Assembly: GCA_030429235.1 (NCBI GenBank)
Contig: JAUIDB010000010.1
Coordinates: 13,334 to 77,333 of the forward strand
Reading direction: 5' to 3'
Source: Thermoanaerobaculia bacterium
Lineage (GTDB): Bacteria > Acidobacteriota > Thermoanaerobaculia > Multivoradales > JAIOJS01
DNA: 64,000 bases
The notes beneath the pieces were generated by a model. The model searched no databases. It saw only the letters and a list, made by a program, of their open reading frames with translations, and had not been told where the DNA came from. The translations under genes and the position numbers were made by a program. This document shows, one piece after another, positions 1-64,000 of the stretch; the stretch's first letter is position 1; each line of letters begins with the position of its first letter.

Positions 1-920
1 GCTACTTGGGCCATCTGCTGGTAGGAGGGTCGGTCCGCGACGTCGAACTAGCCAATGGCCACGCCTACCTGGCAGGCAGCGGAGGCTTTACGGTATTGGA
101 TACTTCGTCACCGTGGATGCCAACTGTGTCTGCGAGGTTTGAAACCCAGGGCCGAGCCCTTGATGTCTCGTTGGATTCTGGATTGGCCTATGTTTCCGTC
201 GATGGTCCCGAGGGCCTGTTGATTTATGACTTGGGAGACCCAGGAGTCCCGGTGCTGCTCGGTTCACTTGCGTCGGCATCCGCAGCCGAAGAGGTTTCCG
301 TTAGGGGCGGCTATGCGTTCTTGGCATCACCCTTTCTTGATCTGAAGATCGTTGATATCAGCGTTCCGTCAGCGCCAATCGAAGTTGCTTCGGTAGTAGC
401 CGGGGCCTCCCAGACGACCGCCCTCAATGGCGACTACGCCTATAGCGCCGGTTCTCAACTGGCGGTCATCGATGTCTCCGTTCCGTCCAACCCGGTGGTT
501 CTGGCCTCTCAGGGGTTGCCCTTCTCAATAAGCGACTCTGCAGTTCGCAATGGGGTGCTCTACTTCTCCTCTTCCGGCCTGCGCGTTTTTGACACTGTCG
601 ATCCTCTTTCTCCGAACCAAATCGGATTGCTGTCTCTGGCGGGAGGTTCTTCCCACGATTTGGTCCTCGAGGCCGACCTCGTCTACCTGGCTGCCGGCCT
701 AGGTGGTGTTCGGGTAGTAGATGTTTCTGCGCCCACGGCACCTCGGCAAGTAGCGTATCGCGGTACCTCGTACGCTCGTGGAATTGCGGTTGGTGGTGAT
801 CGGGTTGCTGTAGCCAAGGACGGGCAAGGTCTGTCGATTCTGCAAGGCTGCGCAGGGCTGCTTTTTGCCGATGGTTTTGAGTCCGGGGATACCGTGGCCT
901 GGCCCCAGAGTAGTCCGTAG
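1..920 (+). CDS. Secreted LVIVD-repeat beta-propeller-like protein, 5'-truncated by the window edge, with a C-terminal FADGFESGDTVAW tail
   Basis: ORF 6..920 stays open to the window start. It contains repeated ~45-aa units resembling LVIVD repeats ('LAVIDVSVPSNPV', 'LKIVDISVPSAPI', 'VRVVDVSAPTAP'). It ends with ...LLFADGFESGDTVAWPQSSP. Confidence 0.6.
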   Translation, partial: YLGHLLVGGSVRDVELANGHAYLAGSGGFTVLDTSSPWMPTVSARFETQGRALDVSLDSGLAYVSVDGPEGLLIYDLGDPGVPVLLGSLASASAAEEVSVRGGYAFLASPFLDLKIVDISVPSAPIEVASVVAGASQTTALNGDYAYSAGSQLAVIDVSVPSNPVVLASQGLPFSISDSAVRNGVLYFSSSGLRVFDTVDPLSPNQIGLLSLAGGSSHDLVLEADLVYLAAGLGGVRVVDVSAPTAPRQVAYRGTSYARGIAVGGDRVAVAKDGQGLSILQGCAGLLFADGFESGDTVAWPQSSP

Positions 921-1197
921 CTCTTGCTCTTCAGTGGCGGCTGAACTTCGTGCCAGATGGGAGTGCGTCAAGGTGGGGTTCACCCCTTATACCGTCGTTT
1001 GTTTGGGGACTTCGCCTACGAGCCAACCGCCGAAGATCTGAGGTTTTGGAACGAGTGGGCCGAGGAAGGCAGGAGAGTACTGGGTGCGGGCCGGGTCGGA
1101 TTGCGGGAGTTGGTCGAACCGAACGGTTGGTTCCTCGAACCCTCGCTAGTTCGCGCTAGGATCGCCCCTCGAATCCAGCCACACGAGGAACGTCTCC

Positions 1198-2661
1198 ATG
1201 ATCCGACTGAACCAGCTCCGCTTGCTGACCCTCTTGGTCACGATCGCCGCCGCCCTGCTGCTTGCGAGTCCCTCCGCCTCGACGGAGGCGGGGGAGACCT
1301 CCGATCTGCTGCTGATTCTCGACGCCTCGGGGTCGATGTGGGGGCAGATCGACGGCGAGAACAAGATCGTCATCGCTCGTCGCGTCATGGCGGGCCTGAT
1401 CGAGGGGCTTCCGGACGAGAGCGAGGTGGGGCTGGTGGCCTACGGGCATCGCCGTGAGGGCGACTGCGAGGACATCGAGACCGTAGTGCCGATCGGGCCG
1501 CTCGACCGCGGTGCCCTCACCGGGCGGATCGGGGAGCTCAACCCCAAGGGCAAGACGCCGATCACGCGTTCGGTCGAGGAGGCGTTCGCCTCGGTTCGGG
1601 GGCGGGAGGAGCCGACCACGATCGTGCTGGTCAGTGATGGACTGGAGACCTGTGGGGGCGACCCCTGTGCCACCGTGCGCGCGGCGGCGGAGGAGGGGAT
1701 CGACTTCGTGCTCCACGTGGTGGGTTTCGACGTCGCCAAGGAGGACGTCTCGTCGCTCGAGTGTGCGGCCCAGGCGGGGAACGGGCTCTACCTGACGGCG
1801 GAGACCGCAGGGGAGCTGGGAGCGGCGCTGGATCGGGCGGTGGCGATGCCGGCCGAGGTGCCGGGGGGGCGGCTGTCGGTCAAGGTGATCGCCGATGGCG
1901 AACTGGCCGACGCCGCGGTCCACGTCACGCGGTCCGCCGACGGTGAAGAAGCTGGTGGCGGACGCACGTACACCAGTCCCGAGACGAATCCGCGCATCAT
2001 TCCGCTGGCCGATGGTACCTACGACGTCGAAGTGACCGCGGTCGGCCTGCGCGGCGACAACCAGCGAACCTTCGCCGAGGTGGTCATCGCCGAGGACGGC
2101 GAGATGGTGGAGAAGGTAGTCGACTTCACCGCCGGCGAGGTCACGATCGAGGTCACCCGCAACGGCGAGCTCTCGGACGCCACCGTCCGCGCCTACCGCA
2201 GCGGCACCACCGAGCAGGTCGATGCCAGCCGGAGCTACGCCGCTTCCTCCTCGAACCCGGTACGGTTTCGCCTCACCGCCGGCACCTACGACGTAGAGAT
2301 CGGCTCGGTCGAGATGAGCGACAAACCCGAGCACCGCTGGGAAGGCGTGGTCATCGAACCGGGCGGACTCGCCGAACTCTCGCACGACTTCACCAGCGGC
2401 ACCTTGAAGGTCGGCGCCACCCTGGCCGGCGAACTGGTCGACGCCACCACCTCGGTCCGCCGGGTCTCCGACGGCAAGGCAGTGGCCCAGGGCCGAACCT
2501 ACACGAGCCCCAAGTCGAATCCCAAGACCTGGGATCTCGCTCCTGGCCGCTACCGAGTTACGGTCAAGGGGGTACGGCTCGAGGGGGATCCCCGCCGGGA
2601 GGTCGAGTTGGAGGTCCGGGCAGGTGAGATCACCGAGACGATGGTTGAGTTCGACGGGTGA
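1198..2661 (+). CDS. Secreted von Willebrand factor A (VWA) domain protein with repeated C-terminal beta-sandwich-like modules
   Basis: ATG at 1198 with a GAGGA RBS 8 nt upstream. It has an N-terminal signal peptide and a VWA MIDAS motif 'ILDASGSM'...'LVSDGLETCGG', followed by repeated 'RTYTSP(E/K)(T/S)NP' modules. Confidence 0.8.
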   Translation: MIRLNQLRLLTLLVTIAAALLLASPSASTEAGETSDLLLILDASGSMWGQIDGENKIVIARRVMAGLIEGLPDESEVGLVAYGHRREGDCEDIETVVPIGPLDRGALTGRIGELNPKGKTPITRSVEEAFASVRGREEPTTIVLVSDGLETCGGDPCATVRAAAEEGIDFVLHVVGFDVAKEDVSSLECAAQAGNGLYLTAETAGELGAALDRAVAMPAEVPGGRLSVKVIADGELADAAVHVTRSADGEEAGGGRTYTSPETNPRIIPLADGTYDVEVTAVGLRGDNQRTFAEVVIAEDGEMVEKVVDFTAGEVTIEVTRNGELSDATVRAYRSGTTEQVDASRSYAASSSNPVRFRLTAGTYDVEIGSVEMSDKPEHRWEGVVIEPGGLAELSHDFTSGTLKVGATLAGELVDATTSVRRVSDGKAVAQGRTYTSPKSNPKTWDLAPGRYRVTVKGVRLEGDPRREVELEVRAGEITETMVEFDG

Positions 2662-2688
2662 AAGCTAGGCCGTTCCTTGAAGGGATGG

Positions 2689-3672
2689 CTACTTGCGAGG
2701 GGAGGCCTGCAGAACCGTGTTCAGTACCCCGTCGACGACGGTAGCCATCCGTTCATAGTCCAGCGTGTCGGCAGTGTCCGAGGACGTGTGGTAGTTGGGA
2801 TTCCTCATGAAGGCGGTGTCCGTCACCATCACAGCGTCGTATCCGTTGCGCCAGTAGTTGCGGTGGTCGGAAGCATCGATCCCCATTACCACGGGTCCGT
2901 TGAAGCTGAAGACTGGGATGGTGGAAGCGCCTCTGAACGACTTCTTGGCGTGGGCGGTGAGCCAGGCGTCTTCTGAGCGACCCACCACGGCGATGAAGTT
3001 CCCGTGGTCCGGGTAGAAGAGATCCAGGATCCAGCTGGGCCATGGCTGCTCGTCGACGAAGTAGCCGATCATCTCCAGGTTGATCATCCCCCAGATCTCC
3101 TGCTCCTCGGCGCCCAATAGGTCCGCGTGCACTCGGCTCCCCATGAGTGGGGAAGCGTAGAAGGGCGGCTCTTCCAGGGTGAAAGCGACCAGGGTTACCG
3201 GGAGCTTCGGCTGGGTGGCGCCGAGCAGCCGTGCTAGCTCCAGAAGGCCGGCCGTGCCGCTCGCATTGTCGTCAGCCCCTGGGAACTCGCCAAACAGAGT
3301 GAAGGCATCGTAGTGGGCTCCCACCACGACTCTGGGTCCCTCGTGCGGTCCAAACTCGGCGATCACGTTGTGGTAGTCGGATCCGTTCGCCGGGAAGGTC
3401 TGAAGGCGTACTCGGTCCGAGTACTGCTCGAACAGATCGGCGATGTAGTTGGCGGCTCGGGCGAGATTCTCCGGGTTGTCGCTCCCTCTCGGTACGACCT
3501 TCGTGGTCAGGAAGCGAGTGTGGGCCTCTAGAAGGTCAGCCCGCGCCCGATCGTGGGTCAGATCCTCGAAGTGGCCGAGGGAAGGCCGGCGGAGCACGAA
3601 GCAGGCGGTCGCGAGGAGTGTGAGCGCCAGGATTCCGGCAATCGTGAGGATTCGTAGTAGGCGGCGGAGCAC
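2689..3672 (-). CDS. M28-family Zn aminopeptidase, membrane-anchored or secreted
   Basis: GTG start with a signal-anchor, 'VVVGAHYDAF', and 'GADDNASGTAGLLELARLL' metal-binding motifs typical of peptidase M28. Confidence 0.8.
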   Translation of the reverse strand: MLRRLLRILTIAGILALTLLATACFVLRRPSLGHFEDLTHDRARADLLEAHTRFLTTKVVPRGSDNPENLARAANYIADLFEQYSDRVRLQTFPANGSDYHNVIAEFGPHEGPRVVVGAHYDAFTLFGEFPGADDNASGTAGLLELARLLGATQPKLPVTLVAFTLEEPPFYASPLMGSRVHADLLGAEEQEIWGMINLEMIGYFVDEQPWPSWILDLFYPDHGNFIAVVGRSEDAWLTAHAKKSFRGASTIPVFSFNGPVVMGIDASDHRNYWRNGYDAVMVTDTAFMRNPNYHTSSDTADTLDYERMATVVDGVLNTVLQASPRK

Positions 3673-3934
3673 ACTGGTTCTACGCTGTGGCCGAGAGAAC
3701 CGTCCAACGTGTGAGTTTCTGGCCGGACCGCGGCGACCGCGGGAGTTCCTGTCTCACCAGACGGACCATTGTGCGGTTTGCGAGCCGGCTCGATAGCAAC
3801 TGATGAAGCTCCCCACTGACTGAGGGCAGTTCCTGCTCGTGCTTCAACTGCTTCTTTGGGTTCGAGGCGAGTGGAGTAGGCGGAAGTGCAGCCGGTGCTT
3901 GCTCTGCATTCGTCGAGACACTCGATGGTCCACG

Positions 3935-3950
3935 TGGCACGTCAGTTGCT
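3935..3950 (+). promoter_or_regulatory. Sigma-54 (RpoN) -24/-12 promoter candidate upstream of the Kelch-like gene
   Basis: TGGCACG-tcag-TTGCT matches the TGGCACG-N4-TTGC(A/T) consensus with correct GG-to-GC spacing. It sits ~123 nt upstream of the ATG at 4073 on the same strand. Confidence 0.55.
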
Positions 3951-4072
3951 CCTAGGACGATCGAAGCGCGCTGATCAGAAGGATGGTCCTCCACCGCGCG
4001 GACGCATCGATCCGATGCTCACACCAAGTTGTGCGGTGACCAAGAACGAATTGCTAACGAAGGGGAACAAAT

Positions 4073-5392
4073 ATGTTCAATCTCAAGAATCTAGTCATCG
4101 CGACGATTTGCCTTCTGGCGATCCCGGCTGTGCTGCCGGCGCAGTGGGTAATCAACGGTTGGATGCCGGCGGGCACGGTACCGATCGACTACCCGCCCAG
4201 TCCGTTCTTTGCTGCAAGCTACCAGGGACACCTGTTCGTAATGGATGGAGTGACCGCTTGGGTTGGAGAGGTAGACCCCTCGACCGGCAACATCCTGAGC
4301 TGGGAGGAAACCACGGCACCCGATCGGACCCAGTACCGAGCAGCTTTGGTGCCCACGAGTGCGGCCGTCGTGGGTGACTACATCGTGATACCCCATGAAC
4401 CCGAGTCGCTGGTCGCTCGGTTCAACAGCGACGGATCGATCGACGGGGACTGGCTTCCAGCCCCCGGACTCGTCAATGCAAGAGCCACGACCGGTGTTGG
4501 AGCGACCGCCGTGTCAGGCTCCTTCCTCTACGTCGTGGGGGGACATGGGCCCGGCTCGGCCCTGGGACGTGTAGAGGGAACTCTCGTCAACCAGGACGGC
4601 ACCCTGGCTCCCTGGCAAGACCTTGGATCCCTACCGGCCCCCGTGATCCTCCACGACCCAAGGGCTGATGTGATCGATGGCTTCCTCTACGTGTTCGGAG
4701 GAGAAGGAACGTCGCCTTCGGGCTCCTTGACCCACTCTCGGAACGTTCACCGGGCCCAGATTCAGCCAGACGGTACGCTTGGATCCTGGGTCAAGGTCGG
4801 TGACATGCTGCAGGCTCGCCCGCATGCCGGCCACCTGCTTGCAAACGGATCCGTCCATGTGGTTGCCGGCGGTGTTCACTCCTACATGACAAGTTCGGTG
4901 GAGTCAGCGACTCTTGCCGAGTTTGGGGAGACCGGGAGTCATATCCAGAACGCTCCCTTGCCCTACTCTCCGGGCCTCAACGAACTGGCTACGGCCGTAG
5001 TGGGGTCTTGGGGTTACGTCGTTGGTGGGAACACCCGACCGTTCGGTGGTGGTTTGGTTGCGGATGTTCTCGTCGCTCAGCTCGCACCCCTTTGCTCGGC
5101 CGATGGCGGCCCGTTTCATTTCGTTCGTCGACGTGGGAAGCCCAGGACAGAGTCTGCATCCTGGGTCGGATGCGGGGGCTCAGGGACGCTGCGGATCCTC
5201 AACAGCGGCACTTCTTCCGCGGTTGTTGTGCTCAACGGGGGCGAAGTAGCAGGGCCACAAGACTTCAACCCCAACGTGCAGGTCCTCGAGATTCCGATTC
5301 TGGACCTACCGACCGAGAACACCTTGGAGGTGACCATGAGGGGAGCTCCGGGTTCGAGTCTGCAGATCTCGTTCATAGCAGCAGGCTCTTGA
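4073..5392 (+). CDS. Secreted Kelch/galactose-oxidase-like beta-propeller protein (hypothetical)
   Basis: ATG with an AAGGGG RBS, a signal peptide (MFNLKNLVIATICLLAIPAVLPAQ), and repeated 'LYVVGG'/'LYVFGGEG'/'YVVGGN' Kelch-like motifs. The 5' end has locally lower GC. Confidence 0.6.
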   Translation: MFNLKNLVIATICLLAIPAVLPAQWVINGWMPAGTVPIDYPPSPFFAASYQGHLFVMDGVTAWVGEVDPSTGNILSWEETTAPDRTQYRAALVPTSAAVVGDYIVIPHEPESLVARFNSDGSIDGDWLPAPGLVNARATTGVGATAVSGSFLYVVGGHGPGSALGRVEGTLVNQDGTLAPWQDLGSLPAPVILHDPRADVIDGFLYVFGGEGTSPSGSLTHSRNVHRAQIQPDGTLGSWVKVGDMLQARPHAGHLLANGSVHVVAGGVHSYMTSSVESATLAEFGETGSHIQNAPLPYSPGLNELATAVVGSWGYVVGGNTRPFGGGLVADVLVAQLAPLCSADGGPFHFVRRRGKPRTESASWVGCGGSGTLRILNSGTSSAVVVLNGGEVAGPQDFNPNVQVLEIPILDLPTENTLEVTMRGAPGSSLQISFIAAGS

Positions 5393-5685
5393 TTCCGGCC
5401 CCTTCGCTTCAGTTGGCGAGCAAGACCACAGTAGGCCAGGGCGTCCTACTGTGGTCTTGGGCCTGATGATCGAGACTCTCTATCCAGGACCAGAGCTCCT
5501 TGGCTCGCCCGAAGTCGTACTGGGGCACCGGCGTCGGAGCCGGGCGCGTTCTTTGGGCGACGTTTCGGTCGCGATGAGCTTCGGTTTTGGGAGTAAGAAC
5601 AGGCGACGATCGTGTCACCGGAAGTGGCTGCAGGTCATAGCATGGCCAAACTAGGACCGAGCTGGATCATCACTCCTTGGGTTCG

Positions 5686-6804
5686 CTAGCCCGTCCTTGG
5701 CGACCTACGCGATGGTGAGATCGCGGCTGAGCTTGCCCGGAAGAAGATCAACGCCGAGAGTAGCGGGCCACCGAGTATGAGCATGAATCCAGAGAACGCC
5801 CTCACAGCCACGTTCTGAATACTGAGGTAGTAGTCCACGAGATGACTCGAGTATTGCCAGGCGTATTGGACCGTGGCGATCGCGATGAGGGCTGAGATAG
5901 CCGGTGCGGCATACCGACGGAGCCACTCTTGGCGTTTGAAGAATGCCGAGATGGGAGCCACTAGAACGGAAAACACCACCAGCATTACGGTCAAGGCCAC
6001 AGAAGCCCGAATCCAGAGGTTCATAACGCCCTTCTGGGTCAACAGGTCTCTCATTCGCTGGCTTTTGGCATGGTCTCGTGCTAGCTTGCCATCCAGGTCT
6101 CGAATGTTGACGTCAGCTCCCATGGCGATTAGTACTTCCGCTACCTGTGTGTAGTCCTCTCTGACCGCGGCCATCAACGGTGTAGTGCCGTCCTGTGCAG
6201 TCGCATCGACTTCGAGGTGTCTTCCGCTGTCTCCGATCTCGGTGAGGATTTCATGGTGACCCCGGGCCGCTACAAACCACAGTGGCGCCGCACCTTCAGG
6301 CCCACCTTTCAGGTTCAGGTTCGCACCGCCGCTGACGAGTTCCCGGAAGACCTCCAGTCGGCCCCGTTTGGCAGCAATGACGAGGGGTGTCTCTCCAAGG
6401 CTGTTTCTCGTGTCGATGTCTGGCATCCTGTCTTGAGCTAGGAGGAGCCTCAGGGTCTGCGTATCTGCGTTTCTTGCGGCTACGTGTAGGACAGTGTCTC
6501 CTGGGGCCATTTCCACAGAGTCGCCTGCTCCCTCAGGGACACGAAGAAAGGCGTCGGCTCCGTTGGCAAGAAGAAGTCGTGCTAATCCGGTACGGCTTCG
6601 GGAGATCGCCCAGAGCAGGGCTGAGATGCCCTCTCCATCCAGTTGGTTCGCATCGCCGGTGTTGGCCAGAGCCGAGAAGAGTTCCTTGACGTTCCCGGAC
6701 TTGGCTGCGGAGACCAGTTTCCCCTCGTTCGCCGCCGCTTGGCTGCTTGCCACGGTAGTCGCAGCCAGCACAAGAGCCACTTTTCCAGCTATACCGAGAT
6801 TCAC
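5686..6804 (-). CDS. Ankyrin-repeat protein with a C-terminal multi-pass membrane domain
   Basis: Signal peptide, then at least five ANK repeats ('GISALLWAISRSRTGLARLLLANGADA', 'GDTVLHVAARNADTQTLRLLLAQ', 'GETPLVIAAKRGRLEVFRELVSGGANLNL', 'GTTPLMAAVREDYTQVAEVLIAMGADVNIRD') and about three C-terminal TM helices. GC is lower than in the flanks. Confidence 0.8.
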   Translation of the reverse strand: MNLGIAGKVALVLAATTVASSQAAANEGKLVSAAKSGNVKELFSALANTGDANQLDGEGISALLWAISRSRTGLARLLLANGADAFLRVPEGAGDSVEMAPGDTVLHVAARNADTQTLRLLLAQDRMPDIDTRNSLGETPLVIAAKRGRLEVFRELVSGGANLNLKGGPEGAAPLWFVAARGHHEILTEIGDSGRHLEVDATAQDGTTPLMAAVREDYTQVAEVLIAMGADVNIRDLDGKLARDHAKSQRMRDLLTQKGVMNLWIRASVALTVMLVVFSVLVAPISAFFKRQEWLRRYAAPAISALIAIATVQYAWQYSSHLVDYYLSIQNVAVRAFSGFMLILGGPLLSALIFFRASSAAISPSRRSPRTG

Positions 6805-7619
6805 CGAGACTCACCCTTCCGAGACAGTTCGAGTTGAATTGATTGGAGTGACTCCCCAGTTCCTGCTAGGAAGCGAGATACCGCCTGCTTTTTTTCTGGC
6901 CGGAGATCTAGGGTTGCCGGACAGAGCCTCTTCTTCGTACAGCTGATACGGGATCGTTCCCACTCGTCTATGGATTGCGCCAACTCGAGCAGTCGAAGCG
7001 CTACGGTTTCTCGCTGTCGTTCGTAGCTATCGATTCTGTGAGACAGGGTGTTCTCGGTCCGTTCGGTTGTCTCCCGGACCGCAGTGAGTTCCTTTTTCGT
7101 CTCATAGAGCTGTTCGAGTGTTTCGTTGGCTTTGGCTTGCAGGTCCACAAGTTCGTCCTCGACGGTTTGTATGTGCGCCCCGACCCCAGCGAGTAGAAGC
7201 TCGAAACTCGTACGGATTTCCGAGCGCACTTCGTCGTCGTAGTTCTGAAGCTGCCCCTCCACTTGACGAAAGACCTTCTCTCGATGATCGTTAAAGGCGC
7301 TGGGAATTTGGTCTACGTACTGCATCACCTGCTCGTTGAGTTCGAGGTGTCTACGCACCAGATCGTCGTGTTCACTCCGAAGTACTGATAGCTCGACTTC
7401 GTGAATCCGGAGTTCCTTCCGGAGGTCGGCCGTCAACTCGTTCGCTCGCTGAAGCTGATCTGAACAGCCCTGGCCTTCGGACCTGCATCTCTTGAGATCC
7501 CTTTCGCAGCAGGCTGCGGTGCCACTGATAAGAAAGACGAGCAGTAGCCGAGTCGGCAACGAGCGGCTCCGGCGGTGGAGGCTCCTTTCAGATCGAACCA
7601 TCATGGATTCTTTGTCCAT
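6801..7619 (-). CDS. Coiled-coil lipoprotein (hypothetical), probably co-transcribed with the ankyrin gene
   Basis: ATG at 7619 with an AAGGAG RBS and a signal plus lipobox-like 'LISGTAAC'. A long heptad-rich coiled-coil region follows. There is a 4-nt overlap with the downstream ankyrin gene. Confidence 0.6.
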   Translation of the reverse strand: MDKESMMVRSERSLHRRSRSLPTRLLLVFLISGTAACCERDLKRCRSEGQGCSDQLQRANELTADLRKELRIHEVELSVLRSEHDDLVRRHLELNEQVMQYVDQIPSAFNDHREKVFRQVEGQLQNYDDEVRSEIRTSFELLLAGVGAHIQTVEDELVDLQAKANETLEQLYETKKELTAVRETTERTENTLSHRIDSYERQRETVALRLLELAQSIDEWERSRISCTKKRLCPATLDLRPEKKQAVSRFLAGTGESLQSIQLELSRKGESR

Positions 7620-7684
7620 CCGATCTCCTTCTTCCGAGGCCTTCTCGGGCGGCCTTCACAAAACAACTCGTGGGGCCATGGATC

Positions 7685-7700
7685 TGCAAGGCCCGGGCCA
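7685..7700 (-). promoter_or_regulatory. Sigma-54 -24/-12 promoter candidate for the coiled-coil/ankyrin operon
   Basis: The minus strand reads TGGCCC-gggcc-TTGCA, ~65 nt upstream of the ATG at 7619. GG and GC spacing is correct, but the match sits in a GC-palindromic context and could be chance. Confidence 0.35.
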
Positions 7701-7820
7701 AGCCCTCCCGGAGGCCTGGGTATGTCTGGACGCGATTTCCGGCGCGACCCCGAGTGCAAGCAGGTGAAGAGACTGGCTGTGGACGTTGCTAAGCTAGTGT
7801 CTACCCGTGTCTCTCGGAAG

Positions 7821-10577
7821 ATGCGCGCTCCTGACACAATAGGGCCAGCAATGAACAGAGACGGGGATCAGGGTGTCCCATCGGTTCCGAGCCCGGCCCT
7901 AGCAGCCGGAGCCACCTTCCGCTCCCGCTACGAGATCGTCGAACGGCTCGGTCAGGGCGGCTACGCCGAGGTGTACCGGGCTCAGGATCTAGAGATCGAT
8001 CGCGAGGTCGCCTTGAAGATCCTGCGGCCGGATCGGACGAGTGACGCTTCGGTACGCCGGCTGAAGCGGGAGGCGGCGGTGGCCCGGGATGTGGAGAGTC
8101 CTCATCTGGTTCGGGTCTTCGAGGTGGATACGTCGACTCTGCCGGCGTTTCTCACCATGGAGGTGGTGGAGGGGGGCAGCCTGCTGGAGGAGATCGCGGC
8201 GGGCCCGGTGCCGATCGAGCGGGTGCTGGAGGTGGCGCGGCAGGTACTCCTCGGGTTGGAAGCGCTGCACGGAATGGGGATCCTGCACCGGGACATCAAG
8301 CCCAGCAACGTGATGATCACGTCGGACGGCCAGGTGAAGCTGGCCGACTTTGGGATGGTCCACCAACTCTCGCGAGAGTCGACGCGGCTGACCGAGTCTT
8401 CGGCCATCGTGGGGACGATCGACTACGTGGCTCCGGAGACGGTTCTCGGCGATCCGCCCGACGGTCGAGCCGATCTCTACGGGCTCGGGTTGTTGCTGTT
8501 CGAGATGCTCACGGGGAGCCTGCCCTTCGGTGACTCCCCTTCGGCTCTCGGCGCTGCGTTGGAGCGCCTGCACCGATCACCGCCTCGGGTGGTACCGCTC
8601 CGACCAGAGACCCCCCGTTGGCTAGAGAAGGTCGTCCTGAGGCTCCTCGAACGACGTCCGGAAGACCGTTTCGCGAGTGCCGAGGCCGTGCGCCGCGCCT
8701 TGCGCGAGCATCGTGTGCCGCGATCTCGTCGGGTGTGGCGACGGAACGCCTGGCTGGCGGCGGGGATCGTGCTGGCCAGTGTCGCGAGCGCCTGGGTGCT
8801 GGCGAGGATAGGGGGATCGATCCCGGTCCTCTCGCACATCACGGCGCAGGAACCGGAGCCGGGCCTCTTCGGGCTCTCGGCTGACGGTGAGGTGCTGTGG
8901 CATCGGCCCGACCTGAGGTCCGGTTGGTGGGTCACTGCCCAGTCGAGTTCGGGGGGCGGACCGATTCCCCTCGGGTTGCGGGCCGGGGCCGGGCCACAGG
9001 ATCTGGAGGTGCTGCACCAGTTGCTGGTTCTCGATCCCACCAGCGGGGAGACGGTGGACCGAGTGACGCTGCCTTCGGCGGGAGATGAGTTTCCCGGTTT
9101 TGCACCGCGGTTCCAGCCGGAACTCCACGCGGTCGACATCGATGGAGATGGCGGCGAGGAGGTGGTGGTCACCTACTTTCACACCTACTGGCCCTCGTAC
9201 ACCGTGGTCTATGAACCCAGATGGCGCCGGGCGCGGGTGGCGCTGTTGGCGGCGGGGCACCACCGCCCGGTCGGCGTGGCCGACGTGGATTCTGACGGCA
9301 ACAACGAACTGATCTTCCTGGGAGTTTCGAACCGCATGGGTTGGTACGCTGGGCTGGCCGCAGTTTCGATGGTGCCTCCGATCAACCGGCCGGGAGAGGC
9401 GACGCTGAGTACGGCGGCGGCCACGACGCCGGACGGCTACTTCCTCAGGCGATGGCGGGGCATGGTTTGGTACGCGCTCGCTCCGCCCGGGATCTGGTGC
9501 TCCGGGATCGGCACCTGTACCGAAGTGGACCCCGATGCTCGTGAGATTCGCCTGGAACCCCCCGGCGGCTCGCAAGTGCGCTACTCGTTCGACGGGTACC
9601 TAGTGGAAGACCGGGTCTCCGGCCTCGATTCGGCGGAGCGGAACCGCCGCCGGGGTCGCGCCTACAAGCACCTGGAGGAAGCGGGGCGGCTGCTCGATTC
9701 GCGGCTCGAAGATTGGGGCGAGGAGGAGGCCGAGCGAGCGGTGGAGTTGGCTCGTACGGTCCGCGACCGCTTCCTTACCGACTGGGCCCTGCGCACGCTG
9801 GGGAGGATCGTGATCGAGCGCGGACGAATCGAGGAAGGAGAGCAGATCTTCGAACAACTCTCGGTCGACTCTCCAGCTGCTACCAGCGCCGCCTTCGAGG
9901 CCGCCCACGCGCTGCAATTGGCTGGCCGCCCGGATCGCTCTCTCGATTGGTACCCGCGGGCCTTCGGCGCCGCTGGGGACTGGGGACCGGGCCGCAGTCG
10001 CGACCGGCTGGTTCGGGGGTTGTTGTTGGCCTACAGCGAGATCGGTGACTACGAAGGAGCACAGAAGGCCCTCGACCGGTTCAGCAATCCCGGGCAGATC
10101 ACGTCGCGAATCGACACGTATCTGAGGCCCTACGTCGCCTGGCGGATGGAGGATCGATCCGTAGCCCCCATGCCCTACCGCGCGGGGAACCCCGATCTGG
10201 AGGTCTATTGGAGCCTCGAGCAGGCGCTGGCTCACGGTACCGAACTCGAAGTCCTTTGGGAACGGGTGCAACTCGCCATGGACCAGAGTTCGGAGGAATT
10301 GCCTTTGCTGCAGAATCTGGCCGGTGAGATCCAATGGAAGATGGGTCGCCGTGCGGAGGCTTTGGTCTGGTTCGAGAGGGCTTTCGCGGGAGGTGAAGCG
10401 GAGCTCGAGCGGAGTATCTCGGTCCGTGCCCACTTCGATCTGATCGTCAGCCGACTGCTGCGGGGAGTCCGCGACGCAGGCCTCGAGACCAGAAGCAGAG
10501 AGATCGCGAGCGTGGCGGAAGCCTGGGATTCTCATCAGCGGCAGCTGCGTCATCTCATGTCTGTCAGAGGGCAGTAA
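7821..10577 (+). CDS. Hanks-type Ser/Thr protein kinase with a TM segment, FG-GAP/VCBS-like repeats and C-terminal TPR-like region
   Basis: Kinase subdomains 'LGQGGYAEVYRA', 'VALKIL', 'HRDIKPSNVM', 'DFGM' and 'APE' are present. There is a TM segment after the kinase, 'DIDGDGGEEVVV'/'DVDSDGNNELIFLG' repeats, and a TPR-like C-terminus. The ORF opens at 7575 but overlaps the convergent gene. Start chosen at the ATG at 7821 (7851 is also possible). Confidence 0.8.
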   Translation: MRAPDTIGPAMNRDGDQGVPSVPSPALAAGATFRSRYEIVERLGQGGYAEVYRAQDLEIDREVALKILRPDRTSDASVRRLKREAAVARDVESPHLVRVFEVDTSTLPAFLTMEVVEGGSLLEEIAAGPVPIERVLEVARQVLLGLEALHGMGILHRDIKPSNVMITSDGQVKLADFGMVHQLSRESTRLTESSAIVGTIDYVAPETVLGDPPDGRADLYGLGLLLFEMLTGSLPFGDSPSALGAALERLHRSPPRVVPLRPETPRWLEKVVLRLLERRPEDRFASAEAVRRALREHRVPRSRRVWRRNAWLAAGIVLASVASAWVLARIGGSIPVLSHITAQEPEPGLFGLSADGEVLWHRPDLRSGWWVTAQSSSGGGPIPLGLRAGAGPQDLEVLHQLLVLDPTSGETVDRVTLPSAGDEFPGFAPRFQPELHAVDIDGDGGEEVVVTYFHTYWPSYTVVYEPRWRRARVALLAAGHHRPVGVADVDSDGNNELIFLGVSNRMGWYAGLAAVSMVPPINRPGEATLSTAAATTPDGYFLRRWRGMVWYALAPPGIWCSGIGTCTEVDPDAREIRLEPPGGSQVRYSFDGYLVEDRVSGLDSAERNRRRGRAYKHLEEAGRLLDSRLEDWGEEEAERAVELARTVRDRFLTDWALRTLGRIVIERGRIEEGEQIFEQLSVDSPAATSAAFEAAHALQLAGRPDRSLDWYPRAFGAAGDWGPGRSRDRLVRGLLLAYSEIGDYEGAQKALDRFSNPGQITSRIDTYLRPYVAWRMEDRSVAPMPYRAGNPDLEVYWSLEQALAHGTELEVLWERVQLAMDQSSEELPLLQNLAGEIQWKMGRRAEALVWFERAFAGGEAELERSISVRAHFDLIVSRLLRGVRDAGLETRSREIASVAEAWDSHQRQLRHLMSVRGQ

Positions 10578-10638
10578 GTAGCGACTGTGCTATTCTGAGC
10601 GCACTTTCCGATCCGAGAAGAAGGGGGAGGCCTCACGC

Positions 10639-12414
10639 ATGCTGCGTTTTGTCGCCCGGAACGAGGGCCAGGAGCGTCGATTTCCGATCGCGGCCGATGG
10701 CGTGTGGACCGTAGGCTCGGCGATCGAGTGCGAACTCTCTGTCCCCTTCGACGGGGTCTCGCGGCGGCATGCCAGCCTCGAGCGCCGGGGAAGCCGAGTC
10801 TGGCTCACGGATTGTGGTTCCAAGAACGGCCTCAGGGTGGAGGGGCGGGTCGAGGCGCAGATCGAACTGCTGCCAGGGATTCGGGTAGACCTCGGTGGCA
10901 CGGTGGTCGAGATCGAAGAGGCAGCGTCGTCGGATACACGATTCGCGGTCGAGCTGCGGCGTTCGTCGAGCGTGGCTTCTCGACTGCGCACCAGTACGGC
11001 GGGAGCGATGGCCGGCGACGGACGTTCTTCACCCGCTGCCGCGCTCGCCTTCGTTCGGCGGTTCGAGCGAGCGTCGCTCCAACCGGGCTCGGAACTCTGG
11101 TCGCGACTCGTCGCCGAGACTCTGGAGATCCTCGAGGCCGAAACCGTGGCGGTGCTGCAGCGGGTTCCCGGGGAGCCTCGCGAGGTGTTGGAACAGTGCT
11201 GGGGCAGGCACCGGGTGCCAGGAGCCGAGGTAGAGGATCCGTGGAGCGCGGCCCAGCTCTCGGCCGAACTGGAAGGGGAATCGGCCAGAATCGTGGCCAT
11301 CCTGGGCCAGGGGGCCAAGGTCGATCGCTGGAAGGAGGACTTCTTCTCCTACCTGGCGACCCGCTGGCAGGAGCAGCGTCACGACCCTCCCGCTCCTCGC
11401 GCCCAGCCGGCCCAGGTCGAGCCGGAACGAGGCCCCGTGGTTCTCGGGCGCTCCGCCGCCATGGTAGAGGTCGAAACGCTGGCTCGGGCCGCGGCCGAGA
11501 GTGGTCTCAACGTCGTGCTCCTCGGCGAGACGGGGACCGGCAAGGAGGTTCTCTCACGCTTCATCCATCGTCTGCGTGCCACCGGGAAGGGTGAGCTGGT
11601 AGCGATCAACTGCGCTGCGATTCCCTCCGAACTCCTCGAAGCCGAACTCTTTGGCGTTGCCAGCCGAGTGGCGACCGGCGTAGATCCCCGCGAGGGGCTC
11701 TTCGTGCGCGCCCACGGGGGAACCCTTCTCCTGGACGAGATTGGCGAGATGCCCTACACGCTGCAGGCGAAACTGCTGCGAGCGCTCCAGGAGCGGGAGG
11801 TCATGCCGGTGGGAGGGCGACGGCCGATGCCGGTCGATCTTCGAGTCATCTCGACGACGCACCGTCCCCTGGCTCGGCTCGTGGCCGAGAAGAAGTTTCG
11901 CGCTGATCTCTACTACCGACTCCGCGGACTCGAGATCTGGCTTCCACCCCTCCGAGAGCGACTCGAAGACATTCCGGAGTTCGCCACTCTCTTTGCCCAG
12001 AGAGCAGCCCGTGCTTCGGGAAAGCGGGTCCGCGGGATCACCGAGCGTGCGCTGCGGCTTCTTACCTGCCACCGCTGGCCCGGCAACGTGCGGGAACTCG
12101 AGACCGACATGGAACGCGCTGTGGCGTTGTGTGCCGACGGAGGCAGCATCGACTCGCGGCTCTTCTCCCACCTGGATCCAGTCGCGGGACGACCTAGTTC
12201 CGTCTCGGTGCTCGAAGCCCCGACCTCGAGGGCCGTGGCGCCCAAGGCTGGCCACTCTACGGTCACACTGCGGGAGGAACTCGACGCTACCGAGCGCGAG
12301 CGAATCCGACGAGAGCTGGCGCTTTCGGGCGGCAACAAGTCGGAGGCCGCTCGAAGGCTCGGGGTGACCTGGAATGGGCTGGTGATGAAGATGAAGCGAT
12401 TGGGGTTACGGTAG
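10639..12414 (+). CDS. Sigma-54-dependent transcriptional activator (bEBP) with an N-terminal FHA domain and C-terminal Fis-type HTH
   Basis: ATG with a GGGGGAGG RBS. The FHA core is 'VGSAIECELSVPFDGVSRRHASLERRGSRVWLTDCGSKNGLRVEG'. The AAA+ sigma-54 interaction domain has a 'LLGETGTGKE' Walker A, 'GGTLLLDEIGEM', and 'FRADLYYRL'. The HTH is 'GNKSEAARRLGVTWNGLVMKMKRLG'. Confidence 0.85.
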   Translation: MLRFVARNEGQERRFPIAADGVWTVGSAIECELSVPFDGVSRRHASLERRGSRVWLTDCGSKNGLRVEGRVEAQIELLPGIRVDLGGTVVEIEEAASSDTRFAVELRRSSSVASRLRTSTAGAMAGDGRSSPAAALAFVRRFERASLQPGSELWSRLVAETLEILEAETVAVLQRVPGEPREVLEQCWGRHRVPGAEVEDPWSAAQLSAELEGESARIVAILGQGAKVDRWKEDFFSYLATRWQEQRHDPPAPRAQPAQVEPERGPVVLGRSAAMVEVETLARAAAESGLNVVLLGETGTGKEVLSRFIHRLRATGKGELVAINCAAIPSELLEAELFGVASRVATGVDPREGLFVRAHGGTLLLDEIGEMPYTLQAKLLRALQEREVMPVGGRRPMPVDLRVISTTHRPLARLVAEKKFRADLYYRLRGLEIWLPPLRERLEDIPEFATLFAQRAARASGKRVRGITERALRLLTCHRWPGNVRELETDMERAVALCADGGSIDSRLFSHLDPVAGRPSSVSVLEAPTSRAVAPKAGHSTVTLREELDATERERIRRELALSGGNKSEAARRLGVTWNGLVMKMKRLGLR

Positions 12415-12466
12415 TTTAGAGAGCAGGGCCCCTGATTGCGGACGGGTGGTCGATGAGCCCGGCTCC

Positions 12467-13345
12467 TTATGCCACCAGCAAAGCCTTGGCCAGCGCCGCT
12501 CGCAGCTTTCCGAACACCACGGCGAGGTACATCAGGAGGAGCCCGATCGCCACCGTGGTTAGCCAGAGGCCGGGGAAGATCCACCAGGGCACGAACCACT
12601 CGAGCGAACCGAGGACCACGAGAGGGCGGTCGAAGATCAGCTGGGCGAAGGGACCGATGAAGCAGGAGAGGGCCAGACTGAGCAGGGTGACCGAGACGAC
12701 GAAGGTGAGAATGCCGAGTGGCAGGGAGAGCAGGCAGTAGAGCAGGGTCTTCCAGGTGAGGGAGTCGGTGAGCCAGTACCTGGCCTTGGGGAGCCAGCCC
12801 GTTTCGGTGGGCAGCGAGACCGGCCGTCGTGGCATGCGCACGCCGATCAACGCCTCGAGCAGACGCCCCTCTACCAATCCCAGCATGCGCAGGGACATGG
12901 CGAACCCGATGAAGAACGGCACGCCGAAGATGAGGATGCCGAACCCCAGGGACATCGACAGGCCGACCACCGCCCAGGTGAAGTAGAAGAGCCCGGTCAG
13001 GAGACCGAATAGCATGAGGAAGAGGGCCCCGTAGGCTTTGGGATCGATCAGCATGCCGAGGGTTCCGCTGAGGAAACTGACCACCGGCGCCGGGGTTTCG
13101 AGGGCCTTGGAGACCGTGATCTCGGTGGCCCGGTAGGAGGCGGCGACCTCCTGGGGCGACCCAAAACCGGCGATCGCACGGTCGACCAGCTCCTGCTCGG
13201 TGAGGTCACTCGCGGAAGAAGAACGCTCACTGCGCAGGAACTCGTCGACGTCGTAGAGAGCGTCCTGAACCATCGCAGGGTCGCTGGCGGTGAGTGCGAG
13301 GCGAATGGCATTGCGGTACTGTTCGGTGGTCTTGATACGAGTCAT
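12467..13345 (-). CDS. PadR-associated membrane sensor protein (N-terminal HAAS/DUF1700-like domain, C-terminal multi-TM LiaF-like region)
   Basis: The N-terminal cytoplasmic domain follows the DUF1700 pattern ('EQYRNAIRLAL...VDEFLRSE...GFGSPQEVAASY'), followed by 4-6 TM helices. There is a 4-nt overlap with the upstream padR. Confidence 0.65.
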   Translation of the reverse strand: MTRIKTTEQYRNAIRLALTASDPAMVQDALYDVDEFLRSERSSSASDLTEQELVDRAIAGFGSPQEVAASYRATEITVSKALETPAPVVSFLSGTLGMLIDPKAYGALFLMLFGLLTGLFYFTWAVVGLSMSLGFGILIFGVPFFIGFAMSLRMLGLVEGRLLEALIGVRMPRRPVSLPTETGWLPKARYWLTDSLTWKTLLYCLLSLPLGILTFVVSVTLLSLALSCFIGPFAQLIFDRPLVVLGSLEWFVPWWIFPGLWLTTVAIGLLLMYLAVVFGKLRAALAKALLVA

Positions 13346-13830
13346 GAGTCGGTCTCCTGAGTGGTGTCGTGCTGGGAGGCTTCGACCGCCCGACGGATCT
13401 GGTCACCGCCGTCGAGGACCCGGTCGACGAAGTTTCTGGTATCGGTCCAGGCCGCTTCGATCAGCTCGAGGGCCTCGTGGCCGAGCGGGGTTACCTGGTA
13501 GTAGCGCCTAGGGGGGCCCGAATCGGAGGGCTCGAGGGAGCTGCTCAACAGCCCCTCGCGTTCGAGCGATCGCAGCACCGGGTAGAGCGTCCCCTGCTTC
13601 ATCGGCAGGGGAGCGCGGGTAACCTGCTCTAGGATCTTGGACAGCTGGTAGCCGTACATCGGCTGCTCGGCCCGGGCCAGCAGGGCGAGCAGGGTCACAC
13701 TGACCGAACCGGCATTGAGCTGACGTTGGATCTTGGCCACGGCGGGCGGGTAGTCGGTTTCGTGCATAGAGGGTTCCCCGTGGGTCGGAGTGGCGGCACC
13801 TGGCTGTGCCTCGGTCTCTAGTACGATCAT
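13342..13830 (-). CDS. PadR-family transcriptional regulator
   Basis: The winged-HTH signature 'YGYQLSKILEQVTRAPLPMKQGTLYPVLRSLEREGLLSS...RRYYQVTPLG' is present, with an ATG at 13830. Confidence 0.85.
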   Translation of the reverse strand: MIVLETEAQPGAATPTHGEPSMHETDYPPAVAKIQRQLNAGSVSVTLLALLARAEQPMYGYQLSKILEQVTRAPLPMKQGTLYPVLRSLEREGLLSSSLEPSDSGPPRRYYQVTPLGHEALELIEAAWTDTRNFVDRVLDGGDQIRRAVEASQHDTTQETDS

Positions 13831-13857
13831 ACTAGTAGAAGGTTTCTAATAGCTAGT
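13831..13857. promoter_or_regulatory. AT-rich nested palindrome (candidate PadR operator/promoter) abutting the padR start codon
   Basis: ACTAGTAGAAGGTTTCTAATAGCTAGT contains TAGAA-N3-TTCTA inside ACTAG...CTAGT. It is the only AT-rich stretch in the 200-bp divergent intergenic region. Confidence 0.35.
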
Positions 13858-14029
13858 CGGCAATAGGGTGGACCAGGGTTGCCGCCTACGGGCTGATCCC
13901 GTCCGCGCGGGTTCTGAGAGTCCCAGAGCAGCGTCGCCCCTGTCTGCCAACTCGGCGAGAGGACGGGCGACAGTAGGCAGTTCGACTCTGGTAGAGTGTC
14001 GATGAGGCGACAGTAGTGAGGATTCACAT

Positions 14030-16819
14030 ATGAGGAACAACGGCAGGGTGCAATCTCGACGCCGGTTCCTTCACAGATTGGGGATTGCGTGGGCGCTGGC
14101 TGGACTGCTCGCCAGTGCGACCGGACTCAGGGCGGGTGAGTCGGCGCCTGCGGCGATGGCGGCTGATCTCGGCGAGATTCCAGGGTGGACGTTTCTCGAT
14201 GCGGCGCCCGGGGGCTTTCAGGAACTCGACGGGATCGTCTACTTCTTTGCGCATGACGGTGTTCACGGGCAGGAACTCTGGCGAACCGATCTGACGGAGG
14301 CCGGTACCTGGATGGTCGAGGACATCTGTCCTGGCTTCTGTCACGGCATGACCAATGGCCCGCCGATGGTTCAGAGCGGTGGGGCGCTGTATTTCTTCGC
14401 CGACGACGGGGGGTCCGGGGGGGAGCTGTGGACTTCGCGAGGTACGGCCGAGACAACTCGGATCGTTCGGGACTTGCAGGCCGGCCCGGCCTCCTCCGCT
14501 TGTGGTCAGTTGATCGAGTTCGGAGGCCAGGTCGTGTTCGGTGCTGACGACGGCATCCATGGCTGCGAACTCTGGGTCAAACCCTCTTCGTGGGCGGGAG
14601 TCCAGCTGCTGGTCGATGCAGTTCCCGGCGCCGACTCCGGGTTCTCGTCCGGTTATCGCCGTCTCTTTCCGCTCGACGATCAGCTTCTCTTCTGGTCGCA
14701 GGACTCTCTCTGGACGACGGACGGTACTCCGGCTGGAACCGAGAAGGTCACCGAGGTCGTGGCGAACCTCGACGTGCCTTGGTTTCACGACAACGGCCCA
14801 CGGGCCTTCGACGGCAGGTTGTTTTTTCAAGGCTGGGACGCAGTACATGGCTGGGAACTGTGGGCCACCGACGGAACCGCAGCGGGTACGGGTCTGGTTG
14901 CGGACCTGGTCGCCGGTAGCGGCAGCAGTTCTCCGGACGACTTCGTGGTGCACGCCAGCCAACTCTGGTTCGCAGCCCGGGGCGAGGACCAGGACGGGGA
15001 ACTGTGGCGGAGCGATGGGACCTCGACGGGTACTGCGTTTGTCGCCGATGCGGACTGGGGTCCCCTGGGGAGTACCCCCGCTGGCGTCCTCTACGTGGTG
15101 CACAACGGAGTCCAGAGCGAGCTAAGGATCGCCGACGGGAGTCAGGTGAACACACTGGTCAGCGTAGAGGATGTTTACTTCTACTTCCTCTATCCTCGTC
15201 GACAGCTCGATGGTGGGGTCTTCCTGGCGCTGAACGCGGGGCAAACCGGTCCGGAGCCCTGGATCTCCGAAGGCACTCCCGAGACCACGCGGCTTCTCGC
15301 CGACATCTACCAGGGCGAGGAGGGTTCCATGTTCCTTCCTCTGGACACCGCAATCCAGCTCTCGACGGGAGAGATCCTGTTCAAGGCCTATTCCCCCGAG
15401 ATCGACTACTCGCCCTGGGTCAGCGATCAGACGACGGCTGGCACCCGCCGAATCAAGCGGATCGACGATCAAGTTTCGGCCGGGTATCCGGGACGACGAC
15501 TCCTCTATTCCAGCTTGGCCCCGATCGGACCACGATGCCTGACGAGTCGATACTCTCTGGAGTACAACCGCGAGGAGGCGTGGTCCTCGGCCGGAGACCC
15601 AGCGACGGTGGCTAGGATTCCCGTCCACCAGGGGCCTGGCGCCACGGTGCTTCAGGCAGATCCCGGACCTACTCCTGCCACTCGTTCCCGCGCCATTTTG
15701 AGAGTCCACGGGGAAGAGGGACCCAGCCTGTGGGGCACGGACGGTACGGTTCAGGGAACCGAGGAGATCACCGCGGCTTTCGGTGCGACGAGTCTGGGGC
15801 TCGAACGTTTCGTGGCGACTCCAGATCGCGTCTGGATCCAGAACCACGATCGGGTCTGGAGTACCGATGGAACCCTGGCCGGAACGGTGTGGGTTCCCTC
15901 CTGGAACCAGGTCAGAGACGCTGCCGTCGTCTCTGGCCGCACCTACCTGGCGCTCGGCAACAGCGGGACCGGAGTAGAACTCTGGCTTCAGCACCAAGGG
16001 GCAGCCCCGGTTCCGGTTCGCGACATCGAGCCAGGACCCGATAGTTCCACGCCATCGTGGCTGACGACCGGTTCCGAACCGAACCTCGGGGTCTTCTTCT
16101 TTGCCAGTACTACAGAGACTGGTCGCGAGCCCTGGTTCTCGGATGGAACTGCGGAGGGAACCTACCCGCTCGGGGACATCTTTCCTGGCGAGGAAGACTC
16201 TCGCGAGTTGACTGAGGAGCCCAATTCCGGCGGGGCCGTGGGGGCCTTCCTGGGGTCGACGCTCGTGTTCGCGGCCGATGACGGAGTCCACGGCAACGAA
16301 CTGTGGGCTTCGGATGGGAGTCCCGAGAGTGCGACTCTGCTTCTCGACCTCGTGCCGGGCAACGTGGGAAGCGAACCCGCTTGGTTTACCACCTTCGAGG
16401 ATCGGGTCTACTTCGTGGCCTCCACTCTGGAGCACGGACGAGAGCTCTGGCGGACCGACGGCACTCCGGAAGGCACCGAGATCGTGTTGGATCTGTTCCC
16501 GGGACGGCGTTCCGCTCTGCCCCACGATCTCTTGGTACGTGGTGACACTCTCTTCCTGGTCGCCGCCGACCCCGCCCACGGTTCCGAATTGTGGAGGCTC
16601 GACTCCGAGGGCCTCGAACTGCACCAGGACATCAATCCAGGGCCCGACTCGTCGTCACCGAGCTGGCTGGCGCTCGGTCAAGATCGACTCTGGTTCATGG
16701 CGACGGACGGTGTTCACGGGTTTGAACTCTGGAGCCTTCCGTTTGGGCTACTCTTTGCAGACGGCTTCGAATCTGGGGACGTCACCGCCTGGGGAGAAGC
16801 CGGGTCGGTCGTTCGCTAG
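14030..16819 (+). CDS. Tat-exported ELWxxDG-repeat beta-propeller protein with a C-terminal FADGFESGDVTAW tail
   Basis: The twin-arginine signal is 'SRRRFLHRLGIAWALAGLLASATGLRA'. About 15 tandem ~55-aa repeats each carry '(E/P)LW(R/T/A/S)(T/S)DGT'. It ends with ...LLFADGFESGDVTAWGEAGSVVR. Confidence 0.8.
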   Translation: MRNNGRVQSRRRFLHRLGIAWALAGLLASATGLRAGESAPAAMAADLGEIPGWTFLDAAPGGFQELDGIVYFFAHDGVHGQELWRTDLTEAGTWMVEDICPGFCHGMTNGPPMVQSGGALYFFADDGGSGGELWTSRGTAETTRIVRDLQAGPASSACGQLIEFGGQVVFGADDGIHGCELWVKPSSWAGVQLLVDAVPGADSGFSSGYRRLFPLDDQLLFWSQDSLWTTDGTPAGTEKVTEVVANLDVPWFHDNGPRAFDGRLFFQGWDAVHGWELWATDGTAAGTGLVADLVAGSGSSSPDDFVVHASQLWFAARGEDQDGELWRSDGTSTGTAFVADADWGPLGSTPAGVLYVVHNGVQSELRIADGSQVNTLVSVEDVYFYFLYPRRQLDGGVFLALNAGQTGPEPWISEGTPETTRLLADIYQGEEGSMFLPLDTAIQLSTGEILFKAYSPEIDYSPWVSDQTTAGTRRIKRIDDQVSAGYPGRRLLYSSLAPIGPRCLTSRYSLEYNREEAWSSAGDPATVARIPVHQGPGATVLQADPGPTPATRSRAILRVHGEEGPSLWGTDGTVQGTEEITAAFGATSLGLERFVATPDRVWIQNHDRVWSTDGTLAGTVWVPSWNQVRDAAVVSGRTYLALGNSGTGVELWLQHQGAAPVPVRDIEPGPDSSTPSWLTTGSEPNLGVFFFASTTETGREPWFSDGTAEGTYPLGDIFPGEEDSRELTEEPNSGGAVGAFLGSTLVFAADDGVHGNELWASDGSPESATLLLDLVPGNVGSEPAWFTTFEDRVYFVASTLEHGRELWRTDGTPEGTEIVLDLFPGRRSALPHDLLVRGDTLFLVAADPAHGSELWRLDSEGLELHQDINPGPDSSSPSWLALGQDRLWFMATDGVHGFELWSLPFGLLFADGFESGDVTAWGEAGSVVR

Positions 16820-16832
16820 GTCTCTCAGCTAC

Positions 16833-17822
16833 CTAGCGTTCGCCTCGGGACTCGGGCTCCGGGCTCTGCTCTGATTCCAGGCAAAGACTCTCGTCCGGCG
16901 GCGACCACGATCCGTCTCGACAGTAGAGCCAGAGCAGACCAAGGCGGTAGCTGGTGCCGCTGTAGGCGGAGTGGGTGCCGCCGGGAATGGTCAGGACCTC
17001 ATGAGCCCACGGCGCGGTGTCGGCATCCTGCCAGGCGGCGCTCCAGGCCAGGGCGGCCTCTCGGAGCGGTGGGTAGTCCTCGGATCCGCTGGTGACGACC
17101 AGACCCAGATCCTTCCGCTCGGCTGGGGCCGGAGTCGAGAAGTAGAGCTCGCGCCCGGGGTCGAAAGCCGGGTTGTTGGCGATTCGGCCCCAGAAGAGAT
17201 CCGGGTGCCGGAAGGCGGAGTAGAGCACCATCGAGCCCCCGCGGCTCTGTCCGAACAGGATGCGTCGTTCGGGGTCGACTCGGTAGTCCTTCTCGATCCG
17301 TGGGAGGAGTTCGCTGGACAGAAAGCGGTGGAAGTTCTCGGCCCCGCCCCGGGCTGGGTCGCCGTCCGGGGTGGGGGCCGAAAAGTCGAAGCCCCGGCGG
17401 TTGGTGTCGGGGGCGAAGGAGCCGTACGAGATGCCGACCACCACCGCCTCGGGCAATCCGAGGTCGTAGGTCAGGAAGAGATGACTGGCGGCCAGGATCG
17501 GGAAGAGCGAATCGCCATCCAGCACGTAGACCGTGGGGTAGCGGCGATCTGAGTCCGTCTCGTACCCGTCCGGCAGGCGAACGTAGATATGGAACGGCCG
17601 GCCGACCGCGCGCGAGTCGATCCGGAAGTAGCCCCCGGCCAGCGCGGGAAGGTGGTCCAGGGGAGTGGCGGCTTTGGCGACCGCTGGGTTCGGAGTCTGG
17701 TCGCCCGATGCGGGGGCGAGGTTGTCGACGGGGTGGCCCCAACCAGGGGCGCCCAACAGTTCCAAGATCAGCAGGGAACTCGCCAGGACGACGAGGAGGA
17801 TGGCTCTCACCCTGCGGACCAT
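16833..17822 (-). CDS. Esterase-family alpha/beta hydrolase (enterochelin/siderophore-esterase-like), secreted
   Basis: Shows 'PTVYVLDGDSLF' and 'FGQSRGGSMVLYSAFRHPDLF' (nucleophile elbow GxSxGG). The ORF opens at 18293, but the signal peptide and a plausible ATG are at 17822. Confidence 0.65.
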   Translation of the reverse strand: MVRRVRAILLVVLASSLLILELLGAPGWGHPVDNLAPASGDQTPNPAVAKAATPLDHLPALAGGYFRIDSRAVGRPFHIYVRLPDGYETDSDRRYPTVYVLDGDSLFPILAASHLFLTYDLGLPEAVVVGISYGSFAPDTNRRGFDFSAPTPDGDPARGGAENFHRFLSSELLPRIEKDYRVDPERRILFGQSRGGSMVLYSAFRHPDLFWGRIANNPAFDPGRELYFSTPAPAERKDLGLVVTSGSEDYPPLREAALAWSAAWQDADTAPWAHEVLTIPGGTHSAYSGTSYRLGLLWLYCRDGSWSPPDESLCLESEQSPEPESRGER

Positions 17823-17866
17823 CCGCCGGCGGGCGGGAGTTCGATGGGTTGGGACTTCACCGGATG

Positions 17867-18415
17867 CTATTCGAACTCGAGATCCCGTCCCGGGAGGGGG
17901 GGCGGCGTCTCGTCCACTCGTTCGAGATCCTGGAACTCGGGGCTGGTGACGATGGTCTCCAGGTGTTCGACGAGCTGGTGGAGTCGTTCCTTCCGCAAGG
18001 CACGACCGCTCGCTGAGTCCGAGGGGTTGGGGGCCGCGGCTCGGAGTCCTTCCTCGGCTTGCTGCACCACCGAGGACCCTTCGGGCCAGCGACGGCTGGT
18101 CACCAACACGGAGAGGTCCTCGATGCGACGCGACAGCCGTTCGAGTTCGTCCTGAGTGGCGGACTGGCCCATGAGTTCCTGCAGTTTCTGCTCCTCCCAC
18201 TCGCGGCCACCGATACCGAAGATGCCAAAGACCTGGACGGTGTGGCTCAAAAACCCGATGCCCCAGCCCAGGAGCGGGAAGATGAACCACCACTCGCCGG
18301 GGGAGACGAGAAGATTCATAGTGAACAGCGCGGCGTTGACCCCCACGTAGGAGGTCAGGTGGCCGTAGTAGTCCCGCAGCTCTTTGACCCGCTTGCGGGC
18401 CTGGGCTTCGTTCAT
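17867..18415 (-). CDS. 2TM-domain membrane protein (PF13239-like)
   Basis: The N-terminus 'KRVKELRDYYGHLTSYVGVNAALFTMNLLVSPGEWWFIFPLLGWGIGFLSHTVQVFG' matches the 2TM-domain consensus. An acidic C-terminal tail follows. Confidence 0.6.
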   Translation of the reverse strand: MNEAQARKRVKELRDYYGHLTSYVGVNAALFTMNLLVSPGEWWFIFPLLGWGIGFLSHTVQVFGIFGIGGREWEEQKLQELMGQSATQDELERLSRRIEDLSVLVTSRRWPEGSSVVQQAEEGLRAAAPNPSDSASGRALRKERLHQLVEHLETIVTSPEFQDLERVDETPPPLPGRDLEFE

Positions 18416-18578
18416 GGGGTAAGCCTACTACGTTCGCTCCGGGGCGTGGGGCTTCGTAACCGACCCTCGACTCGTACGTCCAAGGATCTGCGGTGCCGGC
18501 TTGCGAAGTCGTTCAGCCCAGTGTGGGTAGGAGCATCGCTCCCGAAGCGCTCACCTCGAGAGTTGGAGAATCAGCGTC

Positions 18579-19793
18579 ATGAACCGAAACCGAGTCCTTC
18601 GGCGATCCCTTGGCGTCAGCCTTGCCTGGTGCATCGCGGCGCTGTCGGTGGCGGCTGGCTCGAGCACAGCTCCCGACCCGCCGATCGCCCTGGGGGTCGA
18701 GAAGACGCTCGACTCCGACCGGCTGGGACACGTTCGTCGGGTCTTCGTCTCCCTACCGTCCGACTATGCCAAGGGGGAGGAGCGGTATCCGGTGCTCTAT
18801 CTGTTGGACGGCGACCGACTCTTCGAGTCGACGGCGGCGGCCGCTCGGTTCCTGGCTTCGGCCGGCGCGATCCCTCCCCTCATCGTGGTCGGAGTGGCCA
18901 ACGATGTCGACCGCGGCTACTACCTCACTCCGCCCTTCGATCGTTGGCTTTCCCGCAGTGGGGGCGCCGACGAGTTTCTGGGGTTTCTCGAGACCGAGCT
19001 GATCCCCTGGGTCGACTCCGAGTATCGGACGGCGCCGCATCGCACCCTCGCCGGTTCGTCGTTCGGCGGCATCTTCGTGCTGCATGCGCTGTACTCGAAG
19101 CCGGACCTCTTCCACGCCTACCTCGCCGCCAGTCCGAGCCTGCACATGGGGGAGGGATCGCTGGTCGACGCGGCGGCGTCGAGACTCGATCGCGGGCTGC
19201 CGACTTCGCGCTTTCTGTTTCTGAGCCTGGCCGACGAACGCAACGAACTGGTTTGGGGCCAGGAGATGCGGACCCACTTCGACCGGTTGGTCGAGCTACT
19301 GAACTATCGCCACCGATCCGCGGGGCTGCGGTTCGAGGCGCGGCAGTATCCCGACGAGACCCACTCCACGGTGAAACTGCGCGCCTTCTCGGACGGGCTG
19401 CGCAGCCTCTTCTGGCAGTGGCCCATCCCCGAGTTTCGCTCCCGCCGTGGCTTGTCCGGTCTCGAGGAACACTTTCGTGAACTGTCGAAGGAACTGGGGT
19501 TCGAGTTGGGGATTCCGGTGGTGGCCTTCGTCGACCTCGGGTCTCGGGCCCTCGATCGCGACGAGGCCGACCAGGCGGTCGAGTTGTTCCGCCTGGCTAC
19601 CGAGCGGTTCGCGGAGTCACCGATCCTCTGGCACGGCCTGGCGGAGTCGCTGGAGAAGGTCGGTGAGGGTGACTCGGCGCTCGAAGCCATGGCCCGAGCC
19701 GTGGACACGGCGCAGAGATCGGACGATCCCGACCTGGAGCGGTACCGCCGCCGCCTTCAGGCGATGGAGCAGCGACTGGGCGTCGAGCCCTGA
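18579..19793 (+). CDS. Secreted esterase-family alpha/beta hydrolase with a C-terminal TPR-like helical domain
   Basis: Signal peptide, then 'YPVLYLLDGDRLF' and 'LAGSSFGGIFVLHALYSKPDLF'. It is a paralogue of the gene at 16833..17822. The C-terminal ~120 aa is helical and TPR-like. Confidence 0.7.
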   Translation: MNRNRVLRRSLGVSLAWCIAALSVAAGSSTAPDPPIALGVEKTLDSDRLGHVRRVFVSLPSDYAKGEERYPVLYLLDGDRLFESTAAAARFLASAGAIPPLIVVGVANDVDRGYYLTPPFDRWLSRSGGADEFLGFLETELIPWVDSEYRTAPHRTLAGSSFGGIFVLHALYSKPDLFHAYLAASPSLHMGEGSLVDAAASRLDRGLPTSRFLFLSLADERNELVWGQEMRTHFDRLVELLNYRHRSAGLRFEARQYPDETHSTVKLRAFSDGLRSLFWQWPIPEFRSRRGLSGLEEHFRELSKELGFELGIPVVAFVDLGSRALDRDEADQAVELFRLATERFAESPILWHGLAESLEKVGEGDSALEAMARAVDTAQRSDDPDLERYRRRLQAMEQRLGVEP

Positions 19794-19914
19794 TTCCTCG
19801 ACCGATCGGCCCCACCGACCGGGATCCTCACCGCCGCTAGGGATTCAGGAACGACGCCGAGCCGAGCGCCCGCGGAGGGATCTCGACGAGCTGCCAGCCC
19901 GCTCGGCGACGACC

Positions 19915-20646
19915 TCAGCCGGCCGGCTCGGGCAGCGTCAGCACAGGCGCGCCCGCGGCGTCGAGGAACTCGAGGCGGGGTCCGGCTTCGTCGACTAGAA
20001 GCCGCAGTCGCGGTTGTCCTGCTTCGTCTCGCATCTCGACCTGGGCCACCTGGTCGCGGCTGCCGACGAACAGTCGCTCGACTCCGATCTTCTCTCGCAT
20101 CGTCGCCATCTCGGCCCGCAGCCGTTCCCGCTCCGCTTCGTCCTCGCTCTCCATCCGCCGTAGGCCGAGGTCGAGGAAGTCGCCGAAGAAGAGGTCGCTG
20201 GGACGGTCCCAGACTCTGAGGCCCGCGCGGCGGGTCTGGCCGTTGTCGAGGTACTGGATTGCCACCACCTGGTTCTGGCGCCACTGATCGAAGGAGAGAT
20301 GGCCTCCCGCCCAGTATCCGTCCTCTTTGGGGATGCCATTGAAGACGAGGCCTCCCACCTCGTCGCCCTCTTCGTTGAAGAAGATCATGCCCGACAGCAG
20401 ATTGCGGCCGTCGCCGAAGGCCGCCGGATACTCCTTGCCCCCGAAGGTCGGGCCCGGGATATGCCGCTGGTTGGCCAGGGCGAGGACCGGTGCCCCGTTG
20501 ACCCCGACGATGTCGATGCGCTCGGCGCTGATGCGCGTGGTGTCGAGGTGGTCACGGGCCGCCGCCCGATCGAGGAGCAGGTAGCCGAGGGCGATCCAGG
20601 TCACCAACTGGCTCGTGACGAGGGCGAAGAGAACAGTGCGCTGCAT
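19915..20646 (-). CDS. Hypothetical signal-anchored or secreted protein
   Basis: The ORF opens at 20883 but a hydrophobic N-terminus begins at the ATG at 20646 (MQRTVLFALVTSQLVTWIALGYLLL). No recognisable domain. Confidence 0.45.
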   Translation of the reverse strand: MQRTVLFALVTSQLVTWIALGYLLLDRAAARDHLDTTRISAERIDIVGVNGAPVLALANQRHIPGPTFGGKEYPAAFGDGRNLLSGMIFFNEEGDEVGGLVFNGIPKEDGYWAGGHLSFDQWRQNQVVAIQYLDNGQTRRAGLRVWDRPSDLFFGDFLDLGLRRMESEDEAERERLRAEMATMREKIGVERLFVGSRDQVAQVEMRDEAGQPRLRLLVDEAGPRLEFLDAAGAPVLTLPEPAG

Positions 20647-21447
20647 GCGAATCTCCAAGGGAATGGGGCGGAGGTAGAAACAGGGACTGGGAGGCGCTCC
20701 TGACGTCGCGAGGCAGCCTTCGACTCGGCCAAGGGTCCGGGGCGAACCTGTCGAGGTGCGGAGCGGAGACCCACGATCGTCGGGACGAGGCGCGAGGTTA
20801 CCTGATGTGAGGGCACTCTCGAGGCACCTGGCGCGAGTGGTTGGGGTCGACCGGTTTCCTGCTCCCGTTCTCGGGTGAGGCAAGGGTTCTCGACGGCCTC
20901 GTGTGAATCCAGGGAGGCCACACAGTCTGTGTCGAGCCCTGGGTCAAGTGGCTCTCGATTGAGTCTTGATCCTCACCCTACGTCAGGGACTACCGTCGGA
21001 TCTCCATCGATGTTCTGCAAAGGAAGGGACTTCCAATGAGTGAGAATGGCAAACCCCGAATCGACTCCGTTGAGGCAACGTTTCCTCTCTCTGTTCGAGG
21101 CTTTCGCTTGGACTCTGACCCTGGTGGTCCTGCTCCAGTTCATGGCCTGGCATCAGTCCGCGTTGGAACACACCATCTCGCAGCGCGCGATGGCCCTCCT
21201 CAAGATTGGCGGAGCCGACACCGTCGAGTTCGGCCTTGATTGTCTTCCTGGTCCTGCGGTTTCGCAGGAGGGGTATTCCCCGGAGCAACGAGTCGAGACG
21301 AGTGCAGAGTGCGACCCTCGACATCGGTCCGTCCGACTAGACTACGAGGCCATGGGCAGAGAGAGCCGAGGTCTCCAGCGGAGGTCCGAACCCACCAAGG
21401 ATCTGAAGCAGGTTCCAAGCTGGTCATGACGATCTTTCCGGCATCGG

Positions 21448-23745
21448 TTGTCCGTGCTTTCTTGCGTTCCGAAGACTGGTTTCGAAGCAGCAGCGAGTGG
21501 ATCGACCGGCCATGAGTTCAGCGCTAGTTCACTTCGGCCGTCGACCGACCCGGTACGGATTCTCGGTTTGACGCTCGGAAACAAGGGGGCCGACTGGCTG
21601 CGCCATGGGGTGGTCTTGTGGCTCGTGTCGTTGGCACTAGGCTGCAGCTCCGAGGCACCCTGGAACGTCTTGCTGGTGACTCTCGACACCACCAGGGCGG
21701 ACTTCCTCGGCTGCTACGGCAAGACCTCCGCGCAGACTCCCGTTCTCGACCAACTGGCCGAAAGGGGGACTCTCTTCGAGAGCGCCTATACCTCGAATCC
21801 GGTAACCCAAGCCGCGCACTCGACCATTCTCACCGGGGTCTACCCCATGGTTCACGGAGTGCGAGACAACATTCTCTTTCGCCTTCCCGAGGAGATGACG
21901 ACCCTCGCTGAGCATCTTCGGGTCGCTGGCTACGCGACCGGTGCCGCGGTCGGTGGCTTTCCCTTGACGCGGGAGTTCGGGACCGCACAGGGTTTCGACT
22001 TCTATGACGACGACTTGACCCATGGCCGCACAGATTTCCGGGGCCGGCCGATTCCGGATCGGCTCGCTACTTGGTACGACGAGCGTCCCGCGCCGCAGGT
22101 CAACGATGCGATTCTCAGCTGGCTCCGCGAAGATCGGTCGGTTCCATTCTTCGCCTGGGTGCACTATTGGGATCCGCACGAACCCCACATCGCTCCGTCG
22201 CCCTTCAGAGAACTGTTCATCGACGATCCCTACCAGGCCGAAATCGCCTACGCCGATCAAAGCCTGGGTGCACTACTCGACGCTCTGGAGCGTGCTGGCG
22301 AACGGCACCGCACTCTCGTCGTGGTGACCGCAGACCACGGCGAGGGACGGGGCGAACACCGCGAGAGCACACACGCGTTTCTTGCGTACGATGCCACGCT
22401 CCGCGTGCCGTTGATTGTCAGCGCGCCCGATCAAGCGCAGAACCGGAGGATTGCGGAACGCGTCGGCACGGTCGACATCGTGCCGACCATCCTGGATCTT
22501 CTCGATCTACCGTCCAGTGACCAGCTTCAGGGACGATCTCTGGCGCCGCTGATGCGCCAGCCTGCTGCCTCCGACAGTGTGGCGACCCCGCGCCATCGCA
22601 CTCCCTACTACAGTGAGAGTCTGTCGCCCCGGCTCTCTCATGGACTCGGAGAGCTTCGAGCCCTGTTCCTAGGTCCTTGGAAGTACGTCCACGGGCCTCG
22701 ACCGGAGCTGTTTCATCTGGGTCGCGACCCCGGCGAGCTTCGTGACCTCATCACGGTCGAGACAGCCCAAGCCGAATCGATGAGATCCCAGTTGCAGGAG
22801 TTCCTGCACGCAAGGAAGAGCAAAGAGGTGACGAAGGCCTTGCATGACATCGATGAAGAAACGCGGCAGAGATTGGCAGCCCTGGGCTACCTCGCCTCCA
22901 TGCCGGGTACCGGCGAGCAGGTCGACGAGATCCTGCGCTCTGATGGCGAAGCTCCCCAGGACCGTGTGGGCGACATCAACCTCCAGAGCCGTTTGAGAAG
23001 ACAGCTCGGAGTGCGACACTTCGCTGCCGCGGAGCGCACGGCTCGATCGCTGTTGATGGCCGCGCCCGAGAACACCTTCTACCTGAAGTCCCTCGTGGCG
23101 GCGCAACTCGGGCTCGACAAACCTGAGGAGGCGGCCCGCGAGCTGCTCGCCGTGACGCCGTCGGCTGCGCTTGGCCCTCAGTTCCTAGCAGTTGGCCAAG
23201 CTCTCTTCGACTCTGGCGCGGAGGTTCGAGGCCTCGAGCTGATTCGGCGAGGCATCGAAGCTGGAGACGTGGCCAACGGCGAAGCGCAGCTGGCCAGGCT
23301 GCTGCTTGCGTCCGACGACATCGAGGGATTCCAGCAAGCCACGAAGCGGGCTCTCGAGGCCGATCCGGAGCATCGAGGATCCCGTCTGGAACGGGCTCGC
23401 TACTACCTGGCGACCGACCGACTGCGTGAAGCAGAAAGCGATCTGCTGCGGCTCTTGCGCGCGAACCCTATCGACCCCGAAGTGCATCTGGAGTACGCGG
23501 GTCTGCTCCGTAGGGAAGGGCAGTCCGAGGCAGCGGAAAGGCGCTTGCTGCGCGTCCTGCGACTCGCACCGCACTGGTGTGACCCCTACCTGGAGCTGAT
23601 CCGGTTGCATCGAGAAGCCCTCCGGCCAGCGGAGGCTTCCGAGGTCTTGGGACGGATGCGCACACACTGCACCGACGCAAGCCAACTTTCCCATGCCGCC
23701 ACTCTTGCCGTGGCGATGGACACAGCTGGAGGATACCGCCCGTGA
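21448..23745 (+). CDS. Sulfatase-like (alkaline-phosphatase superfamily) lipoprotein with Thr at the nucleophile position and a C-terminal TPR domain
   Basis: The lipobox is 'LVSLALGCSS'. 'LLVTLDTTRADFLGCYG' carries the metal-binding Asp. 'NPVTQAAHSTILTG' aligns to the sulfatase 'CSPSRAALLTG' with C to T and R to H. 'VVVTADHGEG' is present, and TPR repeats fill the last ~300 aa. The true start may be a GTG nearer the lipobox. Confidence 0.75.
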   Translation: MSVLSCVPKTGFEAAASGSTGHEFSASSLRPSTDPVRILGLTLGNKGADWLRHGVVLWLVSLALGCSSEAPWNVLLVTLDTTRADFLGCYGKTSAQTPVLDQLAERGTLFESAYTSNPVTQAAHSTILTGVYPMVHGVRDNILFRLPEEMTTLAEHLRVAGYATGAAVGGFPLTREFGTAQGFDFYDDDLTHGRTDFRGRPIPDRLATWYDERPAPQVNDAILSWLREDRSVPFFAWVHYWDPHEPHIAPSPFRELFIDDPYQAEIAYADQSLGALLDALERAGERHRTLVVVTADHGEGRGEHRESTHAFLAYDATLRVPLIVSAPDQAQNRRIAERVGTVDIVPTILDLLDLPSSDQLQGRSLAPLMRQPAASDSVATPRHRTPYYSESLSPRLSHGLGELRALFLGPWKYVHGPRPELFHLGRDPGELRDLITVETAQAESMRSQLQEFLHARKSKEVTKALHDIDEETRQRLAALGYLASMPGTGEQVDEILRSDGEAPQDRVGDINLQSRLRRQLGVRHFAAAERTARSLLMAAPENTFYLKSLVAAQLGLDKPEEAARELLAVTPSAALGPQFLAVGQALFDSGAEVRGLELIRRGIEAGDVANGEAQLARLLLASDDIEGFQQATKRALEADPEHRGSRLERARYYLATDRLREAESDLLRLLRANPIDPEVHLEYAGLLRREGQSEAAERRLLRVLRLAPHWCDPYLELIRLHREALRPAEASEVLGRMRTHCTDASQLSHAATLAVAMDTAGGYRP

Positions 23746-25496
23746 TGATACTGCTCAGCCGTCGACTGAGGGCTGTCCCTTCCATCCTCTTCCTACTCGC
23801 TGTCGTGTCGCTCGCCTGCGCCAGCAACGACTCGTCCTCGCCGATCGACCCGGCCCGAGCTGGTGTCGTGGCTTCCTGGGACAGCGGGAGCCTTGGGCTC
23901 GAGGAGATCGAACAGGCACTCTCGACTTCGGTCCTCGAAACCTGCCGCAAGGCTCGCCGCCAGGGCGGACTGGAGAACCTGATTCCCTGCTATCGAGAGT
24001 TGTCCGAGGCTCTGGTGCTGGAACGTCTGGTGCTGGCCGATGTCGCCGACCTCGCGGAGGCAACGCGGAGGGTAGAGGGTTTTGGGCAGTTGGAACGGGA
24101 AGCTCTTCTAGGGTTGTTCCTGAGCCAGGTGCGAACTGAGATCTCGATCGAACCCGCTGAGATCGAGCGCCACTTCGAGGCCGACCCGGAACGGTTCCGC
24201 CAGCCTAGAGCTGTCGAGTTGTCGACGCTCTTTCGTCGCCACGAGAATCCGAGTCAGCCCGAGGCGACTCTCGCCTATCTCGAGGATCTCAAGCGGCGCT
24301 TCGAGGCAGGCGCTTCCTTTTCGGCACTCTCTCGGTCGCATTCGCATTCCGAGACCCGCTCTCGCGGCGGCGAGGTCGGTAGCGTTTCCGAGTTCGACCT
24401 ACCACCCCGGCTCGCTCAGGTCGCCTTCTCACTGGAGGTTGGCGAAGTCAGCGACCCAGTTCTGGTGAGAAACGGTGCGATTCTCTTGCACGTTCGCGGG
24501 GCGCGGGCAGCGGTCGAGCCCAGTCTGTCCAGTGCCGAGCTAGAGATCCGCCGCGAACTCCTACGCGAGCGGATCCGGTCGATCGTGTCAGAGCACACAA
24601 AGGACCTGACGCCGCCCGCTGGCTCGACCGTCCTCACCTCAGGGGAGCTCTCGACCGCGGTCGAGGCGGGCGTTCCAGATCGGATGGTTCTCGAGGTCGA
24701 AGGGGATTCCCTCGATCTCGCGGCGTTGCATCGACTGGCTGGGATCGGCAATCCCGGTCGGGCGCTGACCGAGGCCCAGTTCGGTCAACTCGAAGCTGAG
24801 TACCGGCACCAGATCGAGCGCCGACTCCTCGGTCTGGAACTCGTTCGGTCCCCGCCACCCGATCTCTCGGAAGCGGCTTTCGAGCGGGTACGGCGGAACG
24901 CGATTGATCGGCTCGTCGATGATCGAGTGCAAGAGGCCCTCGACCTTCGGCTCGACGAGACCGTCCTCCAGGAGTACTACGCGGACAATCGTCTGCACTA
25001 TCAGAGCCCGCTGCGGCTCGAGTTGCGGCTGTGGAGCCTGCCTTTCGGCGACGATCCACCCGCACAGCTTCGTCAGATGGAGCAGTTCCGAGCCGACCTG
25101 ATCGGTCACCGGAGGACGCTCGACGAAGCGGTCCAACGACTGGGAGGGGTCGTTCGAGAACTAGGCTGGAGGACCATCCAGGAACTACCGAGCGACATAC
25201 CGCCCAAAGCCCGAACCTATCTGGCCGAGGCTGCCTCCACGGGGTACTCCGTTCCCTACCAACAGGCCGAGGAACTCCACCTGTTCGTCATCGATGCGCG
25301 GCAGGATCCCCTGCCGCTTCCCTACGGGGAGGTCAAGGAAGAGGTGCGGTCGGACTATCTGAGGCGATTCCACCATCAGCTCTATCGAGAGATGCTGGAC
25401 GAGCGCCTGGCGGCCAGATCCTTCCAGTTCCACGAAACAGCCCTCCATGACCTACTGATTCCGAGCGGCGACCGCGATCCAACTGCGGTGCGGTAG
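23742..25496 (+). CDS. SurA/PpiD-like periplasmic chaperone with a parvulin-type PPIase domain (lipoprotein)
   Basis: Its start overlaps the upstream stop (GTG 23742 or ATG 23745). The lipobox is 'VVSLACAS'. The parvulin-like core is 'GEVGSVSEFDLPPRLAQVAFSLEVGEVSDPVLVRNGAILLHVRG', flanked by SurA-N-like helical regions. Confidence 0.7.
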   Translation: MMILLSRRLRAVPSILFLLAVVSLACASNDSSSPIDPARAGVVASWDSGSLGLEEIEQALSTSVLETCRKARRQGGLENLIPCYRELSEALVLERLVLADVADLAEATRRVEGFGQLEREALLGLFLSQVRTEISIEPAEIERHFEADPERFRQPRAVELSTLFRRHENPSQPEATLAYLEDLKRRFEAGASFSALSRSHSHSETRSRGGEVGSVSEFDLPPRLAQVAFSLEVGEVSDPVLVRNGAILLHVRGARAAVEPSLSSAELEIRRELLRERIRSIVSEHTKDLTPPAGSTVLTSGELSTAVEAGVPDRMVLEVEGDSLDLAALHRLAGIGNPGRALTEAQFGQLEAEYRHQIERRLLGLELVRSPPPDLSEAAFERVRRNAIDRLVDDRVQEALDLRLDETVLQEYYADNRLHYQSPLRLELRLWSLPFGDDPPAQLRQMEQFRADLIGHRRTLDEAVQRLGGVVRELGWRTIQELPSDIPPKARTYLAEAASTGYSVPYQQAEELHLFVIDARQDPLPLPYGEVKEEVRSDYLRRFHHQLYREMLDERLAARSFQFHETALHDLLIPSGDRDPTAVR

Positions 25497-25766
25497 GAGC
25501 GTGGGTCCCGCGGCACTGGCACGAAAGCCTGCGAGCTCTCGATCGAAGGGTTTGGACGAGGGGTCGTGTCTCGAGAGTGACTCTCGCCGGAGGTCGGAGT
25601 CCACCCCACAACCGGAAGGCGCGAAGGAAGCAGTCGCCATCCGAGGCGGCGGCATGCGACATGCTAGACTGCAGAAGCGTCCTACACAGGCAAGAGCGTC
25701 CGAGTTCAATGGCCATGGTCTACAAAAACGAGCCTTCTTGCTCGGCACACACGAGGTGACGAAACA

Positions 25767-26267
25767 ATGGTGACTTCCCGAGCGAGGCTGCTGGCCTGCA
25801 TCGCCGGCGGCATTCTGATCTTGATGGCTGGTGTCGACCCCGCCCGGGCACAATGCAATACCACCGGGAATCCGAACATGACCACGTTCCCGACCGGCCC
25901 CACCATCGTGATCACCAAGTACCTAACGGCGGCCACGACCTGTACGGGGACCGTGAGCACTGCCCTCGCCTGCTACCCATCGAATGGAGAGGTGGTCACC
26001 GGGTTGACGTTTCTGGTTGCGAGTGCGCTGACGGCAACAGTCAACCCTGTTTGTCAGTGGAACTGTGGCTGTGGCACCGTCACCACGGACACGGGAGACG
26101 GTCTGCCGGTGGAACTGATGGACTTCGAGATCGAAGCTTCGTCCCAAGCGGCTGGCATGCCAGTCGAGGAGACTCCGGCCAGAGCGGCTCCACTCGCTTC
26201 GAGTACCAGAGCCTCGAGCGCCGACTCCAACGCGCCGGTGTATCGACCAGAACCTCAGCCACTCTGA
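25767..26267 (+). CDS. Small secreted Cys/Thr-rich protein (hypothetical) carrying a 'LPVELMDFEIE' motif
   Basis: Has a signal peptide and seven Cys in the mature part. Lies in a lower-GC patch. Confidence 0.45.
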   Translation: MVTSRARLLACIAGGILILMAGVDPARAQCNTTGNPNMTTFPTGPTIVITKYLTAATTCTGTVSTALACYPSNGEVVTGLTFLVASALTATVNPVCQWNCGCGTVTTDTGDGLPVELMDFEIEASSQAAGMPVEETPARAAPLASSTRASSADSNAPVYRPEPQPL

Positions 26268-27060
26268 GAGAAGGACACTCGATCTCGAGAAGGCTTTGGG
26301 AACCGAGGTGTCGAGGTATCGGGGCTGCCTAGACTAGTGTTCTAGGGGATTCCGGAATGCCGATGTTGATGGTTGTGGTTCTGAATGAAGATCCGTGCCC
26401 ACTGGTGTCGATGGTCGAGATCACGGAGCCTACCGAGCACGCCACGGTGGAGTAATCTGGCTTCTTTGAAGTGACTCTCGGAGAAGGGGTTGCCGTCCGA
26501 GGGGTGTGGACTCGATGTTCGCTCACTGAGCAGGTGCGTGCGTTGTCGGGTCCGCTGGCGTTTCTAGGGTCATGGGACAGCCATTGCAGTTGCTTGAACA
26601 CGCAATCGTTGAGCTGCGTCTCGTCGTGGTCTGGAGGCGGATTCCCTGGGCCTCTTGGGCCTTGACTCTGGCGACCCTTTTCGCGCTCTGGCCCCTCGTG
26701 GCGGCTCACAGCTCGAATCTCGGCGCCCCACCTAGCGATCGGGTTCGTCAGCTCCCAGACTCCACCATGGAAGCCGCGATCCAGGCCGGTTGTGGCTCGG
26801 CGGCCCCGTTGGAGTTCCGTCAGTCCCCGGGGTCGAAACCCGAGGTCACAGGGCCGCTCCTGCTCGCTGAGGGCCCCGAGCCGGTGCCCCGAGGCGTCAT
26901 CCTACTTCCTTGTCGGCGGGTTCCCCTTGACGGCCGCGGTCGGGGCTTCCATCGAGCCCATGGTGGAGGAGGCTCGTACCTGACCGACTCAGAGGTCTTC
27001 TCGTTGACGATGGTTCTTGAGGAACCGTGGTCGATTACTCAGGGCCAGGAGTCAGAGTAG

Positions 27061-27792
27061 GTGCCGAGCGGTTTGCAGCCTCGGAGAGAGGAAGCGCCCG
27101 CCGCAGTTCCCGGAAGAGTCTGGGCTTTGCTCAGTGTCGTCTTGCTGCTCGATGGCTTCCTGGCAGTTCCGATGCTCGAGCAGTGGCGAGCGGGAAGCCT
27201 CCATCACGGGCTGCTTCTCTTTCTCCTGCCGTTTCATCTCTTCGCTCTGGGCTGGGTTCTCGAGCTTGTCTCGCGTTGCACTCTCGGGCGGTCACTCGAG
27301 CCGGAGGGCCTTTCGTTTGGTCGTGACGAGGCCATCGAGTGGGCGGAGTTCCATCGACTCGGTCCGATCAAGTTCGCACTGGGACTGCTGTTCGCGCTCG
27401 CCTTCGTACTGATGTTCTTTGCCTTCAGGGTGTCCAACGAGTCACTCGCGAGAGTCTGGCCGGTCCTTCTGTCTCTAGCCGTTGGGTTGTGGCTGGGGAA
27501 GGCTGTGTTCAACCGGCGCCGTTCCCGCCGGTATCTCTACTCCGCCGTGAAAGACTTGTTGACGCTTCCTGGAGGCGAGCAACTCGTGGCGTCGACTCTG
27601 AACCTACGGATCGAGGAGATCCAGTCTCCTCGCGGTGACAGAGTTCGCTGTCGCCCCGTACTCCTCGTCTGCGAAGATGGCCGCACGCGGCACATCCACC
27701 TTCCGTGGTCCTTTGGGCGGGAGACGAGCGAGCAGTTTGCCGACTGGTGGACCAGTCGCTGTGGTCAAGCGGCTGAGAGAGCTCTGCTCTGA
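27061..27792 (+). CDS. Hypothetical membrane protein
   Basis: GTG start with 3-4 predicted TM helices. The ORF 26572..27060 abuts it upstream. No domain recognised. Confidence 0.35.
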   Translation: MPSGLQPRREEAPAAVPGRVWALLSVVLLLDGFLAVPMLEQWRAGSLHHGLLLFLLPFHLFALGWVLELVSRCTLGRSLEPEGLSFGRDEAIEWAEFHRLGPIKFALGLLFALAFVLMFFAFRVSNESLARVWPVLLSLAVGLWLGKAVFNRRRSRRYLYSAVKDLLTLPGGEQLVASTLNLRIEEIQSPRGDRVRCRPVLLVCEDGRTRHIHLPWSFGRETSEQFADWWTSRCGQAAERALL

Positions 27793-27884
27793 TCCTGCTG
27801 GTTGCTAACGGAACGGAGTGTAGTCAGCGAGATCAGGCAACCTAGTCCACGATACCCGAGCCAACCGCGAACAAACGAGGAAGC

Positions 27885-28256
27885 ATGCGACCGAAGACCT
27901 TGATACTCGCCGCTCTAATGGTGATCGATGTCGGGGTCTTGCCGGTCACGGCTCAGGTCTTCGATCTCGTCATCACCAAGGGTCGAGTCTTGGATCCAGA
28001 GTCCGGGCTCGACGCGATGCGCAACGTGGCCCGCGCTCGATCCCGATTTCTCGGGGTGCGACCCCCCATGCCGGCTTCTAGGTCGATGATCGAGACGCCG
28101 CGAGTCAGCGGATCCTGCTCTTCGGGTCGAGCGGTTGGTCCCCGGTCCGAGACCGGAGATCCAAGACACCGCAACCAGTATCAGCAGGCTCGCCCGCAAT
28201 CCACCTTCCGGTCGATGCGCTACAGAACCTCCTTGAAGCTGCCATCGCCGCCGTAG
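27885..28256 (+). pseudogene. Amidohydrolase gene remnant: only the N-terminal ~47 codons retain similarity
   Basis: Signal peptide plus 'VFDLVITKGRVLDPESGLDAMRNVA' is a typical amidohydrolase N-terminus (compare the C-terminal domain of the 51424 gene). After that the frame yields unrelated Arg/Ser-rich sequence and runs into the convergent gene at 28220. Confidence 0.35.
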
Positions 28257-29596
28257 CGAAGCTGCTTTCCGCTGTCGAACGTAACGACAGTGTAGGCGGT
28301 GCCGCAGGGGGTTTGCCCAACGGTAATCTGGAGGAGGCTGCTTCTGGATCCAACCCTTCCTTGGGCGTCATCCAACAAGAGAGGCAGGGCTTCCAGTTTG
28401 AACGCCCCGGGGGTCATGCCCTGCTTGCAACTCAGCCACTGGGTATCCACGGCGGTGGGACCTGAGATCTCACCCGCCCTCCAACTCCACTGCTCGACCC
28501 CACCTTCGGCCTCAACCGAGAGGCTTAGGAAAGACGGTGGCATGGCTAGAGCACTTACTATCTCGGGTCCCGGGCCGACCCTCTCGAGCAGGGCGGTCGC
28601 CGCGTCTAGTAGGTCTCTAGCGACCGGAGAGAAGCCCTCGACGGAGTGGGTACCCGAGTGTTGGCTTCTGCTGGCGGATCCCACCACGACCTCGATCAGG
28701 CTCGTCGGGGCTTGCGCGACCACCCTGGGATCTTCGATCATTTTCCCCAACATCGCTTTCGGTAGAGGTTCCGCGATCGGCACATCGTAGTGGATCGTCA
28801 GCTCCGCGAATCGTGGCACGACATCGACTTCGCCCCGGGCCACGACGCCGTAGAAACCGACGCGCTTGAACGACTTGCCCTTCCGCTCGATGTAGGTGGT
28901 CACCGTCGGATCGCGAGCGAGCTGACGCCCCTGAGCATCAAACGCCCGGATGGGACCCATCTCTGAGAAGGGCGCGGCCTCCGGCAAGATCGCGGTCTCC
29001 ACCTCGAGGAAGGCCCCATCGACACGAGCCACTGATTCCTCATCTCCCCGGGTGGATCGAGTCTCCACTACGACTGGGTAGCGAACAGAGATCGTCCCGA
29101 CCACCCTCGCAAACTCGGCCGGCCCCTCGCCCGCCTCATCGAGAAAACGGATCTCGGCGATCTGCGACTCGGAGTCGTGCAGACCTCGCTCCAACTCAAA
29201 GGCGACCTCGTTCTCCGCAGCGTCGAGCAGGCGAGGTTCGAGCATCTCGATCTCTGCGTAGGTGCTGTTGGCTACCGCCGGTAGATGCAGTTGTAGTTCC
29301 GGCGTGTTGAACCCAAGAACGGCGTTGTTGCGGGTCGAAACGACGAGGAACGCTGATCGTAGATCCTCGTCGGTCCACTCGACAAAGCCGGGCTCGACAG
29401 GTGGATCGACAAACTGTGGGTTGTTGTCTTGTAGCGAGTCAAGCGCTCGTCCGGAGCTCACAACCAGGAAGAACAGAGTGAGAACTACCGCTACGTGGCC
29501 TAGGGGGTTGCTCTCGACAAGTTTCCGACGGAGGCTCCGGGGCCTCTGGTCTAGAGTCGTCGGTCCGTCTTCCGCGGGACAAGTTGAGGCGTTCAT
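28220..29596 (-). CDS. Hypothetical signal-anchored or secreted protein (458 aa)
   Basis: ATG at 29596 with a TM/signal segment 'VAVVLTLFFLVVSSGRA'. No recognisable domain. Lies in the lower-GC region. Confidence 0.5.
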   Translation of the reverse strand: MNASTCPAEDGPTTLDQRPRSLRRKLVESNPLGHVAVVLTLFFLVVSSGRALDSLQDNNPQFVDPPVEPGFVEWTDEDLRSAFLVVSTRNNAVLGFNTPELQLHLPAVANSTYAEIEMLEPRLLDAAENEVAFELERGLHDSESQIAEIRFLDEAGEGPAEFARVVGTISVRYPVVVETRSTRGDEESVARVDGAFLEVETAILPEAAPFSEMGPIRAFDAQGRQLARDPTVTTYIERKGKSFKRVGFYGVVARGEVDVVPRFAELTIHYDVPIAEPLPKAMLGKMIEDPRVVAQAPTSLIEVVVGSASRSQHSGTHSVEGFSPVARDLLDAATALLERVGPGPEIVSALAMPPSFLSLSVEAEGGVEQWSWRAGEISGPTAVDTQWLSCKQGMTPGAFKLEALPLLLDDAQGRVGSRSSLLQITVGQTPCGTAYTVVTFDSGKQLRYGGDGSFKEVL

Positions 29597-30064
29597 GACT
29601 CTAGAAACGCCGCGGTAGCTTGAAACGCACAGTTGCCTCGACTTCTCGAGCGACCGCCTGAACCGTCGGGTTCCAAGAGTCGTACCCGACGGCAGTGGTT
29701 GAAGTTCCAGGTCAGATGTGACCCGTGTGGGCAGGTCTGTGTCCTGGCGTCGCGGAGGTTGGAGCGTTGAGGTTCGCTGGCGGGTCTTCGGGCACTCGTC
29801 AGCTCAGTTCGTCAGCTCAACCGAGTCCGCGGAGCGCTCGATCGCCGACGAACGTCGTGACGCTGGGTCGCTGAGTTGCGGCCGAGGTGGCAGGGCTCGC
29901 GAAACAGTCGTTTGGCCGTGAGGTGTGCGGTTTCAACCGGATCGTCGTTTCGATGGGTGTACGCGGTCAGATCGACGGTTGGCTGGCGGAGCTCACAGCG
30001 CCGCTCGGTACCCAGATCGGACCTCTCGGAATCGTCGATCTGGTTATTCCTCTAGGAGTTCACA

Positions 30065-32230
30065 GTGAGTACACCACGCCTCGTCTTGCTCGGCAGCCTT
30101 GCCGTCCTCCTCCTCACCACTCCGGCGCTGATGGCTGGGGTCATCACCGTCGACACCGCCCTCGGCACGCGAGTGGACGACATGGGCGATGGCCCCTGCT
30201 CCTTCAAGGAGGCCCTGGCGAATGCCTTCGGGTCGATGCAGCAGTTCGACGATTGCGAGGACCCCGGGATGGCGCCCCACACCATCGTGTTCACGGGGGC
30301 CTTCGTGATCAATATGGACGATACCGGCTCGATCGCGAACGTGGTGAACGAACTGACCATTCAGGGGCCGGTGGTTTTGGACGGAAACAATCAGATGCAC
30401 GGGGGATTCCTCCTCGATGCGGCCAGTTCGGCCATCCTCACCGTCAACCAGGTGACGTTTCAGGACAACGGCGCGAGCGCGATCAACGTGCGGGACAGCG
30501 CCACGCTGACGGTGAACGCGAGCGTCTTCGACAACAACCAGGCCAACAACGGAGGCGCGATCCAGGCCGGAGGTAGCGGTTCGGTGACGGTCAATCTGTC
30601 GAACTTCACCCGCAACGATGCCACCTTCTTCGGCGGGGCGATCTTCAAGGGCAATGGGTGCGAACTGTTCGTCAGCGGCTCCAACTTCGGCGGACCGATG
30701 CTCGGTAACGAGGCCGACCAGGGGGGAGCGATCTACATCGCGGGCGCGGCCACCGGCGAAGGGGTGGTGATCACGGGATCGACGTTCCTCGGGAACTCCT
30801 CCGACGGCACCGATACCAACGACGGGGGTGGGGCGATCTACATCCAGGGCGCGGGGAACGGCTCCTACATCTCGATCTTCGGCGGTGCTTTCGGCTCCTC
30901 GGTGCCGCTGACCGGTAACAGTGCGATGAGCCGCGGTGGAGCGATCTACAACAACGCCACCTCGGGGCTGGTGAACAGCGACCCCACCGACATTCTCGAC
31001 GCGGGGATCATCGGCGTGGAGTTCGTGGGCAACAGCGCCGGTGATCGGGGCGGAGCGATCTACAACCGCGGGTCGATGAATGTCTTCCACGCTACCTTCG
31101 ATGGCAACAGTGCCGTCGGCGGGGGAGCGGTGGCCGACGACCAGCAGATTTCGGGCCGGGAGTTGACGATCTCGAACTCGACCTTCAATGGCAACAGCGC
31201 TTCGGGTGACGGGGGAGGACTCGGCAGCTTCGACTCCGACTCCAACGTGATCCTGCGGAATGTCACCCTCGCTGGGAACAGCGCTTCGACGAGTGGCCGC
31301 GAACTCTTCGCGACCGGCGACATCGACCTTGGCAACGTGCTGATCGCCAACGGGTCGGCCGGCGCCAACTGCGCCGGGGGCGGGACCTTCGTCGACTCGA
31401 TGGGCAACTTGCAGTGGGATCCGACCATGGACACCGGCTGTGGAGCGGCGATCCCCGTGGCTGATCCTCTGCTCGCGGCGCTGACCTTGAATCCGGGGCC
31501 GATCCCGGTCCGCACCATGGCCCTCGGAGCGGGGAGTCCGGCGCTGGGAGCCGGTGTACCGGCGATCTGTTCGGCCCTGCCGGTCTTCATGCTCGACGCT
31601 CGCGGGGTGCCGCGCCCTACCGCCTGTGATAGCGGAGCCTTCGAAGGTGGCGATGCGGCCCGGCTGGTCATCAACGAGATCGACTACGACCAGGGAGGGA
31701 CCGACGATCACGAGTTCATCGAGATCTACAACGGCGGTGCGGCCTCGATCAACCTCGACAACGTCAGTCTGGAGTTGGTGGACGGCAACATGGGGACGGC
31801 GAGTCTGTACGCGCCGTCGCCGATCGACCTGCCCAACGCCGACCTTGGTCCGGGCGAGTACTACGTCGTGTGTGGTCAGACCGGTCTCGGGATTCCGCTG
31901 ATCAACTGCGACCTCGACCTCGCGACCGACGATTTCCTGCAGGACGGCGATCCGGATGCAATCGGACTGCGGCTTTCGGGGCTTCTGATCGACGCCGTGA
32001 GCTACGGTGGCGCCGATACCGGGGCGCCCTACACCGAGACCGCGGGTGCCGGCGACGACCCCGGTGGTACTCCGTTCCTCGGCCTCTCGCGGTTGCCCGA
32101 TGGCGCCGACAGCGATGACAACTCGGCCGACTTTTCGAGCCGTTGTGCCACGCCGAAGGAGGCCAACGTGCCGGACGCGACGTCCTGTTCGATGGTCCCC
32201 GTGGAACTGCTCGGTTTCTCGGTCGAGTAG
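30065..32230 (+). CDS. Secreted right-handed beta-helix (Pmp/'GGAIY' repeat) protein with a C-terminal lamin-tail domain (LTD)
   Basis: GTG start with an AGGAG RBS and a signal peptide. Multiple 'GGAIY(I/N)..' polymorphic-membrane-protein-like repeats are present. The LTD signature is 'VINEIDYDQGGTDDHEFIEIYNGGAASINLDNVSLELVDGNMG...GPGEYYVV'. It ends ...CSMVPVELLGFSVE. Confidence 0.75.
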   Translation: MSTPRLVLLGSLAVLLLTTPALMAGVITVDTALGTRVDDMGDGPCSFKEALANAFGSMQQFDDCEDPGMAPHTIVFTGAFVINMDDTGSIANVVNELTIQGPVVLDGNNQMHGGFLLDAASSAILTVNQVTFQDNGASAINVRDSATLTVNASVFDNNQANNGGAIQAGGSGSVTVNLSNFTRNDATFFGGAIFKGNGCELFVSGSNFGGPMLGNEADQGGAIYIAGAATGEGVVITGSTFLGNSSDGTDTNDGGGAIYIQGAGNGSYISIFGGAFGSSVPLTGNSAMSRGGAIYNNATSGLVNSDPTDILDAGIIGVEFVGNSAGDRGGAIYNRGSMNVFHATFDGNSAVGGGAVADDQQISGRELTISNSTFNGNSASGDGGGLGSFDSDSNVILRNVTLAGNSASTSGRELFATGDIDLGNVLIANGSAGANCAGGGTFVDSMGNLQWDPTMDTGCGAAIPVADPLLAALTLNPGPIPVRTMALGAGSPALGAGVPAICSALPVFMLDARGVPRPTACDSGAFEGGDAARLVINEIDYDQGGTDDHEFIEIYNGGAASINLDNVSLELVDGNMGTASLYAPSPIDLPNADLGPGEYYVVCGQTGLGIPLINCDLDLATDDFLQDGDPDAIGLRLSGLLIDAVSYGGADTGAPYTETAGAGDDPGGTPFLGLSRLPDGADSDDNSADFSSRCATPKEANVPDATSCSMVPVELLGFSVE

Positions 32231-32322
32231 TCGCAAGATCCTCCGCGCCCGGCACGGAACGCAACCCGCCGTTGTCCGTAGGGTATTCTGAGGGAAACGA
32301 GCCACCCGGTCTCGGAGGATCC

Positions 32323-32829
32323 ATGGGCAATCACCAGCGCAGTCTCTTCGTCGTCCCCTTCCTCGCCTTCGTCCTGCTCCAAGGGCAGAGTCAGGCGGGG
32401 GAGCGCGTGGAGACCTTGCAGGATCTGAAACCGAAACTGGAGGCCCTACTCGAGGGGATCGAGGGCACTTCGGTGTCGCTCCATCCCTGGGGTCTAGCAG
32501 CGGAGTACCGCGTGCAGGAGTTCCAGGTGCACGGCGTCTCGCGAGACGGGGTGGTGGCCGAAGCTCCGCACACGGTGCGAGGACCCAACCAGGGAGGGTT
32601 CCTCCTGCGCGTCCGGGTGCAAGACGGGCCGCGCTACCAGGGTCCCATCGCGCTCTCGAGCGAAGGGTTCGGGGCGCTGCGAGAGCCCTACTGGATGACC
32701 CAGGTGCGGGAGATCCCGCTCCCGGGAGGACAGCACCACGCGTGGGTGGCCCTGGCGCAGGGCGCCAAGGTGGACCAGGAGCTGATGGCCAGGATCCACG
32801 CAGTGGTGCACCGACACCTGACCGAGTAG
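32323..32829 (+). CDS. Small secreted hypothetical protein
   Basis: ATG at 32323 with a GGAGGA RBS and a signal peptide 'LFVVPFLAFVLLQGQSQA'. No domain recognised. Confidence 0.55.
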   Translation: MGNHQRSLFVVPFLAFVLLQGQSQAGERVETLQDLKPKLEALLEGIEGTSVSLHPWGLAAEYRVQEFQVHGVSRDGVVAEAPHTVRGPNQGGFLLRVRVQDGPRYQGPIALSSEGFGALREPYWMTQVREIPLPGGQHHAWVALAQGAKVDQELMARIHAVVHRHLTE

Positions 32830-32896
32830 CGATCGCGGCAACGAATCAGCGTGGGGATTCCGAATCGAAGCCTCGCGGTCGACTCGGCCCCAGGCT

Positions 32897-33334
32897 CTAC
32901 TGCTCGACCTGGATCGACTTCAAGAAGGCCACCAGATCGTCGATCTTGGCCGAGATCTCTTCGTCGTCGGCCTCCTCGAAGGCGACCTTGAAGGCGTTGC
33001 CCCAGACCGGCATGTCCGGGCTACCGTGCGCCGGGCGGCGCTCGCGGCCGTCGATGATCTCGTGGATCGTCTGGGTGGGAAACTCGCCGTCGTAGCGAGT
33101 GACGATCCCGGTCAGGTCGGCCGGTTTGGGCTCGAGATACTCGGCCACCGGACCGTCTCCTTCACCCTGCTTCCCGTGGCAACTACCGCAGTAGTTCACG
33201 TAGGTGGCGTGTCCACGGACGGCCGAAGCGGACTCCATCTCGTCGGCGCCGACCGGGCCGCTGGCGACCCAGCTCCCGATCCCTACCACCACGGCCACGA
33301 TCATCAGGATCCAACGCGTCGTGCGAGCTCCCAT
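32897..33334 (-). CDS. Mono-haem c-type cytochrome, periplasmic
   Basis: A 'CGSCHG' CxxCH haem-binding motif sits after a signal peptide. The ATG at 33334 has a GGAGA RBS. The ORF could instead start at the GTG at 33403. Confidence 0.75.
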   Translation of the reverse strand: MGARTTRWILMIVAVVVGIGSWVASGPVGADEMESASAVRGHATYVNYCGSCHGKQGEGDGPVAEYLEPKPADLTGIVTRYDGEFPTQTIHEIIDGRERRPAHGSPDMPVWGNAFKVAFEEADDEEISAKIDDLVAFLKSIQVEQ

Positions 33335-33482
33335 CTCTGATCTCCTCTGGGTTGATTGTGGTGGATCTAGGATACACCCCTCCTGCCTCCCGTGGGATTG
33401 CACGGGCGAGGGTGGAGCTGACTTGGCAGGGTCGCCGTCGCGTTGCTATCGTCGCGGTACACAACCGAGGAGCCGAGAGTGG

Positions 33483-33719
33483 ATGCATAGCAGCCGATTG
33501 GAGTTCTGGGAGCGCTTGACACGCTGCTTCGAGGAGGACGAACTGCAGATCCTCGTGACTGGCACGACCAGCCCGGCGGTCAAGGTCGTCCACCGTCCCA
33601 CGGGGATCGAGACCACCTGCGACCAGCACAACTCGCAGATTTTCAATCGGTCGCAGGCGGCTCTCGACCTCCTGCAGCGGCTCTTCCGGGAGTCGGTGGC
33701 CGAGGACCCGGTCGCGTGA
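33483..33719 (+). CDS. Small hypothetical protein (78 aa)
   Basis: ATG with a GAGGAG RBS ~10 nt upstream. Divergent from the cytochrome c gene. No known domain. Confidence 0.3.
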   Translation: MHSSRLEFWERLTRCFEEDELQILVTGTTSPAVKVVHRPTGIETTCDQHNSQIFNRSQAALDLLQRLFRESVAEDPVA

Positions 33720-33801
33720 ACCCCCGGCTCGAGGTTCACCAACCCAGCCAACAGAAGACCACCTTGGTGCCGGCGAGCATCACTTCCGAGAGGACCTACC
33801 C

Positions 33802-34590
33802 ATGACGGACCCCTTCATCCCCCGCGTCGGCGGCGTGCTGAGCGCCGACATCGCCGTTCCCGACCACGAGCGAGAGGTGCGCTTCTACTCTCGGGTCCTC
33901 ACCACCGGCGAGAACCCGTTGTGGCGCGACGACCTGATGAACAACCGGGGTATGCCAGTCATCGGTCTCGGCGCGTACAGCGAAGAGTACGGTGATCTCC
34001 CCTTGCAGTGGATGCCCCACATCCAGGTCGAGGACGTTGCCGCCTGCGTGGCGCGGGTTCTCGAACGGGGTGGAAGTGAAGTGATGCATGCCAAGGACGA
34101 CGACGGGGCCAGCCAGTGGGCGGTGCTCCTGGACCCGAACGGCGCGGCGTTTGGGGTCATGCCAGTGGTATCGGTCGACGCGATGCCGCCGACAGACCCC
34201 TCCGCCAGTTCCGGTCCCGTGGGGTGTATCTCGTGGCTCGATCTGACGGTTGCCGATGCCTCGACCACGCGGGACTTCTATCAGCACGTCGTGGGTTGGG
34301 AAGTGCAGGACGTGGCGATGCGCGACGGCGAGGAGTCCTATGCCGACTACAACATGCTGGGGGGCGATGGATCCCCGGCCGCGGGGGTCTGCCACGCTCG
34401 GGGTGGCAATCTCGGCCTGCCGTCGGTGTGGTTGCTCTACCTGCCGGTAGGGGATCTCGCCGAGAGTCTACGCCGGGTGGAAGAGGAAGGGGGGAGCGTG
34501 GTCAAGGCGTCTCGAGGCAAGGACGGGGAGTACTCCTGGGCGGTCATCGAGGACCCGGTGGGAGTGCACCTGGCGCTGATGGCGGGATAG
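33802..34590 (+). CDS. VOC-family (glyoxalase/bleomycin-resistance/dioxygenase fold) two-domain protein
   Basis: Two tandem glyoxalase-like modules ('VGGVLSADIAVPDHEREVRFYSRVL', 'ISWLDLTVADASTTRDFYQHVVGWEV'). ATG with a GAGAGGA RBS. Confidence 0.7.
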   Translation: MTDPFIPRVGGVLSADIAVPDHEREVRFYSRVLTTGENPLWRDDLMNNRGMPVIGLGAYSEEYGDLPLQWMPHIQVEDVAACVARVLERGGSEVMHAKDDDGASQWAVLLDPNGAAFGVMPVVSVDAMPPTDPSASSGPVGCISWLDLTVADASTTRDFYQHVVGWEVQDVAMRDGEESYADYNMLGGDGSPAAGVCHARGGNLGLPSVWLLYLPVGDLAESLRRVEEEGGSVVKASRGKDGEYSWAVIEDPVGVHLALMAG

Positions 34591-34625
34591 GCCACCGTCC
34601 GGGTGGCGGTGGGATCGAAGCTGGT

Positions 34626-35303
34626 TCAGCTCGGGGTCGGCGCGGAAGCCGGGGGCCACAGGTTGCGTCCCAGCTTGGTCGACAGCCACTCCAGGCCGCC
34701 GCGCCAGCCCGTGAAGCGAATCCCGGTCTCGACGCGGGCGAGCAGTACGCAGCCTTCGTCGGCTTCGGTGGCGGGTCGGTGGCTCGAACCCGCCTCGTAC
34801 CGCACGAAGTCGCCCGCCTCGACCAGGAGCTGGTCGTCGCGATAGCCGCCGGTGAGGACCAGGGTCTCCTCGGAGCCGAGGTGCTGGTGGGTCGGGAAAC
34901 GCCGGTCGGCACCGGCTCGAGCCGCCACCAGGAAGTACTCGTCCTCGCGGGCCAGAATCGCTACCTCCACCCCCCGAGTCAAAGGCGATCGCCAGCGCGG
35001 CGAACCCTGCCAGGGGAGGCTACCCGTCCGCCACTCGCGAGGTAGAGGCAGCCCGCCATCGGTGGTGCCCGGCGAGTCGTCGAGGCTCCTTGCCAGGCGC
35101 TCCCAGATCGTCGGTGGCGGCGCGGCTTCCCGAACTCCTTCGAGCCAATGCTGTCCGGGGGCTTGCAGCGCGTCCAGTTCCGAGCGGCAGGCGGCGCAGA
35201 GATCGAGATGGCAGTCGATCAGAAAGCGGCGCGGCAGGTCGACCTGGCCGGCGGAGTAGTCGATCAGTAGATCCGCAGAGGGGTGGTGGCGGGGGATCCT
35301 CAT
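34626..35303 (-). CDS. chrR: ChrR-type anti-sigma factor (N-terminal zinc-binding ASD plus C-terminal cupin)
   Basis: The anti-sigma domain 'HHPSADLLIDYSAGQ...CHLDLCAACR' carries the HxxxCxxC motif. A cupin-like C-terminal domain follows. It is immediately downstream of an ECF sigma with a 1-nt gap. Confidence 0.75.
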   Translation of the reverse strand: MRIPRHHPSADLLIDYSAGQVDLPRRFLIDCHLDLCAACRSELDALQAPGQHWLEGVREAAPPPTIWERLARSLDDSPGTTDGGLPLPREWRTGSLPWQGSPRWRSPLTRGVEVAILAREDEYFLVAARAGADRRFPTHQHLGSEETLVLTGGYRDDQLLVEAGDFVRYEAGSSHRPATEADEGCVLLARVETGIRFTGWRGGLEWLSTKLGRNLWPPASAPTPS

Positions 35304-35304
35304 C

Positions 35305-35844
35305 CTATCGATTCTCCAGGTGTTGTCTCAGTCGGTTCAGGCCGCTCCGAACCCTCGACTTGAGGGTGCCGAGAGGGAGCTCGAGACGGCGCGCCGTCTC
35401 CTCGTAGGTCAGCCCGCCGAAGTAGGCGAGCTCGAGGGCGCTGCGCTGCCCGTCGTCCAGCTGACCGAGAGCCTGTACCACAGCGAGACGGGTCTCGAGA
35501 GAGAGCCGCAAGGGTGGTTGGATCGGCTCCGATTCCAAGGCGCTGGTGGGACGACGTCCCTGGTAGCGCAGGCGATCGAACCACTTGTTGCGGGCGATGG
35601 TGAAGAGCCAGCCGGCGGCGACTCCGCGCCGGGCATCGAAGGTCGTGGCTCGGTCCCAGACGGCGAGAAAGACGTCCTGGAGCAGGTCGTCGACGTCAGT
35701 CTTCGCTGCACCGAGGCTGCTCAGGTAGGCGGCGATGCGACCGCCGTACCGCTCGTAGAAGGTCGCAAAGGCGTGGCGGTCGCCGCTGGCGACGCGTCGC
35801 AGCAGCTCCTGGTCATCGATCGTCGGTGTGGGCAAGGGAATCAC
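35305..35844 (-). CDS. ECF (sigma-70 family, group IV) RNA polymerase sigma factor
   Basis: Region 2 is 'DDLLQDVFLAVWDRATTFDARRGVAAGWLFTIARNKWFDRLR'. Region 4 is 'ELAYFGGLTYEETARRLELPLGTLKSRVRSGLNRLR'. GTG start. Confidence 0.85.
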   Translation of the reverse strand: MIPLPTPTIDDQELLRRVASGDRHAFATFYERYGGRIAAYLSSLGAAKTDVDDLLQDVFLAVWDRATTFDARRGVAAGWLFTIARNKWFDRLRYQGRRPTSALESEPIQPPLRLSLETRLAVVQALGQLDDGQRSALELAYFGGLTYEETARRLELPLGTLKSRVRSGLNRLRQHLENR

Positions 35845-36020
35845 AGTATGGCATCTCCGAGGGCCACAAAGTCGCTGCTTTCGGCAGGCTTGTCGATCCG
35901 TCCTACGTCGGCGGGGTGGATTTGGATGAAGTCATCTATCGCGGGCATCGTGGCGTAGACCTCCATGAAGCCACCGATCCACCGCGTGCGCCGCGCACCA
36001 TCTTCAAGGAGTTCCTGCCG

Positions 36021-37448
36021 ATGCTCTATCGTTTGTTTCGTAGAATGTTTCTCGCTCTGGTCTCGATCTCGCTCCTCGCTGCCGGCGCGTCGGCGAGCAC
36101 CCATCGAGGCCCGACCGTCGTCCCGACCGCGGAGGGTCAGATCGGGGAGACACCCGGGGTGGACGACCGGATCCTGGGGCCCCGCTTCGAGTCGATCCGA
36201 GGCCAGGCCGGCGAGGTCCTGTTGGGGAGCAGCGTGCTCTTCGGAGGGGTGATGCCGCCGCCGCCGGCCTTCGACTTCCTGACGGATCGGCTGCACGGCG
36301 CCAGCAATCCGGTACCGATCACCAGTGCCACGAGCTCCTTCCTGACGGTGCCGATGCAGTCTCCGGCCTCGGATCGGCGGCGCGCGGCCAGTGGGCTCGG
36401 TGACTTCGTGGCCTTCAGTTTCGCCGTCGACGGCTCATTGCCCCAGACGATGACGGTTCGGATCGCCACCTTCGACGAAGACGGGACGACGCTGGCCTCG
36501 GTGCCGGTGGCGGTCGATGTCCCGACGTTCAGCGTTCCGGACCCCTTGTTCACCAAGACCGGCGTAGCGGTCGACGACCAGGGTCGGGCTACCGTCGTCT
36601 TCACCCAATTCGACTCCGGGATTCCTACGGTGCGCGGTCAGCGGGTGAGTGTAGTGACGGGAGCCCCGATCGGTGGGTCGTTCCCGATCGGACCCGCGGC
36701 TCAGGCGAACCCTGACGTCGCTCTGCTCGATCCGGCGGGCGATCGACTGATCGTGGCCTCCAACCGCTTCACCAATCCCCCGGTGCTGGTCGGCAATATC
36801 GTCGACTTCTCCTCGGGCAGCCCCGTGGTCTTGCCGGAGTTCACGATCCCCAATACCCCGGCCAGTTTCGGCAACTTACTCACCGATGTTGCCGCAGACC
36901 CGGCCACCGGTACCTCCACCGTGGTCTGGGATCAGTTGACCGGCGTGCTCGGCAACCCGGCCGACGTGCGCGCCCGGCGCTTCGACGCCATGGGCAACCC
37001 CATCGGTGGCGACTTCCAGGTCAACACGCTCGATGCCAACGCGCAGGGCCAGGCGGCGGTGGCCTACGGACCGAACGGCAACTCGGCCATCATCTGGGCG
37101 GGAGATCCCGCCGCACCGCAGGGTCCCGAGGATCTCGACGTGTTCGGCCAGGCCTACGACGCCGACGGCAATCCGATCGGCGGCGAGGTGCCGGTGAACA
37201 CGTTCACGACCAACACCCAGGACCGGCCGACGGTTCGGTTTCTACCAGAGCCGGACGCGCAGGGTCGGTCCCAGTTCGCCGTCGCCTGGCGCGACACCGG
37301 GGACTCCACGGGGGCAACTCCGCGCGGCACCGGTCAGAGCTACCGCTGCTTCTCGATCGAAGGTCTGGAGGATCCTACGGAGATCTTCGCCGACGGCTTC
37401 GAGTCCGGGGACACGACATCATGGTCCGAGACGCAGCCCGGGTCATAG
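36021..37448 (+). CDS. Secreted hypothetical protein with a C-terminal FADGFESGDTTSW tail
   Basis: ATG at 36021 with an AAGGAG RBS and a Sec signal 'MLYRLFRRMFLALVSISLLAAGASAS'. No recognisable domain. It ends ...IFADGFESGDTTSWSETQPGS. Confidence 0.65.
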   Translation: MLYRLFRRMFLALVSISLLAAGASASTHRGPTVVPTAEGQIGETPGVDDRILGPRFESIRGQAGEVLLGSSVLFGGVMPPPPAFDFLTDRLHGASNPVPITSATSSFLTVPMQSPASDRRRAASGLGDFVAFSFAVDGSLPQTMTVRIATFDEDGTTLASVPVAVDVPTFSVPDPLFTKTGVAVDDQGRATVVFTQFDSGIPTVRGQRVSVVTGAPIGGSFPIGPAAQANPDVALLDPAGDRLIVASNRFTNPPVLVGNIVDFSSGSPVVLPEFTIPNTPASFGNLLTDVAADPATGTSTVVWDQLTGVLGNPADVRARRFDAMGNPIGGDFQVNTLDANAQGQAAVAYGPNGNSAIIWAGDPAAPQGPEDLDVFGQAYDADGNPIGGEVPVNTFTTNTQDRPTVRFLPEPDAQGRSQFAVAWRDTGDSTGATPRGTGQSYRCFSIEGLEDPTEIFADGFESGDTTSWSETQPGS

Positions 37449-37493
37449 CTTCGGAAACCAGAGTCTTACCCGAGAGCAACGGCGATGACCGGT

Positions 37494-38888
37494 CTAGGTC
37501 TGGTCGTCCTGCTCCGGTCGGGCAATGCCGAGACTGTTCATCTTCTGATGGAGATGGGTCCTCTGCAGTTCGAGCAGGCGGGCGGCAGCGGCCACGTTCC
37601 AGCCCGTGCTGGCGAGGGCGCGTCGGATGTGGCGGGCCTCGGCGATCTCCTTGAACCGGCGAAAGGGGAGTACGGGGCCGTCGAAGGGGTCGTCGCCATC
37701 GGCTCCGCTCTCAGAGGTCCGGGGATCGAGCATCTCGACCGGTAGCTGCTCGGGAGTGACGGGGTCGGTGCCAAAGACGACGAGCCGCTCGGTCAGGTTT
37801 TCGAGTTCGCGAACGTTGCCGGGCCACGGGTACTGTTCGAGGATCGGATAGACGGCCTCGGTGGCGGCGAGTTGGCGCACGCGGTGGCGAGTCCAGGCCC
37901 GACGGAGAAAGTGGTCGAAGAGGAGCCGGATGTCTCCGGAGCGCTGGCGCAGCGGAGGGACTTCGATCGGCAGGTGGGCGAGGCGGAAGTACAGGTCCTG
38001 TCGGAAGGACTGGTTCCGGATGCCCTCCTCCAGTTGGGCGTGGGTGGCGGCGAGGACCCGCACGTCGACCTCTCGGTCGCGGGTCTCGCCGATGCGGCGG
38101 ACGCGGCCGTCCTCGAGAACCCTGAGGAGGCGGGACTGTAACCGGTAGTCCATGTCGCCGATCTCGTCGAGGAAGAGGGTCCCGCCGTGAGCCTCTTCGA
38201 AAAGGCCCCGTTTGTCGCTGGCGGCGCCGGTGAACGCTCCCTTGACGTGGCCGAAGAGCTCGTCCTCGACCAGATCCTGCGGGATCGCGGCGCAGTTGAG
38301 TTTGATGAAGGGTTGGCGCGCCCGTGGGCTGCCGCGATGGATGGCGTCGGCCACGAGCTCCTTGCCGGTACCACTCTCGCCGAGGATGAGGACCCGACCC
38401 TCGGTCGGGGCCGCTTTGGCGATCGCCTCGCGGAGGGCCAGCATGGCCGGCGACTCGCCGATCAGTTCCGACTGGCCGCGCAGCTCGGACTCGAGGTCCT
38501 GGACCCGCGTTCTCAGGCTGGAGTGTTCGAGGGTGTTCTCGATCGATCGGCGGAGGCGCTCGGTACTGAACGGCTTCTCGATGAAGTCGTGGACGCCGAG
38601 CTTGAGGGCCTCGACCGTCTCGGCGATCGAGGCCTCCCCGGAAACGATGATCGTCGGCGGGAGACGATCCGACTCGGCCAGGCGTCGGATCAACTCGACG
38701 CCGCTCAGGCCGGGCAAACGCACGTCGACCAGCATCAGGCCCGGAGGGTTGTCGGGTCGGGAGTCGAGCCATTCCAGGGCCGCCTCGGCGGTGTCGGTGG
38801 CCGCGGCCCGGTGTCCCGCCTCTTTGAGCTGGAAGAGCAGGTTGGCGCGAATCCTCGGATCGTCCTCGACGACGAGAACCTCGATCAT
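37494..38888 (-). CDS. NtrC-family sigma-54-dependent response regulator (REC plus AAA+ plus Fis HTH)
   Basis: The REC domain has the phospho-acceptor in 'LMLVDVRLPGLSG'. 'ILGESGTGKE' and 'GAFTGA'/'ELFGH' are present. The HTH is 'GWNVAAAARLLELQRTHLHQKMNSLGI'. A 4-nt overlap with the upstream kinase. Confidence 0.85.
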   Translation of the reverse strand: MIEVLVVEDDPRIRANLLFQLKEAGHRAAATDTAEAALEWLDSRPDNPPGLMLVDVRLPGLSGVELIRRLAESDRLPPTIIVSGEASIAETVEALKLGVHDFIEKPFSTERLRRSIENTLEHSSLRTRVQDLESELRGQSELIGESPAMLALREAIAKAAPTEGRVLILGESGTGKELVADAIHRGSPRARQPFIKLNCAAIPQDLVEDELFGHVKGAFTGAASDKRGLFEEAHGGTLFLDEIGDMDYRLQSRLLRVLEDGRVRRIGETRDREVDVRVLAATHAQLEEGIRNQSFRQDLYFRLAHLPIEVPPLRQRSGDIRLLFDHFLRRAWTRHRVRQLAATEAVYPILEQYPWPGNVRELENLTERLVVFGTDPVTPEQLPVEMLDPRTSESGADGDDPFDGPVLPFRRFKEIAEARHIRRALASTGWNVAAAARLLELQRTHLHQKMNSLGIARPEQDDQT

Positions 38889-40114
38889 TCGGTACTCCGT
38901 GCGGACGGCGCCTCGGGTTCGGGCGGCGGCAGGGTGAGCTGGAAGGTGGCGCCGCCGGTCGAGCTCGAAACCAGTCGAAGGTCGCCACCGTGGTCGAGGA
39001 GGATCTTCTTGGAGATCGCCAGACCGAGTCCCATCCCCTCGCCGACGTTCCGGGTCGTCGTGTAGGGCTGGAAGAGGCTGTCACTCACCTGGGCGGCGAT
39101 GCCGGGGCCGTCATCGGCCACGTCGACCTGCACCTCGTGGTCGAGGCAGCGAACCTCCAGGGTCACCGACACCGAGCCCGGGGCCGCGGCGGCGGAACTG
39201 TTATCCCAGAGGTTCACCAGCACTTGACGCATCATGTCGCGGTCGATGTTGACGAAAGCGGGTCCGCTGGTGACGCACTGGAGGGAGAGGTTGTCCCAGG
39301 CATCCTGGTAGATCTCGGCGAGTTCGGCCAGGAGACTCGACAGGTCGACGCGCTGTAGCTTCGGCCGCGGCAGCCGGGCGAAGGAGCTGAAGCGGTGGGT
39401 GAACTCGGTGAGTCGATCCAGTTCCTGCCGGGCCCCGTCGAGGAACTCGTCGATCTCGGCGGCAGTGGCGCGAGGGTTCTTCTGCAGTGTGTTGCCCAGG
39501 CGAGCCAATTCGAGGCGCAAACCGGTGATGGGAGAGCGCATCTCGTGGGCGTGGCGTCGCGCTGCTTCCTGCCAGGCGGACAGGTTTTCGAGCATGGCCA
39601 GTCGTTGGCGGTCACCGGCCATGCGGCGCGAGGTCTCCTCGATCATGGCTGCGATCCTACCGAGGACGCCCCGCCCGCTCTCGCCCGTGTCGAGGACCGG
39701 TCGGCCTTCGGCGAGCCGACCGAGCGACTCTCGGAGCCGCTCGAGGCGGCGCTCGCGGTTCGTCTGGCGCCAAACCAGGCCGCCGGCTACCACCAGGAGG
39801 CAGAGGGCGAAGAGGGTGAGCCCGAGTGCCTCGGATCGCGCCACCAGGTCGGCTCGACTGCGCTCCAAGACCTGGAGTCGGTGCAGCGTCGATTCGATCC
39901 GATCGAATCGTTCGCGGTACTCGGCCGCTCGCTCCGGATCCAGCTCCGCCAGCCGCTTCTGGTCGTCGAGCGAGCCGGACAGTCGATCGAGTACCTCGGG
40001 GTGGGCGCCGAAGGCGAAGGAAGCCTGCGAGAGCTGTCGCTGTAGGACCTGAAAGAGGAGGGCCGCGAGCAGGATGGCTCCGAGCGTGGCGACGATCGGG
40101 GTGCGAAGCTTCAT
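38885..40114 (-). CDS. Sensor histidine kinase (HisKA plus HATPase_c), NtrY-like
   Basis: The H-box is 'HEMRSPITGLRLELARL'. G-boxes are 'DDGPGI' and 'GMGLGLAISKKILLDHGGDL'. An N-terminal TM helix is present. Start chosen at the ATG at 40114 just before the TM (40147 is also possible). Confidence 0.8.
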   Translation of the reverse strand: MKLRTPIVATLGAILLAALLFQVLQRQLSQASFAFGAHPEVLDRLSGSLDDQKRLAELDPERAAEYRERFDRIESTLHRLQVLERSRADLVARSEALGLTLFALCLLVVAGGLVWRQTNRERRLERLRESLGRLAEGRPVLDTGESGRGVLGRIAAMIEETSRRMAGDRQRLAMLENLSAWQEAARRHAHEMRSPITGLRLELARLGNTLQKNPRATAAEIDEFLDGARQELDRLTEFTHRFSSFARLPRPKLQRVDLSSLLAELAEIYQDAWDNLSLQCVTSGPAFVNIDRDMMRQVLVNLWDNSSAAAAPGSVSVTLEVRCLDHEVQVDVADDGPGIAAQVSDSLFQPYTTTRNVGEGMGLGLAISKKILLDHGGDLRLVSSSTGGATFQLTLPPPEPEAPSARSTE

Positions 40115-40800
40115 GGGCGCGGTGCCTTTTCGAGGCGCAGTGTCCATTCCAGATGCACCATGGGTCGACGGCGGATCGAGGTGCTGAGGAGTCCGTCGAA
40201 GACGCGGTCGAGAGAGCTCTCGCTGCGCTCGAGACGATCCTTGGACTCCGATTCGGCCGTACGACTGGAACGTACCGACTCGGCAAACCAACGCTGGGTC
40301 TCGCGCTGTTCGGCCGCCGAGAAGGGAACCACCTGGAGGCGCACCCGGAGGGCGGGAGGCGGGTCGTGGGCAAGAGCAGCCGCGCACAGTGGGACCTCGA
40401 GGTCGGACCACCAGCCCCGGAGGTCGGCGGGGTCGGCCAGGGTTCGGCGGGTGGTGCTGTCCGGAGTTCGGAAGGTGGTGACCTGAAACTGCTCCTCCCA
40501 GAGCTCGTACCGAATCTGGATCGTGGTCCGGGCCAGGGAGGCCTTGCGGTTCAGGGCCAACTCGAACCTGAAGTGCGTGGTCAGACCGGTCTGGAGGTGT
40601 CGCTCGATCTCGGGGTCATCCAGGATTTCGGGCAGCTGCGAGAGGAGCACACACTCCTCATTGGACCGAGAGAGCCGCGGCGGGTCGGCGGCCAAGGAGG
40701 AGCCCAAACAGAGGATCAAGCAGAGACCCCAGAATCCCCGAGTCGCGGGGCGACGAGGCAGGACCGACGACGGGGGCACCCGGTAGAGCAAAGGTCGCAC
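40111..40800 (-). CDS. Periplasmic DUF4390-like protein (the type commonly encoded just upstream of NtrY-like kinases)
   Basis: GTG start with a signal peptide. Its size (~230 aa) and position (overlapping the kinase start by 4 nt) fit DUF4390. The family assignment is from context and general features only. Confidence 0.45.
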   Translation of the reverse strand: MRPLLYRVPPSSVLPRRPATRGFWGLCLILCLGSSLAADPPRLSRSNEECVLLSQLPEILDDPEIERHLQTGLTTHFRFELALNRKASLARTTIQIRYELWEEQFQVTTFRTPDSTTRRTLADPADLRGWWSDLEVPLCAAALAHDPPPALRVRLQVVPFSAAEQRETQRWFAESVRSSRTAESESKDRLERSESSLDRVFDGLLSTSIRRRPMVHLEWTLRLEKAPRP

Positions 40801-40803
40801 CGG

Positions 40804-42336
40804 CTACTGCTTCCCTCGATCCAGGTAGGCCAACCGCAAGGAGACCACGCCCCATGGGCTGCGGAACGACAGACCGCTGCTGACCTCGAACCCCCGTTCG
40901 AAGTCGGGCGCAGCGGGAGAACCGGCGAACGAACTGCCGTCGAACAGGGTCAGGGCCTGGGTCCAACGCAGTTCCCGGCTCCCGTGCCGACGGCTGGAGT
41001 GTAGGAGTAGGCTGTGTTGGAGCGAAGCCTGCAGTCGCCACACCGTCGAACGACTCGATCCGAGGCCCAGTCCCGAAGGCGCGACGTCGTCCACCTTGCG
41101 TTCTCCGGCCAGGATCCGACCGGAGACACCCAGCGACTGCCGGGCACCGAACGAGCGGTGGAGTTCCCCTCCCAGTGAGAGGCCGAGCAGGGACGAGTCC
41201 ATCTCCGCCAGCGGGGTCGTGGAGTCGAGGAAGGAGCGAATCGGGCCGAGCCGCGCGGTCAGGTGCTGCCACTCGATTCCCGCCTGCAAGCGGGCCCCGT
41301 CGGTGGGGAAGAGGGGGTCGTCGACCGAGTCGAATCGCCACGCCAACTCCAGCCGCTGGTCCTCACGGTCCTCGAAGCCCAGGGTGCTCTCGACCACCGG
41401 AGCGACGGCGGACCGACGGATCCCGGAATCGCTCCGCCGCGCTTCACCGCGGAGGAGCAGGGAGTGGTTGCGCCGCAGGGGGACTCCAAGGTCGAGCCGG
41501 AACCGGGTCGTGCGTTCGCCGGCGCTCCAGGTCGAGGCCGTCGGGTCGAGGACGTCGTGGAGCTGAGTACGGCACTCACTGCCGGCCGCCGGGACCGCGT
41601 CGTGGCCGATGGCCGACTCGAGAGAATCCACGATCTGCTGCCGCACGTCCTCGCAGTGCACGGTCGAGACGCTGAGGGTGGCCAGGCCCCCGCGGCCGAA
41701 AGGGTCGTAGCGGCTGACCCCCGCGGTGAGTTCGCCATCCCCACTGACGACGCCGAACGCGACGAGGCTCGGGCCGAGAGCGAAACGCCGACCGGCGAAC
41801 AGGGTCGTTCCGTCGACCCGATCGGTGGTGGCCAGCCCGTCGACCGAGACGTCGTGGGCCCACCAGGTGGCCTCGGAATACAGGCCGAAGACCCACCTTC
41901 GGACCTCTTCGACCCGAATCTGCAGGTGGTACAGACCGCGGGAGGAACCCTTCTCGAGCGAGAACTCGGCGTCCAGGACCAGGGGGAGCCGGACGATGCG
42001 GGCCATGGCCTGGCCGAGCTGCGACTCGCTGTAGGCGTGGCCCTCCTCCAACTGTGCCGTGTTGAGGAGGCTGGTCGTCGACAGCAGGGAGATGCCGTCG
42101 ACGGCGATCGTCTCGATCGCGAACCGAGGGCCCTCCGGGGGCGGCGGGGGCGAGGCGGCGTGCGTGGCCGGCGGGGGAGGCTGGGCGCGTCCCGTGGAGG
42201 GGCCCACCGCGGATCCCAGGAGGAGAGCGAGGCCGATCAGGACGACCGGCCGCCTCCAGCTTCCGCGGAGCCGGTTGCGGTGTGGCGGAGCGGGCCGCGG
42301 GATTCCCTGCACAAGGCCTGGTCGTCGGGTTCTCAT
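40804..42336 (-). CDS. POTRA-domain outer-membrane beta-barrel protein (ShlB/FhaC/HecB TpsB-like or Omp85-family)
   Basis: Signal peptide, then a POTRA-like segment 'FAIETIAVDGISLL...LEEGHAYSESQLGQAMARIVRLPLVLDAEFSLEKGSSRGLYHLQIRVEEV'. The remainder is rich in predicted beta-strands. It lies 3 nt from the downstream DUF4390 gene. Confidence 0.5.
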   Translation of the reverse strand: MRTRRPGLVQGIPRPAPPHRNRLRGSWRRPVVLIGLALLLGSAVGPSTGRAQPPPPATHAASPPPPPEGPRFAIETIAVDGISLLSTTSLLNTAQLEEGHAYSESQLGQAMARIVRLPLVLDAEFSLEKGSSRGLYHLQIRVEEVRRWVFGLYSEATWWAHDVSVDGLATTDRVDGTTLFAGRRFALGPSLVAFGVVSGDGELTAGVSRYDPFGRGGLATLSVSTVHCEDVRQQIVDSLESAIGHDAVPAAGSECRTQLHDVLDPTASTWSAGERTTRFRLDLGVPLRRNHSLLLRGEARRSDSGIRRSAVAPVVESTLGFEDREDQRLELAWRFDSVDDPLFPTDGARLQAGIEWQHLTARLGPIRSFLDSTTPLAEMDSSLLGLSLGGELHRSFGARQSLGVSGRILAGERKVDDVAPSGLGLGSSRSTVWRLQASLQHSLLLHSSRRHGSRELRWTQALTLFDGSSFAGSPAAPDFERGFEVSSGLSFRSPWGVVSLRLAYLDRGKQ

Positions 42337-42412
42337 GGAGTCCGGACAGAGCCTCTCACAGGTTGCGCGGTGGCGCCAGGACGGCCCGCTCTCGCCACAG
42401 GGTCCATCCCGC

Positions 42413-43060
42413 CTAGAAGCGGTACCCGAGTCCGAGACTCAGGGAGTCGAAGTCGATGTCGACGGTTCCGTAGTCGACCAGCAGGTCGAGGCGGGGCGTC
42501 AGGTCGACGCGAGCGCCGGCACCGAGGAGTAGCTCGCTTCCAGTCAGCCGACCGAGGTACCCGAAGGTCGGTTGCACCGCCGAGATACGCTCTTCGTAAT
42601 AGCCCAGACCAACCCGTCCGAAGAGCGTAGTGCGGCCGAAATGGGTCTGCGGCACGAAGGCAAAGGTGAACAGTTCGAGGTCGGCCTCGACTTTGGCCAG
42701 CAGTTCGATGCAGAGAACCAGGGGGCCGGGAAAGCAGGCGGAACCCCAGCCCTCGAGATCATCGGCCCTTTGGTAGCCAACCTCGATGGCGAGGTTGCGG
42801 TGCAGTTCGAACCCGAAGACGACGGCTGGGGAGACCGCCTCGTTGTCGAAGTCCCAAGCGTGTAGGCCTTCGTAGGTGCGGTCGAAGGCCGCCAGTCCGC
42901 CCTTGAAGTCGACGTAGAAACGTTCCTCGGCCGCGCTTGGCGCCGCCAGGGCGAAGAGCACGCAGAGCCAGGCGAGGCCGGGAAGGAGCCTTCGAGACGT
43001 CGCAGGGGACCGGCGGGTCGTGGGGGCTGGGAGGTGGTTGCGGAGGAGGGAATGGTGCAT
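42413..43060 (-). CDS. Small outer-membrane beta-barrel protein (OmpA-N/OmpW-like)
   Basis: ATG at 43060, signal peptide, alternating amphipathic strands, and a C-terminal 'GLGYRF' OMP signature ending in Phe. Confidence 0.6.
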   Translation of the reverse strand: MHHSLLRNHLPAPTTRRSPATSRRLLPGLAWLCVLFALAAPSAAEERFYVDFKGGLAAFDRTYEGLHAWDFDNEAVSPAVVFGFELHRNLAIEVGYQRADDLEGWGSACFPGPLVLCIELLAKVEADLELFTFAFVPQTHFGRTTLFGRVGLGYYEERISAVQPTFGYLGRLTGSELLLGAGARVDLTPRLDLLVDYGTVDIDFDSLSLGLGYRF

Positions 43061-43309
43061 GGTGTCTCCTGGTCGGTGGAAAGGGTTCGATGCCTCTGAC
43101 GACAGCAATGACCTTGCCAACCTCGGGGGCGGAGGGCTCGGGTGGAGCGATCCTGGCCGATCCGAAGGTTGAGAAGAATCGGGGCCGGTCGGCGCCTCGT
43201 GTCCGAGAGGGGCGAGTCGTTCGTAGCCACCGACGGTGGTGTCTGGGAAACCAGACGGTTCCGCACCATGGAGCCCCGGTCACTGCCCGTTGGAAACGGA
43301 GGAATCGTC

Positions 43310-43325
43310 TGGCCTCGGGATTGCA
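43310..43325 (+). promoter_or_regulatory. Sigma-54 -24/-12 promoter candidate upstream of the OMP gene at 43353
   Basis: TGGCCT-cggga-TTGCA has correct GG and GC spacing and ends ~28 nt before the ATG. Confidence 0.35.
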
Positions 43326-43352
43326 CCGGCTTCCGAACCAGGAGGATCTCTG

Positions 43353-43904
43353 ATGACCAAACTTCTCTGTTCGACCCTTCTCCTACTCGTCGCTGGACCG
43401 TTGGCGGCTCTGCCGGATCTCTGGATCGGAGCTGGGGTGGGTAGTTCTCCCACGGCCGGTACCCAGGGCGCCAGCTTCCCCTCGGTCACCGAGACCGACG
43501 GGCCGAGCTGGCGGCTGAGCGCCGGCGCCGAACTGGGACGTTTTTTCGGTCTGGAACTTGCCTACCGGGACTTGGCGCGCCAGCTCTGTTGCGAGGGGTT
43601 CGCGGACCTCGGGTTCGATCTCTCGGTTCGAGGGCTCTCGGCGGCGCTCTCGAGTCGACTCCCCCTGAACCGCTTCTCGCTCTTCGCCAAGATCGGTGTC
43701 TTCACCTGGGAGGAGGAGGGCAACTTGCTGACGATCGCCGGGCCCCGCGACTTCGCCGCCGACGGCACCGACCTGTTGATCGGCGCGGGGATCGACTACG
43801 AACTCTGGCGCGACCTTGGAGTCCGAGCGGATTGGGAACGTCTCGAGTTCAACGATCTTTCGAGCGACCTCTTCTGGATCTCGGTGCAGTGGCGCTTCGA
43901 GTGA
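43353..43904 (+). CDS. Small outer-membrane beta-barrel protein
   Basis: ATG with a GGAGGA RBS and a signal peptide. The C-terminal 'ISVQWRFE' has an aromatic residue near the terminus, and the pattern is amphipathic beta-strands. Confidence 0.6.
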   Translation: MTKLLCSTLLLLVAGPLAALPDLWIGAGVGSSPTAGTQGASFPSVTETDGPSWRLSAGAELGRFFGLELAYRDLARQLCCEGFADLGFDLSVRGLSAALSSRLPLNRFSLFAKIGVFTWEEEGNLLTIAGPRDFAADGTDLLIGAGIDYELWRDLGVRADWERLEFNDLSSDLFWISVQWRFE

Positions 43905-43999
43905 GATGCACCGGGGCCTGCCATCCGACGGGCTCCTGAGTCTCGGGGACCGGCGAAGCGGGTCGTCAGGCAGCGCAGGCGTCGGTGCGACCACTCGAC

Positions 44000-45385
44000 T
44001 CAGCCGAGGAGGCCGTCCGGATTCCAGGTGCGGCGCACCCGGTGGAGTCGCTCGAGGTCGACTCCTCCGCTGGCGCCGCGCCGCTCGCTTTCGTCTGAGT
44101 CCTCGGTCAGAAAGTTGACGTAGCCACCACGCTGCGATCGGGCGTGGACCTGGGTCCAGAAGTCCCGAACCCAACGGAGGTTGGCCTCGTCTTCCGACGG
44201 GTCGGTCCAGGCGGTGGCGATCACGACGATGTACCGAGCATCGCGGTGTCCGGCGGCCGAGTGCTGGGCCGAAACCCGGGCGACCGCGCCCCCCAGCTCG
44301 AAGACCTTGATGTTGGCGGCGGGGGAGGGCAGCTGCTGGAGCGCGCGGAGCAGAATCGCCTGCAGCTCGTCATCGAGTTCGCCGATGTACTCGGACTTCC
44401 AGTAGTTGCGCCGCCCGTCGGGCTCGCCGGCGTCGAACATCGCCTGGAACTGTCCGAACCGGCGGGGTTCGAAGAGGTCGGCGGCCAGGCCGGGCCCGAT
44501 GCGGAGCGGCGCGAGGTCGGTGGCAGCCTGCTCGAGATCGTCGCCACTATGGCAGCCGATGGTGGCAGCGCAGGGCTGGCCGTGGAGGTCGGCTTCCAGG
44601 AACGGGGCGGCCGGAGCCGCGCCGAGCTTCAATAGGCAGGTCAGTTCCTCGGGCCGGTTGCGCTCCCGCGAGCGGAACCGTCGAAATGCCGCTTCCGCGT
44701 CGCGGTGGAAGACCACTCCGGCCAGCACCTCGTGGTCGAGGCGGTGCGACCGGAAGTGGAAGGTGGTGACGACGCCTAGACCGCCGCCGCCGCCCCGGAG
44801 CGCCCAGAGGAGCTCGGGGTGGCTGTCGGCGTCGACGCGCACGGCTTCACCGGTGGCGGTGACCAGGTCGACCGCCTCGAGGTGGTCGCAGGTCAAGCCC
44901 CAGCGGCGGGAGAGCCAGCCGAAACCACCCCCGAGGGTGAGGCCGGCGATCCCGGTGGCCGAGACGATGCCGCTGGGGACGACGCGGCCGTGCGGCAGCG
45001 TGCCGGCGTCGAGGTCTCCCAAGGTGGCCCCCGGTTCCACGACGACGCGCTCACCTTCGATCCGCACCCCGCGGCGGTGGCCCTGGTAGACCACCACTCC
45101 TCCGTCAGCGAGGGCCCGTCCACCGATATTGTGTCCGCCACCCCGGACGCTGAGCGGCAAAGCATGGGTCCGGGCGAAGCGAACACACTCCTGCACGTCG
45201 GAGACGTCGTCGCAGCGCACGATGAGTTGCGGCTGACGCTCGATCATGGCGTTCCAGAGGGTGCATGCCGTGGGGTAGCCCGGATCCTCTGGGGTCAGGG
45301 CCTCGCCGCCCAGACGCGAACGCAGGGCCTCCAGGCCCTCCAGGGGGTGTGACGTCAAGGGGCTCGTAGGGGGTGTTTCGCGCAT
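44000..45385 (-). CDS. FAD-linked oxidase (PCMH-type FAD-binding plus BBE-like C-terminal domain)
   Basis: 'RVRGGGHNIGGRAL' is the FAD-binding signature. ATG at 45385 with a GAGGAG RBS. The ORF opens further upstream. Confidence 0.75.
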   Translation of the reverse strand: MRETPPTSPLTSHPLEGLEALRSRLGGEALTPEDPGYPTACTLWNAMIERQPQLIVRCDDVSDVQECVRFARTHALPLSVRGGGHNIGGRALADGGVVVYQGHRRGVRIEGERVVVEPGATLGDLDAGTLPHGRVVPSGIVSATGIAGLTLGGGFGWLSRRWGLTCDHLEAVDLVTATGEAVRVDADSHPELLWALRGGGGGLGVVTTFHFRSHRLDHEVLAGVVFHRDAEAAFRRFRSRERNRPEELTCLLKLGAAPAAPFLEADLHGQPCAATIGCHSGDDLEQAATDLAPLRIGPGLAADLFEPRRFGQFQAMFDAGEPDGRRNYWKSEYIGELDDELQAILLRALQQLPSPAANIKVFELGGAVARVSAQHSAAGHRDARYIVVIATAWTDPSEDEANLRWVRDFWTQVHARSQRGGYVNFLTEDSDESERRGASGGVDLERLHRVRRTWNPDGLLG

Positions 45386-45590
45386 GGTCGGTACTCCTCG
45401 GTTCTGCGGTGGCAAGGTGACGAGAGGAAGGGTAGAGGACTGCTCGCGGCGGGGCCAGTACGGTTTCTGTACCTCACCGGTAGCGTTTCTGTACCGCGAC
45501 TTCGCCCCGCAGGCGGCACAAAGCGCCATCGCGAGGCAGGGATGGGTGGGTTCGGGTGCATTTTGGCGAGGATCGGTCTACGATCGGTGC

Positions 45591-46274
45591 ATGCCCGGAT
45601 ATGGCCAGTTCTGTCCAGTGGCGAAGGCGTCGGAGGTCCTCGCCGAGCGTTGGACTCCGCTCGTCGTCCGCGAACTGCTGTCGGGGAGCCACCGCTTCAA
45701 CGAACTGCAGCGAGGCGTCCCGCTGATGTCGCGTTCCTTGCTCTCCAAGCGCTTGAAGGAACTCGAACGGGCGGGAGTGGTCGAGCGCCGGAAGCTGGCC
45801 GGTCAGGGCACCCACGAGTACTACCTCACACCGGCGGGAGAGGAACTCCGCCCGATCATCGAGGGCCTGGGAGTGTGGGGCCAGCGTTGGGTACGCCAGG
45901 CGGTCGAACCGGAGGATCTCGATCCCGCGCTCCTGATGTGGGACATTCGGCGCCGAGTGCTCTGTGACGAGATCGAGGGCCGTCGCGTCGTCACCCGGTT
46001 CGACTTCCTCGGCGTACCGGCCGCGAAACGGCGTTGGTGGCTGGTCGTCAGTGGCGACGGCTGCGATCTCTGTCTCACGGATCCCGGATTCGAAGTGCAG
46101 CTCTTCCTCGAGGTCGGGATTCAGCCGCTGACCCACTACTGGCTGGGTCGGATCGAGTGGCGCCAACTGGTGGCGACCGACGGTTTTGCCCTCGAGGGGC
46201 CGACCTGGGCGCGACGTTCGTTGCCAAAGTGGTTGGGCCGCAGCAGCACCGCCCCCTACGCTCGTCACGACTAA
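45591..46274 (+). CDS. HxlR-family transcriptional regulator with a C-terminal extension
   Basis: The wHTH is 'QFCPVAKASEVLAERWTPLVVRELLSGSHRFNELQRGVPLMSRSLLSKRLKELERAGVVERR'. It is divergent from the FAD-linked oxidase. Confidence 0.75.
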   Translation: MPGYGQFCPVAKASEVLAERWTPLVVRELLSGSHRFNELQRGVPLMSRSLLSKRLKELERAGVVERRKLAGQGTHEYYLTPAGEELRPIIEGLGVWGQRWVRQAVEPEDLDPALLMWDIRRRVLCDEIEGRRVVTRFDFLGVPAAKRRWWLVVSGDGCDLCLTDPGFEVQLFLEVGIQPLTHYWLGRIEWRQLVATDGFALEGPTWARRSLPKWLGRSSTAPYARHD

Positions 46275-46385
46275 ACCTGGGCGATCCCCATAGAGTGGCC
46301 CCGGGAATGGTGGGTTGCGGGGAGCATGTTCATGCGCTTTCGTTGCCTGGGAGCGAGCGGCCATCATGGGGCGAGAGGAGGTCCC

Positions 46386-47627
46386 ATGCACCGAGCACTT
46401 GTTCTCTCCGGAGCGTTCCTGGTTTCGTCGTTCCAGCCCATCTGCGCCGACAGCTACGTCGTCGATACCGAGGCCGACGTCATGGCGACCGGCTGCTCGG
46501 ACATCGTGGTAGGCGACTGTAGCCTGCGCGGTGCGATCCAAAGGGCGAACCAGAATCCCGGGCTCGACGTGATCACCTTCGGCTTCGGGGTGGCCGACGT
46601 TGCGCTGGGAATCGTCGGTTCCTACGAGGATGACAATCAGCAGGGCGATCTGGACATCCTGGAGGAGGTAGTGATCAACGGCGGCGACGTGGTGACGATC
46701 GACGGCAGTCTGATCGGTGATCGAGTGTTCGACGTGATGACCAGCACGACCGTCGAACCGACGATCCTTCAGGGGCTCACAGTGACGGGCGGAGCGGCGC
46801 CGTCGGGAGACTCTCTCTTCGACGGTGGCGGCGTCCGCTGTGACTCTTCTCGGCTCCACCTCGAAGCCGTGGTGCTCGCCGGCAACGGTCCGGTCCGCAA
46901 TGGGGGAGGAGTGTTTGCCCTGTCGTGCGACCTCTCGGTCGTCACTTCCACCCTCGACCACAACACGGCGACCGGTCTGGGAGGTGGACTGCACTTCGAG
47001 TCCGGATCGGATCTTTCGATAGCCCACGTCGCCTTCGTGGCCAACGTCGCCAGCTCGGGGGGTGGGTTGCAAGTGCACTCGGCGAGCGCCACCGTCGAGA
47101 ACACGACCTTCAGCGGCAACGACGCCGACAACGATGGGAGTGCGTTGCAAGTTGCGTTCGGCGAGTTGGAACTGGGCTTCGTGACCGTGGTCGGAGGGAC
47201 CGGCAACAACACTCTGTCCAACGCCGCGTCGGTGGTTTCGACCGTGGCCAACTCGGTGATCGTCGGTACCTGTCAGGGGACCTTCACGACCGAGGGTGGC
47301 AATCTCGAAGCGCCCGGCGACACCTGCGGACTCGACCCTCTCGTCGACCAGTTCTCCGTCGCCGATGCCCTCCTGCAGCCGCTGGGCTTCTACGGGGGGC
47401 GGACGCCCTCCCATGCTCCGCGCTGGGACAGTCCCGCGGTTGACGATCCTCTCGGCGTCATCGCCGACTGTCCCACGGTCGATCAGCGCCTCCAGCCTCG
47501 ACCCGTCGATGGCAACGGGGATAGCATCGTCGGGTGTGATGCCGGCGCCGTCGAAGCGGACGAACTGATCTTCGCCGACGGATTCGAGTCGGGCGACACC
47601 CTCGCCTGGGGGGTTGCCAGCCAGTAG
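46386..47627 (+). CDS. Secreted right-handed beta-helix (Pmp-like repeat) protein with a C-terminal FADGFESGDTLAW tail
   Basis: ATG with a GAGGAGG RBS and a signal peptide. Repeats of the form 'GGGV(R/F)..', 'GGGLHFESGS' and 'GGGLQVHSAS' are typical of parallel beta-helices. It ends ...LIFADGFESGDTLAWGVASQ. Confidence 0.7.
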   Translation: MHRALVLSGAFLVSSFQPICADSYVVDTEADVMATGCSDIVVGDCSLRGAIQRANQNPGLDVITFGFGVADVALGIVGSYEDDNQQGDLDILEEVVINGGDVVTIDGSLIGDRVFDVMTSTTVEPTILQGLTVTGGAAPSGDSLFDGGGVRCDSSRLHLEAVVLAGNGPVRNGGGVFALSCDLSVVTSTLDHNTATGLGGGLHFESGSDLSIAHVAFVANVASSGGGLQVHSASATVENTTFSGNDADNDGSALQVAFGELELGFVTVVGGTGNNTLSNAASVVSTVANSVIVGTCQGTFTTEGGNLEAPGDTCGLDPLVDQFSVADALLQPLGFYGGRTPSHAPRWDSPAVDDPLGVIADCPTVDQRLQPRPVDGNGDSIVGCDAGAVEADELIFADGFESGDTLAWGVASQ

Positions 47628-47853
47628 GAACGTGATGAAGAAGCGAAGGCCCCACGCCCGCGAGCTCCACCGCCGCCGCTACCAGCCTCAGACGGTACCG
47701 GACCGCCGGTCGGAGCATCTGGAAGAGGCGGCCCGCGACGAGATCGAGGAGGCCCTCGAAGAGGTCGCCAAAGATCGTCCGTCCGAGCCGTCGAACCCGA
47801 CGGTCGAAGACGATCAGCCGGGTTGATGCCGGAGGCCCGGCCCCTCTCCTAGG

Positions 47854-47882
47854 TCACGAAAACGCCAGCGGTTCGCTACAAT
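47854..47882 (+). promoter_or_regulatory. Sigma-70-like promoter candidate (TCACGA-N17-TACAAT) giving a near-leaderless transcript for the HEAT-repeat gene
   Basis: The -10 hexamer TACAAT ends 9 nt before the ATG at 47892. There is no SD sequence. Confidence 0.3.
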
Positions 47883-47891
47883 CGGCACACC

Positions 47892-50132
47892 ATGACCAGC
47901 GGACCAGTCACGGTGGAGACGTTCATCCATATGATGAGCCTCGCCTGGAAGCAGCTCTGGGTCTACCCCGAGGGGCATCCGGCACGGGCGGGAGCGGTGG
48001 GGCGTGCCTTCGCGCAGCTTCGTCTGCTCGTCGCGCCGACGGGGGAACTCGCTCTCGGCATCGATCGCGATGCCCTGGTCTGCGGCGGGGACCGGTTGAC
48101 CGACACCAACGCGCAGCAGGTGGCGGGACAGCTCTTTCGACGCAATGTCGCGGTGGTTCGGTTCCTCGAAGGGGTGGCTCCCGAGGACCTCGAGACCTGG
48201 CTGGCGCTGCTGCACCCGGATCCGTTGAAGAAGCACACCCAGAGGCTCTGGGACGAGGCGGCTCAGGCCGGAGTACAGCAGATCGAGATGGAGCCGGTCG
48301 ACTTTTCCGGCGTGGAAGCGACCGAGGACCTCGAGGCCGAGGTGGAGGAGGGCGAGTCGCCGGTCCAGGGCAACCTGTGGAACCGAATCCTCGCACGGTT
48401 GCTCGAGTCTGGCGCCAAGGGGGGTCCGAGGAAGGCGCGCAGCGGCGGTGGCGGCGGACTGTCCGAGGTCGTGCAGCTGTTGAAGGACTTGATCACGGAG
48501 GGAGAGGGGGAGGCGTCCGAGGGCGACCTGATCGGGGCTCCGGGAGCCTCCGATGGGGAGACGGTCGCCAAGCAGCGCAAGCGTCGAATGCACCATCTGG
48601 CCGAGCACCTCGCTTCGGCTGTGACCGGTCATCTCACCGAAGCGGGTACCGGCGAGCGTCCGGCCGAGGCGGACCTGCGGCAGGTGGCGGAACTGGTCAA
48701 GGCACTGCCCGCGGCGATGCGGCCCCAAGTCCTCGACGCGGCGGTGCGGCGGGTGGCGGGAGCCGAGGACGCCCGGGGTCTGGAACTGATGGCAGCCTCC
48801 AGTTCGGCGGCGGCCGTCGTCGGTTCGTTGCGCCGGTTGCGGGGAGAGGACTTCAGCTTCTCGGAACACGCGCTGTCGATCGTCGATGCCCTGGCCTGGA
48901 AGGAGGCGGGTGGTCTCGAACGCGAACAAGAGCTCTCCGAGGCCCAGCTGCAACATCGAGCCCACGATCTGAAGCGTTTCTTCGCGGCCGAGGACATCGA
49001 CTCCGTGGCCGGGGGAGGAGGGACCAACTCGCTGCTGTTGGAGCTACCGCCCGAGGTCGAGCCGCTGTCCGAGCTACCCCTCGAGATCGAGAACGATCTC
49101 CGCTCGTTGTCGGATCAGCACCAGTCTCGAGCCCTCTCGATGACGCTGCTCGAGTTGATCGCGCGCGCCCGGGAGCCGGAGGCGGCGGACCCCATGATCG
49201 AGCGGTTGGAGACGGTCTTCGCGACCCTCGTCACGGAAGGGCAGCTGACTTCGGCGACCCGAATCGTCGAGGTGCTGCGCGAGATCTCGACCCGTCAGGA
49301 AGAGACCGAGGCGGCGCGCGGGGCCGCCGTTCGTGGGCTGCGGCGCCTGTCGGGGCCGGCGGGGACCACGGCCATGGTGGACTACGTGGCGCGCGTTACC
49401 CACGAGGGATACGAGCGTCCCCAGAAACTGGTCGATGCCTTCGACGGCGCAATGCTCAAGTCGTTGCTGCAAGCGCTGTCGGAGGAGGAGGACATGACGC
49501 GGCGCAAGCGGCTGCTCGGCTTCCTGACCGCTCTGGGAAGCGAGGTAGCAGGCCTGGCTACCACCGCCCTGCAGGACTCGCGCTGGTTCGTGGTGCGCAA
49601 CATGCTGGGTCTACTCCGCGACGTCGGAGGGCCCGAAGCGGTGCCGGCGGTCCGCAAGGCAGCAGGGCACGAAAACCCGAAGGTGCGGCTCGAAGCGATC
49701 AAGACCCTCGCCCAGTTGGACGACGAGCCGCCACGAGACCTGATCGAGCAGCTCCTGGCGGACTCCGATGCCCAGGTGGCGGAACTGGCCACCACGACCC
49801 TGGCGGGCCGGGCCGGAGCCGGGGTCGACAGCCTGGTGGCTCTCCTGCAGAAGAAGGACCCTCTCGGGCGCGGCCGGGCTCAGCGGCTCAAGGCGTTCCG
49901 GACCCTCGGCACGGTGGGCGACCCACGCGCCCTCAAGCCCCTCAAGCGCTACTTCAACCAGTTCTTCGTCTTCGACCACATCAGCGAACGGAGGGCGGCG
50001 TTCGCTTCGCTGGCGGGGTACGAAGCGGAGGCGAGGAAACCCTGGCTCAAGAAGGGACGCAAGTCCAAGGACCCCGAGATCCAAGCGGTCTGTAGCCGCC
50101 TGTGGTCTGAAGATCAGGCGGGAGCGAACTGA
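47892..50132 (+). CDS. Large hypothetical cytoplasmic protein with C-terminal HEAT/PBS-lyase-like repeats
   Basis: 746 aa with no signal peptide. The C-terminal third contains repeated 'VR..A...LG.....A...L..LL.D....VR..A' HEAT-like units. The stop overlaps the start of the HD-GYP gene. Confidence 0.65.
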   Translation: MTSGPVTVETFIHMMSLAWKQLWVYPEGHPARAGAVGRAFAQLRLLVAPTGELALGIDRDALVCGGDRLTDTNAQQVAGQLFRRNVAVVRFLEGVAPEDLETWLALLHPDPLKKHTQRLWDEAAQAGVQQIEMEPVDFSGVEATEDLEAEVEEGESPVQGNLWNRILARLLESGAKGGPRKARSGGGGGLSEVVQLLKDLITEGEGEASEGDLIGAPGASDGETVAKQRKRRMHHLAEHLASAVTGHLTEAGTGERPAEADLRQVAELVKALPAAMRPQVLDAAVRRVAGAEDARGLELMAASSSAAAVVGSLRRLRGEDFSFSEHALSIVDALAWKEAGGLEREQELSEAQLQHRAHDLKRFFAAEDIDSVAGGGGTNSLLLELPPEVEPLSELPLEIENDLRSLSDQHQSRALSMTLLELIARAREPEAADPMIERLETVFATLVTEGQLTSATRIVEVLREISTRQEETEAARGAAVRGLRRLSGPAGTTAMVDYVARVTHEGYERPQKLVDAFDGAMLKSLLQALSEEEDMTRRKRLLGFLTALGSEVAGLATTALQDSRWFVVRNMLGLLRDVGGPEAVPAVRKAAGHENPKVRLEAIKTLAQLDDEPPRDLIEQLLADSDAQVAELATTTLAGRAGAGVDSLVALLQKKDPLGRGRAQRLKAFRTLGTVGDPRALKPLKRYFNQFFVFDHISERRAAFASLAGYEAEARKPWLKKGRKSKDPEIQAVCSRLWSEDQAGAN

Positions 50133-51277
50133 TGTCGCGAGGTCTCAACGAGGTGATCTTCTCGGCCACTACCGCGATCAGCGCGCGCTCGATGTACCCG
50201 GTGACCCATCCCAAGTTCGAGGAGGCTCGGGATCGTCTGCTGGGAGCGCTCGAACACGCGATGAAGGAGCGCAAGGCCGACGAGATGACCTTCCTGGTGG
50301 TCGGCGAGGACCTGGTCGAGGGCGACCGGCCGATTCGGCAATCGACCCTCTACATCGAGAGTTTTCTGCGCGCTCTGAAGCGTCACGGAGTCGAGCGGGT
50401 CACCTTTGCGCGCGGGATCACGGTCGAAGAGCTGGCGGGGTTTCTCGCCGGGATGAGTGGTGCCGGCGATCTGCAGACCACGACCCACCTGGTACTCGGT
50501 AAAGTTCGTCTCGAACTCGACTCGGTGGGTGAGGGAGGCGACGGCGAAGGCGAAGGGGAGGAGGGCGATGCCGGGGACCGGGGGCCGGGTCAGGTTCGCG
50601 GATTCTCGGAGCGAGATCTCGACGTGGCCCGAGGGAGTTTCGTGGGGTTCCGGACCGACCGTCAGGGCAGCATCAGGGCGCTGGATTCCGTGATGTGGCA
50701 TCTGATGGAGGGGATGGGCCGAGCGAGTCGCAACCTGCTGCTGTTGGCGCCGCTGAAGGGTGTGGACGACCGGGCCTTCGTGCACGCCATCAACGTCTCC
50801 CTTCTGGTGCTGATGCAGGGCCGATCGTTGGGAATCGGTGGCCAGCCGCTGCATGATCTGGGGATGGCGGCGTTGCTGCACGACATCGGCAAGCTCAGCT
50901 TGCCGCCGGCGATCGTGCAGAAGAAGGAGCCGCTGGACGAGAAGGAGGCAGCGATGCTCCGCCAGCATCCGGAACTGGGAGCGGTGCATCTGAGCGGGGT
51001 TCCGGGTACCTCGACCCTCGCCGTCTTGGTGGCCTACGAACACCATCTTCGTTGGGACGGCAAACCGAGCTATCCGGTCCTGCGGACGCCGCGGCGGCCC
51101 GGCCTCGCTTCGCAGCTGACGGCGGTGGCTGACACCTACGACCTGGCGCACAGCCGCTACGGCAACCCGCGAGGAGCCGCCCGAGCCCGGGCGCTGCAAG
51201 CGGTTGCAGCGCGGTCTGGAACCTTCTTGAATCCCGCTTTGGTACAGAACTTCAGCCGCCTGCTGGCAGCCGACTGA
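50132..51277 (+). CDS. HD-GYP-type HD-domain protein (GYP motif degenerate as 'SYP')
   Basis: 'LLHDIGK' gives the HD motif. 'EHHLRWDGKPSYPVL' corresponds to HHExxDGxGYP with G replaced by S. An N-terminal ~150-aa domain is unknown. Confidence 0.7.
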   Translation: MSRGLNEVIFSATTAISARSMYPVTHPKFEEARDRLLGALEHAMKERKADEMTFLVVGEDLVEGDRPIRQSTLYIESFLRALKRHGVERVTFARGITVEELAGFLAGMSGAGDLQTTTHLVLGKVRLELDSVGEGGDGEGEGEEGDAGDRGPGQVRGFSERDLDVARGSFVGFRTDRQGSIRALDSVMWHLMEGMGRASRNLLLLAPLKGVDDRAFVHAINVSLLVLMQGRSLGIGGQPLHDLGMAALLHDIGKLSLPPAIVQKKEPLDEKEAAMLRQHPELGAVHLSGVPGTSTLAVLVAYEHHLRWDGKPSYPVLRTPRRPGLASQLTAVADTYDLAHSRYGNPRGAARARALQAVAARSGTFLNPALVQNFSRLLAAD

Positions 51278-51423
51278 CCGCCGGTCCGCCGTCTCCACGG
51301 CGCGAGCGGGAACCGTGGGCGGGATTGGTATAGTCAGCGCTCATTACGACCCCGTGCTCATGGCGGTCGCCCGGATCTGGCGGTGGCCTCGGTGAGTGAC
51401 GATCTCGCTGGAAAGGGAACTCC

Positions 51424-54400
51424 ATGCCGCCACGTTTCTCCACCCTCCATCGGTCCGTCGCCGTTCCCGGTGCGGTCGCCTTGCTCGTTACCTGGCTCAT
51501 CCTCCTACTCGCGGCCCAGGCCGCGCTCGCCACAACCGCTCGCAAGGGGAAGAAGGCGAAAGCCGAAGCCGAAGCGGAGGAGGAAGAGTGGTCGGTCGAC
51601 GCCCCGCCGTACCCGACCTTCGAGGTGGCCATCGACGTCGAGGAGGGTACCTGGATGTCGCTCGATGTCAGTCCCGAAGGCGACGAGATCGTGTTCGATC
51701 TGCTCGGCGATCTCTACACGCTGCCCATCACCGGCGGGGAGGCCACCCGTATCAGTCAAGGGATCTCCTGGGACATGCATCCGACCTACAGCCCCGATGG
51801 CCAGCGCATCGCGTTCACCAGCGATCGGGCGGGGGGAGACAACATCTGGGTGATCGACCGCGACGGGAGCGATCCAGTGCAGGTGTCCGACGAGAGCTTC
51901 CGACTGCTGAACAGCCCGGCCTGGAGCCCCGACGGCGAGTACATCGCGGCTCACAAGCACTTCACGTCGCAGCGGTCGCTCGGAGCCGGTGAGATCTGGC
52001 TCTACCATCGGAGCGGATCCGGCGGGTTGCAGATGACCGAGCGACGGAACGACCAGAAGGACCTCGGCGAACCCGCCTTCTCGCCCGATGGGCGGTATCT
52101 CTACTACTCCCACGACGCCACGCCGGGCGACACCTTCGAGTACAGCAAGGACTCGAACGGTCAGATCTACGCAATCTACCGCATGGACCGCGAGACGGGG
52201 CGCGTCGAGTCCCTGGTTTCCGGGGCGGGCGGAGCGGTACGACCGACCCCCTCGCCGGACGGCAGGCTGCTGGCGTTCGTGCGCCGGGTCGACTTCGTGA
52301 GCACCCTCTTTCTCAAGGACCTCGAGTCGGGTCAGGAGTGGCCGCTCTATTCACCCCTCGAACGAGACATGCAGGAGACCTGGGCCATCCACGGGGTGTA
52401 TCCCTCGATGGCTTGGACCCCGGACAGCCAGGAGATCGTGTTCTGGGCCAAGGGCAAGATCCATCGGCTGGACGTCGAGACCCAGGAGTACCACGAGATC
52501 CCCTTCCACGTGGCGGACTCGAGGCAGGTGGCGCAGGCACGACGGCGGCCCATCGAGGTCCACCCCGAGGCCACCGACGTGAGGATGTTGCGGTGGCTGA
52601 CCGCCTCACCGACCGGCGACCGCGTCGTCTACCAGGCCCTGGGATACCTCTGGGTCCAGGAACTTCCGAACGGCGAGCCTCAACGGCTTACGGCCCAGGA
52701 AGCGCACTGGGAGTACTACCCGGCCTTCTCGCGCGATGGGAAGTGGATCGCCTACACCACCTGGTCGGACGACGAACTGGGGACGGTGCGGATTGTCGCC
52801 GCCAGCGGCGGGGAAAGCCAGGTGGTCAGCGACCGCCCGGGACACTACGTCGAACCCGAGTTCTCGCCCAGCGGGGAAGCGCTGATCTTTCGCCGAACCA
52901 GCGGCGGCTACCTGCGAACTCCGACCTGGTCGCAAGACGAGGGGATCTACCGGATCGAGTTGGGGATGTTCGGAGAGTCGGGACCGGCGGAGTTGGTAAC
53001 TCGCGACGGTTGGCAGGCGCACTTCGGCGCCGAGGAGGACCGGATTTACCTGCTGCGCGCCTCCGGAGCCGACAGCCGAGACCTGGTCTCGGTCGATCTG
53101 TCGGGCGAAGACGAACGGACCCACGCTAGCGGCGGGTTCGTGAGCGAGTACCGGGTGTCTCCCGACAGCCTTTGGGTGGCGTGGCGAGAGCACTATCAGG
53201 CCTACCTGGCCGCCATGCCCCGGATCGGACGATCGATCAGCGTCGCCCCTGGGGCCAAGGCGATGCCCACGGCTTCACTGAGCAAGAACGCGGGGGAGCA
53301 CCTCCACTGGTCGGCTGACGGGGAGACCGTCTACTGGTCCCTGGGATCGCAGCTCTTCGATCGCTCGCGGTCGGAGCTCTTCGCCTTTGCTCCCGGTGCC
53401 CCGGACGAGTTGCCAGAACCCCCCGAGACGGGGCGGGACTTCGGGTTCGAGGTGCCGAGCGACGTGCCCACGGGGACCGTAGCCTTCATCGGCGGCAAGG
53501 TCATCACCATGCGGGGAGACGAGATCCTGGACCCCGGAACCGTGGTCGTGGAGGGCAACCGGATCCTGGCCGTCGGTCCGAGCGACGAGGTCGAGGTGCC
53601 GGCTGACGCCCACGAGGTCGATGCCACGGGGAAGGTCCTGATGCCGGGGCTGGTCGACGTGCACTGGCATGGTGCCTTCGCCAGCGAAGAGATCGTGCCC
53701 CAGCAGAACTGGGCGACGTATGCCAGCCTGGCGTTCGGAGTCACCACGGTCCATGACCCGTCGAACGACACCTCCGAGGTGTTCGCCGCCGCCGAGCTCC
53801 AGCGCAGCGGAGCGATCACCGCCCCCCGGATCTTCTCGACCGGGGTGATCATCTACGGGGCGAAGGCGTCGGTTCATGCTCCGATCGATAGCCTGGACGA
53901 CGCCCGTCGCCACCTGAAGCGACTGGCGGCCGCCGGTGCGTTCAGTGTCAAGAGCTACAACCAACCGCGGCGGGATCAGCGGCAGCAGGTGATCGAAGCG
54001 TCGCGGGAACTCGGCATGCTGGTGGTGCCCGAGGGCGGTTCGACCTTCATGCACAACCTCACGATGATCATCGACGGTCATACCGGCATCGAGCACTCCG
54101 TACCGGTCGCGGCAATCTACGACGACGTCGCGCAGCTATGGAGTGCTACCGAGACCGGCTACACCCCAACTCTCGGGGTCGGATACGGCGGGATCTGGGG
54201 CGAACGCTACTGGTACCAGCACACCGAGGTGTGGAAGAACGAGCGGCTGCTGAACTTCGTACCCCGGCGCCTGATCGATCCCGTGGCGCGGCGACGGATG
54301 ATGGCGCCCGAGAAGGAGTACAACCACTTCAACAACGCGCGGGTGGCAGCCCAGCTCCAGGATCTCGGAGTTCCGGTGGCGGTGGGAGCCCACGGTCAGC

Positions 54401-54774
54401 GGGAAGGGCTGGCGGCGCATTGGGAGATCTGGATGTTCGAACAGGGAGGAATGACGCCCCACGAAGCCCTGCGCGCAGGGACTCTCGACGGCGCCCGCTA
54501 CCTGGGGATGGACCACGAGATCGGCTCGCTGGAGGCGGGAAAACTCGCCGATCTGCTGGTGCTCGCCGCCGACCCGCTCGCCGACCTCCGCAACAGCGAG
54601 TCGGTCGAGTCGGTGATGGTCAACGGCCGGCTCTACGATGCCATGACCATGGAGCAGATCGGCAACCACCCGAGTCCGGCCCCGAGCTTCTTCTTCTCCT
54701 CCGAACCCGCGTCGGGGATGCACTGCGCGGGAGCGGCCTGCGCGGGGCCGAGTCACGCTCGCTGCGAACACTGA
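51424..54774 (+). CDS. Secreted TolB-like PD40 beta-propeller(s) fused to a C-terminal amidohydrolase domain
   Basis: Signal peptide, then PD40 repeats ('YSPDGQRIAFTSDR', 'WSPDGEYIAAHK', 'FSPDGRYLYYSHD', 'PSPDGRLLAFVRR'). The C-terminal 'LMPGLVDVHWHG' is a metal-binding amidohydrolase signature. Confidence 0.8.
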   Translation: MPPRFSTLHRSVAVPGAVALLVTWLILLLAAQAALATTARKGKKAKAEAEAEEEEWSVDAPPYPTFEVAIDVEEGTWMSLDVSPEGDEIVFDLLGDLYTLPITGGEATRISQGISWDMHPTYSPDGQRIAFTSDRAGGDNIWVIDRDGSDPVQVSDESFRLLNSPAWSPDGEYIAAHKHFTSQRSLGAGEIWLYHRSGSGGLQMTERRNDQKDLGEPAFSPDGRYLYYSHDATPGDTFEYSKDSNGQIYAIYRMDRETGRVESLVSGAGGAVRPTPSPDGRLLAFVRRVDFVSTLFLKDLESGQEWPLYSPLERDMQETWAIHGVYPSMAWTPDSQEIVFWAKGKIHRLDVETQEYHEIPFHVADSRQVAQARRRPIEVHPEATDVRMLRWLTASPTGDRVVYQALGYLWVQELPNGEPQRLTAQEAHWEYYPAFSRDGKWIAYTTWSDDELGTVRIVAASGGESQVVSDRPGHYVEPEFSPSGEALIFRRTSGGYLRTPTWSQDEGIYRIELGMFGESGPAELVTRDGWQAHFGAEEDRIYLLRASGADSRDLVSVDLSGEDERTHASGGFVSEYRVSPDSLWVAWREHYQAYLAAMPRIGRSISVAPGAKAMPTASLSKNAGEHLHWSADGETVYWSLGSQLFDRSRSELFAFAPGAPDELPEPPETGRDFGFEVPSDVPTGTVAFIGGKVITMRGDEILDPGTVVVEGNRILAVGPSDEVEVPADAHEVDATGKVLMPGLVDVHWHGAFASEEIVPQQNWATYASLAFGVTTVHDPSNDTSEVFAAAELQRSGAITAPRIFSTGVIIYGAKASVHAPIDSLDDARRHLKRLAAAGAFSVKSYNQPRRDQRQQVIEASRELGMLVVPEGGSTFMHNLTMIIDGHTGIEHSVPVAAIYDDVAQLWSATETGYTPTLGVGYGGIWGERYWYQHTEVWKNERLLNFVPRRLIDPVARRRMMAPEKEYNHFNNARVAAQLQDLGVPVAVGAHGQREGLAAHWEIWMFEQGGMTPHEALRAGTLDGARYLGMDHEIGSLEAGKLADLLVLAADPLADLRNSESVESVMVNGRLYDAMTMEQIGNHPSPAPSFFFSSEPASGMHCAGAACAGPSHARCEH

Positions 54775-54782
54775 AACTCGAG

Positions 54783-54808
54783 GGAACCTCGGCCCGCGGG
54801 TCTGCGTT
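54783..54808 (+). promoter_or_regulatory. ECF-type promoter candidate (GGAAC-N17-CGTT) upstream of the ECF sigma gene, likely autoregulatory
   Basis: A GGAAC -35-like element and a CGTT -10-like element at ECF-typical spacing, ~55 nt upstream of the sigma gene start. Confidence 0.3.
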
Positions 54809-54861
54809 CTTTGAGATAGGGCCACTTCGGAGGCCGCCGATCGACAAGGACACGACACGCT

Positions 54862-55449
54862 TTGGATGACCTGACACTCGTAGAACGTTGCCGACTCGGC
54901 GACGACATCGCCTGGGAGGCACTCGTGCGGCGCTATCAGCACCGGGTGTTCGGGGTCGCCTTGCACTATCTACGGAATCGAGAGGATGCCCAGGACGCAG
55001 CCCAGGAGATCTTCGTCAAGGTCTACCGCGGGCTGGGGAAACTGGAGCCGGGGCGCGCCTTTCTGCCCTGGTTGCTGCGCGTCGCCCGCAACGGTTGCAT
55101 CGACCGCATTCGACGGCGCAAGGTCCGAACCCCCGAGATCGAAGTGCCAGTCGAAGATTGCTACGACCTGTCGGCCGACGATCCCACTCCCGAGGACCGT
55201 TCACTACTCAGCGGGCGGCAGGCTCTGCTGTACCAGGCGTTGGGCCAGATCAGCGACAACCATCGAGAGCTGATCCTGCTCAAGGAGATCCAGGAGATGG
55301 AGATTCGTGAGATCGCGGATCTGCTCGACCTGCCGCTGGGAACGGTCAAGTCCCGTTCCAACCGCGCCCGGCTGGAACTCGCACGGGCGGTGCGCTCGCT
55401 CGAAACGGGCCAGGCACGCAACCCGGCGGTACAGGAGGTGGCACCATGA
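54862..55449 (+). CDS. ECF RNA polymerase sigma factor
   Basis: Region 2 is 'DAQDAAQEIFVKVYRGLGKLEPGRAFLPWLLRVARNGCIDRIRRR'. Region 4 is 'ILLKEIQEMEIREIADLLDLPLGTVKSRSNRARLEL'. It uses a non-ATG start as given by the ORF track. Confidence 0.85.
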   Translation: MDDLTLVERCRLGDDIAWEALVRRYQHRVFGVALHYLRNREDAQDAAQEIFVKVYRGLGKLEPGRAFLPWLLRVARNGCIDRIRRRKVRTPEIEVPVEDCYDLSADDPTPEDRSLLSGRQALLYQALGQISDNHRELILLKEIQEMEIREIADLLDLPLGTVKSRSNRARLELARAVRSLETGQARNPAVQEVAP

Positions 55450-56246
55450 TCTGCTCGGATTTCGAGGGGCGTCTGGAGGCACTCGCAGAGGGCCGCCTCG
55501 GCGACCGTGCCGCGCAGGACTGCCGAGAGCACGCGGCCCGTTGCTCGGCTTGTTCCGAGTTGCTCTTCCTAGCGGGTCTCGGGCCCACCGAGGGGTCCGT
55601 GGTGGATCTCACGCCGGCGGTACTGGCGGCCACCAGTGGTTCCCTCTGCGAAGCGGTCCAGGGGCAACTGGCGGACGTCGAGTCTGGGGTCGGAGTTGCC
55701 GGAGCGGCCACCTACGACGAGGCGTTGGCGTCGCACCTGGACCACTGCCCGGAGTGCGAGGCGATCGCCGGTGTGCTCCACGGGTTGCCGCGGGAACTCC
55801 CCGCGCTGGCCGAGGTCCGGGCGCCGTACGGTTTCGTCGCCGCCGTACTCCGGCGCACCCTGCCGCCGACGACTCGCTGGCGACGGCGTTGCGCCACCGC
55901 GTGGCAGGATTGGGTCCGGCGGCCACGCTTCGCTACCGAACTGGCCTACGCGCTCACCGTCGCGCTATTGATCCTGGTCGGCAATCCGGCCACCCCCCTG
56001 TCGGCGATGTCGGATACGGCGCGTCGGGCGCTGCCGCGCGGCGAAGACCTGGCCCAACGAGTCGCTCCCCTGGAGAGCAAGCTCGAGCAGTATGGGGAGT
56101 CGATCGGCCACTCGCCGGCGGTGCGGGTGTTCGTGGCGGGGGCGGAGTGGAGTCAGGACCGGGTGGACGATCTGTGGCAGAGCACGTCGAGGGCCCTGTC
56201 CGACCTCGAGGCCGGCCTGACCGAGCTGTTCGGTCCCGGCCGCTAA
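55446..56246 (+). CDS. Anti-sigma factor with an N-terminal zf-HC2 zinc finger
   Basis: 'CSDFEGRLEALAEGRL...CREHAARCSAC' follows the zf-HC2 pattern. The ATGA overlaps the sigma gene. It has a TM segment and a periplasmic C-terminal part. Confidence 0.7.
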   Translation: MICSDFEGRLEALAEGRLGDRAAQDCREHAARCSACSELLFLAGLGPTEGSVVDLTPAVLAATSGSLCEAVQGQLADVESGVGVAGAATYDEALASHLDHCPECEAIAGVLHGLPRELPALAEVRAPYGFVAAVLRRTLPPTTRWRRRCATAWQDWVRRPRFATELAYALTVALLILVGNPATPLSAMSDTARRALPRGEDLAQRVAPLESKLEQYGESIGHSPAVRVFVAGAEWSQDRVDDLWQSTSRALSDLEAGLTELFGPGR

Positions 56247-56389
56247 CCGTCCGCAGTCCTCCGGACGCGTCCCTGTCGTCGACGACCTCGGGATCCGCGC
56301 GAACTCTTCGCGGTCGCTGACGTATGATTTCCTGAGTCTAGGAAATCAGCGACCACCGTGGCGTCGGCTCACGGTACGGAGGAGGCCGA

Positions 56390-58906
56390 ATGCGTAGAGG
56401 ATCGACCAGGGCGGCGACAGGTTCCACTCTTCTGGCCTTGGCCGCGGCGCTGGGTGGCTTGGCATGGCTGGCCTGCACTCCCGACGCTCCTGAGCCGGCC
56501 CCGGTCCCCCCTCTCCGCTTCCACTTGGCGAGCCAACTGAACACCGCGACGGTCGTGGCGCCGACGGCTCCCGACAGCACACCCTTGGACTGGCAGGGCC
56601 GCGATCTCGAGACGACGTGGACGCTGCTGGGCAGCGAATCGGTGCCTCACTTTGCGACCCTGGCTCCGACCTTCACCGACGAGGGAGTCGATCTCGACTT
56701 CGGGGTGCCGGCACAGCCGCGGGGACCGCTGCGGGTGGGTGGACTGCGCATCGACCTCGAAGCGAGCGACTTCGGTCGCTGGGATACCGTGCTGGTCGAG
56801 GCCCGTTCGAGTGATCGTTTTGCGGGAGTCACGGTGGCGGTCAACGTCGACGACGACGAGGCGCTGCCGGGTTTCATGCGGTTCTTCGCGTCGACTGGAA
56901 ACTGTCCCCCGATCTTCAACGATGGTTCGATCCAGACCTACGCGATTCCGATCAGCCTGGCTGAGAAGCAGACCCGCCCCGACCAACTGAAAAGCCTCGC
57001 GGTGCTCTTCGCGGCGCCCGGCGAGGCTACGATCCAGGTCCGGTCGGTCCGTTTGGTACCGCACGGCGCCTCGTACCCGGAAGAAGCCGGCGTCCTGCGC
57101 ACCGAGCGCGGGGGCACCACCCGCGAGGCGCTCTATCTACGGACACCAGGCGAGATCTCCCTCGAGGTGCCAGCCATGGGGGAGAGCCGGCTCGATTTCG
57201 GCCTCACCGCCGAGGTCGACCGCCCCGTCACGTATCGTTTGTTGCGAAGGTTCGGAGATTCCGAGGAGGTGCTGTTCGAGCGCACCGTCGAGGCGGCAGA
57301 GAGCTGGGAACAGTTCAGCCAACCGCTGAACCTGAACGAACCGACGCAGCTCGTCCTGGCGGCCGAGGCCGCGGAGCCCGGGACGGTCGCGCTGTGGGGT
57401 TCTCCGGTGGTGAGTTCCACTCCGCCGCCCGGCGGGCCACCCAACGTCATCTTCTACGTCATCGATGGCGGCGACGCCAACCTGATGAGCCTCTACGAGT
57501 ACGGCCGACCGACCACTCCCTACCTCGAGAGTCTGGCCAACGAGGGGGTTCTGTTTGGGCGGGCGTACTCCAATGCAACTTGGACCCAACCGTCGACGGT
57601 CTCGTTCCTCACCTCGCTGCAGCACAGTGTGCTGGGTGGCTTGCGTCGCGGCATCCACTCGACCCCGGTGCCGACGGCGGCGGTGACCATGGCCGAGCAC
57701 TTCCGTCAGGGCGGTTACACCACGGCTTCCTTTACCGCCAACCCCAACGCCGGTCGGATGGTCGGTACCGATCGGGGGGTCGACTGGATGCGGGATGCGG
57801 CGACCGAGAACCACTCGACTTCGTCCCTGACCCTGCACGAGGAGTTCTGGAAGTACCGCGATGCCTACCCGCAGGGGCCGTTCTTCGTCCACTTCCAGAC
57901 CACTGACGTCCACGAACCGAACCACCCCGAGGAGCCCTTTGCCGGCACCTTCGTCGGCGCGGAGCAGTTGGCCGAGTTCGAGGAGTGGGACAATCGGCTC
58001 TGGGGCGCCGTCTTCCCCTGGTTCGGACGCACCTCGGTGGTCGACCTCTACGACCGGGGTATCGAGGCCAGCGGAGTGGATCGCTACGCCTACTTCGCGG
58101 TCCGTAATGGGCTCTACGACGAGACCATGCTCCACCAGGACCACGCCCTCGAGCAGTTCGTGCAGGAACTCCGGGACCGGGGTGAGTGGGAGAACACGAT
58201 CCTGGTGATCGGCGCTGACCACGGACATCCGGCGGGGACCTTCGCCCGCTTCGGTCGTGGACTCCTCGATCCCCAGCCCGAACCCTGGCAGGGCGCCTTG
58301 GCAGATGCCTACGCCACTCGCGTACCCTTCCTCGTGGTGTGGCCGGGTCAGTTGGAGGGTGGTCGGCGGATCGACCGCCCCGTGTCGATGCTCGACGTGT
58401 TGCCCACGGTGCTGGAACTCGCCGGCCTGCCGGAGCCGGAAGTCTTACAGGGGCAGTCGCTGGCGCCGCTGCTGCGTGGGGGGGAGATCGAGGCTCGTCC
58501 GGTGATCCTGGACGAGTTCCGCGTCGACGAAACCAGCGGCGAGCTGATCGGAAATCTCGAGATCATCGACGGCCGCTGGGCCGCTTCGCTCGAGATCGGC
58601 CCCACTCCGGAGGAGACGGCGCCAGGGTTCGGTCGCTACCAGGTGCCGGCTGGAGGCCGTTGGGGGGCCGTTCATCCCTTCTTCCCCGACGTTCCGAGGC
58701 TGTTGCTCTACGACCTCGAGGAAGATCCCTTCACGACCCGGGCCGTCAACGAAGAGCATCCGGACCTGGTGCGCAAATACACGCGGTTGCTGCAGGAACA
58801 CTGGCAGGCGCACCAGGCTCTCGCCACCCGATTCAGCGAGGCGGGTGAGGTCACCCTGGATCCGGAACAGCTCGAGCAGCTCAAGGCACTGGGCTACATC
58901 CAATAG
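56390..58906 (+). CDS. Sulfatase-like (alkaline-phosphatase superfamily) lipoprotein with Thr at the nucleophile position and a ~340-aa N-terminal domain of unknown function
   Basis: ATG with a GGAGGAGG RBS and lipobox 'LAWLACT'. 'PNVIFYVIDGGDANLMS' carries the metal-binding Asp. 'ATWTQPSTVSFLTS' aligns to the sulfatase CSPSRAALLTG with C to T and R to T. 'LVIGADHGHP' is present. Confidence 0.75.
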   Translation: MRRGSTRAATGSTLLALAAALGGLAWLACTPDAPEPAPVPPLRFHLASQLNTATVVAPTAPDSTPLDWQGRDLETTWTLLGSESVPHFATLAPTFTDEGVDLDFGVPAQPRGPLRVGGLRIDLEASDFGRWDTVLVEARSSDRFAGVTVAVNVDDDEALPGFMRFFASTGNCPPIFNDGSIQTYAIPISLAEKQTRPDQLKSLAVLFAAPGEATIQVRSVRLVPHGASYPEEAGVLRTERGGTTREALYLRTPGEISLEVPAMGESRLDFGLTAEVDRPVTYRLLRRFGDSEEVLFERTVEAAESWEQFSQPLNLNEPTQLVLAAEAAEPGTVALWGSPVVSSTPPPGGPPNVIFYVIDGGDANLMSLYEYGRPTTPYLESLANEGVLFGRAYSNATWTQPSTVSFLTSLQHSVLGGLRRGIHSTPVPTAAVTMAEHFRQGGYTTASFTANPNAGRMVGTDRGVDWMRDAATENHSTSSLTLHEEFWKYRDAYPQGPFFVHFQTTDVHEPNHPEEPFAGTFVGAEQLAEFEEWDNRLWGAVFPWFGRTSVVDLYDRGIEASGVDRYAYFAVRNGLYDETMLHQDHALEQFVQELRDRGEWENTILVIGADHGHPAGTFARFGRGLLDPQPEPWQGALADAYATRVPFLVVWPGQLEGGRRIDRPVSMLDVLPTVLELAGLPEPEVLQGQSLAPLLRGGEIEARPVILDEFRVDETSGELIGNLEIIDGRWAASLEIGPTPEETAPGFGRYQVPAGGRWGAVHPFFPDVPRLLLYDLEEDPFTTRAVNEEHPDLVRKYTRLLQEHWQAHQALATRFSEAGEVTLDPEQLEQLKALGYIQ

Positions 58907-59024
58907 CGGGGATCATCTCCGTGGCGAGACTTCCGGCCGAGGAGTGGACGGAACCTCGGCGGGGTCAGCTGCGTCTTCTCTGTGAACCGGCACTCAGGTG
59001 CCCAACCCCATGAGGAGAGACGAG

Positions 59025-59675
59025 ATGTCCGAAACACCGATTTCCGATCAGGTCCCATCAGAGGAGGCGCCAGAGAGTGCAGCGCAGAGTCAAGCCCCGC
59101 CGGCCGCCGCGGCCGCGCCGAGGTCTGCTTCCTATCGAACCACCCCGACGTACTCCACCGTGGTCGCCGATGACCCGCGCCGCAAGTCCCCGCTGCTGGC
59201 TTCCTTTCTGTCGGCGATGCCGGGCCTGGGTCAGGTCTACGTGGGCTACTACCAACGGGGCTTCGCCCACCTGCTGACGGTGGCTGGCACGATCGCCGTT
59301 CTCAACACGCGTTCGCTGCACAACAACGAGGCCCTGGTCCCGGCGGTGGCCTTCTTCCTGGTCTTCTTCTGGCTCTACAACATCATCGATGCCGGCCGGC
59401 GGGCGTCCTTCTACAACTACGCCCTGGCCGGAGGAACCGACATCAACCTGCCTCAGGATCTCGGGGCACCGATGAGTGGTTCGATCGCCGGTGGCGTGGT
59501 GGCCATCGCGGTGGGTGCCCTCCTCCTGAGCCACACCCTGCTCGACTTCTCGATGGACTGGCTCGAGGAGTGGTGGCCGATGGCGATCATCGGGTTCGGC
59601 GTGTTCCTGGTCTACCGGGCGCGACAGGACCAGGCGAAGAACTCGACCGCAGCCCACGATCTCGAAGGCTACTGA
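59025..59675 (+). CDS. Hypothetical integral membrane protein (4 TM)
   Basis: The ATG at 59025 has a GAGGAG RBS. The N-terminus is acidic and Pro/Ala-rich, followed by four hydrophobic helices. Confidence 0.55.
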   Translation: MSETPISDQVPSEEAPESAAQSQAPPAAAAAPRSASYRTTPTYSTVVADDPRRKSPLLASFLSAMPGLGQVYVGYYQRGFAHLLTVAGTIAVLNTRSLHNNEALVPAVAFFLVFFWLYNIIDAGRRASFYNYALAGGTDINLPQDLGAPMSGSIAGGVVAIAVGALLLSHTLLDFSMDWLEEWWPMAIIGFGVFLVYRARQDQAKNSTAAHDLEGY

Positions 59676-59766
59676 GCCCGGGAGCGTCTGACCTCGGCTG
59701 CGAGGCACCGGGTCCCGAAGGGCTCGGTGCCTCGTGCTTGGTGCGGGGACGAGGTTGGGCGCCGGC

Positions 59767-61104
59767 TCAGAAGAAGCGGAGCCAGACGTAGAGGTGGGCG
59801 ATGGCCAGAGTCATCAGCAGGACCGGCATGCCCCAGGCCATGAAGCGCGTGAAGGAGATCTTGTGGCCGGCGCGTTCGGCGATACCGAGCACCGCCACGT
59901 TGGCGGAGGCTCCGATCGGGGTCCCGTTGCCTCCCAGGCAGGAACCCAGGGCCAGCGACCACCAGACCGGCAGGATCGAGGGGTGTTGGAGGGTCTGGAC
60001 GCCGCTCGGGGCCGCGCTGCCGACTACGGTCTCCGACATCTCGGCGACCAACGGTGCCATGGTGGCGACGTACGGGATGTTGTCGACGAAGGCCGAGAGG
60101 ATGCCGGAGAACCAGAGCATCACGTAGCTGGTGGTGGCGGTCGAGGCCAGGCTGGGGCTCGTCTCGGCGATCACCACCGCCGAGAGCTGCTCGACGAATC
60201 CCACCTTCACGATTCCGCCGATCACGATGTAGAGCCCGACGAAGAAGAAGATCGTAGGCCACTCGACCGCGGCGAACACCTCGTGCGGATCTTCCTTCGA
60301 AATCAGCAAGAGGAGGGCGGCTCCGGCGAGGGCGACGGCCGCGGGTTCGATGTGGGTCACGCTGTGGAACATGAACCCAGCGGTGACCAGGAGCAGCACC
60401 AGAATCGACTTCTTGACCAACGAGGGATCGCGGATCAGCTTCCCTTCGTTCATCCCGAGGATGTGTTGACGTTTGTCCTCGTCGACCCTCATGCGTCCGA
60501 AGAAGGCCCAGAGCACGACGAGCAGGGCTCCCATCATGACGATGACGACGGGACCGAGGTTGACGACGAAGTCGAGGAACCCCAGTTTCGAGCGCGATGC
60601 GATCATCAGGTTCGGGGGGTCACCGATCAGCGTGGCGGTACCCCCGATGTTGGAGGCGAGAGCTTCGGCGATCAAGAAGGGCACCGGGTCGAGTTCCAGC
60701 TCGTCGGCAATCAGCAGTGTCACCGGGGCGAAGAGTAGGACAGTCGTTACGTTGTCGAGCAGGGCCGAGAAGAAGGCGGTGGCGATCACGAAGAGCACCA
60801 TGATCGGAAACGGCCGACCTCCGACGAGTTTGGCCATGCGCACCGCGCACCACTCGAAGGCGCCGCTCTTGCCCAGGATGTCGACGATCACCATCATGCC
60901 GATCAGGAGGAAGATCACGCCGTGATCGATCCCGAGTTCGGCGGAGTGGAAGGCCTCCTCCTGGGTCAAGAGGCCGAGTCCCAGCACCACGCCGGCGCCG
61001 AGGAGGGCGGCTTTGGTCTTGTGGACCTTTTCACTGACGATCAGGCCCAGCGTGGCGACAAAGGTCGCGCACGCCGTCCAGTAGGCCAAGCTTCCAGAGA
61101 GCAT
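59767..61104 (-). CDS. ArsB/NhaD-superfamily (CitMHS-like) anion/cation permease
   Basis: Polytopic membrane protein. 'LLDNVTTVLLFAPVTLLIA' and 'GGTATLIGDPPNLMIA' are motifs typical of the ArsB/NhaD permease fold. Confidence 0.7.
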   Translation of the reverse strand: MLSGSLAYWTACATFVATLGLIVSEKVHKTKAALLGAGVVLGLGLLTQEEAFHSAELGIDHGVIFLLIGMMVIVDILGKSGAFEWCAVRMAKLVGGRPFPIMVLFVIATAFFSALLDNVTTVLLFAPVTLLIADELELDPVPFLIAEALASNIGGTATLIGDPPNLMIASRSKLGFLDFVVNLGPVVIVMMGALLVVLWAFFGRMRVDEDKRQHILGMNEGKLIRDPSLVKKSILVLLLVTAGFMFHSVTHIEPAAVALAGAALLLLISKEDPHEVFAAVEWPTIFFFVGLYIVIGGIVKVGFVEQLSAVVIAETSPSLASTATTSYVMLWFSGILSAFVDNIPYVATMAPLVAEMSETVVGSAAPSGVQTLQHPSILPVWWSLALGSCLGGNGTPIGASANVAVLGIAERAGHKISFTRFMAWGMPVLLMTLAIAHLYVWLRFF

Positions 61105-61133
61105 GGTCGAATCTCCGTAGAGGGTCGGGGGCG

Positions 61134-61598
61134 CTATCCTGCGGGGGTGTCTTCTTCGAGGAGCAGGGGAGCGAGATGGTTGAGAACGGTGCGGCGGGTG
61201 ATCATGCCCACGAAACGGCCCTCCTCGAGAACCGGGAGGGTCTTTCGGCGATGCTCGACGATCAAACCCACGACCTTGATCAGACTGTCGTCCGGTGCCA
61301 CCGCGTCGATCTTGGTCGACATCAGGTCGCGCACCAGTACCTTACGGATCCGTGGCGCTCGCTCCTCGAGGTAGTCGGCGTGGACTACGTCGGCGAGCTT
61401 CAGATCGAGATCGAGGTAGAGCGGCACGAACTTCTTGAGCAGGTCGTGGACTCCGACCAGACCGAGGAGTTCTCGTTCTGGACCGAGTACCGCGGCCGTG
61501 GCCTGCCGACTGGCCAGGACCCTCGGCAAGAGGGTACCCAAGGCCTCGTCTGGGTAGGTCGTCAGCGGATCGTCGAGGAGGGCGTCACGTACGAGCAT
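61134..61598 (-). CDS. CBS-domain pair protein, probably co-transcribed with the transporter
   Basis: Two CBS motifs ('VRDALLDDPLTTYPDEALGTLLPRVLASRQATAAVLGPERELLGLVGVHDLLK', 'VRDLMSTKIDAVAPDDSLIKVVGLIVEHRRKTLPVLEEGRFVGMITRRTVL'). The ORF opens further upstream (Arg-rich, unlikely). ATG at 61598. Confidence 0.6.
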   Translation of the reverse strand: MLVRDALLDDPLTTYPDEALGTLLPRVLASRQATAAVLGPERELLGLVGVHDLLKKFVPLYLDLDLKLADVVHADYLEERAPRIRKVLVRDLMSTKIDAVAPDDSLIKVVGLIVEHRRKTLPVLEEGRFVGMITRRTVLNHLAPLLLEEDTPAG

Positions 61599-61759
61599 GG
61601 TGGGCTTCGCGAGGGGGCGGGAACGCAGTCGAATCGACTGCGCCCCGGACCCTACACCAGGACGCCGAGGATTTCGAGGGTCTCGGCCAGGGAGTACCGG
61701 CGGCGCAGCGTCCAGTGCCATGGCCTCATCCCGACGAGGCCGTGGCGGTCGGAACGAGA

Positions 61760-62464
61760 CTAGAACGGATTCGTGGCGAAGACGGCGAGTTCGGGGATGA
61801 ACCCGCGGTCGTTCATCTCGAGACCGTTGACGATCGCGGCGGCAATGTCTTCGGGACGGAGCTTCTTCGCATCGCCGGGATCCTGGGCCAGACCGGCTCG
61901 AGGGTAGAAGTCGGTGACCACCTCCGAGGGGTTGATCAAGAGTACGCGGACGTCGTGGCGTCGCAGTTCGTCGCGCCAGCAGTCGTTCATCCCGCGCAGG
62001 GCAAACTTGGACGAGGAATAGGCGGTGCCGCCGGCGAAACCCTTCAGGGCAGCGGTCGAGGCGACGTTGACGATCGCGCCCGAGCGCTGAGCCACCAGGT
62101 GGCGAGCGACCTCGCGCGCGACGAGAAACGCTCCGAAGACGTTGGTCTCGTAGACTCGTCGCAGGTCGCTGAGTTCGGTCTCGAGCAGAGGGGCGAAGGT
62201 ACCGAACCCGGCGTTGTTGACGACCGCGTCGATGCCCCCGAACTCCTCGACGAAACGCGCCACCATCGCGACGACCGTCGCCTCGTCGCTGACGTCCCCG
62301 GGCAGCGCCAGACATCCGAGTTCCGCCGCGGCCTCGGCCAGGCGCTCGGGGTTCCTTCCGTTGATGGCCACGCGAGCCCCACGGGCGACGAGGGCCGCGG
62401 CGGTGGAGCGACCGATGCCGCTCGATCCCCCGGTGACGAGGATTCGACTGTTCTTGAGTTCCAT
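61760..62464 (-). CDS. SDR-family short-chain dehydrogenase/reductase
   Basis: 'ILVTGGSSGIGRSTA' is the Rossmann motif, 'NNAG' is present, and 'YSSSKFALRGM' gives the catalytic Tyr/Lys. AAGGAG RBS. Confidence 0.85.
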   Translation of the reverse strand: MELKNSRILVTGGSSGIGRSTAAALVARGARVAINGRNPERLAEAAAELGCLALPGDVSDEATVVAMVARFVEEFGGIDAVVNNAGFGTFAPLLETELSDLRRVYETNVFGAFLVAREVARHLVAQRSGAIVNVASTAALKGFAGGTAYSSSKFALRGMNDCWRDELRRHDVRVLLINPSEVVTDFYPRAGLAQDPGDAKKLRPEDIAAAIVNGLEMNDRGFIPELAVFATNPF

Positions 62465-62475
62465 GGCAGGCTCCT

Positions 62476-64000
62476 TCAGGGGGTCTCGGTGGCGAGTTCG
62501 AGCAGGGCGGCGGTCATCATCTTCAAGTTGAGTTCGACCTGGTCTCGGGTGACGAACTCATGTTCGCTGTGGCCGGTGTACGGAGTGTTCGGCATCGACG
62601 GGCCGAAGTTGACGGCTCCCGGCAGCAGCTTGGCGTGGGTGGATCCCCCGATCGCCACCGGTTGGGCGTCTGCCTGACCGGTGTAGTGGCGGTAGACCGA
62701 GAGTAGGGTAGCGACGTGGGGAGCGTCGCGCTGGTCGATCGGGTCGCTGACGCTAACCTCGAGTTCGGCGAATCCGCGGCCTGGATCCTGTTCCCGTTGC
62801 CAGGCGGAGAGCGCATCCAGCGTCGCGGCCATGACGGCCTCTCGACTCCTTCCCGAGGGACGGCGGAAACTGATCCCGAGTTCGAGCTTCCAATCTTTGC
62901 TGCGCACTCTCGCCGCGGTCAGGGTCAGGCGTCCCATGAACTCGTCTTGGTAGGCGAGGTCTCCGAATCGGCCCGCGTAGTTCCCTCTCCCGACCAGGTC
63001 GTCGATCAGGCGTACGACCCCGGCGGCGGCGCTGGGGGGCCAGTCGACGGTGGCGAGGACGGTCGCCAATCGCGTCAGGGCGTTGTCACCCTCCTCCGGT
63101 ACGCTGGAGTGAGCCCCCGTACCGCTGGCCGAGATCTGCAGCTGGTCTCCGGTTCGCTGCAGGGTCACCAGACCGCCACCGTAGGCGGCGATGGCGGTGC
63201 CGAGTTCCTTCTCGATCGCCTCGGTGGCTCGATCGACGGTGGCTGAAGCGCGGCTCGGGACGATCGACAGGCCGGTTCCGGCCTCCAGGTGGGACAACCA
63301 GGGTTCTTCGAGGCCCAGGCCATCGCCCCAGAGCGGGAAGAAGACGTCGACGCCGCCCCAGGCCTTCTCGGCGACGGTGACCGGATAGCTCGAGTCGAAC
63401 ACGACGTTGAGGGGGGGAGGCGGGTGGTCGACGAGATAGTTGCGGAACGGATTCCAGTCGAGTTCCTCGCTGAGGGAGACGATCAGTTCGATGCGGCGCT
63501 GCATCGGGCGTCCGGAGTCGGCGACGGCCTTCATGGCGTAGAGGGCGACGGCGATGGCTCCTTTGTCGTCTTCGGTGCCCCGGCCGATGAGCCGGCCCGG
63601 CTCGGTCTCGGCGTCGAGCGTGAAGGGGTCCTTGGCCCACTGGCTGGCATCGACCGGTTGCACGTCGCCGTGGGTGACGAGTCCGAGGCGGTCCTTCGAA
63701 TCACCGAGACCGACGACCACCACGAGTCCGTGGTCCTCGACGTCGAAGCCGAGTTCGGCGGCGCGCTCGGCGAGGTAGCGTCGGATCTTTACGTACTCCT
63801 CGAGCTCCCCGTCGGCGGGTTGTTCGAGTTTGAAGGTACGGAAGGAGACGAGGTCGGCGAGGGTCTCGATCGTCGGCTCCAGATACCGGGCGGCCGCGGC
63901 CTCGCCCAGTTGGAGATTCTCCGTCGCCGGTTCGGGCAAGGACCAGGCAGGCGAGGCGATGGCCAGGAGGCAGACCACCAGCGGAGATCGGAGGAGAAGG
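62476..64000 (-). CDS. M20-family metallopeptidase (dipeptidase/Sapep-like), secreted. The 5' end probably lies beyond the window
   Basis: 'LGLVTHGDVQPV' and 'GRGTEDDKGAIAVALYAM' are M20 metal-binding motifs. In-frame hydrophobic sequence ('LLLRSPLVVCLLAIASPAWS') continues to the window edge. Confidence 0.7.
   Translation of the reverse strand, partial: LLLRSPLVVCLLAIASPAWSLPEPATENLQLGEAAAARYLEPTIETLADLVSFRTFKLEQPADGELEEYVKIRRYLAERAAELGFDVEDHGLVVVVGLGDSKDRLGLVTHGDVQPVDASQWAKDPFTLDAETEPGRLIGRGTEDDKGAIAVALYAMKAVADSGRPMQRRIELIVSLSEELDWNPFRNYLVDHPPPPLNVVFDSSYPVTVAEKAWGGVDVFFPLWGDGLGLEEPWLSHLEAGTGLSIVPSRASATVDRATEAIEKELGTAIAAYGGGLVTLQRTGDQLQISASGTGAHSSVPEEGDNALTRLATVLATVDWPPSAAAGVVRLIDDLVGRGNYAGRFGDLAYQDEFMGRLTLTAARVRSKDWKLELGISFRRPSGRSREAVMAATLDALSAWQREQDPGRGFAELEVSVSDPIDQRDAPHVATLLSVYRHYTGQADAQPVAIGGSTHAKLLPGAVNFGPSMPNTPYTGHSEHEFVTRDQVELNLKMMTAALLELATETP

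Follow-up and report, generated by a model that had tools for sequence, protein, structure and literature searches.

Among the closest described arrangements is PknH–EmbR of Mycobacterium tuberculosis, in which the gene for a receptor Ser/Thr kinase adjoins the gene for an FHA-containing transcription factor, as it does in the window (the whole 64-kb stretch of DNA analyzed here). EmbR, a sigma-70-type activator of the SARP family, has its FHA domain at the C terminus, with the canonical Arg, whereas the window regulator is an AAA+ enhancer-binding-type protein (EBP) with an N-terminal FHA domain that lacks this Arg and with an additional GAF-like domain. As in the PknH–EmbR type, adjacency of receptor kinase and FHA-containing regulator is conserved: a receptor Hanks kinase adjoins the regulator in 11/11 diverged loci of the FHA-EBP family. 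A second likeness is to the FHA-EBPs of Myxococcus xanthus (Jelsbak, Givskov and Kaiser 2005, as cited in PMC12288465), NtrC-like activators in which an FHA domain replaces the receiver, as here. As far as that citation conveys, they imply Ser/Thr-kinase input to a sigma-54 regulon, an inference that dates from the discovery of FHA-domain activators in Myxococcus. The window family, for its part, is mainly acidobacterial and has the GAF-like domain, an xVATGV loop, and strict kinase synteny. A first, sequence-only reading of this DNA had likened the locus to the Myxococcus Pkn/FHA-EBP logic; the likeness holds as an analogy of architecture. To our knowledge, kinase synteny of this kind has not been documented for the Myxococcus FHA-EBPs.

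Two further systems resemble parts of the regulator. DVUA0100 of Desulfovibrio vulgaris shares with other “GVATGV” EBP homologs (Francke 2011; Kazakov 2015) and with the window family a noncanonical L1 loop, G/R-V-A-T-G-V, in which Phe is replaced by Ala. Like the window family, DVUA0100 has a long nonreceiver N-terminal region and predicted sigma-54 promoters at its target operons. Unlike the window EBP, it lies inside a type III secretion cluster and has no reported kinase partner or FHA domain, and a tblastn search of plasmid records with the window FHA region gave no Desulfovibrio match. In GarA and OdhI, the FHA domain binds the protein's own phosphorylated Thr in a disordered arm; the window EBP likewise has its FHA domain beside a disordered stretch in which an acidic-Thr motif is conserved, and GarA is one of the top matches by sequence and by structure. 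The GarA arm is N-terminal and its FHA domain has the canonical Arg, whereas in the window EBP the Thr lies C-terminal to the FHA domain, in the linker to the GAF–AAA+ effector.

Our reading, to which we assign a probability of about 0.6, is that the two genes encode a dedicated one-to-one transmembrane kinase-to-activator module that drives a neighboring sigma-54 promoter, a Ser/Thr-kinase counterpart of a two-component system. As far as we found in the literature, no cognate kinase–activator pair has been defined for Ser/Thr-kinase input to sigma-54, and a search for literature joining FHA with GAFTGA or bEBP returned nothing relevant. The FHA-EBP family offers such a pair, with the kinase partner identified by strict synteny and a likely target promoter adjoining. 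Three purified proteins and a single promoter would thus suffice for a direct test of the pathway.

Architecture of the kinase and the regulator

The sequence-only reading had placed a Ser/Thr kinase gene directly upstream of an FHA-EBP gene, described the kinase as receptor-like (kinase domain, transmembrane helix, and extracytoplasmic FG-GAP/TPR region), and proposed that FHA replaces the receiver domain of the EBP. All three points are borne out: both genes are present with a 61-nt gap (Table 1), the kinase has one transmembrane helix and a beta-rich plus TPR outer region, and a domain search of the EBP found FHA at the N terminus and no receiver domain. Co-transcription is likely because the spacer holds no terminator.

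The kinase reading frame is open from 7575 and has plausible ATG starts at 7722 (the public gene call, 951 aa), 7821 (918 aa, the start used in the sequence-only reading), and 7851. We favor 7821 because alignment with partner kinases then keeps a conserved N-terminal Thr. PF00069 matches the catalytic domain with 168.7 bits (cut-off 31.7), and the domain looks active, judging from its intact catalytic motifs (VALK63, HRD156, DFG176, and APE204), which are conserved in the partner kinases. The partner kinases examined also have a transmembrane helix at the same position. Pfam FG-GAP_3 is subthreshold on the outer domain, and the homolog P0251 has precomputed PF01839/PF13517 matches. A T-x-x-hydrophobic motif stands at the N terminus of 8/10 partner kinases, and most partner kinases have it as T-[E/D]-[S/T]-V; in the window kinase the motif is degenerate (PDTIGP) and present only if the start is 7821. 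Compared with named NCBIfam equivalogs, the kinase reaches no curated cut-off, the best being PknB_PASTA_kin (270 bits versus 450).

In the EBP, Pfam identifies FHA, Sigma54_activat, AAA_lid_14, and HTH_8; the GAF-like domain between FHA and AAA+ had been overlooked in the sequence-only reading. PF00158 Sigma54_activat matches aa 269 to 433 with 182.7 bits (versus 20.2), and comparison with ZraR gives E 1.7e-62. Between 139 and 149 of 152 family members keep any one of the three ATPase motifs, Walker A, Walker B, and R-finger. The recognition helix of the window EBP reads TWNGLVMK compared to TRNGLALK in the family. No named NCBIfam equivalog (NifA, NorR, NtrC, PspF, and others) scored above cut-off, with PrdR the best at 268 bits versus 795. 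A profile of the N-terminal FHA and GAF-like region matched 295 clusters (50% identity) at E <= 1e-30, a count that includes some unrelated multi-FHA proteins. Members of the FHA-EBP family are mostly from Thermoanaerobaculia and other Acidobacteriota, and the family may be both sizeable and almost wholly uncultured. Judging from named relatives, the source organism is probably a Thermoanaerobaculia bacterium.

Table 1. Positions of the genes, domains, and sequence elements discussed in the text
Feature	Coordinates	Strand	Details
Putative target operon	5686..7619	-	272-aa coiled-coil lipoprotein-like gene 6801-7619 and 372-aa ankyrin-repeat gene 5686-6804, 4-nt overlap
Sigma-54-type -24/-12 element (predicted)	7685..7700	-	TGGCCCGGGCCTTGCA, 1 mismatch; 66 nt upstream of ATG 7619, between the kinase gene and the divergent gene
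Receptor Hanks-type Ser/Thr kinase gene	7821..10577	+	918 aa from ATG 7821; Pfam Pkinase E 2e-49
Cytoplasmic kinase catalytic domain, aa 37-291	7929..8693	+	Pfam, motif scan, partner-kinase alignment
Single transmembrane helix, aa 310-330	8748..8810	+	short Arg-rich juxtamembrane stretch before the helix; hydropathy scan
Extracytoplasmic beta-rich domain with DxDxDG (FG-GAP/VCBS-like) motifs, aa ~336-590	8826..9590	+	AlphaFold model md9797c6dac10, strands 2-254
Extracytoplasmic TPR-like alpha-solenoid, aa ~604-917	9630..10571	+	
Spacer between kinase and EBP genes	10578..10638	+	61 nt; Shine-Dalgarno sequence GAAGGGGGAGG; no terminator found
FHA-GAF-AAA+-HTH enhancer-binding-type regulator gene	10639..12414	+	591 aa
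FHA domain, aa 1-95	10639..10923	+	G26, S41, H44, S61, N63 conserved; S27 in place of canonical Arg
Ser/Thr-rich linker	10924..11031	+	pLDDT <50 (disordered in the model), about aa 100-126
Candidate phospho-acceptor T120 in linker	codon 10996-10998	+	family motif [D/E]-T-x-x-[L/V]
GAF-like domain, aa 132-247	11032..11379	+	well folded, directly before AAA+
Sigma-54-interaction AAA+ domain and lid, aa 269-507	11443..12159	+	Walker A GETGTGKE (296), Walker B LLLDEI (363), R-finger motif PPLRER (436)
L1 loop RVATGV, aa 343-348	11665..11682	+	at the canonical GAFTGA site; ZraR alignment ELFGHEKGAFTGADK versus ELFGVASRVATGVDP
Fis-type HTH_8 DNA-binding domain, aa 549-588	12283..12402	+	PF02954, 32.1 bits versus 22

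The L1 loop and neighboring -24/-12 elements

The description of the regulator as a sigma-54 activator stands in part. The Sigma54_activat AAA+ domain with its Walker motifs, R-finger, and HTH supports it, but GAFTGA is absent, and the loop at this site, RVATGV, differs from that of ZraR by replacement of Phe with Ala and deletion of one residue. The deviation is family-wide: the counts are 111 for RVATGV, 12 for GVATGV (the exact DVUA0100 type), and 9 for GAATGV, with others making up the rest, and GAFTGA was found in none of more than 160 members. A response-regulator EBP with a canonical GAFTGA is encoded elsewhere in the window, at 37494-38888. Thus, the sigma-54 interface of the lineage is not generally altered, and the presence of this second EBP suggests that the source genome has sigma-54, although no RpoN box was found within the 64-kb window.

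Published views on such loops diverge. GAFTGA mutants are mostly inactive, and Francke et al. (2011) classed the GVATG_V variant as “not probable” for sigma-54 activation, with TyrR, DhaR, HupR, and VpsR as sigma-70-dependent precedents. Kazakov et al. (2015) argued, from regulon prediction only, that the variant loop is still functional, and their analysis assigned predicted sigma-54 promoters to DVUA0100, a GVATGV regulator. On the first view, the window regulator could be EBP-derived but no longer an activator of sigma-54. Like TyrR, DhaR, HupR, and VpsR, it would work at sigma-70 promoters, or else repress transcription or serve as an ATP-dependent switch, while still under kinase control; the nearby -24/-12 sites would then belong to other, canonical EBPs. 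The altered loop, the absence of GAFTGA throughout the family, the canonical loop of the second EBP in the window, and the Francke classification with its precedents all favor this explanation. We nonetheless consider it unlikely, because Thr346 and Gly347 never vary and the loop shows strict conservation, not decay, because -24/-12 sites are enriched specifically beside the pairs and correctly oriented, because candidate enhancer repeats lie upstream of such sites, and because the same sigma-54 conclusion was reached for DVUA0100.

The promoter evidence is as follows. The sequence-only reading had named sigma-54 promoters at 3935, 7700, and 43310. Predicted sigma-54-type sites do lie next to the pair, with a one-mismatch element on the minus strand in the window and local enrichment of such sites across the family; farther off, 4073-5392 has a perfect -24/-12 match at 3935. 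Matches to -24/-12 number 1.46 per kb in pair-flanking intergenic DNA compared to 0.27 in other intergenic DNA and 0.16 in coding DNA, an enrichment of about fivefold (Poisson p = 1.7e-4), and the pair-flanking sites (8/8) all point into a neighboring gene, 43 to 288 nt from its start. Over the window as a whole, sites with up to two mismatches are at chance level (8 versus 8.6 expected), whereas near-perfect sites are significantly in excess (4 versus 0.84 expected). In three related loci, the stretch from the EBP stop codon to the promoter holds inverted CGCCAAGC/GCTTGGCG repeats, an enhancer-like placement. The CGCCAAGC repeat is absent from the window, where positions 7600-7860 hold no convincing inverted repeats; a scan of 7400-12700 for sigma-70 promoters and terminators found nothing. 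The operon at 5686-7619 is assigned as the putative target because it lies downstream of the predicted promoter, an assignment by position only.

The FHA domain and its linker

The N-terminal domain has the FHA beta-sandwich fold and matches Pfam FHA at aa 23 to 86 (41 bits versus 20.7). The sequence-only reading had made the residues expected to bind phospho-Thr (pThr) a test of its interpretation, and the outcome goes partly against it: the Gly of the beta3-beta4 loop, the Ser-x-x-His motif of the beta4-beta5 loop, and the Asn of the beta6-beta7 loop are conserved, but the Arg that follows the Gly and contacts the phosphate is missing. All 153 members have S41 and H44, and 144 of them have R42; at the Ser/Thr-x-Asn motif, S61 is kept in 151, N63 in 152, and K/R62 in 130 of the 153. 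After the invariant G26, by contrast, the residue is Ser in 85, Ala in 58, Thr in 6, and Arg in 2, so that S, A, or T (S27 in the window) takes the place of Arg in 149/153. When the family is aligned by profile to FHA domains of solved structure, its “LG[S/A/T]” falls on the “IGRA,” “IGRG,” and “AGRH” of Rv1747, FhaA, and GarA. In characterized FHA domains, mutation of this Arg abolishes phosphopeptide binding, and the classical ligand rule is a preference for a hydrophobic residue at pT+3. The linker column of T120 is Thr in 110/153 members, with a hydrophobic residue at +3 in 80/153; the window linker reads T-A-G-A, unlike the family's T-x-x-L/V. By analogy with GarA and OdhI, we infer that a phosphorylated linker Thr may be bound by the FHA domain in cis.

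The missing Arg allows a different account, in which the FHA domain mediates interaction independently of phosphorylation, as it does in YscD and PrgH of type III secretion systems. Kinase and regulator would then be permanently associated, or phosphorylation of the regulator would need no pThr–FHA docking, and the real gate would be the GAF-like domain, perhaps together with a small ligand. Absence of the Arg throughout the family speaks for this account, as do the near-equal scores of the Pfam Yop-YscD_cpl and FHA models (E 4.8e-10 versus 2.6e-10) and the placement of a well-folded GAF-like domain directly before AAA+, as in NifA-, NorR-, and Nlh1-type EBPs. We regard it as rather improbable.

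Conserved pairing and a proposed mechanism

The kinase and the FHA-EBP are a conserved functional pair, kept together across distant soil Acidobacteria. The neighbor relation, whose loss would have refuted the sequence-only reading, is maintained in a count that rests on 11 loci: the kinase is the direct neighbor of the EBP in 10 distinct loci, and in the 11th a toxin–antitoxin pair is inserted between them. Gene order varies (kinase-then-EBP tandem in 6, EBP-then-kinase in 3, convergent in 1, divergent in 1), and the remaining neighbors are not conserved. In the ten loci compared (all but L066), the EBPs are pairwise 40 to 52% identical, except for one pair at 75%. As a control, we used 79 ordinary EBP loci from a profile scan of genome contigs with full-length alignment (generic AAA+ patterns), which returned L066 as its sole family member. 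A Hanks kinase lies within 8 kb at 1/79 of these loci, and at 0/12 of the acidobacterial subset. Partner kinases co-vary with their EBPs, the orthologs having the same whole 900-aa architecture, sensor part included; full-length homologs of the window kinase (35–38% identity, ~870–905 aa) stand beside FHA-EBPs in four loci. Two kinases with homologous sensors (33–37% identity) have no FHA-EBP neighbor, and thus the linkage is strict in the EBP-to-kinase direction only. No PP2C phosphatase was found in the neighborhood of the pair. That the adjacency is coincidental, one of the many Ser/Thr kinases of Acidobacteria having chanced to adjoin the regulator, is very improbable. Kinase paralogs are indeed common in these genomes (three loci carry extra kinases) and sensor homologs occur without an EBP neighbor, but the difference between family and control loci (Fisher p = 3e-13), the persistence of the pairing through inversions and rearrangements, and the full-length orthology of the partner kinases effectively refute it.

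On the observed or computed features (domain anatomy, intact catalytic and ATPase motifs, strict gene pairing, and local -24/-12 enrichment), we build a proposed series of phosphorylation, docking, and activation steps. A signal outside the cell would be received by the beta-rich/FG-GAP-like and TPR domain of the kinase, whose cognate partner, and most likely substrate, would be the FHA-EBP. The FHA domain would dock on a phospho-Thr site of the kinase, for which the N-terminal motif of most partner kinases is a candidate, and the kinase would then phosphorylate the conserved linker Thr (T120 in the window). Capture of this pThr by the FHA domain, whether in cis or from one subunit to another, would alter GAF-like gating of AAA+ ring assembly in a step resembling the GarA/OdhI switch. 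The assembled ATPase would activate the sigma-54-type promoter directly beside the module; in the window, the element at 7700-7685 (-) would drive the divergent coiled-coil lipoprotein-like and ankyrin operon. The earlier claim of phospho-Thr-dependent control of a sigma-54 activator gains from the conserved pair, the receptor-kinase anatomy, and the nearby sigma-54-type sites, but support for the mechanism is partial, because the family as a whole departs from the canonical FHA Arg and from GAFTGA.

These same two deviations make the family a test of two motif dogmas, the FHA Arg for phospho-Thr binding and the GAFTGA Phe for sigma-54 remodeling. We tentatively entertain the possibility that the pair is a self-contained “Ser/Thr two-component system” whose regulator activates sigma-54 without the GAFTGA Phe and whose FHA domain reads phospho-Thr without the canonical Arg, perhaps through R42 and K62. 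If so, both textbook motif rules would be lineage conventions and not mechanistic necessities. Published sigma-54 regulon surveys filter on GAFTGA and would therefore exclude the whole xVATGV FHA-EBP family; were the possibility true, such filters would systematically drop a working class of activators.

In relatives, the target would be the next gene downstream, usually that of a large secreted protein. The putative targets there are large proteins, secreted or at the surface, that carry CBM96, fn3, lectin, or metalloprotease domains, which suggests that in soil Acidobacteria, an abundant group, the module controls the outside of the cell.

Conserved pairing of the kinase and FHA-EBP genes

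The sequence-only reading had placed a kinase gene directly upstream of one for an enhancer-binding-type regulator with an FHA domain (FHA-EBP), and both genes were found with the expected domains, separated by a 61-nt gap with a strong ribosome-binding site and, in our scan, no terminator. In the window (G+C ~65%), the Hanks-type kinase ORF is open from 7575 to a stop at 10577, with plausible ATG starts at 7722 (public gene call, 951 aa), 7821 (the earlier choice, 918 aa), and 7851. Numbered from 7821, the kinase matches Pfam Pkinase at aa 37–291 (E 2e-49), retains intact VALK63, HRD156, DFG176, and APE204 motifs, and has one hydrophobic helix (aa 310–330) preceded by a short Arg-rich segment. 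The product of gene 10639–12414 is the 591-aa EBP. No NCBIfam equivalog model reached its cut-off for either protein.

Features of the window and of related loci (nucleotide positions in the window unless stated)
Feature	Position	Strand	Remark
FHA domain of EBP	aa 23–86		Pfam
Sigma54_activat domain of EBP	aa 269–433		Pfam
AAA_lid_14 and HTH_8 domains of EBP			Pfam
VWA-domain protein; M28 peptidase; two esterase-family proteins	1198–2661; 2689–3672; 16833–19793	+; −; 
Perfect −24/−12 match TGGCACGTCAGTTGCT	3935–3950	+	122 nt before start of gene 4073–5392
439-aa secreted protein	4073–5392	+	signal peptide
372-aa ankyrin-repeat protein	5686–6804		4-nt overlap with 6801–7619
Divergent gene, 272-aa coiled-coil protein	6801–7619		lipoprotein-like N-terminus
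Near-perfect predicted sigma-54 site TGGCCCGGGCCTTGCA	7700–7685	−	66 nt before ATG of gene 6801–7619
PF13796 'Sensor'/HAAS membrane protein	12467–13345	−	after PadR gene
PadR-family regulator	13342–13830	−	
ELWxxDGT repeat protein, 929 aa	14030–16819	+	11 repeats; TIGR04534, E 1e-155
NtrC-type response-regulator EBP, 464 aa	37494–38888	−	perfect GAFTGA (ELFGHVKGAFTGAASDKRG)
Inverted CGCCAAGC/GCTTGGCG repeats	L002 9718–9755; L003 9729–9778; L091 9853–9895		~30 nt apart

From 1.84 billion proteins, an FHA plus GAF-like profile retrieved 295 cluster representatives at E <= 1e-30, with multi-FHA proteins among them; the FHA-EBP family is sizeable but almost wholly metagenomic. Homology searches returned a protein identical to the window EBP on public contigs, relatives of the same architecture at 38–48% identity, and one partial match at 68%, the named relatives being mostly Thermoanaerobaculia, with one from Vicinamibacteria. 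We compared the window with the gene neighbourhoods of nine diverged members and with one family locus from a genome scan. Each distinct locus has a single-pass receptor kinase adjoining the FHA-EBP, in kinase-then-EBP tandem (window, L002, L003, L005, L091, L090), EBP-then-kinase (L004, L007, L066), convergent (L008), or divergent (L093) order, and no other neighbour is conserved across them. Only at L090 are the two not immediate neighbours: a 98-aa gene and a PIN-domain gene, toxin-antitoxin-like, sit between them (7074–7798). Pairwise identity among the ten EBPs compared is 40–52%, with a single pair higher, at 75%. Alignments to the window kinase span ~870–905 residues, sensor included, for the kinases of L002, L003, L005, and L008, while those of L004 and L007 form a second, shorter subtype.

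Among 79 control loci of ordinary EBPs from the genome scan (±8 kb flanks), by contrast, a Hanks kinase was present at one (L031, ~3.8 kb from the EBP) and at none of the 12 from Acidobacteriota (Fisher's exact test, family versus control loci, p = 3e-13). The neighbour conservation on which the sequence-only reading depended is therefore borne out, and there is strong support for a functional link between the two genes. The linkage holds in one direction only, as two kinases with sensors 33–37% identical to that of the window kinase have no FHA-EBP alongside. Additional Hanks kinase genes lie near some family loci (L007 5570–7125 and 12487–14520; L004 3805–5358; L090 1–1827); at L007, four kinase-like genes fall within 9 kb, one with 72% identity to the partner in the kinase domain, and this clustering suggests local kinase duplication.

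The same logic, a receptor kinase gene adjoining that of an FHA-containing transcription factor, is found in PknH-EmbR, and the architecture of the window EBP recalls the FHA-EBPs of Myxococcus, reportedly the subject of work by Jelsbak in 2005. Our literature search found no description of a syntenic kinase/FHA-EBP pair.

FHA residues and candidate phospho-sites

Phospho-Thr-dependent control of a sigma-54 activator by the kinase, as first proposed, is plausible, but the interpretation is only partly supported because two motifs on which it rests, the FHA Arg and GAFTGA, are non-canonical here. When the family FHA profile was aligned to solved structures, its 'LG[S/A/T]' fell on 'IGRA' of Rv1747, 'IGRG' of FhaA, and 'AGRH' of GarA. 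Across a 153-member alignment, G26, S41, and H44 never vary, 151 members have S61 and 152 have N63, R42 occurs in 144, and position 62 holds K or R in 130; the residue after G26 is S (85), A (58), T (6), or R (2). These counts argue that selection acts strongly on the fold and on four of the five signature residues, while the phosphate-binding Arg is systematically absent. Of the pThr-binding residues named in the sequence-only reading, then, G, S-x-x-H, and N are kept, but the Arg of G-R is missing.

FHA domains classically prefer a hydrophobic residue at pT+3. The otherwise variable, disordered EBP linker contains one column at which 110/153 members have Thr and another 10 have Ser; the residue before it is usually D or E, and in 80/153 the +3 position holds L, V, I, or F. 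The window equivalent of this column is T120, in the context T-S-T-A-G-A. In 8 of 10 partner kinases, T-[E/D]-[S/T]-V stands ~25 residues N-terminal to the catalytic domain. Since both unpaired paralogs have it as well, this motif is a kinase-family feature, not one unique to EBP partners; the window kinase has 'PDTIGP' only, and only with the start at 7821. Because both T-x-x-hydrophobic motifs fit the FHA preference, we suggest that the regulator may dock on the kinase through FHA binding of the kinase motif, and that a GarA-like pThr-FHA switch within the regulator could follow.

The L1 loop and predicted sigma-54 promoters

In the AAA+ domain, alignment of EBP 'ELFGHEKGAFTGADK' to ZraR 'ELFGVASRVATGVDP' places RVATGV where GAFTGA, the sigma-54 contact, normally stands, with a loop one residue shorter. 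Fetched members have RVATGV (111), GVATGV (12), GAATGV (9), RIATGV (8), or minor variants, and none has GAFTGA. This is not a lineage-wide drift, because the NtrC-type EBP of the same genome keeps the standard motif perfectly. Near-consensus −24/−12 sites lie near that gene at 43104–43119 (−) and 43310–43325 (+).

Mutants of GAFTGA are as a rule inactive, and the literature on the GVATGV-type variant is divided. Francke et al. (2011) considered 'GVATG_V, F3->A' homologs (Desulfovibrio, Solibacter), and also 'GAATG_T' (Bdellovibrio), 'not probable' sigma-54 activators, whereas Kazakov et al. (2015) argued that GVATGV is no bar to activation by DVUA0100 of Desulfovibrio vulgaris since sigma-54 promoters occur in the regulon predicted for it. 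The L1 variant of DVUA0100 and other 'GVATGV' homologs matches that of the FHA-EBP family.

The predicted promoters beside the pairs bear on this question. In ten family loci with gene calls, the density of −24/−12 matches (GG and GC obligatory, <=2 mismatches) is 1.46 per kb across 5.47 kb of intergenic DNA beside pairs, 0.27 per kb in intergenic DNA elsewhere, and 0.16 per kb in coding sequence (Poisson p = 1.7e-4), and 8/8 pair-flanking sites aim into a neighbouring gene, 43–288 nt from its start. At L002, L003, and L091 a site just past the EBP stop codon is oriented to the next gene (encoding a CBM96/Flg_new_2 protein, an unannotated 560-aa protein, and an fn3 protein, respectively), and the inverted repeats lie between the stop codon and this predicted promoter, at L091 as the palindrome GCGCCAAGCGCTCTTGGCGCC. 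The background for the 8-mer is 0.09–0.12 per kb. The repeats look like a candidate enhancer for this branch; they are absent from the window, and the HTH recognition helix of the window EBP is unlike the family's. Together, the site enrichment and enhancer-like repeats are indirect evidence that the family still uses sigma-54. Within the window, TGGCAC-N5-TTGCW was found four times with <=1 mismatch (0.84 expected) and at chance frequency with <=2; site 7700–7685 falls in the 201-nt region separating the kinase gene from the divergent gene.

That the Arg-less FHA and the xVATGV loop are both functional seems to us rather unlikely; if they were, two textbook motif rules would be relaxed. Our literature search did not find this combination described.

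Genes around the modules

The PadR and PF13796 genes (12467–13830) face the EBP gene in convergent orientation, with just 52 nt between them and its stop codon; at L004, a PadR gene beside a MacB/FtsX permease gene lies near the pair. The ELWxxDGT repeat protein had no Pfam match, and the 439-aa secreted protein, Gly-rich and beta-propeller-like by eye, had none in Pfam or NCBIfam. Around the kinase/FHA-EBP modules, exported hydrolases and surface proteins are a recurrent feature.

Follow-up and report, generated by a model that had tools for sequence, protein, structure and literature searches.

The gene at positions 14030..16819 (+ strand, stop codon included) of the window, the whole stretch of 64,000 nucleotides of Thermoanaerobaculia DNA analysed here, codes for a 929-aa ELWxxDGT repeat protein that carries a divergent copy of a recurrent short tag at its carboxyl terminus. 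Taken together, its features lead us, by a modest preference, to view it as an exported, cofactor-less ELWxxDGT propeller in which a Tat leader would be combined with a lineage-wide C-terminal tag acting after translocation.

The gene, its product and the divergent padR locus

The coding sequence is found in the ORF list exactly as a previous sequence-only reading of this DNA had described it. Its translated product starts with MRNNGRVQSRRRFLHRL and ends with LFADGFESGDVTAWGEAGSVVR, and an identical protein (P0001) is present in public assemblies. The Shine-Dalgarno-like GAGGA read in the sequence at 14018..14022 (+), 7 nt 5' of the ATG at 14030, favours initiation at M1 and therefore places the twin-arginine motif discussed below inside the translated leader. 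The ORF extends upstream in frame by 8 codons only.

Membership in the ELWxxDGT family is defined by a whole-protein score above the curated cut-off of the NCBIfam model TIGR04534 (ELWxxDGT_rpt), 65 bits, together with multiple repeats. The 929-aa protein scores 505.4 bits (E = 1.3e-155) over 13 stretches and is an ELWxxDGT repeat protein. The repeat region (14207..16744, +) is delineated by the 13 HMM stretches, the spacing of Trp residues and the strands of the AF2 model as ~18 blade-like units of ~48 aa; a conserved Trp recurs every ~40-57 residues in the family alignment. The model is all-beta with about 70 strands (pLDDT 85.8, pTM 0.85), and Foldseek matches it with E-values of 1e-16 to 1e-10 to multi-propeller LRP2/LRP6, GH74 and DDB1, with TM-scores kept low by the simultaneous comparison of several propellers. 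The modelled four-stranded all-beta blades and the matches to solved propellers indicate a beta-propeller fold, and with the family score they bear out the identity proposed from the letters of the DNA. The mature part would consist of ~18 four-stranded blades, a number estimated from the model, arranged in two or three beta-propellers and followed by a disordered C-terminal peptide.

The propeller gene is divergent from two co-oriented, overlapping genes, a pair that had already been noted. One codes for a padR-family regulator (13342..13767, -), assigned by PF03551 on a 141-aa database gene call; the second codes for a membrane 'Sensor' protein of 292 aa (PF13796; 12467..13345, -) according to precomputed Pfam annotation and the ORF list. 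The padR start at 13767 is preferred to that of a longer ORF reaching 13830; GGGGAA precedes the ATG at 13767 by 8 nt and no Shine-Dalgarno is found ahead of 13830. The spacer to the propeller gene measures 262 bp from the first of these starts and 199 bp from the other, the latter corresponding to the shared region of ~200 bp claimed earlier. The propeller gene and padR are linked by position only, and the three homologous loci examined do not have this arrangement. Of these homologues, one is transcribed divergently from tatA-tatC and another from a PKD-repeat gene; the upstream context of the third differs.

Control of the propeller gene by the divergent PadR-sensor pair through this intergenic region appears improbable to us. 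It would suit the short distance between the divergent transcription units, the AT-rich patch upstream of padR (13831..13857, unstranded), whose palindrome (core TAGAAggtTTCTA) had been singled out earlier, and the 11-nt direct repeat GGCGACAGTAG just 5' of the coding sequence (13966..14016, +). The two exact copies of this repeat, 40 nt apart at 13966-13976 and 14006-14016, are the only ones in the 64-kb window. Against such control, the palindrome is present but imperfect and weak, the repeat finder giving only short imperfect arms nearby; the promoter scan reveals no sigma-70 consensus promoter in the intergenic region; and the arrangement is missing at the three homologous loci. Rfam gives no matches on the window. 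The padR-sensor pair probably has no connection with the propeller gene beyond adjacency.

The leader peptide and the route of export

The N-terminus of the protein, MRNNGRVQSRRRFLHRLGIAWALAGLLASATGLRAGESAPAAMA, includes the sequence S9-R-R-R-F-L14 (14054..14071, +). PMC6085387 quotes the Tat consensus as S/TRRXFLK and the TatP pattern as RR.[FGAVML][LITMVF]; S9-R-R-R-F-L-H15 fits both and is followed by 17 uncharged residues. The basic n-region, this uncharged segment and an AF2 helix spanning residues 6-30 delimit a predicted signal peptide of residues 1-35 (MRNNGRVQSRRRFLHRLGIAWALAGLLASATGLRA; 14030..14134, +). Cleavage after residue 35 would agree with the small-residue rule at -1/-3 and, by eye, with the VSA/ASA-QTYPP of homologues. 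Alternative cleavage sites are present after A30 (ASA) or A44 (AMA), and an Arg occupies the h/c boundary.

Among 857 coding-like ORFs from a 906-kb sample of related DNA, the strict Tat-like motif is found in the propeller gene alone and loose RR matches in nine. The leader was also compared within a set of 116 signal peptides drawn from its clade or its family, where it is the only one registered by the Tat HMMs TIGR01409/TIGR02811. Its n-region is 16 aa long (83rd percentile) with a net charge of +6, the maximum of the set, and its h-region has a Kyte-Doolittle value of 2.18 versus a median of 2.70 (17th percentile), being less hydrophobic than 83% of the control signals. The leader has the longer, more basic n-region and the less hydrophobic h-region of Tat signals, and the fit to the twin-arginine consensus seen in the sequence-only reading holds.

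Export by Tat, which that reading had deduced from the consensus, is itself not established and we consider it plausible but unproven. TIGR01409 gives the leader 13.9 bits (E = 0.052), below the curated cut-off of 16.7, and Pfam TAT_signal (PF10518) gives no match at E <= 10. The three closest homologues (36-51% identity) lack RRxFL, their leaders reading SAARSRSLS (L119), SARRKGPLE (L121) and MRRSEWAW (L120), and none of them matches TIGR01409; the motif is not conserved in these close relatives. No tat genes are found within the 64-kb window; a sister MAG has tatA and tatC beside the closest homologue.

The sub-threshold HMM score, the silence of Pfam and the homologues deprived of RRxFL are what would be expected if the leader were an ordinary Sec signal peptide with a chance Arg-Arg-Arg-Phe-Leu, the protein crossing the inner membrane unfolded like its relatives and folding in the periplasm. 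We take this alternative seriously, as the less probable of the two routes. It also agrees with the Sec-like leaders of most listed ELWxxDGT homologues and of 63 tail-bearing proteins, with the ASA at residues 28-30, which would end a conventional 30-residue Sec signal, and with the common occurrence of Arg-rich n-regions in this GC-rich lineage (the nine loose RR matches among 857 ORFs). Chance accounts less well for a full S-R-R-x-F-L that no other ORF of the 906-kb sample has and for a leader that alone among the control signals touches the Tat HMMs; the charge and length of the n-region and the low hydrophobicity of the h-region also lean to Tat. In our preferred reading, the Tat translocase is the most likely partner of this leader, which has SRRRFL, a long and very basic n-region, a moderately hydrophobic h-region and an Arg at the h/c boundary. 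The propellers would then cross the inner membrane in a form already folded in the cytoplasm. If true, a ~95-kDa cofactor-less multi-propeller passing through Tat while the rest of its family relies on Sec would give a clear-cut natural example of a change in export route.

The FADGFESGD tail and its possible role

We define the class-A tag in this analysis as [ILV]FADGFESGD-x3-W at ~20 residues or less from the stop, in a protein with an N-terminal signal peptide. The tail of the propeller protein (16751..16816, +), detected by regular expression and by the tail HMM, is a divergent variant of this tag that nevertheless belongs to the class. It counts 21 residues from F to stop versus a mode of 18, lacks S+13 and the terminal V-P, and has the lowest HMM score of the four window copies (29.4 bits); the homologue P0005 has the same 21-residue form. 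Residues 908-929 have a pLDDT below 50 in the AF2 model, so the tail is not part of the propeller, and it has no membrane helix or hydrophobic stretch. Three other ORFs of the window, ending at 920, 37448 and 47627, terminate with [LI]FADGFESGDTxxW placed 18-20 residues before the stop. These tails belong to an LVIVD-repeat protein whose ORF is cut by the window start (861..917, +; 35.5 bits) and to two secreted proteins without family assignment (37383..37445, +, 41.9 bits, CDS about 35979-37448; 47568..47624, +, 35.5 bits, CDS about 46386-47627). The window copies use different synonymous codons, which shows that their recurrence is not due to chance.

A DNA-level element behind the conservation was rejected on account of the same synonymous differences. 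Read-through or frameshift into a downstream domain was also discarded: no coding room follows the four window tails and no domain matches lie beside class-A tails. Pfam and NCBIfam assign the isolated tails to no family, and the NCBIfam sorting-domain models give no match at E <= 10 on three window tails.

A genome scan found more than 100 proteins ending in [ILV]FADGFESGDTSAWSxxVP, mostly from Thermoanaerobaculia and Holophagae MAGs, with several copies of the tag per genome. Together with the four window copies, it bears out the conserved C-terminal tail that had been recognized in the sequence. The motif lies 9-30 residues from the stop in 105 of the 119 matches, with a mode of exactly 18, and positions outside the search pattern are conserved as well (W+12 in 61/61, S+13 in 54/61, terminal Pro in 55/61). 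The cargo is diverse: 89 tail proteins contain at least 62 Pfam families, including subtilases, FG-GAP, beta-helix, M14 and LPMO. The motif occurs in about 6,000 sequence clusters; a search of a word-indexed 5.8-billion-protein database with the tail profile returned short fragments only, all annotated 'hypothetical protein', and is uninformative on numbers. Some occurrences are found in Myxococcota and Gammaproteobacteria, and Marinicella litoralis KMM 3900 is a cultured carrier. Our literature search on the tail motif, ELWxxDGT repeats and Thermoanaerobaculia sorting signals found nothing relevant, and this short C-terminal tag is apparently undescribed.

Of the 63 other tail proteins in which the N-terminus resembles a signal, none has the strict Tat motif and four have the loose RR pattern; about a dozen further complete class-A proteins have Sec-type leaders by eye. 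Judged from these leaders, the tail class appears overwhelmingly Sec, so the possibility envisaged at the outset that neither route would be enriched among tail-bearing proteins did not come true. The idea of a tail borne by both Sec and Tat cargo rests on the single propeller protein, given the 0/63 count. Clustering of 1,376 ORFs from 117 loci identified no dedicated partner, whether processing enzyme, receptor or conserved neighbour, in the 117-118 tail loci; the recurrent neighbours are generic only (Ser/Thr kinases, beta-lactamase-like hydrolases, ABC ATPases).

An uncharacterised domain of ~205 aa, which we name class B, opens with IFADGFESGxLSAWS, the same sequence as the tail. Its HMM aligns the tails from position 1 or 2 to positions 17-23 only. 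The model of this domain is a jelly roll (pLDDT 93) with fold matches to alginate lyase and BoNT Hc-N; these came from the fold search only, a PDB sequence search with the domain revealing no relatives. On these alignments the tag shares homology with the opening ~20 residues of a jelly-roll domain, alginate-lyase-like or lectin-like. The likeness to PL7/PL18/PL36 alginate-lyase-like or BoNT Hc-N-like domains (weak PF14099) is confined to this start, whereas tail proteins stop after ~18 residues without the remaining ~185. The full domain, frequently repeated within a protein, occurs mostly in other phyla (Anaerolineae, Actinomycetota and other lineages). The complete ~205-residue form is absent from tail proteins, with no coding room for it 3' of the four window tails, and no 'strand-less' jelly-roll receptor is found in the 906 kb.

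It is only the position, the modularity and the cargo type of the tail that suggest a sorting role. The tail could instead be a stub of the jelly-roll first strand left by repeated domain loss, or a structural or adhesive peptide (calcium, polysaccharide) with no part in localisation. We find this rather unlikely. The alignment restricted to positions 1-23 of a domain with the same opening motif, the lack of a partner gene near the 118 tail-bearing loci and the absence of the helix and basic cluster of known sorting signals are all in its favour, but across 62 cargo families and many genomes the length stays at 18 residues, the Trp is invariant and a terminal Pro is retained in 55/61, which would not be the case for a neutral stub. 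The synonymous codon differences point moreover to selection at the protein level, and a role in adhesion or retention, which is not easily told apart from anchoring, is partly covered by our preferred explanation. According to the latter, the C-terminal peptide of the propeller protein would be a divergent copy of a lineage-wide tag of 18-19 residues, [ILV]FADGFESGDTSAWSxxVP-COOH, whose distance to the free C-terminus is constant in many unrelated secreted proteins. Once across the inner membrane, the tag would act as a handle for retention, anchoring or onward sorting, read via the free end. The tag would then be indifferent to arrival by Sec or Tat, nearly all its cargo being in practice Sec-type. 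A more daring version, which we regard as a long shot, makes FADGFESGDTSAWSxxVP-COOH an undescribed, helix-free Acidobacteriota sorting or anchoring tag exapted from the jelly-roll first strand and docking via its free C-terminus on a putative processing enzyme or envelope receptor; since the reading would take place in the periplasm, folded Tat cargo such as the propeller would be accepted alongside Sec cargo.

Of the two points, export route and tail, the second would be the weightier if confirmed. The sub-class with the motif exactly 18 residues from the end is carried by proteases, lytic polysaccharide monooxygenases, FG-GAP/beta-helix proteins and other families of poorly studied Acidobacteriota. 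Identifying its reader would help to explain how these bacteria, abundant in soil and sediment, expose or release their extracellular enzymes, and the cultured Marinicella strain makes the question experimentally approachable.

Comparison with known export and sorting systems

The propeller leader shares with Tat signals (TIGR01409, PF10518) the SRRRFL sequence, an extended basic n-region and a weakly hydrophobic h-region followed by a basic residue, and looks like validated signals of P. aeruginosa (for example ...SSRRTFLRLAALLLPAGALLGSLPGVRA), a species in which validation succeeded for 33 of the 44 signals that two or more predictors had called. The leader departs from Tat signals by its score below the HMM cut-off, by a cargo without obvious cofactor and by a motif that is not common to its closest homologues. 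The ELWxxDGT family (TIGR04534) comprises more than 6,000 homologues with the same ~48-residue ...GxELWxSDGTxAGT... unit as the 929-aa protein, but most listed members have short Sec-type leaders and the listed homologues end in SLH, PEP-CTERM-like helices, T9SS domains or '...VVDVxGYFQ', where the protein studied here has a Tat-like leader and the FADGFESGD tail.

As short modular C-terminal tags on many unrelated secreted proteins, the signals read by sortase (LPXTG), exosortase (PEP-CTERM), rhombosortase (GlyGly-CTERM) and myxosortase (MYXO-CTERM) are comparable to the tail. To our knowledge, the well-understood small C-terminal sorting tags all need a membrane helix. The FADGFESGD tail differs in being acidic, 18-19 residues long and without hydrophobic helix and basic cluster, so that the tripartite arrangement of motif, transmembrane helix and basic cluster is not apparent in LFADGFESGDVTAWGEAGSVVR; no candidate sorting enzyme was found at the tail loci.

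The T9SS CTD (Por_Secre_tail, PF18962/TIGR04183) is, like the tail, a helix-free C-terminal tag on Sec-exported cargo that is read after inner-membrane transit. PF18962 is seen at the same C-terminal position in some ELWxxDGT homologues. The CTD is a folded C-terminal beta-sandwich domain of ~80-100 residues. The 22-residue tail of the propeller protein has no PF18962/TIGR04183 match and a modelled pLDDT below 50, which sets it apart from this class. Compared with the CTD, the FADGFESGD tail is one-fifth the size, predicted to be disordered, and found mainly in Acidobacteriota.

Propeller gene, protein fold and upstream region

The gene at 14030-16819 (+), in a window of about 65% G+C, is real: it has 929 codons with only 8 further in-frame codons upstream, and its ATG is preceded, at a distance of 7 nt, by a GAGGA ribosome-binding site. 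An identical protein, P0001, occurs in public assemblies, where the contigs reach 157 kb; among relatives with a name, the nearest are from Thermoanaerobaculia (Acidobacteriota) MAGs. The protein matches the NCBIfam ELWxxDGT repeat family TIGR04534 with 505 bits (cut-off 65) and 13 repeats, while a Pfam search gave no match. Alignment with 49 homologues reveals a unit of about 48 residues, ...GxELWxSDGTxAGT..., repeated about 18 times. AlphaFold2, run on the homologue alignment, yields a confident all-beta model (pLDDT 85.8, pTM 0.85) with an N-terminal helix at residues 6-30 and a disordered C-terminus at 908-929 (pLDDT <50). Its Foldseek matches are all multi-propeller structures (YWTD propellers of LRP2/LRP6, GH74 double propellers, DDB1; E 1e-16 to 1e-10). 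The protein would have two or three propellers. The identification as an ELWxxDG-repeat beta-propeller made in the sequence-only reading is therefore correct, and the protein adds a new member to an established family. Its homologue P0005, at locus L121, is split between adjacent gene calls (224-1099 and 1099-2934); its N-terminal part, which comprises the signal peptide and the first few blades, is in another frame, suggesting a frameshift or assembly error. Elsewhere in the window, the stretch 4073-7619 has a lower G+C content of 58-60% and may be a horizontal acquisition; it encodes an ankyrin-repeat protein, a 272-aa protein and a 439-aa protein for which Pfam gives no match.

The propeller gene is divergent, as had been noted, from a padR gene (PF03551) and its neighbour, which encodes a membrane sensor of family PF13796. 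The 200-bp control region claimed with this orientation is more probably a 262-bp spacer, since the database call and a better ribosome-binding site place the padR start at 13767. The proposed palindrome at 13831-13857 is present but imperfect and AT-rich, and no sigma-70 consensus promoter was found in the intergenic region. The padR arrangement was not seen at three homologous loci; a functional link is therefore unsupported and the connection with the propeller gene is weak. Two exact copies of the direct repeat GGCGACAGTAG (13966-13976 and 14006-14016, 40 nt apart) directly precede the ribosome-binding site of the propeller gene. The 64-kb window has no further exact copy, and the pair could be a binding site of a regulator.

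The leader and a possible Tat route

The protein starts with MRNNGRVQSRRRFLHRLGIAWALAGLLASATGLRAGESAPAAMA. Its SRRRFLH fits the twin-arginine consensus, as first read, at 6 of the 7 positions of S/T-R-R-x-F-L-K, and also satisfies the TatP pattern RR.[FGAVML][LITMVF] (both quoted in PMC6085387). A strict search ([STN]RR.F[LIVM], 13 or more uncharged residues, a start codon nearby) over 857 coding-like ORFs, 906 kb in the window and 120 related loci, matched this leader only; a looser TATFIND-like pattern matched 9 ORFs, the majority plainly with Sec or lipoprotein signals. Among 116 signal peptides from tail-bearing proteins, ELWxxDGT homologues and closest homologues, it is alone in registering with the Tat-signal models TIGR01409 (TAT_signal_seq) or TIGR02811. 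Its n-region has the highest net charge (+6) and is longer than 83% of the set, and 83% of the set have a more hydrophobic h-region.

Against these features, the TIGR01409 score of 13.9 bits falls short of the curated threshold of 16.7, the Pfam TAT_signal model does not match, and at this position the leaders of the three closest homologues read SAARSRSLS..., SARRKGPLE... and MRRSEWAW.... Of the approximately 120 other family members listed, most start with a short Sec-like leader, and ASA at residues 28-30 could be a conventional Sec cleavage site. The Tat machinery exists in the lineage: in the sister Thermoanaerobaculia MAG GCA_019911795.1, tatA-tatC divergently adjoin the gene of the closest homologue, P0002 (51% identity; locus L119, 4492-5690 (-) and 6001-8440 (+)), an adjacency that may or may not be coincidental. 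The P0002 leader has no twin arginine, and no tat genes lie within the 64-kb window. In P. aeruginosa, 33 of the 44 Tat signals called by at least two predictors were validated experimentally, a success rate of about three in four for calls of this kind. Export of the propeller protein by Tat, claimed outright before, is plausible though unproven; we lean towards it. The leader of another tail-bearing protein, at 35979-37448, MLYRLFRRMFLALV..., includes RRMFL; in other respects it is Sec-like, with strong hydrophobicity, and the Tat HMM does not match it.

A C-terminal tag homologous to the start of a jelly-roll domain

The propeller protein ends, as had been noted, with a FADGFESGD-type tail, ...LFADGFESGDVTAWGEAGSVVR, and three further window ORFs, an LVIVD-repeat protein and two unassigned secreted proteins, end with [LI]FADGFESGDTxxW..., 18-20 residues before the stop. 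The propeller copy is the most degenerate of the four (29 bits versus 35-42), in a 21-residue variant common to P0005. The copies differ at synonymous sites, hence selection acts on the peptide. A degenerate-codon scan over genomes of 185,579 species found at least 117 loci. Those listed are mostly in MAGs of Thermoanaerobaculia, Holophagae and further Acidobacteriota; a small number bear the label Polyangiaceae, Myxococcota, Gemmatimonadota or unclassified. One belongs to a cultured gammaproteobacterium, Marinicella litoralis KMM 3900, whose protein ends with IFADGFESGDVSSWSMTCP (L083, NZ_NIHB01000002.1 208001-216000), offering an experimental system outside uncultured Acidobacteriota.

Among the matches listed, the motif lies 9-30 residues before the stop in 105 of 119, with a sharp mode at exactly 18. 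Positions not imposed by the search are conserved in these matches: hydrophobic at -1 (57/61), Trp at +12 (61/61), Ser at +13 (54/61), Val at +16 (39/61) and a final Pro (55/61), giving the consensus [ILV]FADGFESGDTSAWSxxVP-COOH. In 89 of these tail proteins, at least 62 Pfam families are represented, among them FG-GAP, subtilases, right-handed beta-helices, InhA-like and M14 peptidases, BNR, LPMO_10 and GSDH. The tail has no match among Pfam or NCBIfam models, a literature search did not find the motif, and no conserved neighbour gene was found among the loci listed; it is apparently an undescribed, helix-free C-terminal tag. The tail-bearing gene at 35979-37448 (+) diverges from a pair of genes for an ECF sigma factor and a ChrR-like cupin anti-sigma factor (35305-35844 (-), 34626-35303 (-)).

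A tail profile matches 5,986 cluster representatives among 1.84 billion (E <= 0.001), in two classes. Class A, which includes the tail of the M. litoralis protein, has a single copy exactly 18 residues from the protein end. In class B the copies are internal and often repeated, each opening a domain of about 190-205 residues, the last copy about 185-205 residues from the end. This domain, running from IFADGFESGxLSAWS to YFDAFESRR, often occurs in 2-6 copies in very large proteins, and forms the C-terminal ~205 aa of matched ORFs at six loci (L030, L067, L096, L110, L013, L025); it is also present in proteins P0304-P0423. It has 845 database matches (E <= 0.001), the best 120 all named 'hypothetical protein'; matches to PF14099 are sub-threshold only, and a PDB sequence search found no relatives. 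It is modelled with high confidence as a concanavalin-like jelly roll (pLDDT 93.1) with the motif as N-terminal edge segment, nearest to PL36/PL7/PL18 alginate lyases, ulvan lyase, the TtX122 domain and the botulinum-toxin Hc-N domain. Class-A tails align to class-B HMM positions 1/2 through 17-23 and no further, which makes the tail a homologue of the domain's first ~20 residues, kept alone at the C-terminus.

Cargo route and proposed reading of the tag

The propeller protein is a multi-propeller repeat protein with a signal peptide and a flexible C-terminal peptide, the latter a member of a large family of modular tags that secreted proteins carry at a fixed position. Among the matches listed, 71 tail proteins are complete in their N-terminal region, and 63 of them have a signal-peptide-like N-terminus; the loose RR pattern occurs in 4 of these 63 and the strict Tat motif in none. 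About 12 further complete proteins from the representative search look Sec-type by eye. Judged from its signal peptides, the cargo is overwhelmingly Sec-type, with the propeller protein as sole Tat candidate; the suggestion that the tail serves both Sec and Tat substrates finds no support beyond this protein. An Omp85-superfamily gene clusters with two OmpA-like beta-barrel genes at 40804-43904, the window's only outer-membrane biogenesis-type genes; no link between them and the tail proteins was found.

We infer that the leader uses Tat, and that the tag is recognised by its free C-terminus, once the protein is past the inner membrane, for retention, anchoring or onward sorting. If the tag is read in this way, the inner-membrane route of the cargo should not matter. 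In the same bacterial class, ELWxxDGT homologues (P0019, P0022, P0035, P0045, P0064 and others) have varied C-terminal modules, among them SLH domains, a PEP-CTERM-like helix with basic cluster, a T9SS Por_Secre_tail and a recurrent '...VLDVxGYFQ' ending. Comparative support for reading after translocation comes from the SLH domains, PEP-CTERM-like helices or T9SS domains that other ELWxxDGT homologues carry at the C-terminal position of the tail.

Follow-up and report, generated by a model that had tools for sequence, protein, structure and literature searches.

What is the activity of a lipoprotein with a sulfatase fold in which a threonine occupies the position where sulfatases need a cysteine or a serine? 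The question is raised by a gene, referred to as gene A, located in a window of 64,000 nucleotides (the whole stretch of DNA that was analysed), and by a second sulfatase-like gene in the same window, referred to as gene B. The preliminary description had given 21448-23745 as the extent of gene A. An open frame that contains the gene does cover these positions (21448..23745, forward strand), but 21448 is only where the frame opens; a TTG codon at 21568, which is also the start used in an identical database protein (P0001), is the likelier start. Gene A is thereby composed as follows.

21568..23745, forward strand: gene A, 725-aa lipoprotein with a sulfatase-fold domain of the Thr type, then a TPR tail
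21568..21645, forward strand: lipoprotein signal peptide, MTLGNKGADWLRHGVVLWLVSLALG-C26, as read from the sequence
21685..21702, forward strand: D40-T-T-R-A-D45, invariant in the family
21805..21870, forward strand: nucleophile segment, T80-Q-A-A-H84...Y-P-M-V-H96-G-V-R-D-N101
22162..22179, forward strand: H199-Y-W-D202-P-H204
22333..22374, forward strand: D256-H257-G-E259-G-R-G-E-H264-R-E266-S-T-H269, from the hhalign comparison to EptA and from invariance in the family
22966..23727, forward strand: TPR-like helical-repeat tail, residues ~467-720, ~15 helices

The lipobox reads L-A-L-G-C26, with the Cys codon at 21643-21645, and the family consensus of the gene A homologues retains L-x-x-C. 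Pfam matches were obtained to Sulfatase (3e-47), Phosphodiest (PF01663; 3.8e-14, 53.5 bits with a cut-off of 23), SGSH_C and TPR, and the AF2 model has a pLDDT of 85. The match to the NCBIfam PrsT/PEP-CTERM TPR family (42 bits, as compared to a cut-off of 312) was dismissed as generic TPR similarity. A scan for promoters and terminators around the gene A operon yielded nothing useful.

Threonine at the nucleophile position

Three independent alignments put a Thr at the Cys/Ser nucleophile of the sulfatases. In phmmer alignments to the PDB sulfatases 4upl, 4upi, 7p24 and 3b5q, Thr80 of gene A (codon acc, 21805-21807, in the motif P-V-T-Q-A-A-H) falls on the Cys/Ser of C/S-x-P-x-R, and it was again found at the nucleophile when compared to E. 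coli AslA (S-S-P-T-R) with hhalign, at a probability of 98.9%. Alignment to the sulfatase, NPP and EptA cores alike gave Thr, not Cys or Ser, at this position. A Thr of the same type is present in the second gene.

56390..58906, forward strand: gene B, 838-aa lipoprotein (W-L-A-C29)

Gene B matches Pfam Sulfatase at 5e-40 and contains two CBM-like beta-sandwich domains (~56477-57430), after which comes a sulfatase-fold domain of the Thr type with the motif W-T399-Q-P-S-T403 (Thr399 codon at 57584-57586); it has neither a TPR tail nor a PPIase partner. The CBM-like domains suggest that its substrate is a glycan-linked phosphate. Membership of gene B in an ECF stress regulon was considered and abandoned, since the context of ECF sigma, anti-sigma and LiaF-like genes was not conserved at the loci of the two homologues used for the comparison.

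Thr80 and His84 are invariant among 120 homologues of gene A with 44-100% identity, as are Thr399 and Thr403 among 120 homologues of gene B, which together with the three alignments confirms the original proposal that Thr replaces the FGly-forming Cys/Ser in both proteins. An exhaustive search retrieved 19,205 cluster representatives at E <= 1e-30, other sulfatase-like proteins included. None of the best 148 (50% clustering), which were inspected, has a Cys or Ser at the nucleophile, and T-x-[PAV]-x-H is present in 146 of them, the other two being N-terminally truncated. Relatives from other phyla with 31-37% identity retain D40, T80, H84, H96, N101, H199, D202, H204 and E225, as well as D256, H257, E259, H264, E266 and H269.

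The functionality of the Thr had previously been argued from two independent paralogues with the same substitution. This argument fails, because the two families are homologous (probability 100%, E 4e-43 with hhalign) and, as judged from their sequences, are sister families within one very large Thr clade, so that the Thr was inherited rather than acquired twice. On these alignments, its functionality would be better argued from the invariance over hundreds of homologues than from the A/B pair. The invariant Thr at a position where sulfatases need Cys or Ser means that both enzymes most likely act on phosphate esters. All sequence and structure tests that were run agree with the earlier proposal of a phospho- rather than a sulfo-hydrolase or transferase, an activity that is predicted here from sequence.

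Active site and predicted chemistry

The sulfatase alpha/beta fold with its C-terminal subdomain is present in gene A, which in both sequence and fold is best matched by S1 sulfatases and phosphonate monoester hydrolases. Overall, gene A is nearer to true sulfatases in sequence and fold than to any Thr enzyme; an NPP-type fold is not its nearest structural relative. In the alignments to the PDB sulfatases and AslA, His84 stands in for the Arg of CxPxR, Gly and Pro take the places of the Lys and His in GKWHLG (G-G-F-P-L pairs with G-K-W-H-[LM]), and Thr41 substitutes for the second Asp in the DD pair of sulfatases. His204 is located at the HisB position, and the residue at the LysB position varies by template, being His269 against 4upl and EptA and Tyr274 against AslA. 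Beyond the close family, His207 is not retained.

We compared gene A to human ENPP1, using a fragment that is 100% identical to PDB 6wet (hhalign probability 93.9%, E 1.6e-7). The aligned segment, DTTRADFL...T-x-x-x-H...HGVRDN, includes the pairs D40/D218 (the latter in DGFRAE), T80/T256, H84/H260, H96/H272, N101/N277 and D256-H257/D423-H424. Thus, gene A matches the nucleophilic Thr of NPP/ENPP and the Asp, Asp and His that serve as ligands at the Zn2 site (roles in ENPP1 from PMC8808174). Asn101 (T+21), which pairs with N277 (the mouse ENPP1 residues are T238/N259; PMC6200793), is invariant in the gene A family, and Arg420 is found at T+21 in gene B. At the Zn1 site, which in NPP/ENPP is made of Asp-x3-His and a distal His, His204 pairs with D376, H380 of ENPP1 has no partner, and the distal His lies beyond the aligned ENPP1 fragment.

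The pEtN transferases were represented by E. coli EptA and by the published residues of MCR-1. The hhalign comparison to EptA (probability 81%) paired DHGEGRGEHRESTH with DHGESLGENGIYLH, and the spacing of D256-H257-G-E259...H269 is that of D465-H466-G-E468...H478 in MCR-1, for which residue roles have been described (PMC5216409). Gene A hence has the nucleophilic Thr, the acidic ligand and the D-H-G-E...H motif of these enzymes, its second His following the first by 12 residues.

From these pairs, a divalent metal would be held by the predicted ligands Asp40, Asp256 and His257 together with the oxygen of Thr80, and would activate Thr80 for attack on a phosphate ester, giving a covalent phospho-Thr intermediate. 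By analogy with NPP and PafA, Asn101 may contact the substrate or a phosphoryl oxygen. The conserved cluster of His and Glu residues that fills the place of HisB and LysB in sulfatases (His204, His269 and Glu259, also His199, His264 and Glu266) may bind a second metal or protonate the leaving group, comparable to His395, His478 and Glu468 in MCR-1. The phospho-Thr would then be resolved either by water, in a hydrolase, or by an acceptor, in a transferase.

Parvulin partner and secreted neighbour

Three further genes on the same strand bear on the role of gene A.

23742..25496, forward strand: parvulin-type PPIase lipoprotein, 583/584 aa, lipobox V-S-L-A-C
25767..26267, forward strand: small secreted Cys-rich protein
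30065..32230, forward strand: unrelated 721-aa secreted protein with an LTD domain, ending in ...MVPVELLGFSVE-stop, the same C-terminal motif as described below

The preliminary description had also noted a SurA-like PPIase that is coupled to gene A downstream, and this observation stands: the two genes overlap where gene A stops and the PPIase starts (TGATG, in which the ATG is at 23745, or a GTG at 23742). The PPIase matches Pfam Rotamase_2 (1.3e-16) and, weakly, the PrsA, SurA, PpiC and NifM families, and its lipobox Cys is conserved among homologues. After removal of the many seemingly conserved ORF clusters that were shadow ORFs of GC-rich genes, a parvulin PPIase was found to adjoin the gene A orthologues in 33 of the 34 close loci with enough flank, as compared to 0 of 22 distant loci. 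Several MAGs contain 2-3 copies of the pair, and in one protein, P0069, the pair is fused in frame. The TPR tail and the strictly co-inherited parvulin point to an enzyme that probably operates together with a chaperone or foldase of its own. A likeness of the TPR tail plus PPIase to YfgM-PpiD was considered, but a YfgM-type (TPR_21) Pfam match is absent and the likeness therefore stays an analogy only.

The small Cys-rich protein contains the motif TGDGLPVELMDFEIE at nucleotides 26091-26135, followed by 43 further residues, and is related to a conserved neighbour of the module that ends in ...LPVELMxFxx[DE]. This LPVELMxF tag protein adjoins the gene A module in 31 of 49 loci versus 1 of 31 (p = 2e-8), and is a candidate partner or client of the gene A enzyme. 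The C-terminal peptide of the neighbour recurs in the window on the unrelated 721-aa protein, at a distance of 4 kb. If the TPR tail docks such a peptide, GDGLPVELMDFEIE would be a candidate.

Taken from sequence, gene A probably encodes a membrane-anchored lipoprotein facing the periplasm that combines the two-subdomain scaffold of S1 sulfatases with the Thr-based phosphoryl-transfer logic of the AP superfamily and is paired with a dedicated foldase. Our best guess is that the substrate is an envelope macromolecule rather than free nutrient esters; the role in envelope biogenesis that was suggested earlier is likewise a guess.

Alternative readings and known systems

Gene A could instead encode an ordinary phosphorus-scavenging phosphodiesterase or phosphatase, similar to NPP and PafA in acting on free nutrient esters, with the parvulin as a private foldase, the TPR tail serving oligomerisation and the tag protein unrelated. 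The NPP-like nucleophile segment with its Asn at T+21, the location as an exported lipoprotein and the very large environmental family (the 19,205 representatives at E <= 1e-30, many of them from marine and sediment MAGs) are in line with such an enzyme, but pst, phoBR and phoU were seen in none of the annotated loci, the gene A/parvulin pair duplicates as a unit and the association with the tag protein is strong (p = 2e-8). The phosphorus-scavenging enzymes of the AP superfamily are not known to need either a TPR tail or a dedicated parvulin. On balance, we regard scavenging as rather unlikely.

At the other extreme, gene A, one or two parvulins and the secreted protein might together form an undescribed periplasmic system that is directed by a C-terminal peptide. 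The TPR tail of gene A would dock ...T-G-D-N-L-P-V-E-L-M-x-F-x-x-[DE]-COOH, the client would be held by the parvulins, and the Thr/metal domain would add a phospho-substituent to the client or remove it. If true, this would represent a new route of protein sorting or maturation in the Acidobacteriota, but we consider it a long shot. The canonical TPR carboxylate clamp (Lys/Asn/Asn/Lys/Arg) was sought in the gene A tail; Arg662 is the sole invariant charged residue of the tail, and the idea of a tag receptor thus gains no support from the clamp search.

It is more doubtful still that gene A encodes a scaffold or sensor with weak or no catalysis, comparable to the periplasmic domain of YejM/PbgA/LapC. 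Such a protein would bind a lipid or glycan phosphate at the old active site and recruit partners through the TPR tail. Across phyla and down to 31% identity, however, the nucleophile, all predicted ligands of the first metal site and about 10 further polar residues do not vary, a pattern typical for enzymes that are active, and the scores against the NCBIfam model for YejM/PbgA/LapC (NF038282; 33.8 bits for gene A and 18.9 bits for gene B) are far below the cut-off of 825. Finally, a true sulfatase that uses Thr or another residue in a mechanism without FGly is highly improbable and the enzyme is most likely not a sulfatase, as judged from sequence: S1 sulfatases and phosphonate monoester hydrolases do provide its nearest matches, and its relatives are named "arylsulfatase A-like enzyme" or "sulfatase" in their sources, but Thr cannot be converted to FGly (PMC5066984), which makes formylglycine impossible in gene A, the sulfate-binding Arg, LysA and HisA are all replaced (by His, Gly and Pro), neither FGE (PF03781) nor an anSME-like radical SAM maturase was found among the Pfam matches of the genes within the 64-kb window, and the scores were 147 bits for NCBIfam arylsulfatase PRK13759 (cut-off 481) and 137 bits for choline-sulfatase (cut-off 433).

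Non-sulfatases with a Thr in Pfam Sulfatase have already been published. A literature search found no characterised member of the Thr family described here and no paper on the family, which, with its gene module, appears to be undescribed. Numbers of sulfatase genes in marine metagenomes of Acidobacteriota have been taken as a capacity for the removal of sulfate from organic compounds (e.g., PMC8528874), and counting the members of the very large Thr clade as sulfatases would inflate such estimates of desulfation. The family unites an S1-sulfatase scaffold, an NPP-like nucleophile segment and a His/Glu segment like that of pEtN transferases, and offers a natural intermediate for studies of the switch between sulfate and phosphate chemistry in the AP superfamily. 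The strict linkage to the parvulin and the protein with the invariant C-terminal peptide points to an envelope module, so far unstudied, in a phylum for which genetics is nearly absent.

Compared with the S1 sulfatases and phosphonate monoester hydrolases (E. coli AslA, human ARSA, PDB 6hr5, 7oz8, 4upl and 2vqr), gene A carries a TPR tail and is partnered by a parvulin rather than a maturase. With the NPP/ENPP enzymes (human ENPP1, PDB 6wet, and Xanthomonas NPP) and PafA it has in common the Thr within P-x-T-x-P-x-H...T-G-x-Y-P-x-x-H-G-[IV]-x-D-N, the Asn at T+21 and the metal motifs D-x-x-R-A-[DE]-[YF]-L and D-H-G. A Thr nucleophile on a PF00884 domain and a metal site of Asp/Glu, Thr and Asp-His are shared with EptA/MCR-1 and LtaS/OpgB, and the D-H-G-E-x9-H spacing with EptA/MCR-1, in which the Glu polarises the second His (PMC5216409). 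However, the N-terminal multi-helix membrane domain of these proteins is absent from gene A, which has a lipoprotein signal of 26 residues only, and the NCBIfam scores are low (EptA, 18 bits versus 561; MCR-12, 21 versus 1200; LtaS, 22-31 versus 970). YejM has a membrane anchor of five helices, whereas gene A is without a membrane domain, and the active-site residues are far better conserved in the gene A family than in YejM/PbgA/LapC. The co-inheritance of a parvulin or foldase gene with one enzyme gene resembles NifM (for the nitrogenase Fe protein), PrsA and Lif (the lipase-specific foldase). Unlike these, the putative partner of gene A is a lipoprotein of about 580 aa with long flanking regions that often occurs in two copies, and a secreted protein whose C-terminal peptide is conserved frequently accompanies the pair.

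Gene A and its nucleophile position

Within the open reading frame found at 21448..23745 (+), gene A, which codes for a sulfatase-fold lipoprotein with a TPR tail, probably starts at the TTG codon at 21568, giving a product of 725 amino acids; the identical database protein P0001 has the same start, and residues are numbered here from that codon. The protein begins with a lipoprotein signal, MTLGNKGADWLRHGVVLWLVSLALG-C26. The protein matched the Pfam families Sulfatase (3e-47, residues 73-353 of the long open reading frame), Phosphodiest (3.8e-14, above its cut-off) and SGSH_C, with several TPR families near the C-terminus. The features discussed here are:

21805-21807 (+), codon of Thr80 in gene A, motif P-V-T-Q-A-A-H
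23742/23745..25496 (+), parvulin-type PPIase lipoprotein (Rotamase_2, 1.3e-16), start overlapping the gene A stop codon
25767..26267 (+), gene related to the tag protein (a neighbour of gene A relatives), directly after the PPIase gene, motif at 26091-26135
30065..32230 (+), unrelated LTD-domain protein of 721 aa, a further 4 kb away, C-terminus at about 32192-32230
56390..58906 (+), gene B, 838-aa lipoprotein, W-L-A-C29
57584-57586 (+), codon of Thr399 in gene B, motif W-T399-Q-P-S-T403

The preliminary description had placed a Thr at the position of the Cys or Ser in the sulfatase motif C/S-x-P-x-R, and the alignments confirm this, with Cys and Ser absent there. In phmmer alignments to solved sulfatases, the Thr of gene A falls opposite the first residue of C-G-S-S-R (4upl), S-Q-P-S-R (3b5q) and S-G-P-S-R (7p24). 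The family profile also aligned to the Ser-type sulfatase AslA of E. coli MG1655 (hhalign, probability 98.9%, E 1.5e-17), with Thr80 opposite the Ser of S-S-P-T-R, His84 opposite the Arg, G-G-F-P-L opposite G-K-W-H-M, His204 opposite HisB and D256-H257 opposite D-N. Across 120 homologues of 44-100% identity, neither Thr80 nor His84 varies. An exhaustive phmmer search over 1.84 billion representatives gave 19,205 matches at E <= 1e-30; among the best 148 new representatives, 146 contain T-x-[PAV]-x-H and the remaining two lack their N-terminus, with no Cys or Ser in any. The Thr is not a chance substitution.

Upstream of gene A by 1.8 kb is a PF00756 putative esterase with its own C-terminal TPR region (18579..19793), another fusion of a hydrolase with TPRs in this neighbourhood, with another PF00756 esterase immediately ahead of it. 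At 7575..12414, a gene for a Ser/Thr protein kinase that also matches TPR families precedes one for an FHA-domain sigma-54 activator, and a PadR regulator and a "Sensor" membrane protein are encoded close by; none of these regulatory genes has a bearing on the gene A finding.

A predicted hybrid active site

Compared to S1 sulfatases, gene A lacks the FGly precursor, the motif Arg is replaced by His, LysA and HisA by Gly and Pro, and the second Asp of the DD pair by Thr41, while the LysB region is occupied by His269/Tyr274. Pfam annotation, which covered nearly every gene of substantial size in the 64-kb window, revealed neither an FGE-sulfatase (PF03781) nor an anSME-type radical SAM protein. 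The sulfatase-defining residues are gone, and by sequence their replacements resemble those of phosphoryl-transfer enzymes.

The family profile aligned to residues 210-442 of human ENPP1 (a fragment 100% identical to PDB 6wet) with a probability of 93.9% and an E of 1.6e-7 (hhalign). In this alignment, V-T-L-D40-T-T-R-A-D-F-L is opposite S-L-D218-G-F-R-A-E-Y-L, Thr80 is opposite the nucleophile T256, D256-H257 is opposite D423-H424, and His84, His96 and Asn101 pair with H260, H272 and N277. ENPP enzymes coordinate Zn2 through a pair of Asp, a single His and the nucleophilic Thr (PMC8808174), and the Asn at T+21 touches the substrate, which was demonstrated in the mouse enzyme for T238/N259 (PMC6200793). 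The profile alignment offers no counterpart to ENPP1 H380, and His207 of gene A is not conserved in distant relatives; the site may bind one metal or two. The likeness to pEtN transferases sits in the C-terminal half, where D-H-G-E-G-R-G-E-H-R-E-S-T-H269 aligned to D-H-G-E-S-L-G-E-N-G-I-Y-L-H of E. coli MG1655 EptA (hhalign). The corresponding residues of MCR-1 are D465 and H466, which belong to Zn1, E468, which is hydrogen-bonded to H478, and H478 itself, which together with H395 forms the second site or contacts phospho-Thr285 (PMC5216409).

At identities as low as 31-37%, relatives in Aminicenantes, Planctomycetota and further MAGs have the consensus P-[ILV]-T-L-P-S-H...Y-P-x-x-H-G-V-R-D-N and retain D40, T41, R43, D45, T80, H84, H96, N101, H199, D202, H204, E225, D256, H257, E259, H264, E266, H269, Y274 and K372. 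Since conservation of the active site reaches these relatives, it argues for gene A being an active enzyme. The earlier proposal of a phospho-hydrolase or transferase rather than a sulfatase gains inferential support from the replaced sulfate-site residues and the matched NPP and EptA motifs. Because the sulfatase residues are replaced and NPP/EptA-like residues conserved, we infer that a metal-activated Thr80 would attack a phosphate ester, forming a phospho-Thr intermediate that either water or an acceptor would resolve.

Gene B carries a Sulfatase match (5e-40) in its C-terminal 500 residues, and its Thr399 and Thr403 do not vary across 120 homologues. The profiles of the A and B families aligned over the whole catalytic domain (hhalign, probability 100%, E 4e-43, 31% identity) and through a common ...A-L-G-Y-[LI] ending. 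Judged from these profiles, A and B fall within a single Thr clade; their Thr was therefore inherited and not gained twice, and the earlier argument from "two independent paralogues" is wrong. The second shell of gene B differs, with Thr403 at the Arg/His position, Arg420 at T+21 and D610-H611-G-H613, and its profile gave no alignment to ENPP1 (probability 3%). Gene B is preceded by mutually overlapping ECF sigma factor and zf-HC2 anti-sigma genes (54862..56246) and followed by a LiaF-like membrane protein (58998..59675), an arrangement absent from the two homologous loci examined. Distant clade members occur as tandem arrays of 2-4 paralogues in Planctomycetota and Vicinamibacteria MAGs (L066, L087), and in two long proteins, P0241 (1549 aa) and P0242 (1469 aa), the catalytic-domain query matches two separate stretches per polypeptide.

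The parvulin partner and the tag protein

Two strict motif patterns, run against a single genome for each GTDB species, yielded 208 relatives, of which the best 80 were all from MAGs, mostly of Acidobacteriota (Thermoanaerobaculia, Vicinamibacteria, Holophagae, Aminicenantes). A same-strand parvulin gene was located within 900 nt of A in 33 of 34 close loci (about 40% identity or more, each flank 1.5 kb or longer), as compared to 0/22 relatives at 37% identity or less; 12 have one on each side, and the 34th has the order PPIase, tag protein, A. The linkage agrees in four loci annotated by independent gene calls. Several MAGs contain 2-3 copies of A, each with its own parvulin gene (e.g., OFTM223 with L010, L032 and L062; MAG_62; IB1_shallow). 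In P0069 (1202 aa, from an 11-kb Logan contig), A residues 17-653 are fused in frame to PPIase residues 42-575, with a shortened TPR tail and no signal peptide on the parvulin part; this single instance may be an assembly artefact or a deletion. Because of the linkage, the paired copies, this fusion and the lipobox Cys kept across the parvulin family, A and the parvulin are a co-inherited unit.

In many loci, a second parvulin gene directly precedes the A orthologue, in the order tag protein, PPIase 2, enzyme, PPIase 1 (L019 5038-6870, L021 2828-4558, L022 5190-6944, L031 5536-7002; also L025, L030, L037); at this site in L006, the public gene call has an opposite-strand gene, probably a mis-call. 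Just past the parvulin gene, 15/53 loci encode a membrane protein, some 950-1070 aa long, that contains a spermine/spermidine-synthase domain (e.g., L004 12148-15297, L006 12248-15097, L010, L012, L013, L015, L018), which is absent from the window.

Clustering of flanking open reading frames identified a third conserved neighbour, a secreted protein roughly 240-300 aa long that matches neither Pfam nor NCBIfam families and whose reading frame stops three residues past ...N-A-I-F-R-[VA]-T-G-D-N-L-P-V-E-L-M-x-F-x-x-[DE]. The motif was found in 31/49 close loci (including L019-L062) versus 1/31 distant loci (Fisher p = 2e-8); in those 31, it always lies beside a parvulin gene, and in 29 it is on the same strand as A. 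All 120 family members listed have the C-terminal peptide, and all are named "hypothetical". In the window, the product of 25767..26267 contains T-G-D-G-L-P-V-E-L-M-D-F-E-I-E followed by 43 more residues, and that of 30065..32230 ends in ...M-V-P-V-E-L-L-G-F-S-V-E-stop. Since it also occurs on this unrelated LTD-domain protein and is linked to the A and parvulin module, the LPVELMxFxx[DE] peptide would seem to behave like a modular C-terminal tag, and it looks like an undescribed one. It is possible, but not probable, that the TPR tail of gene A reads the peptide; no canonical carboxylate clamp was found in the tail.

Comparison with known enzymes

That PF00884 includes Thr non-sulfatases is already known: 30/59 seed sequences contain a Thr and cannot be FGly sulfatases (PMC5066984). 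The NCBI name for close gene A relatives is "sulfatase-like hydrolase/transferase". In the literature searched, mostly outside subscription journals, we found no account of a TPR-tailed Thr enzyme on an S1 scaffold, whether soluble or a lipoprotein, or of the parvulin partner or tag protein; the gene A family, its hybrid active site and the conserved module appear undescribed. Gene A has motifs in common with NPP and PafA, but they are not its nearest relatives in fold. Among PF00884 proteins with a Thr, the known characterised ones (LtaS, EptA/MCR, OpgB and YejM) are anchored by multi-helix membrane domains, and gene A scores far below the NCBIfam cut-offs of each.
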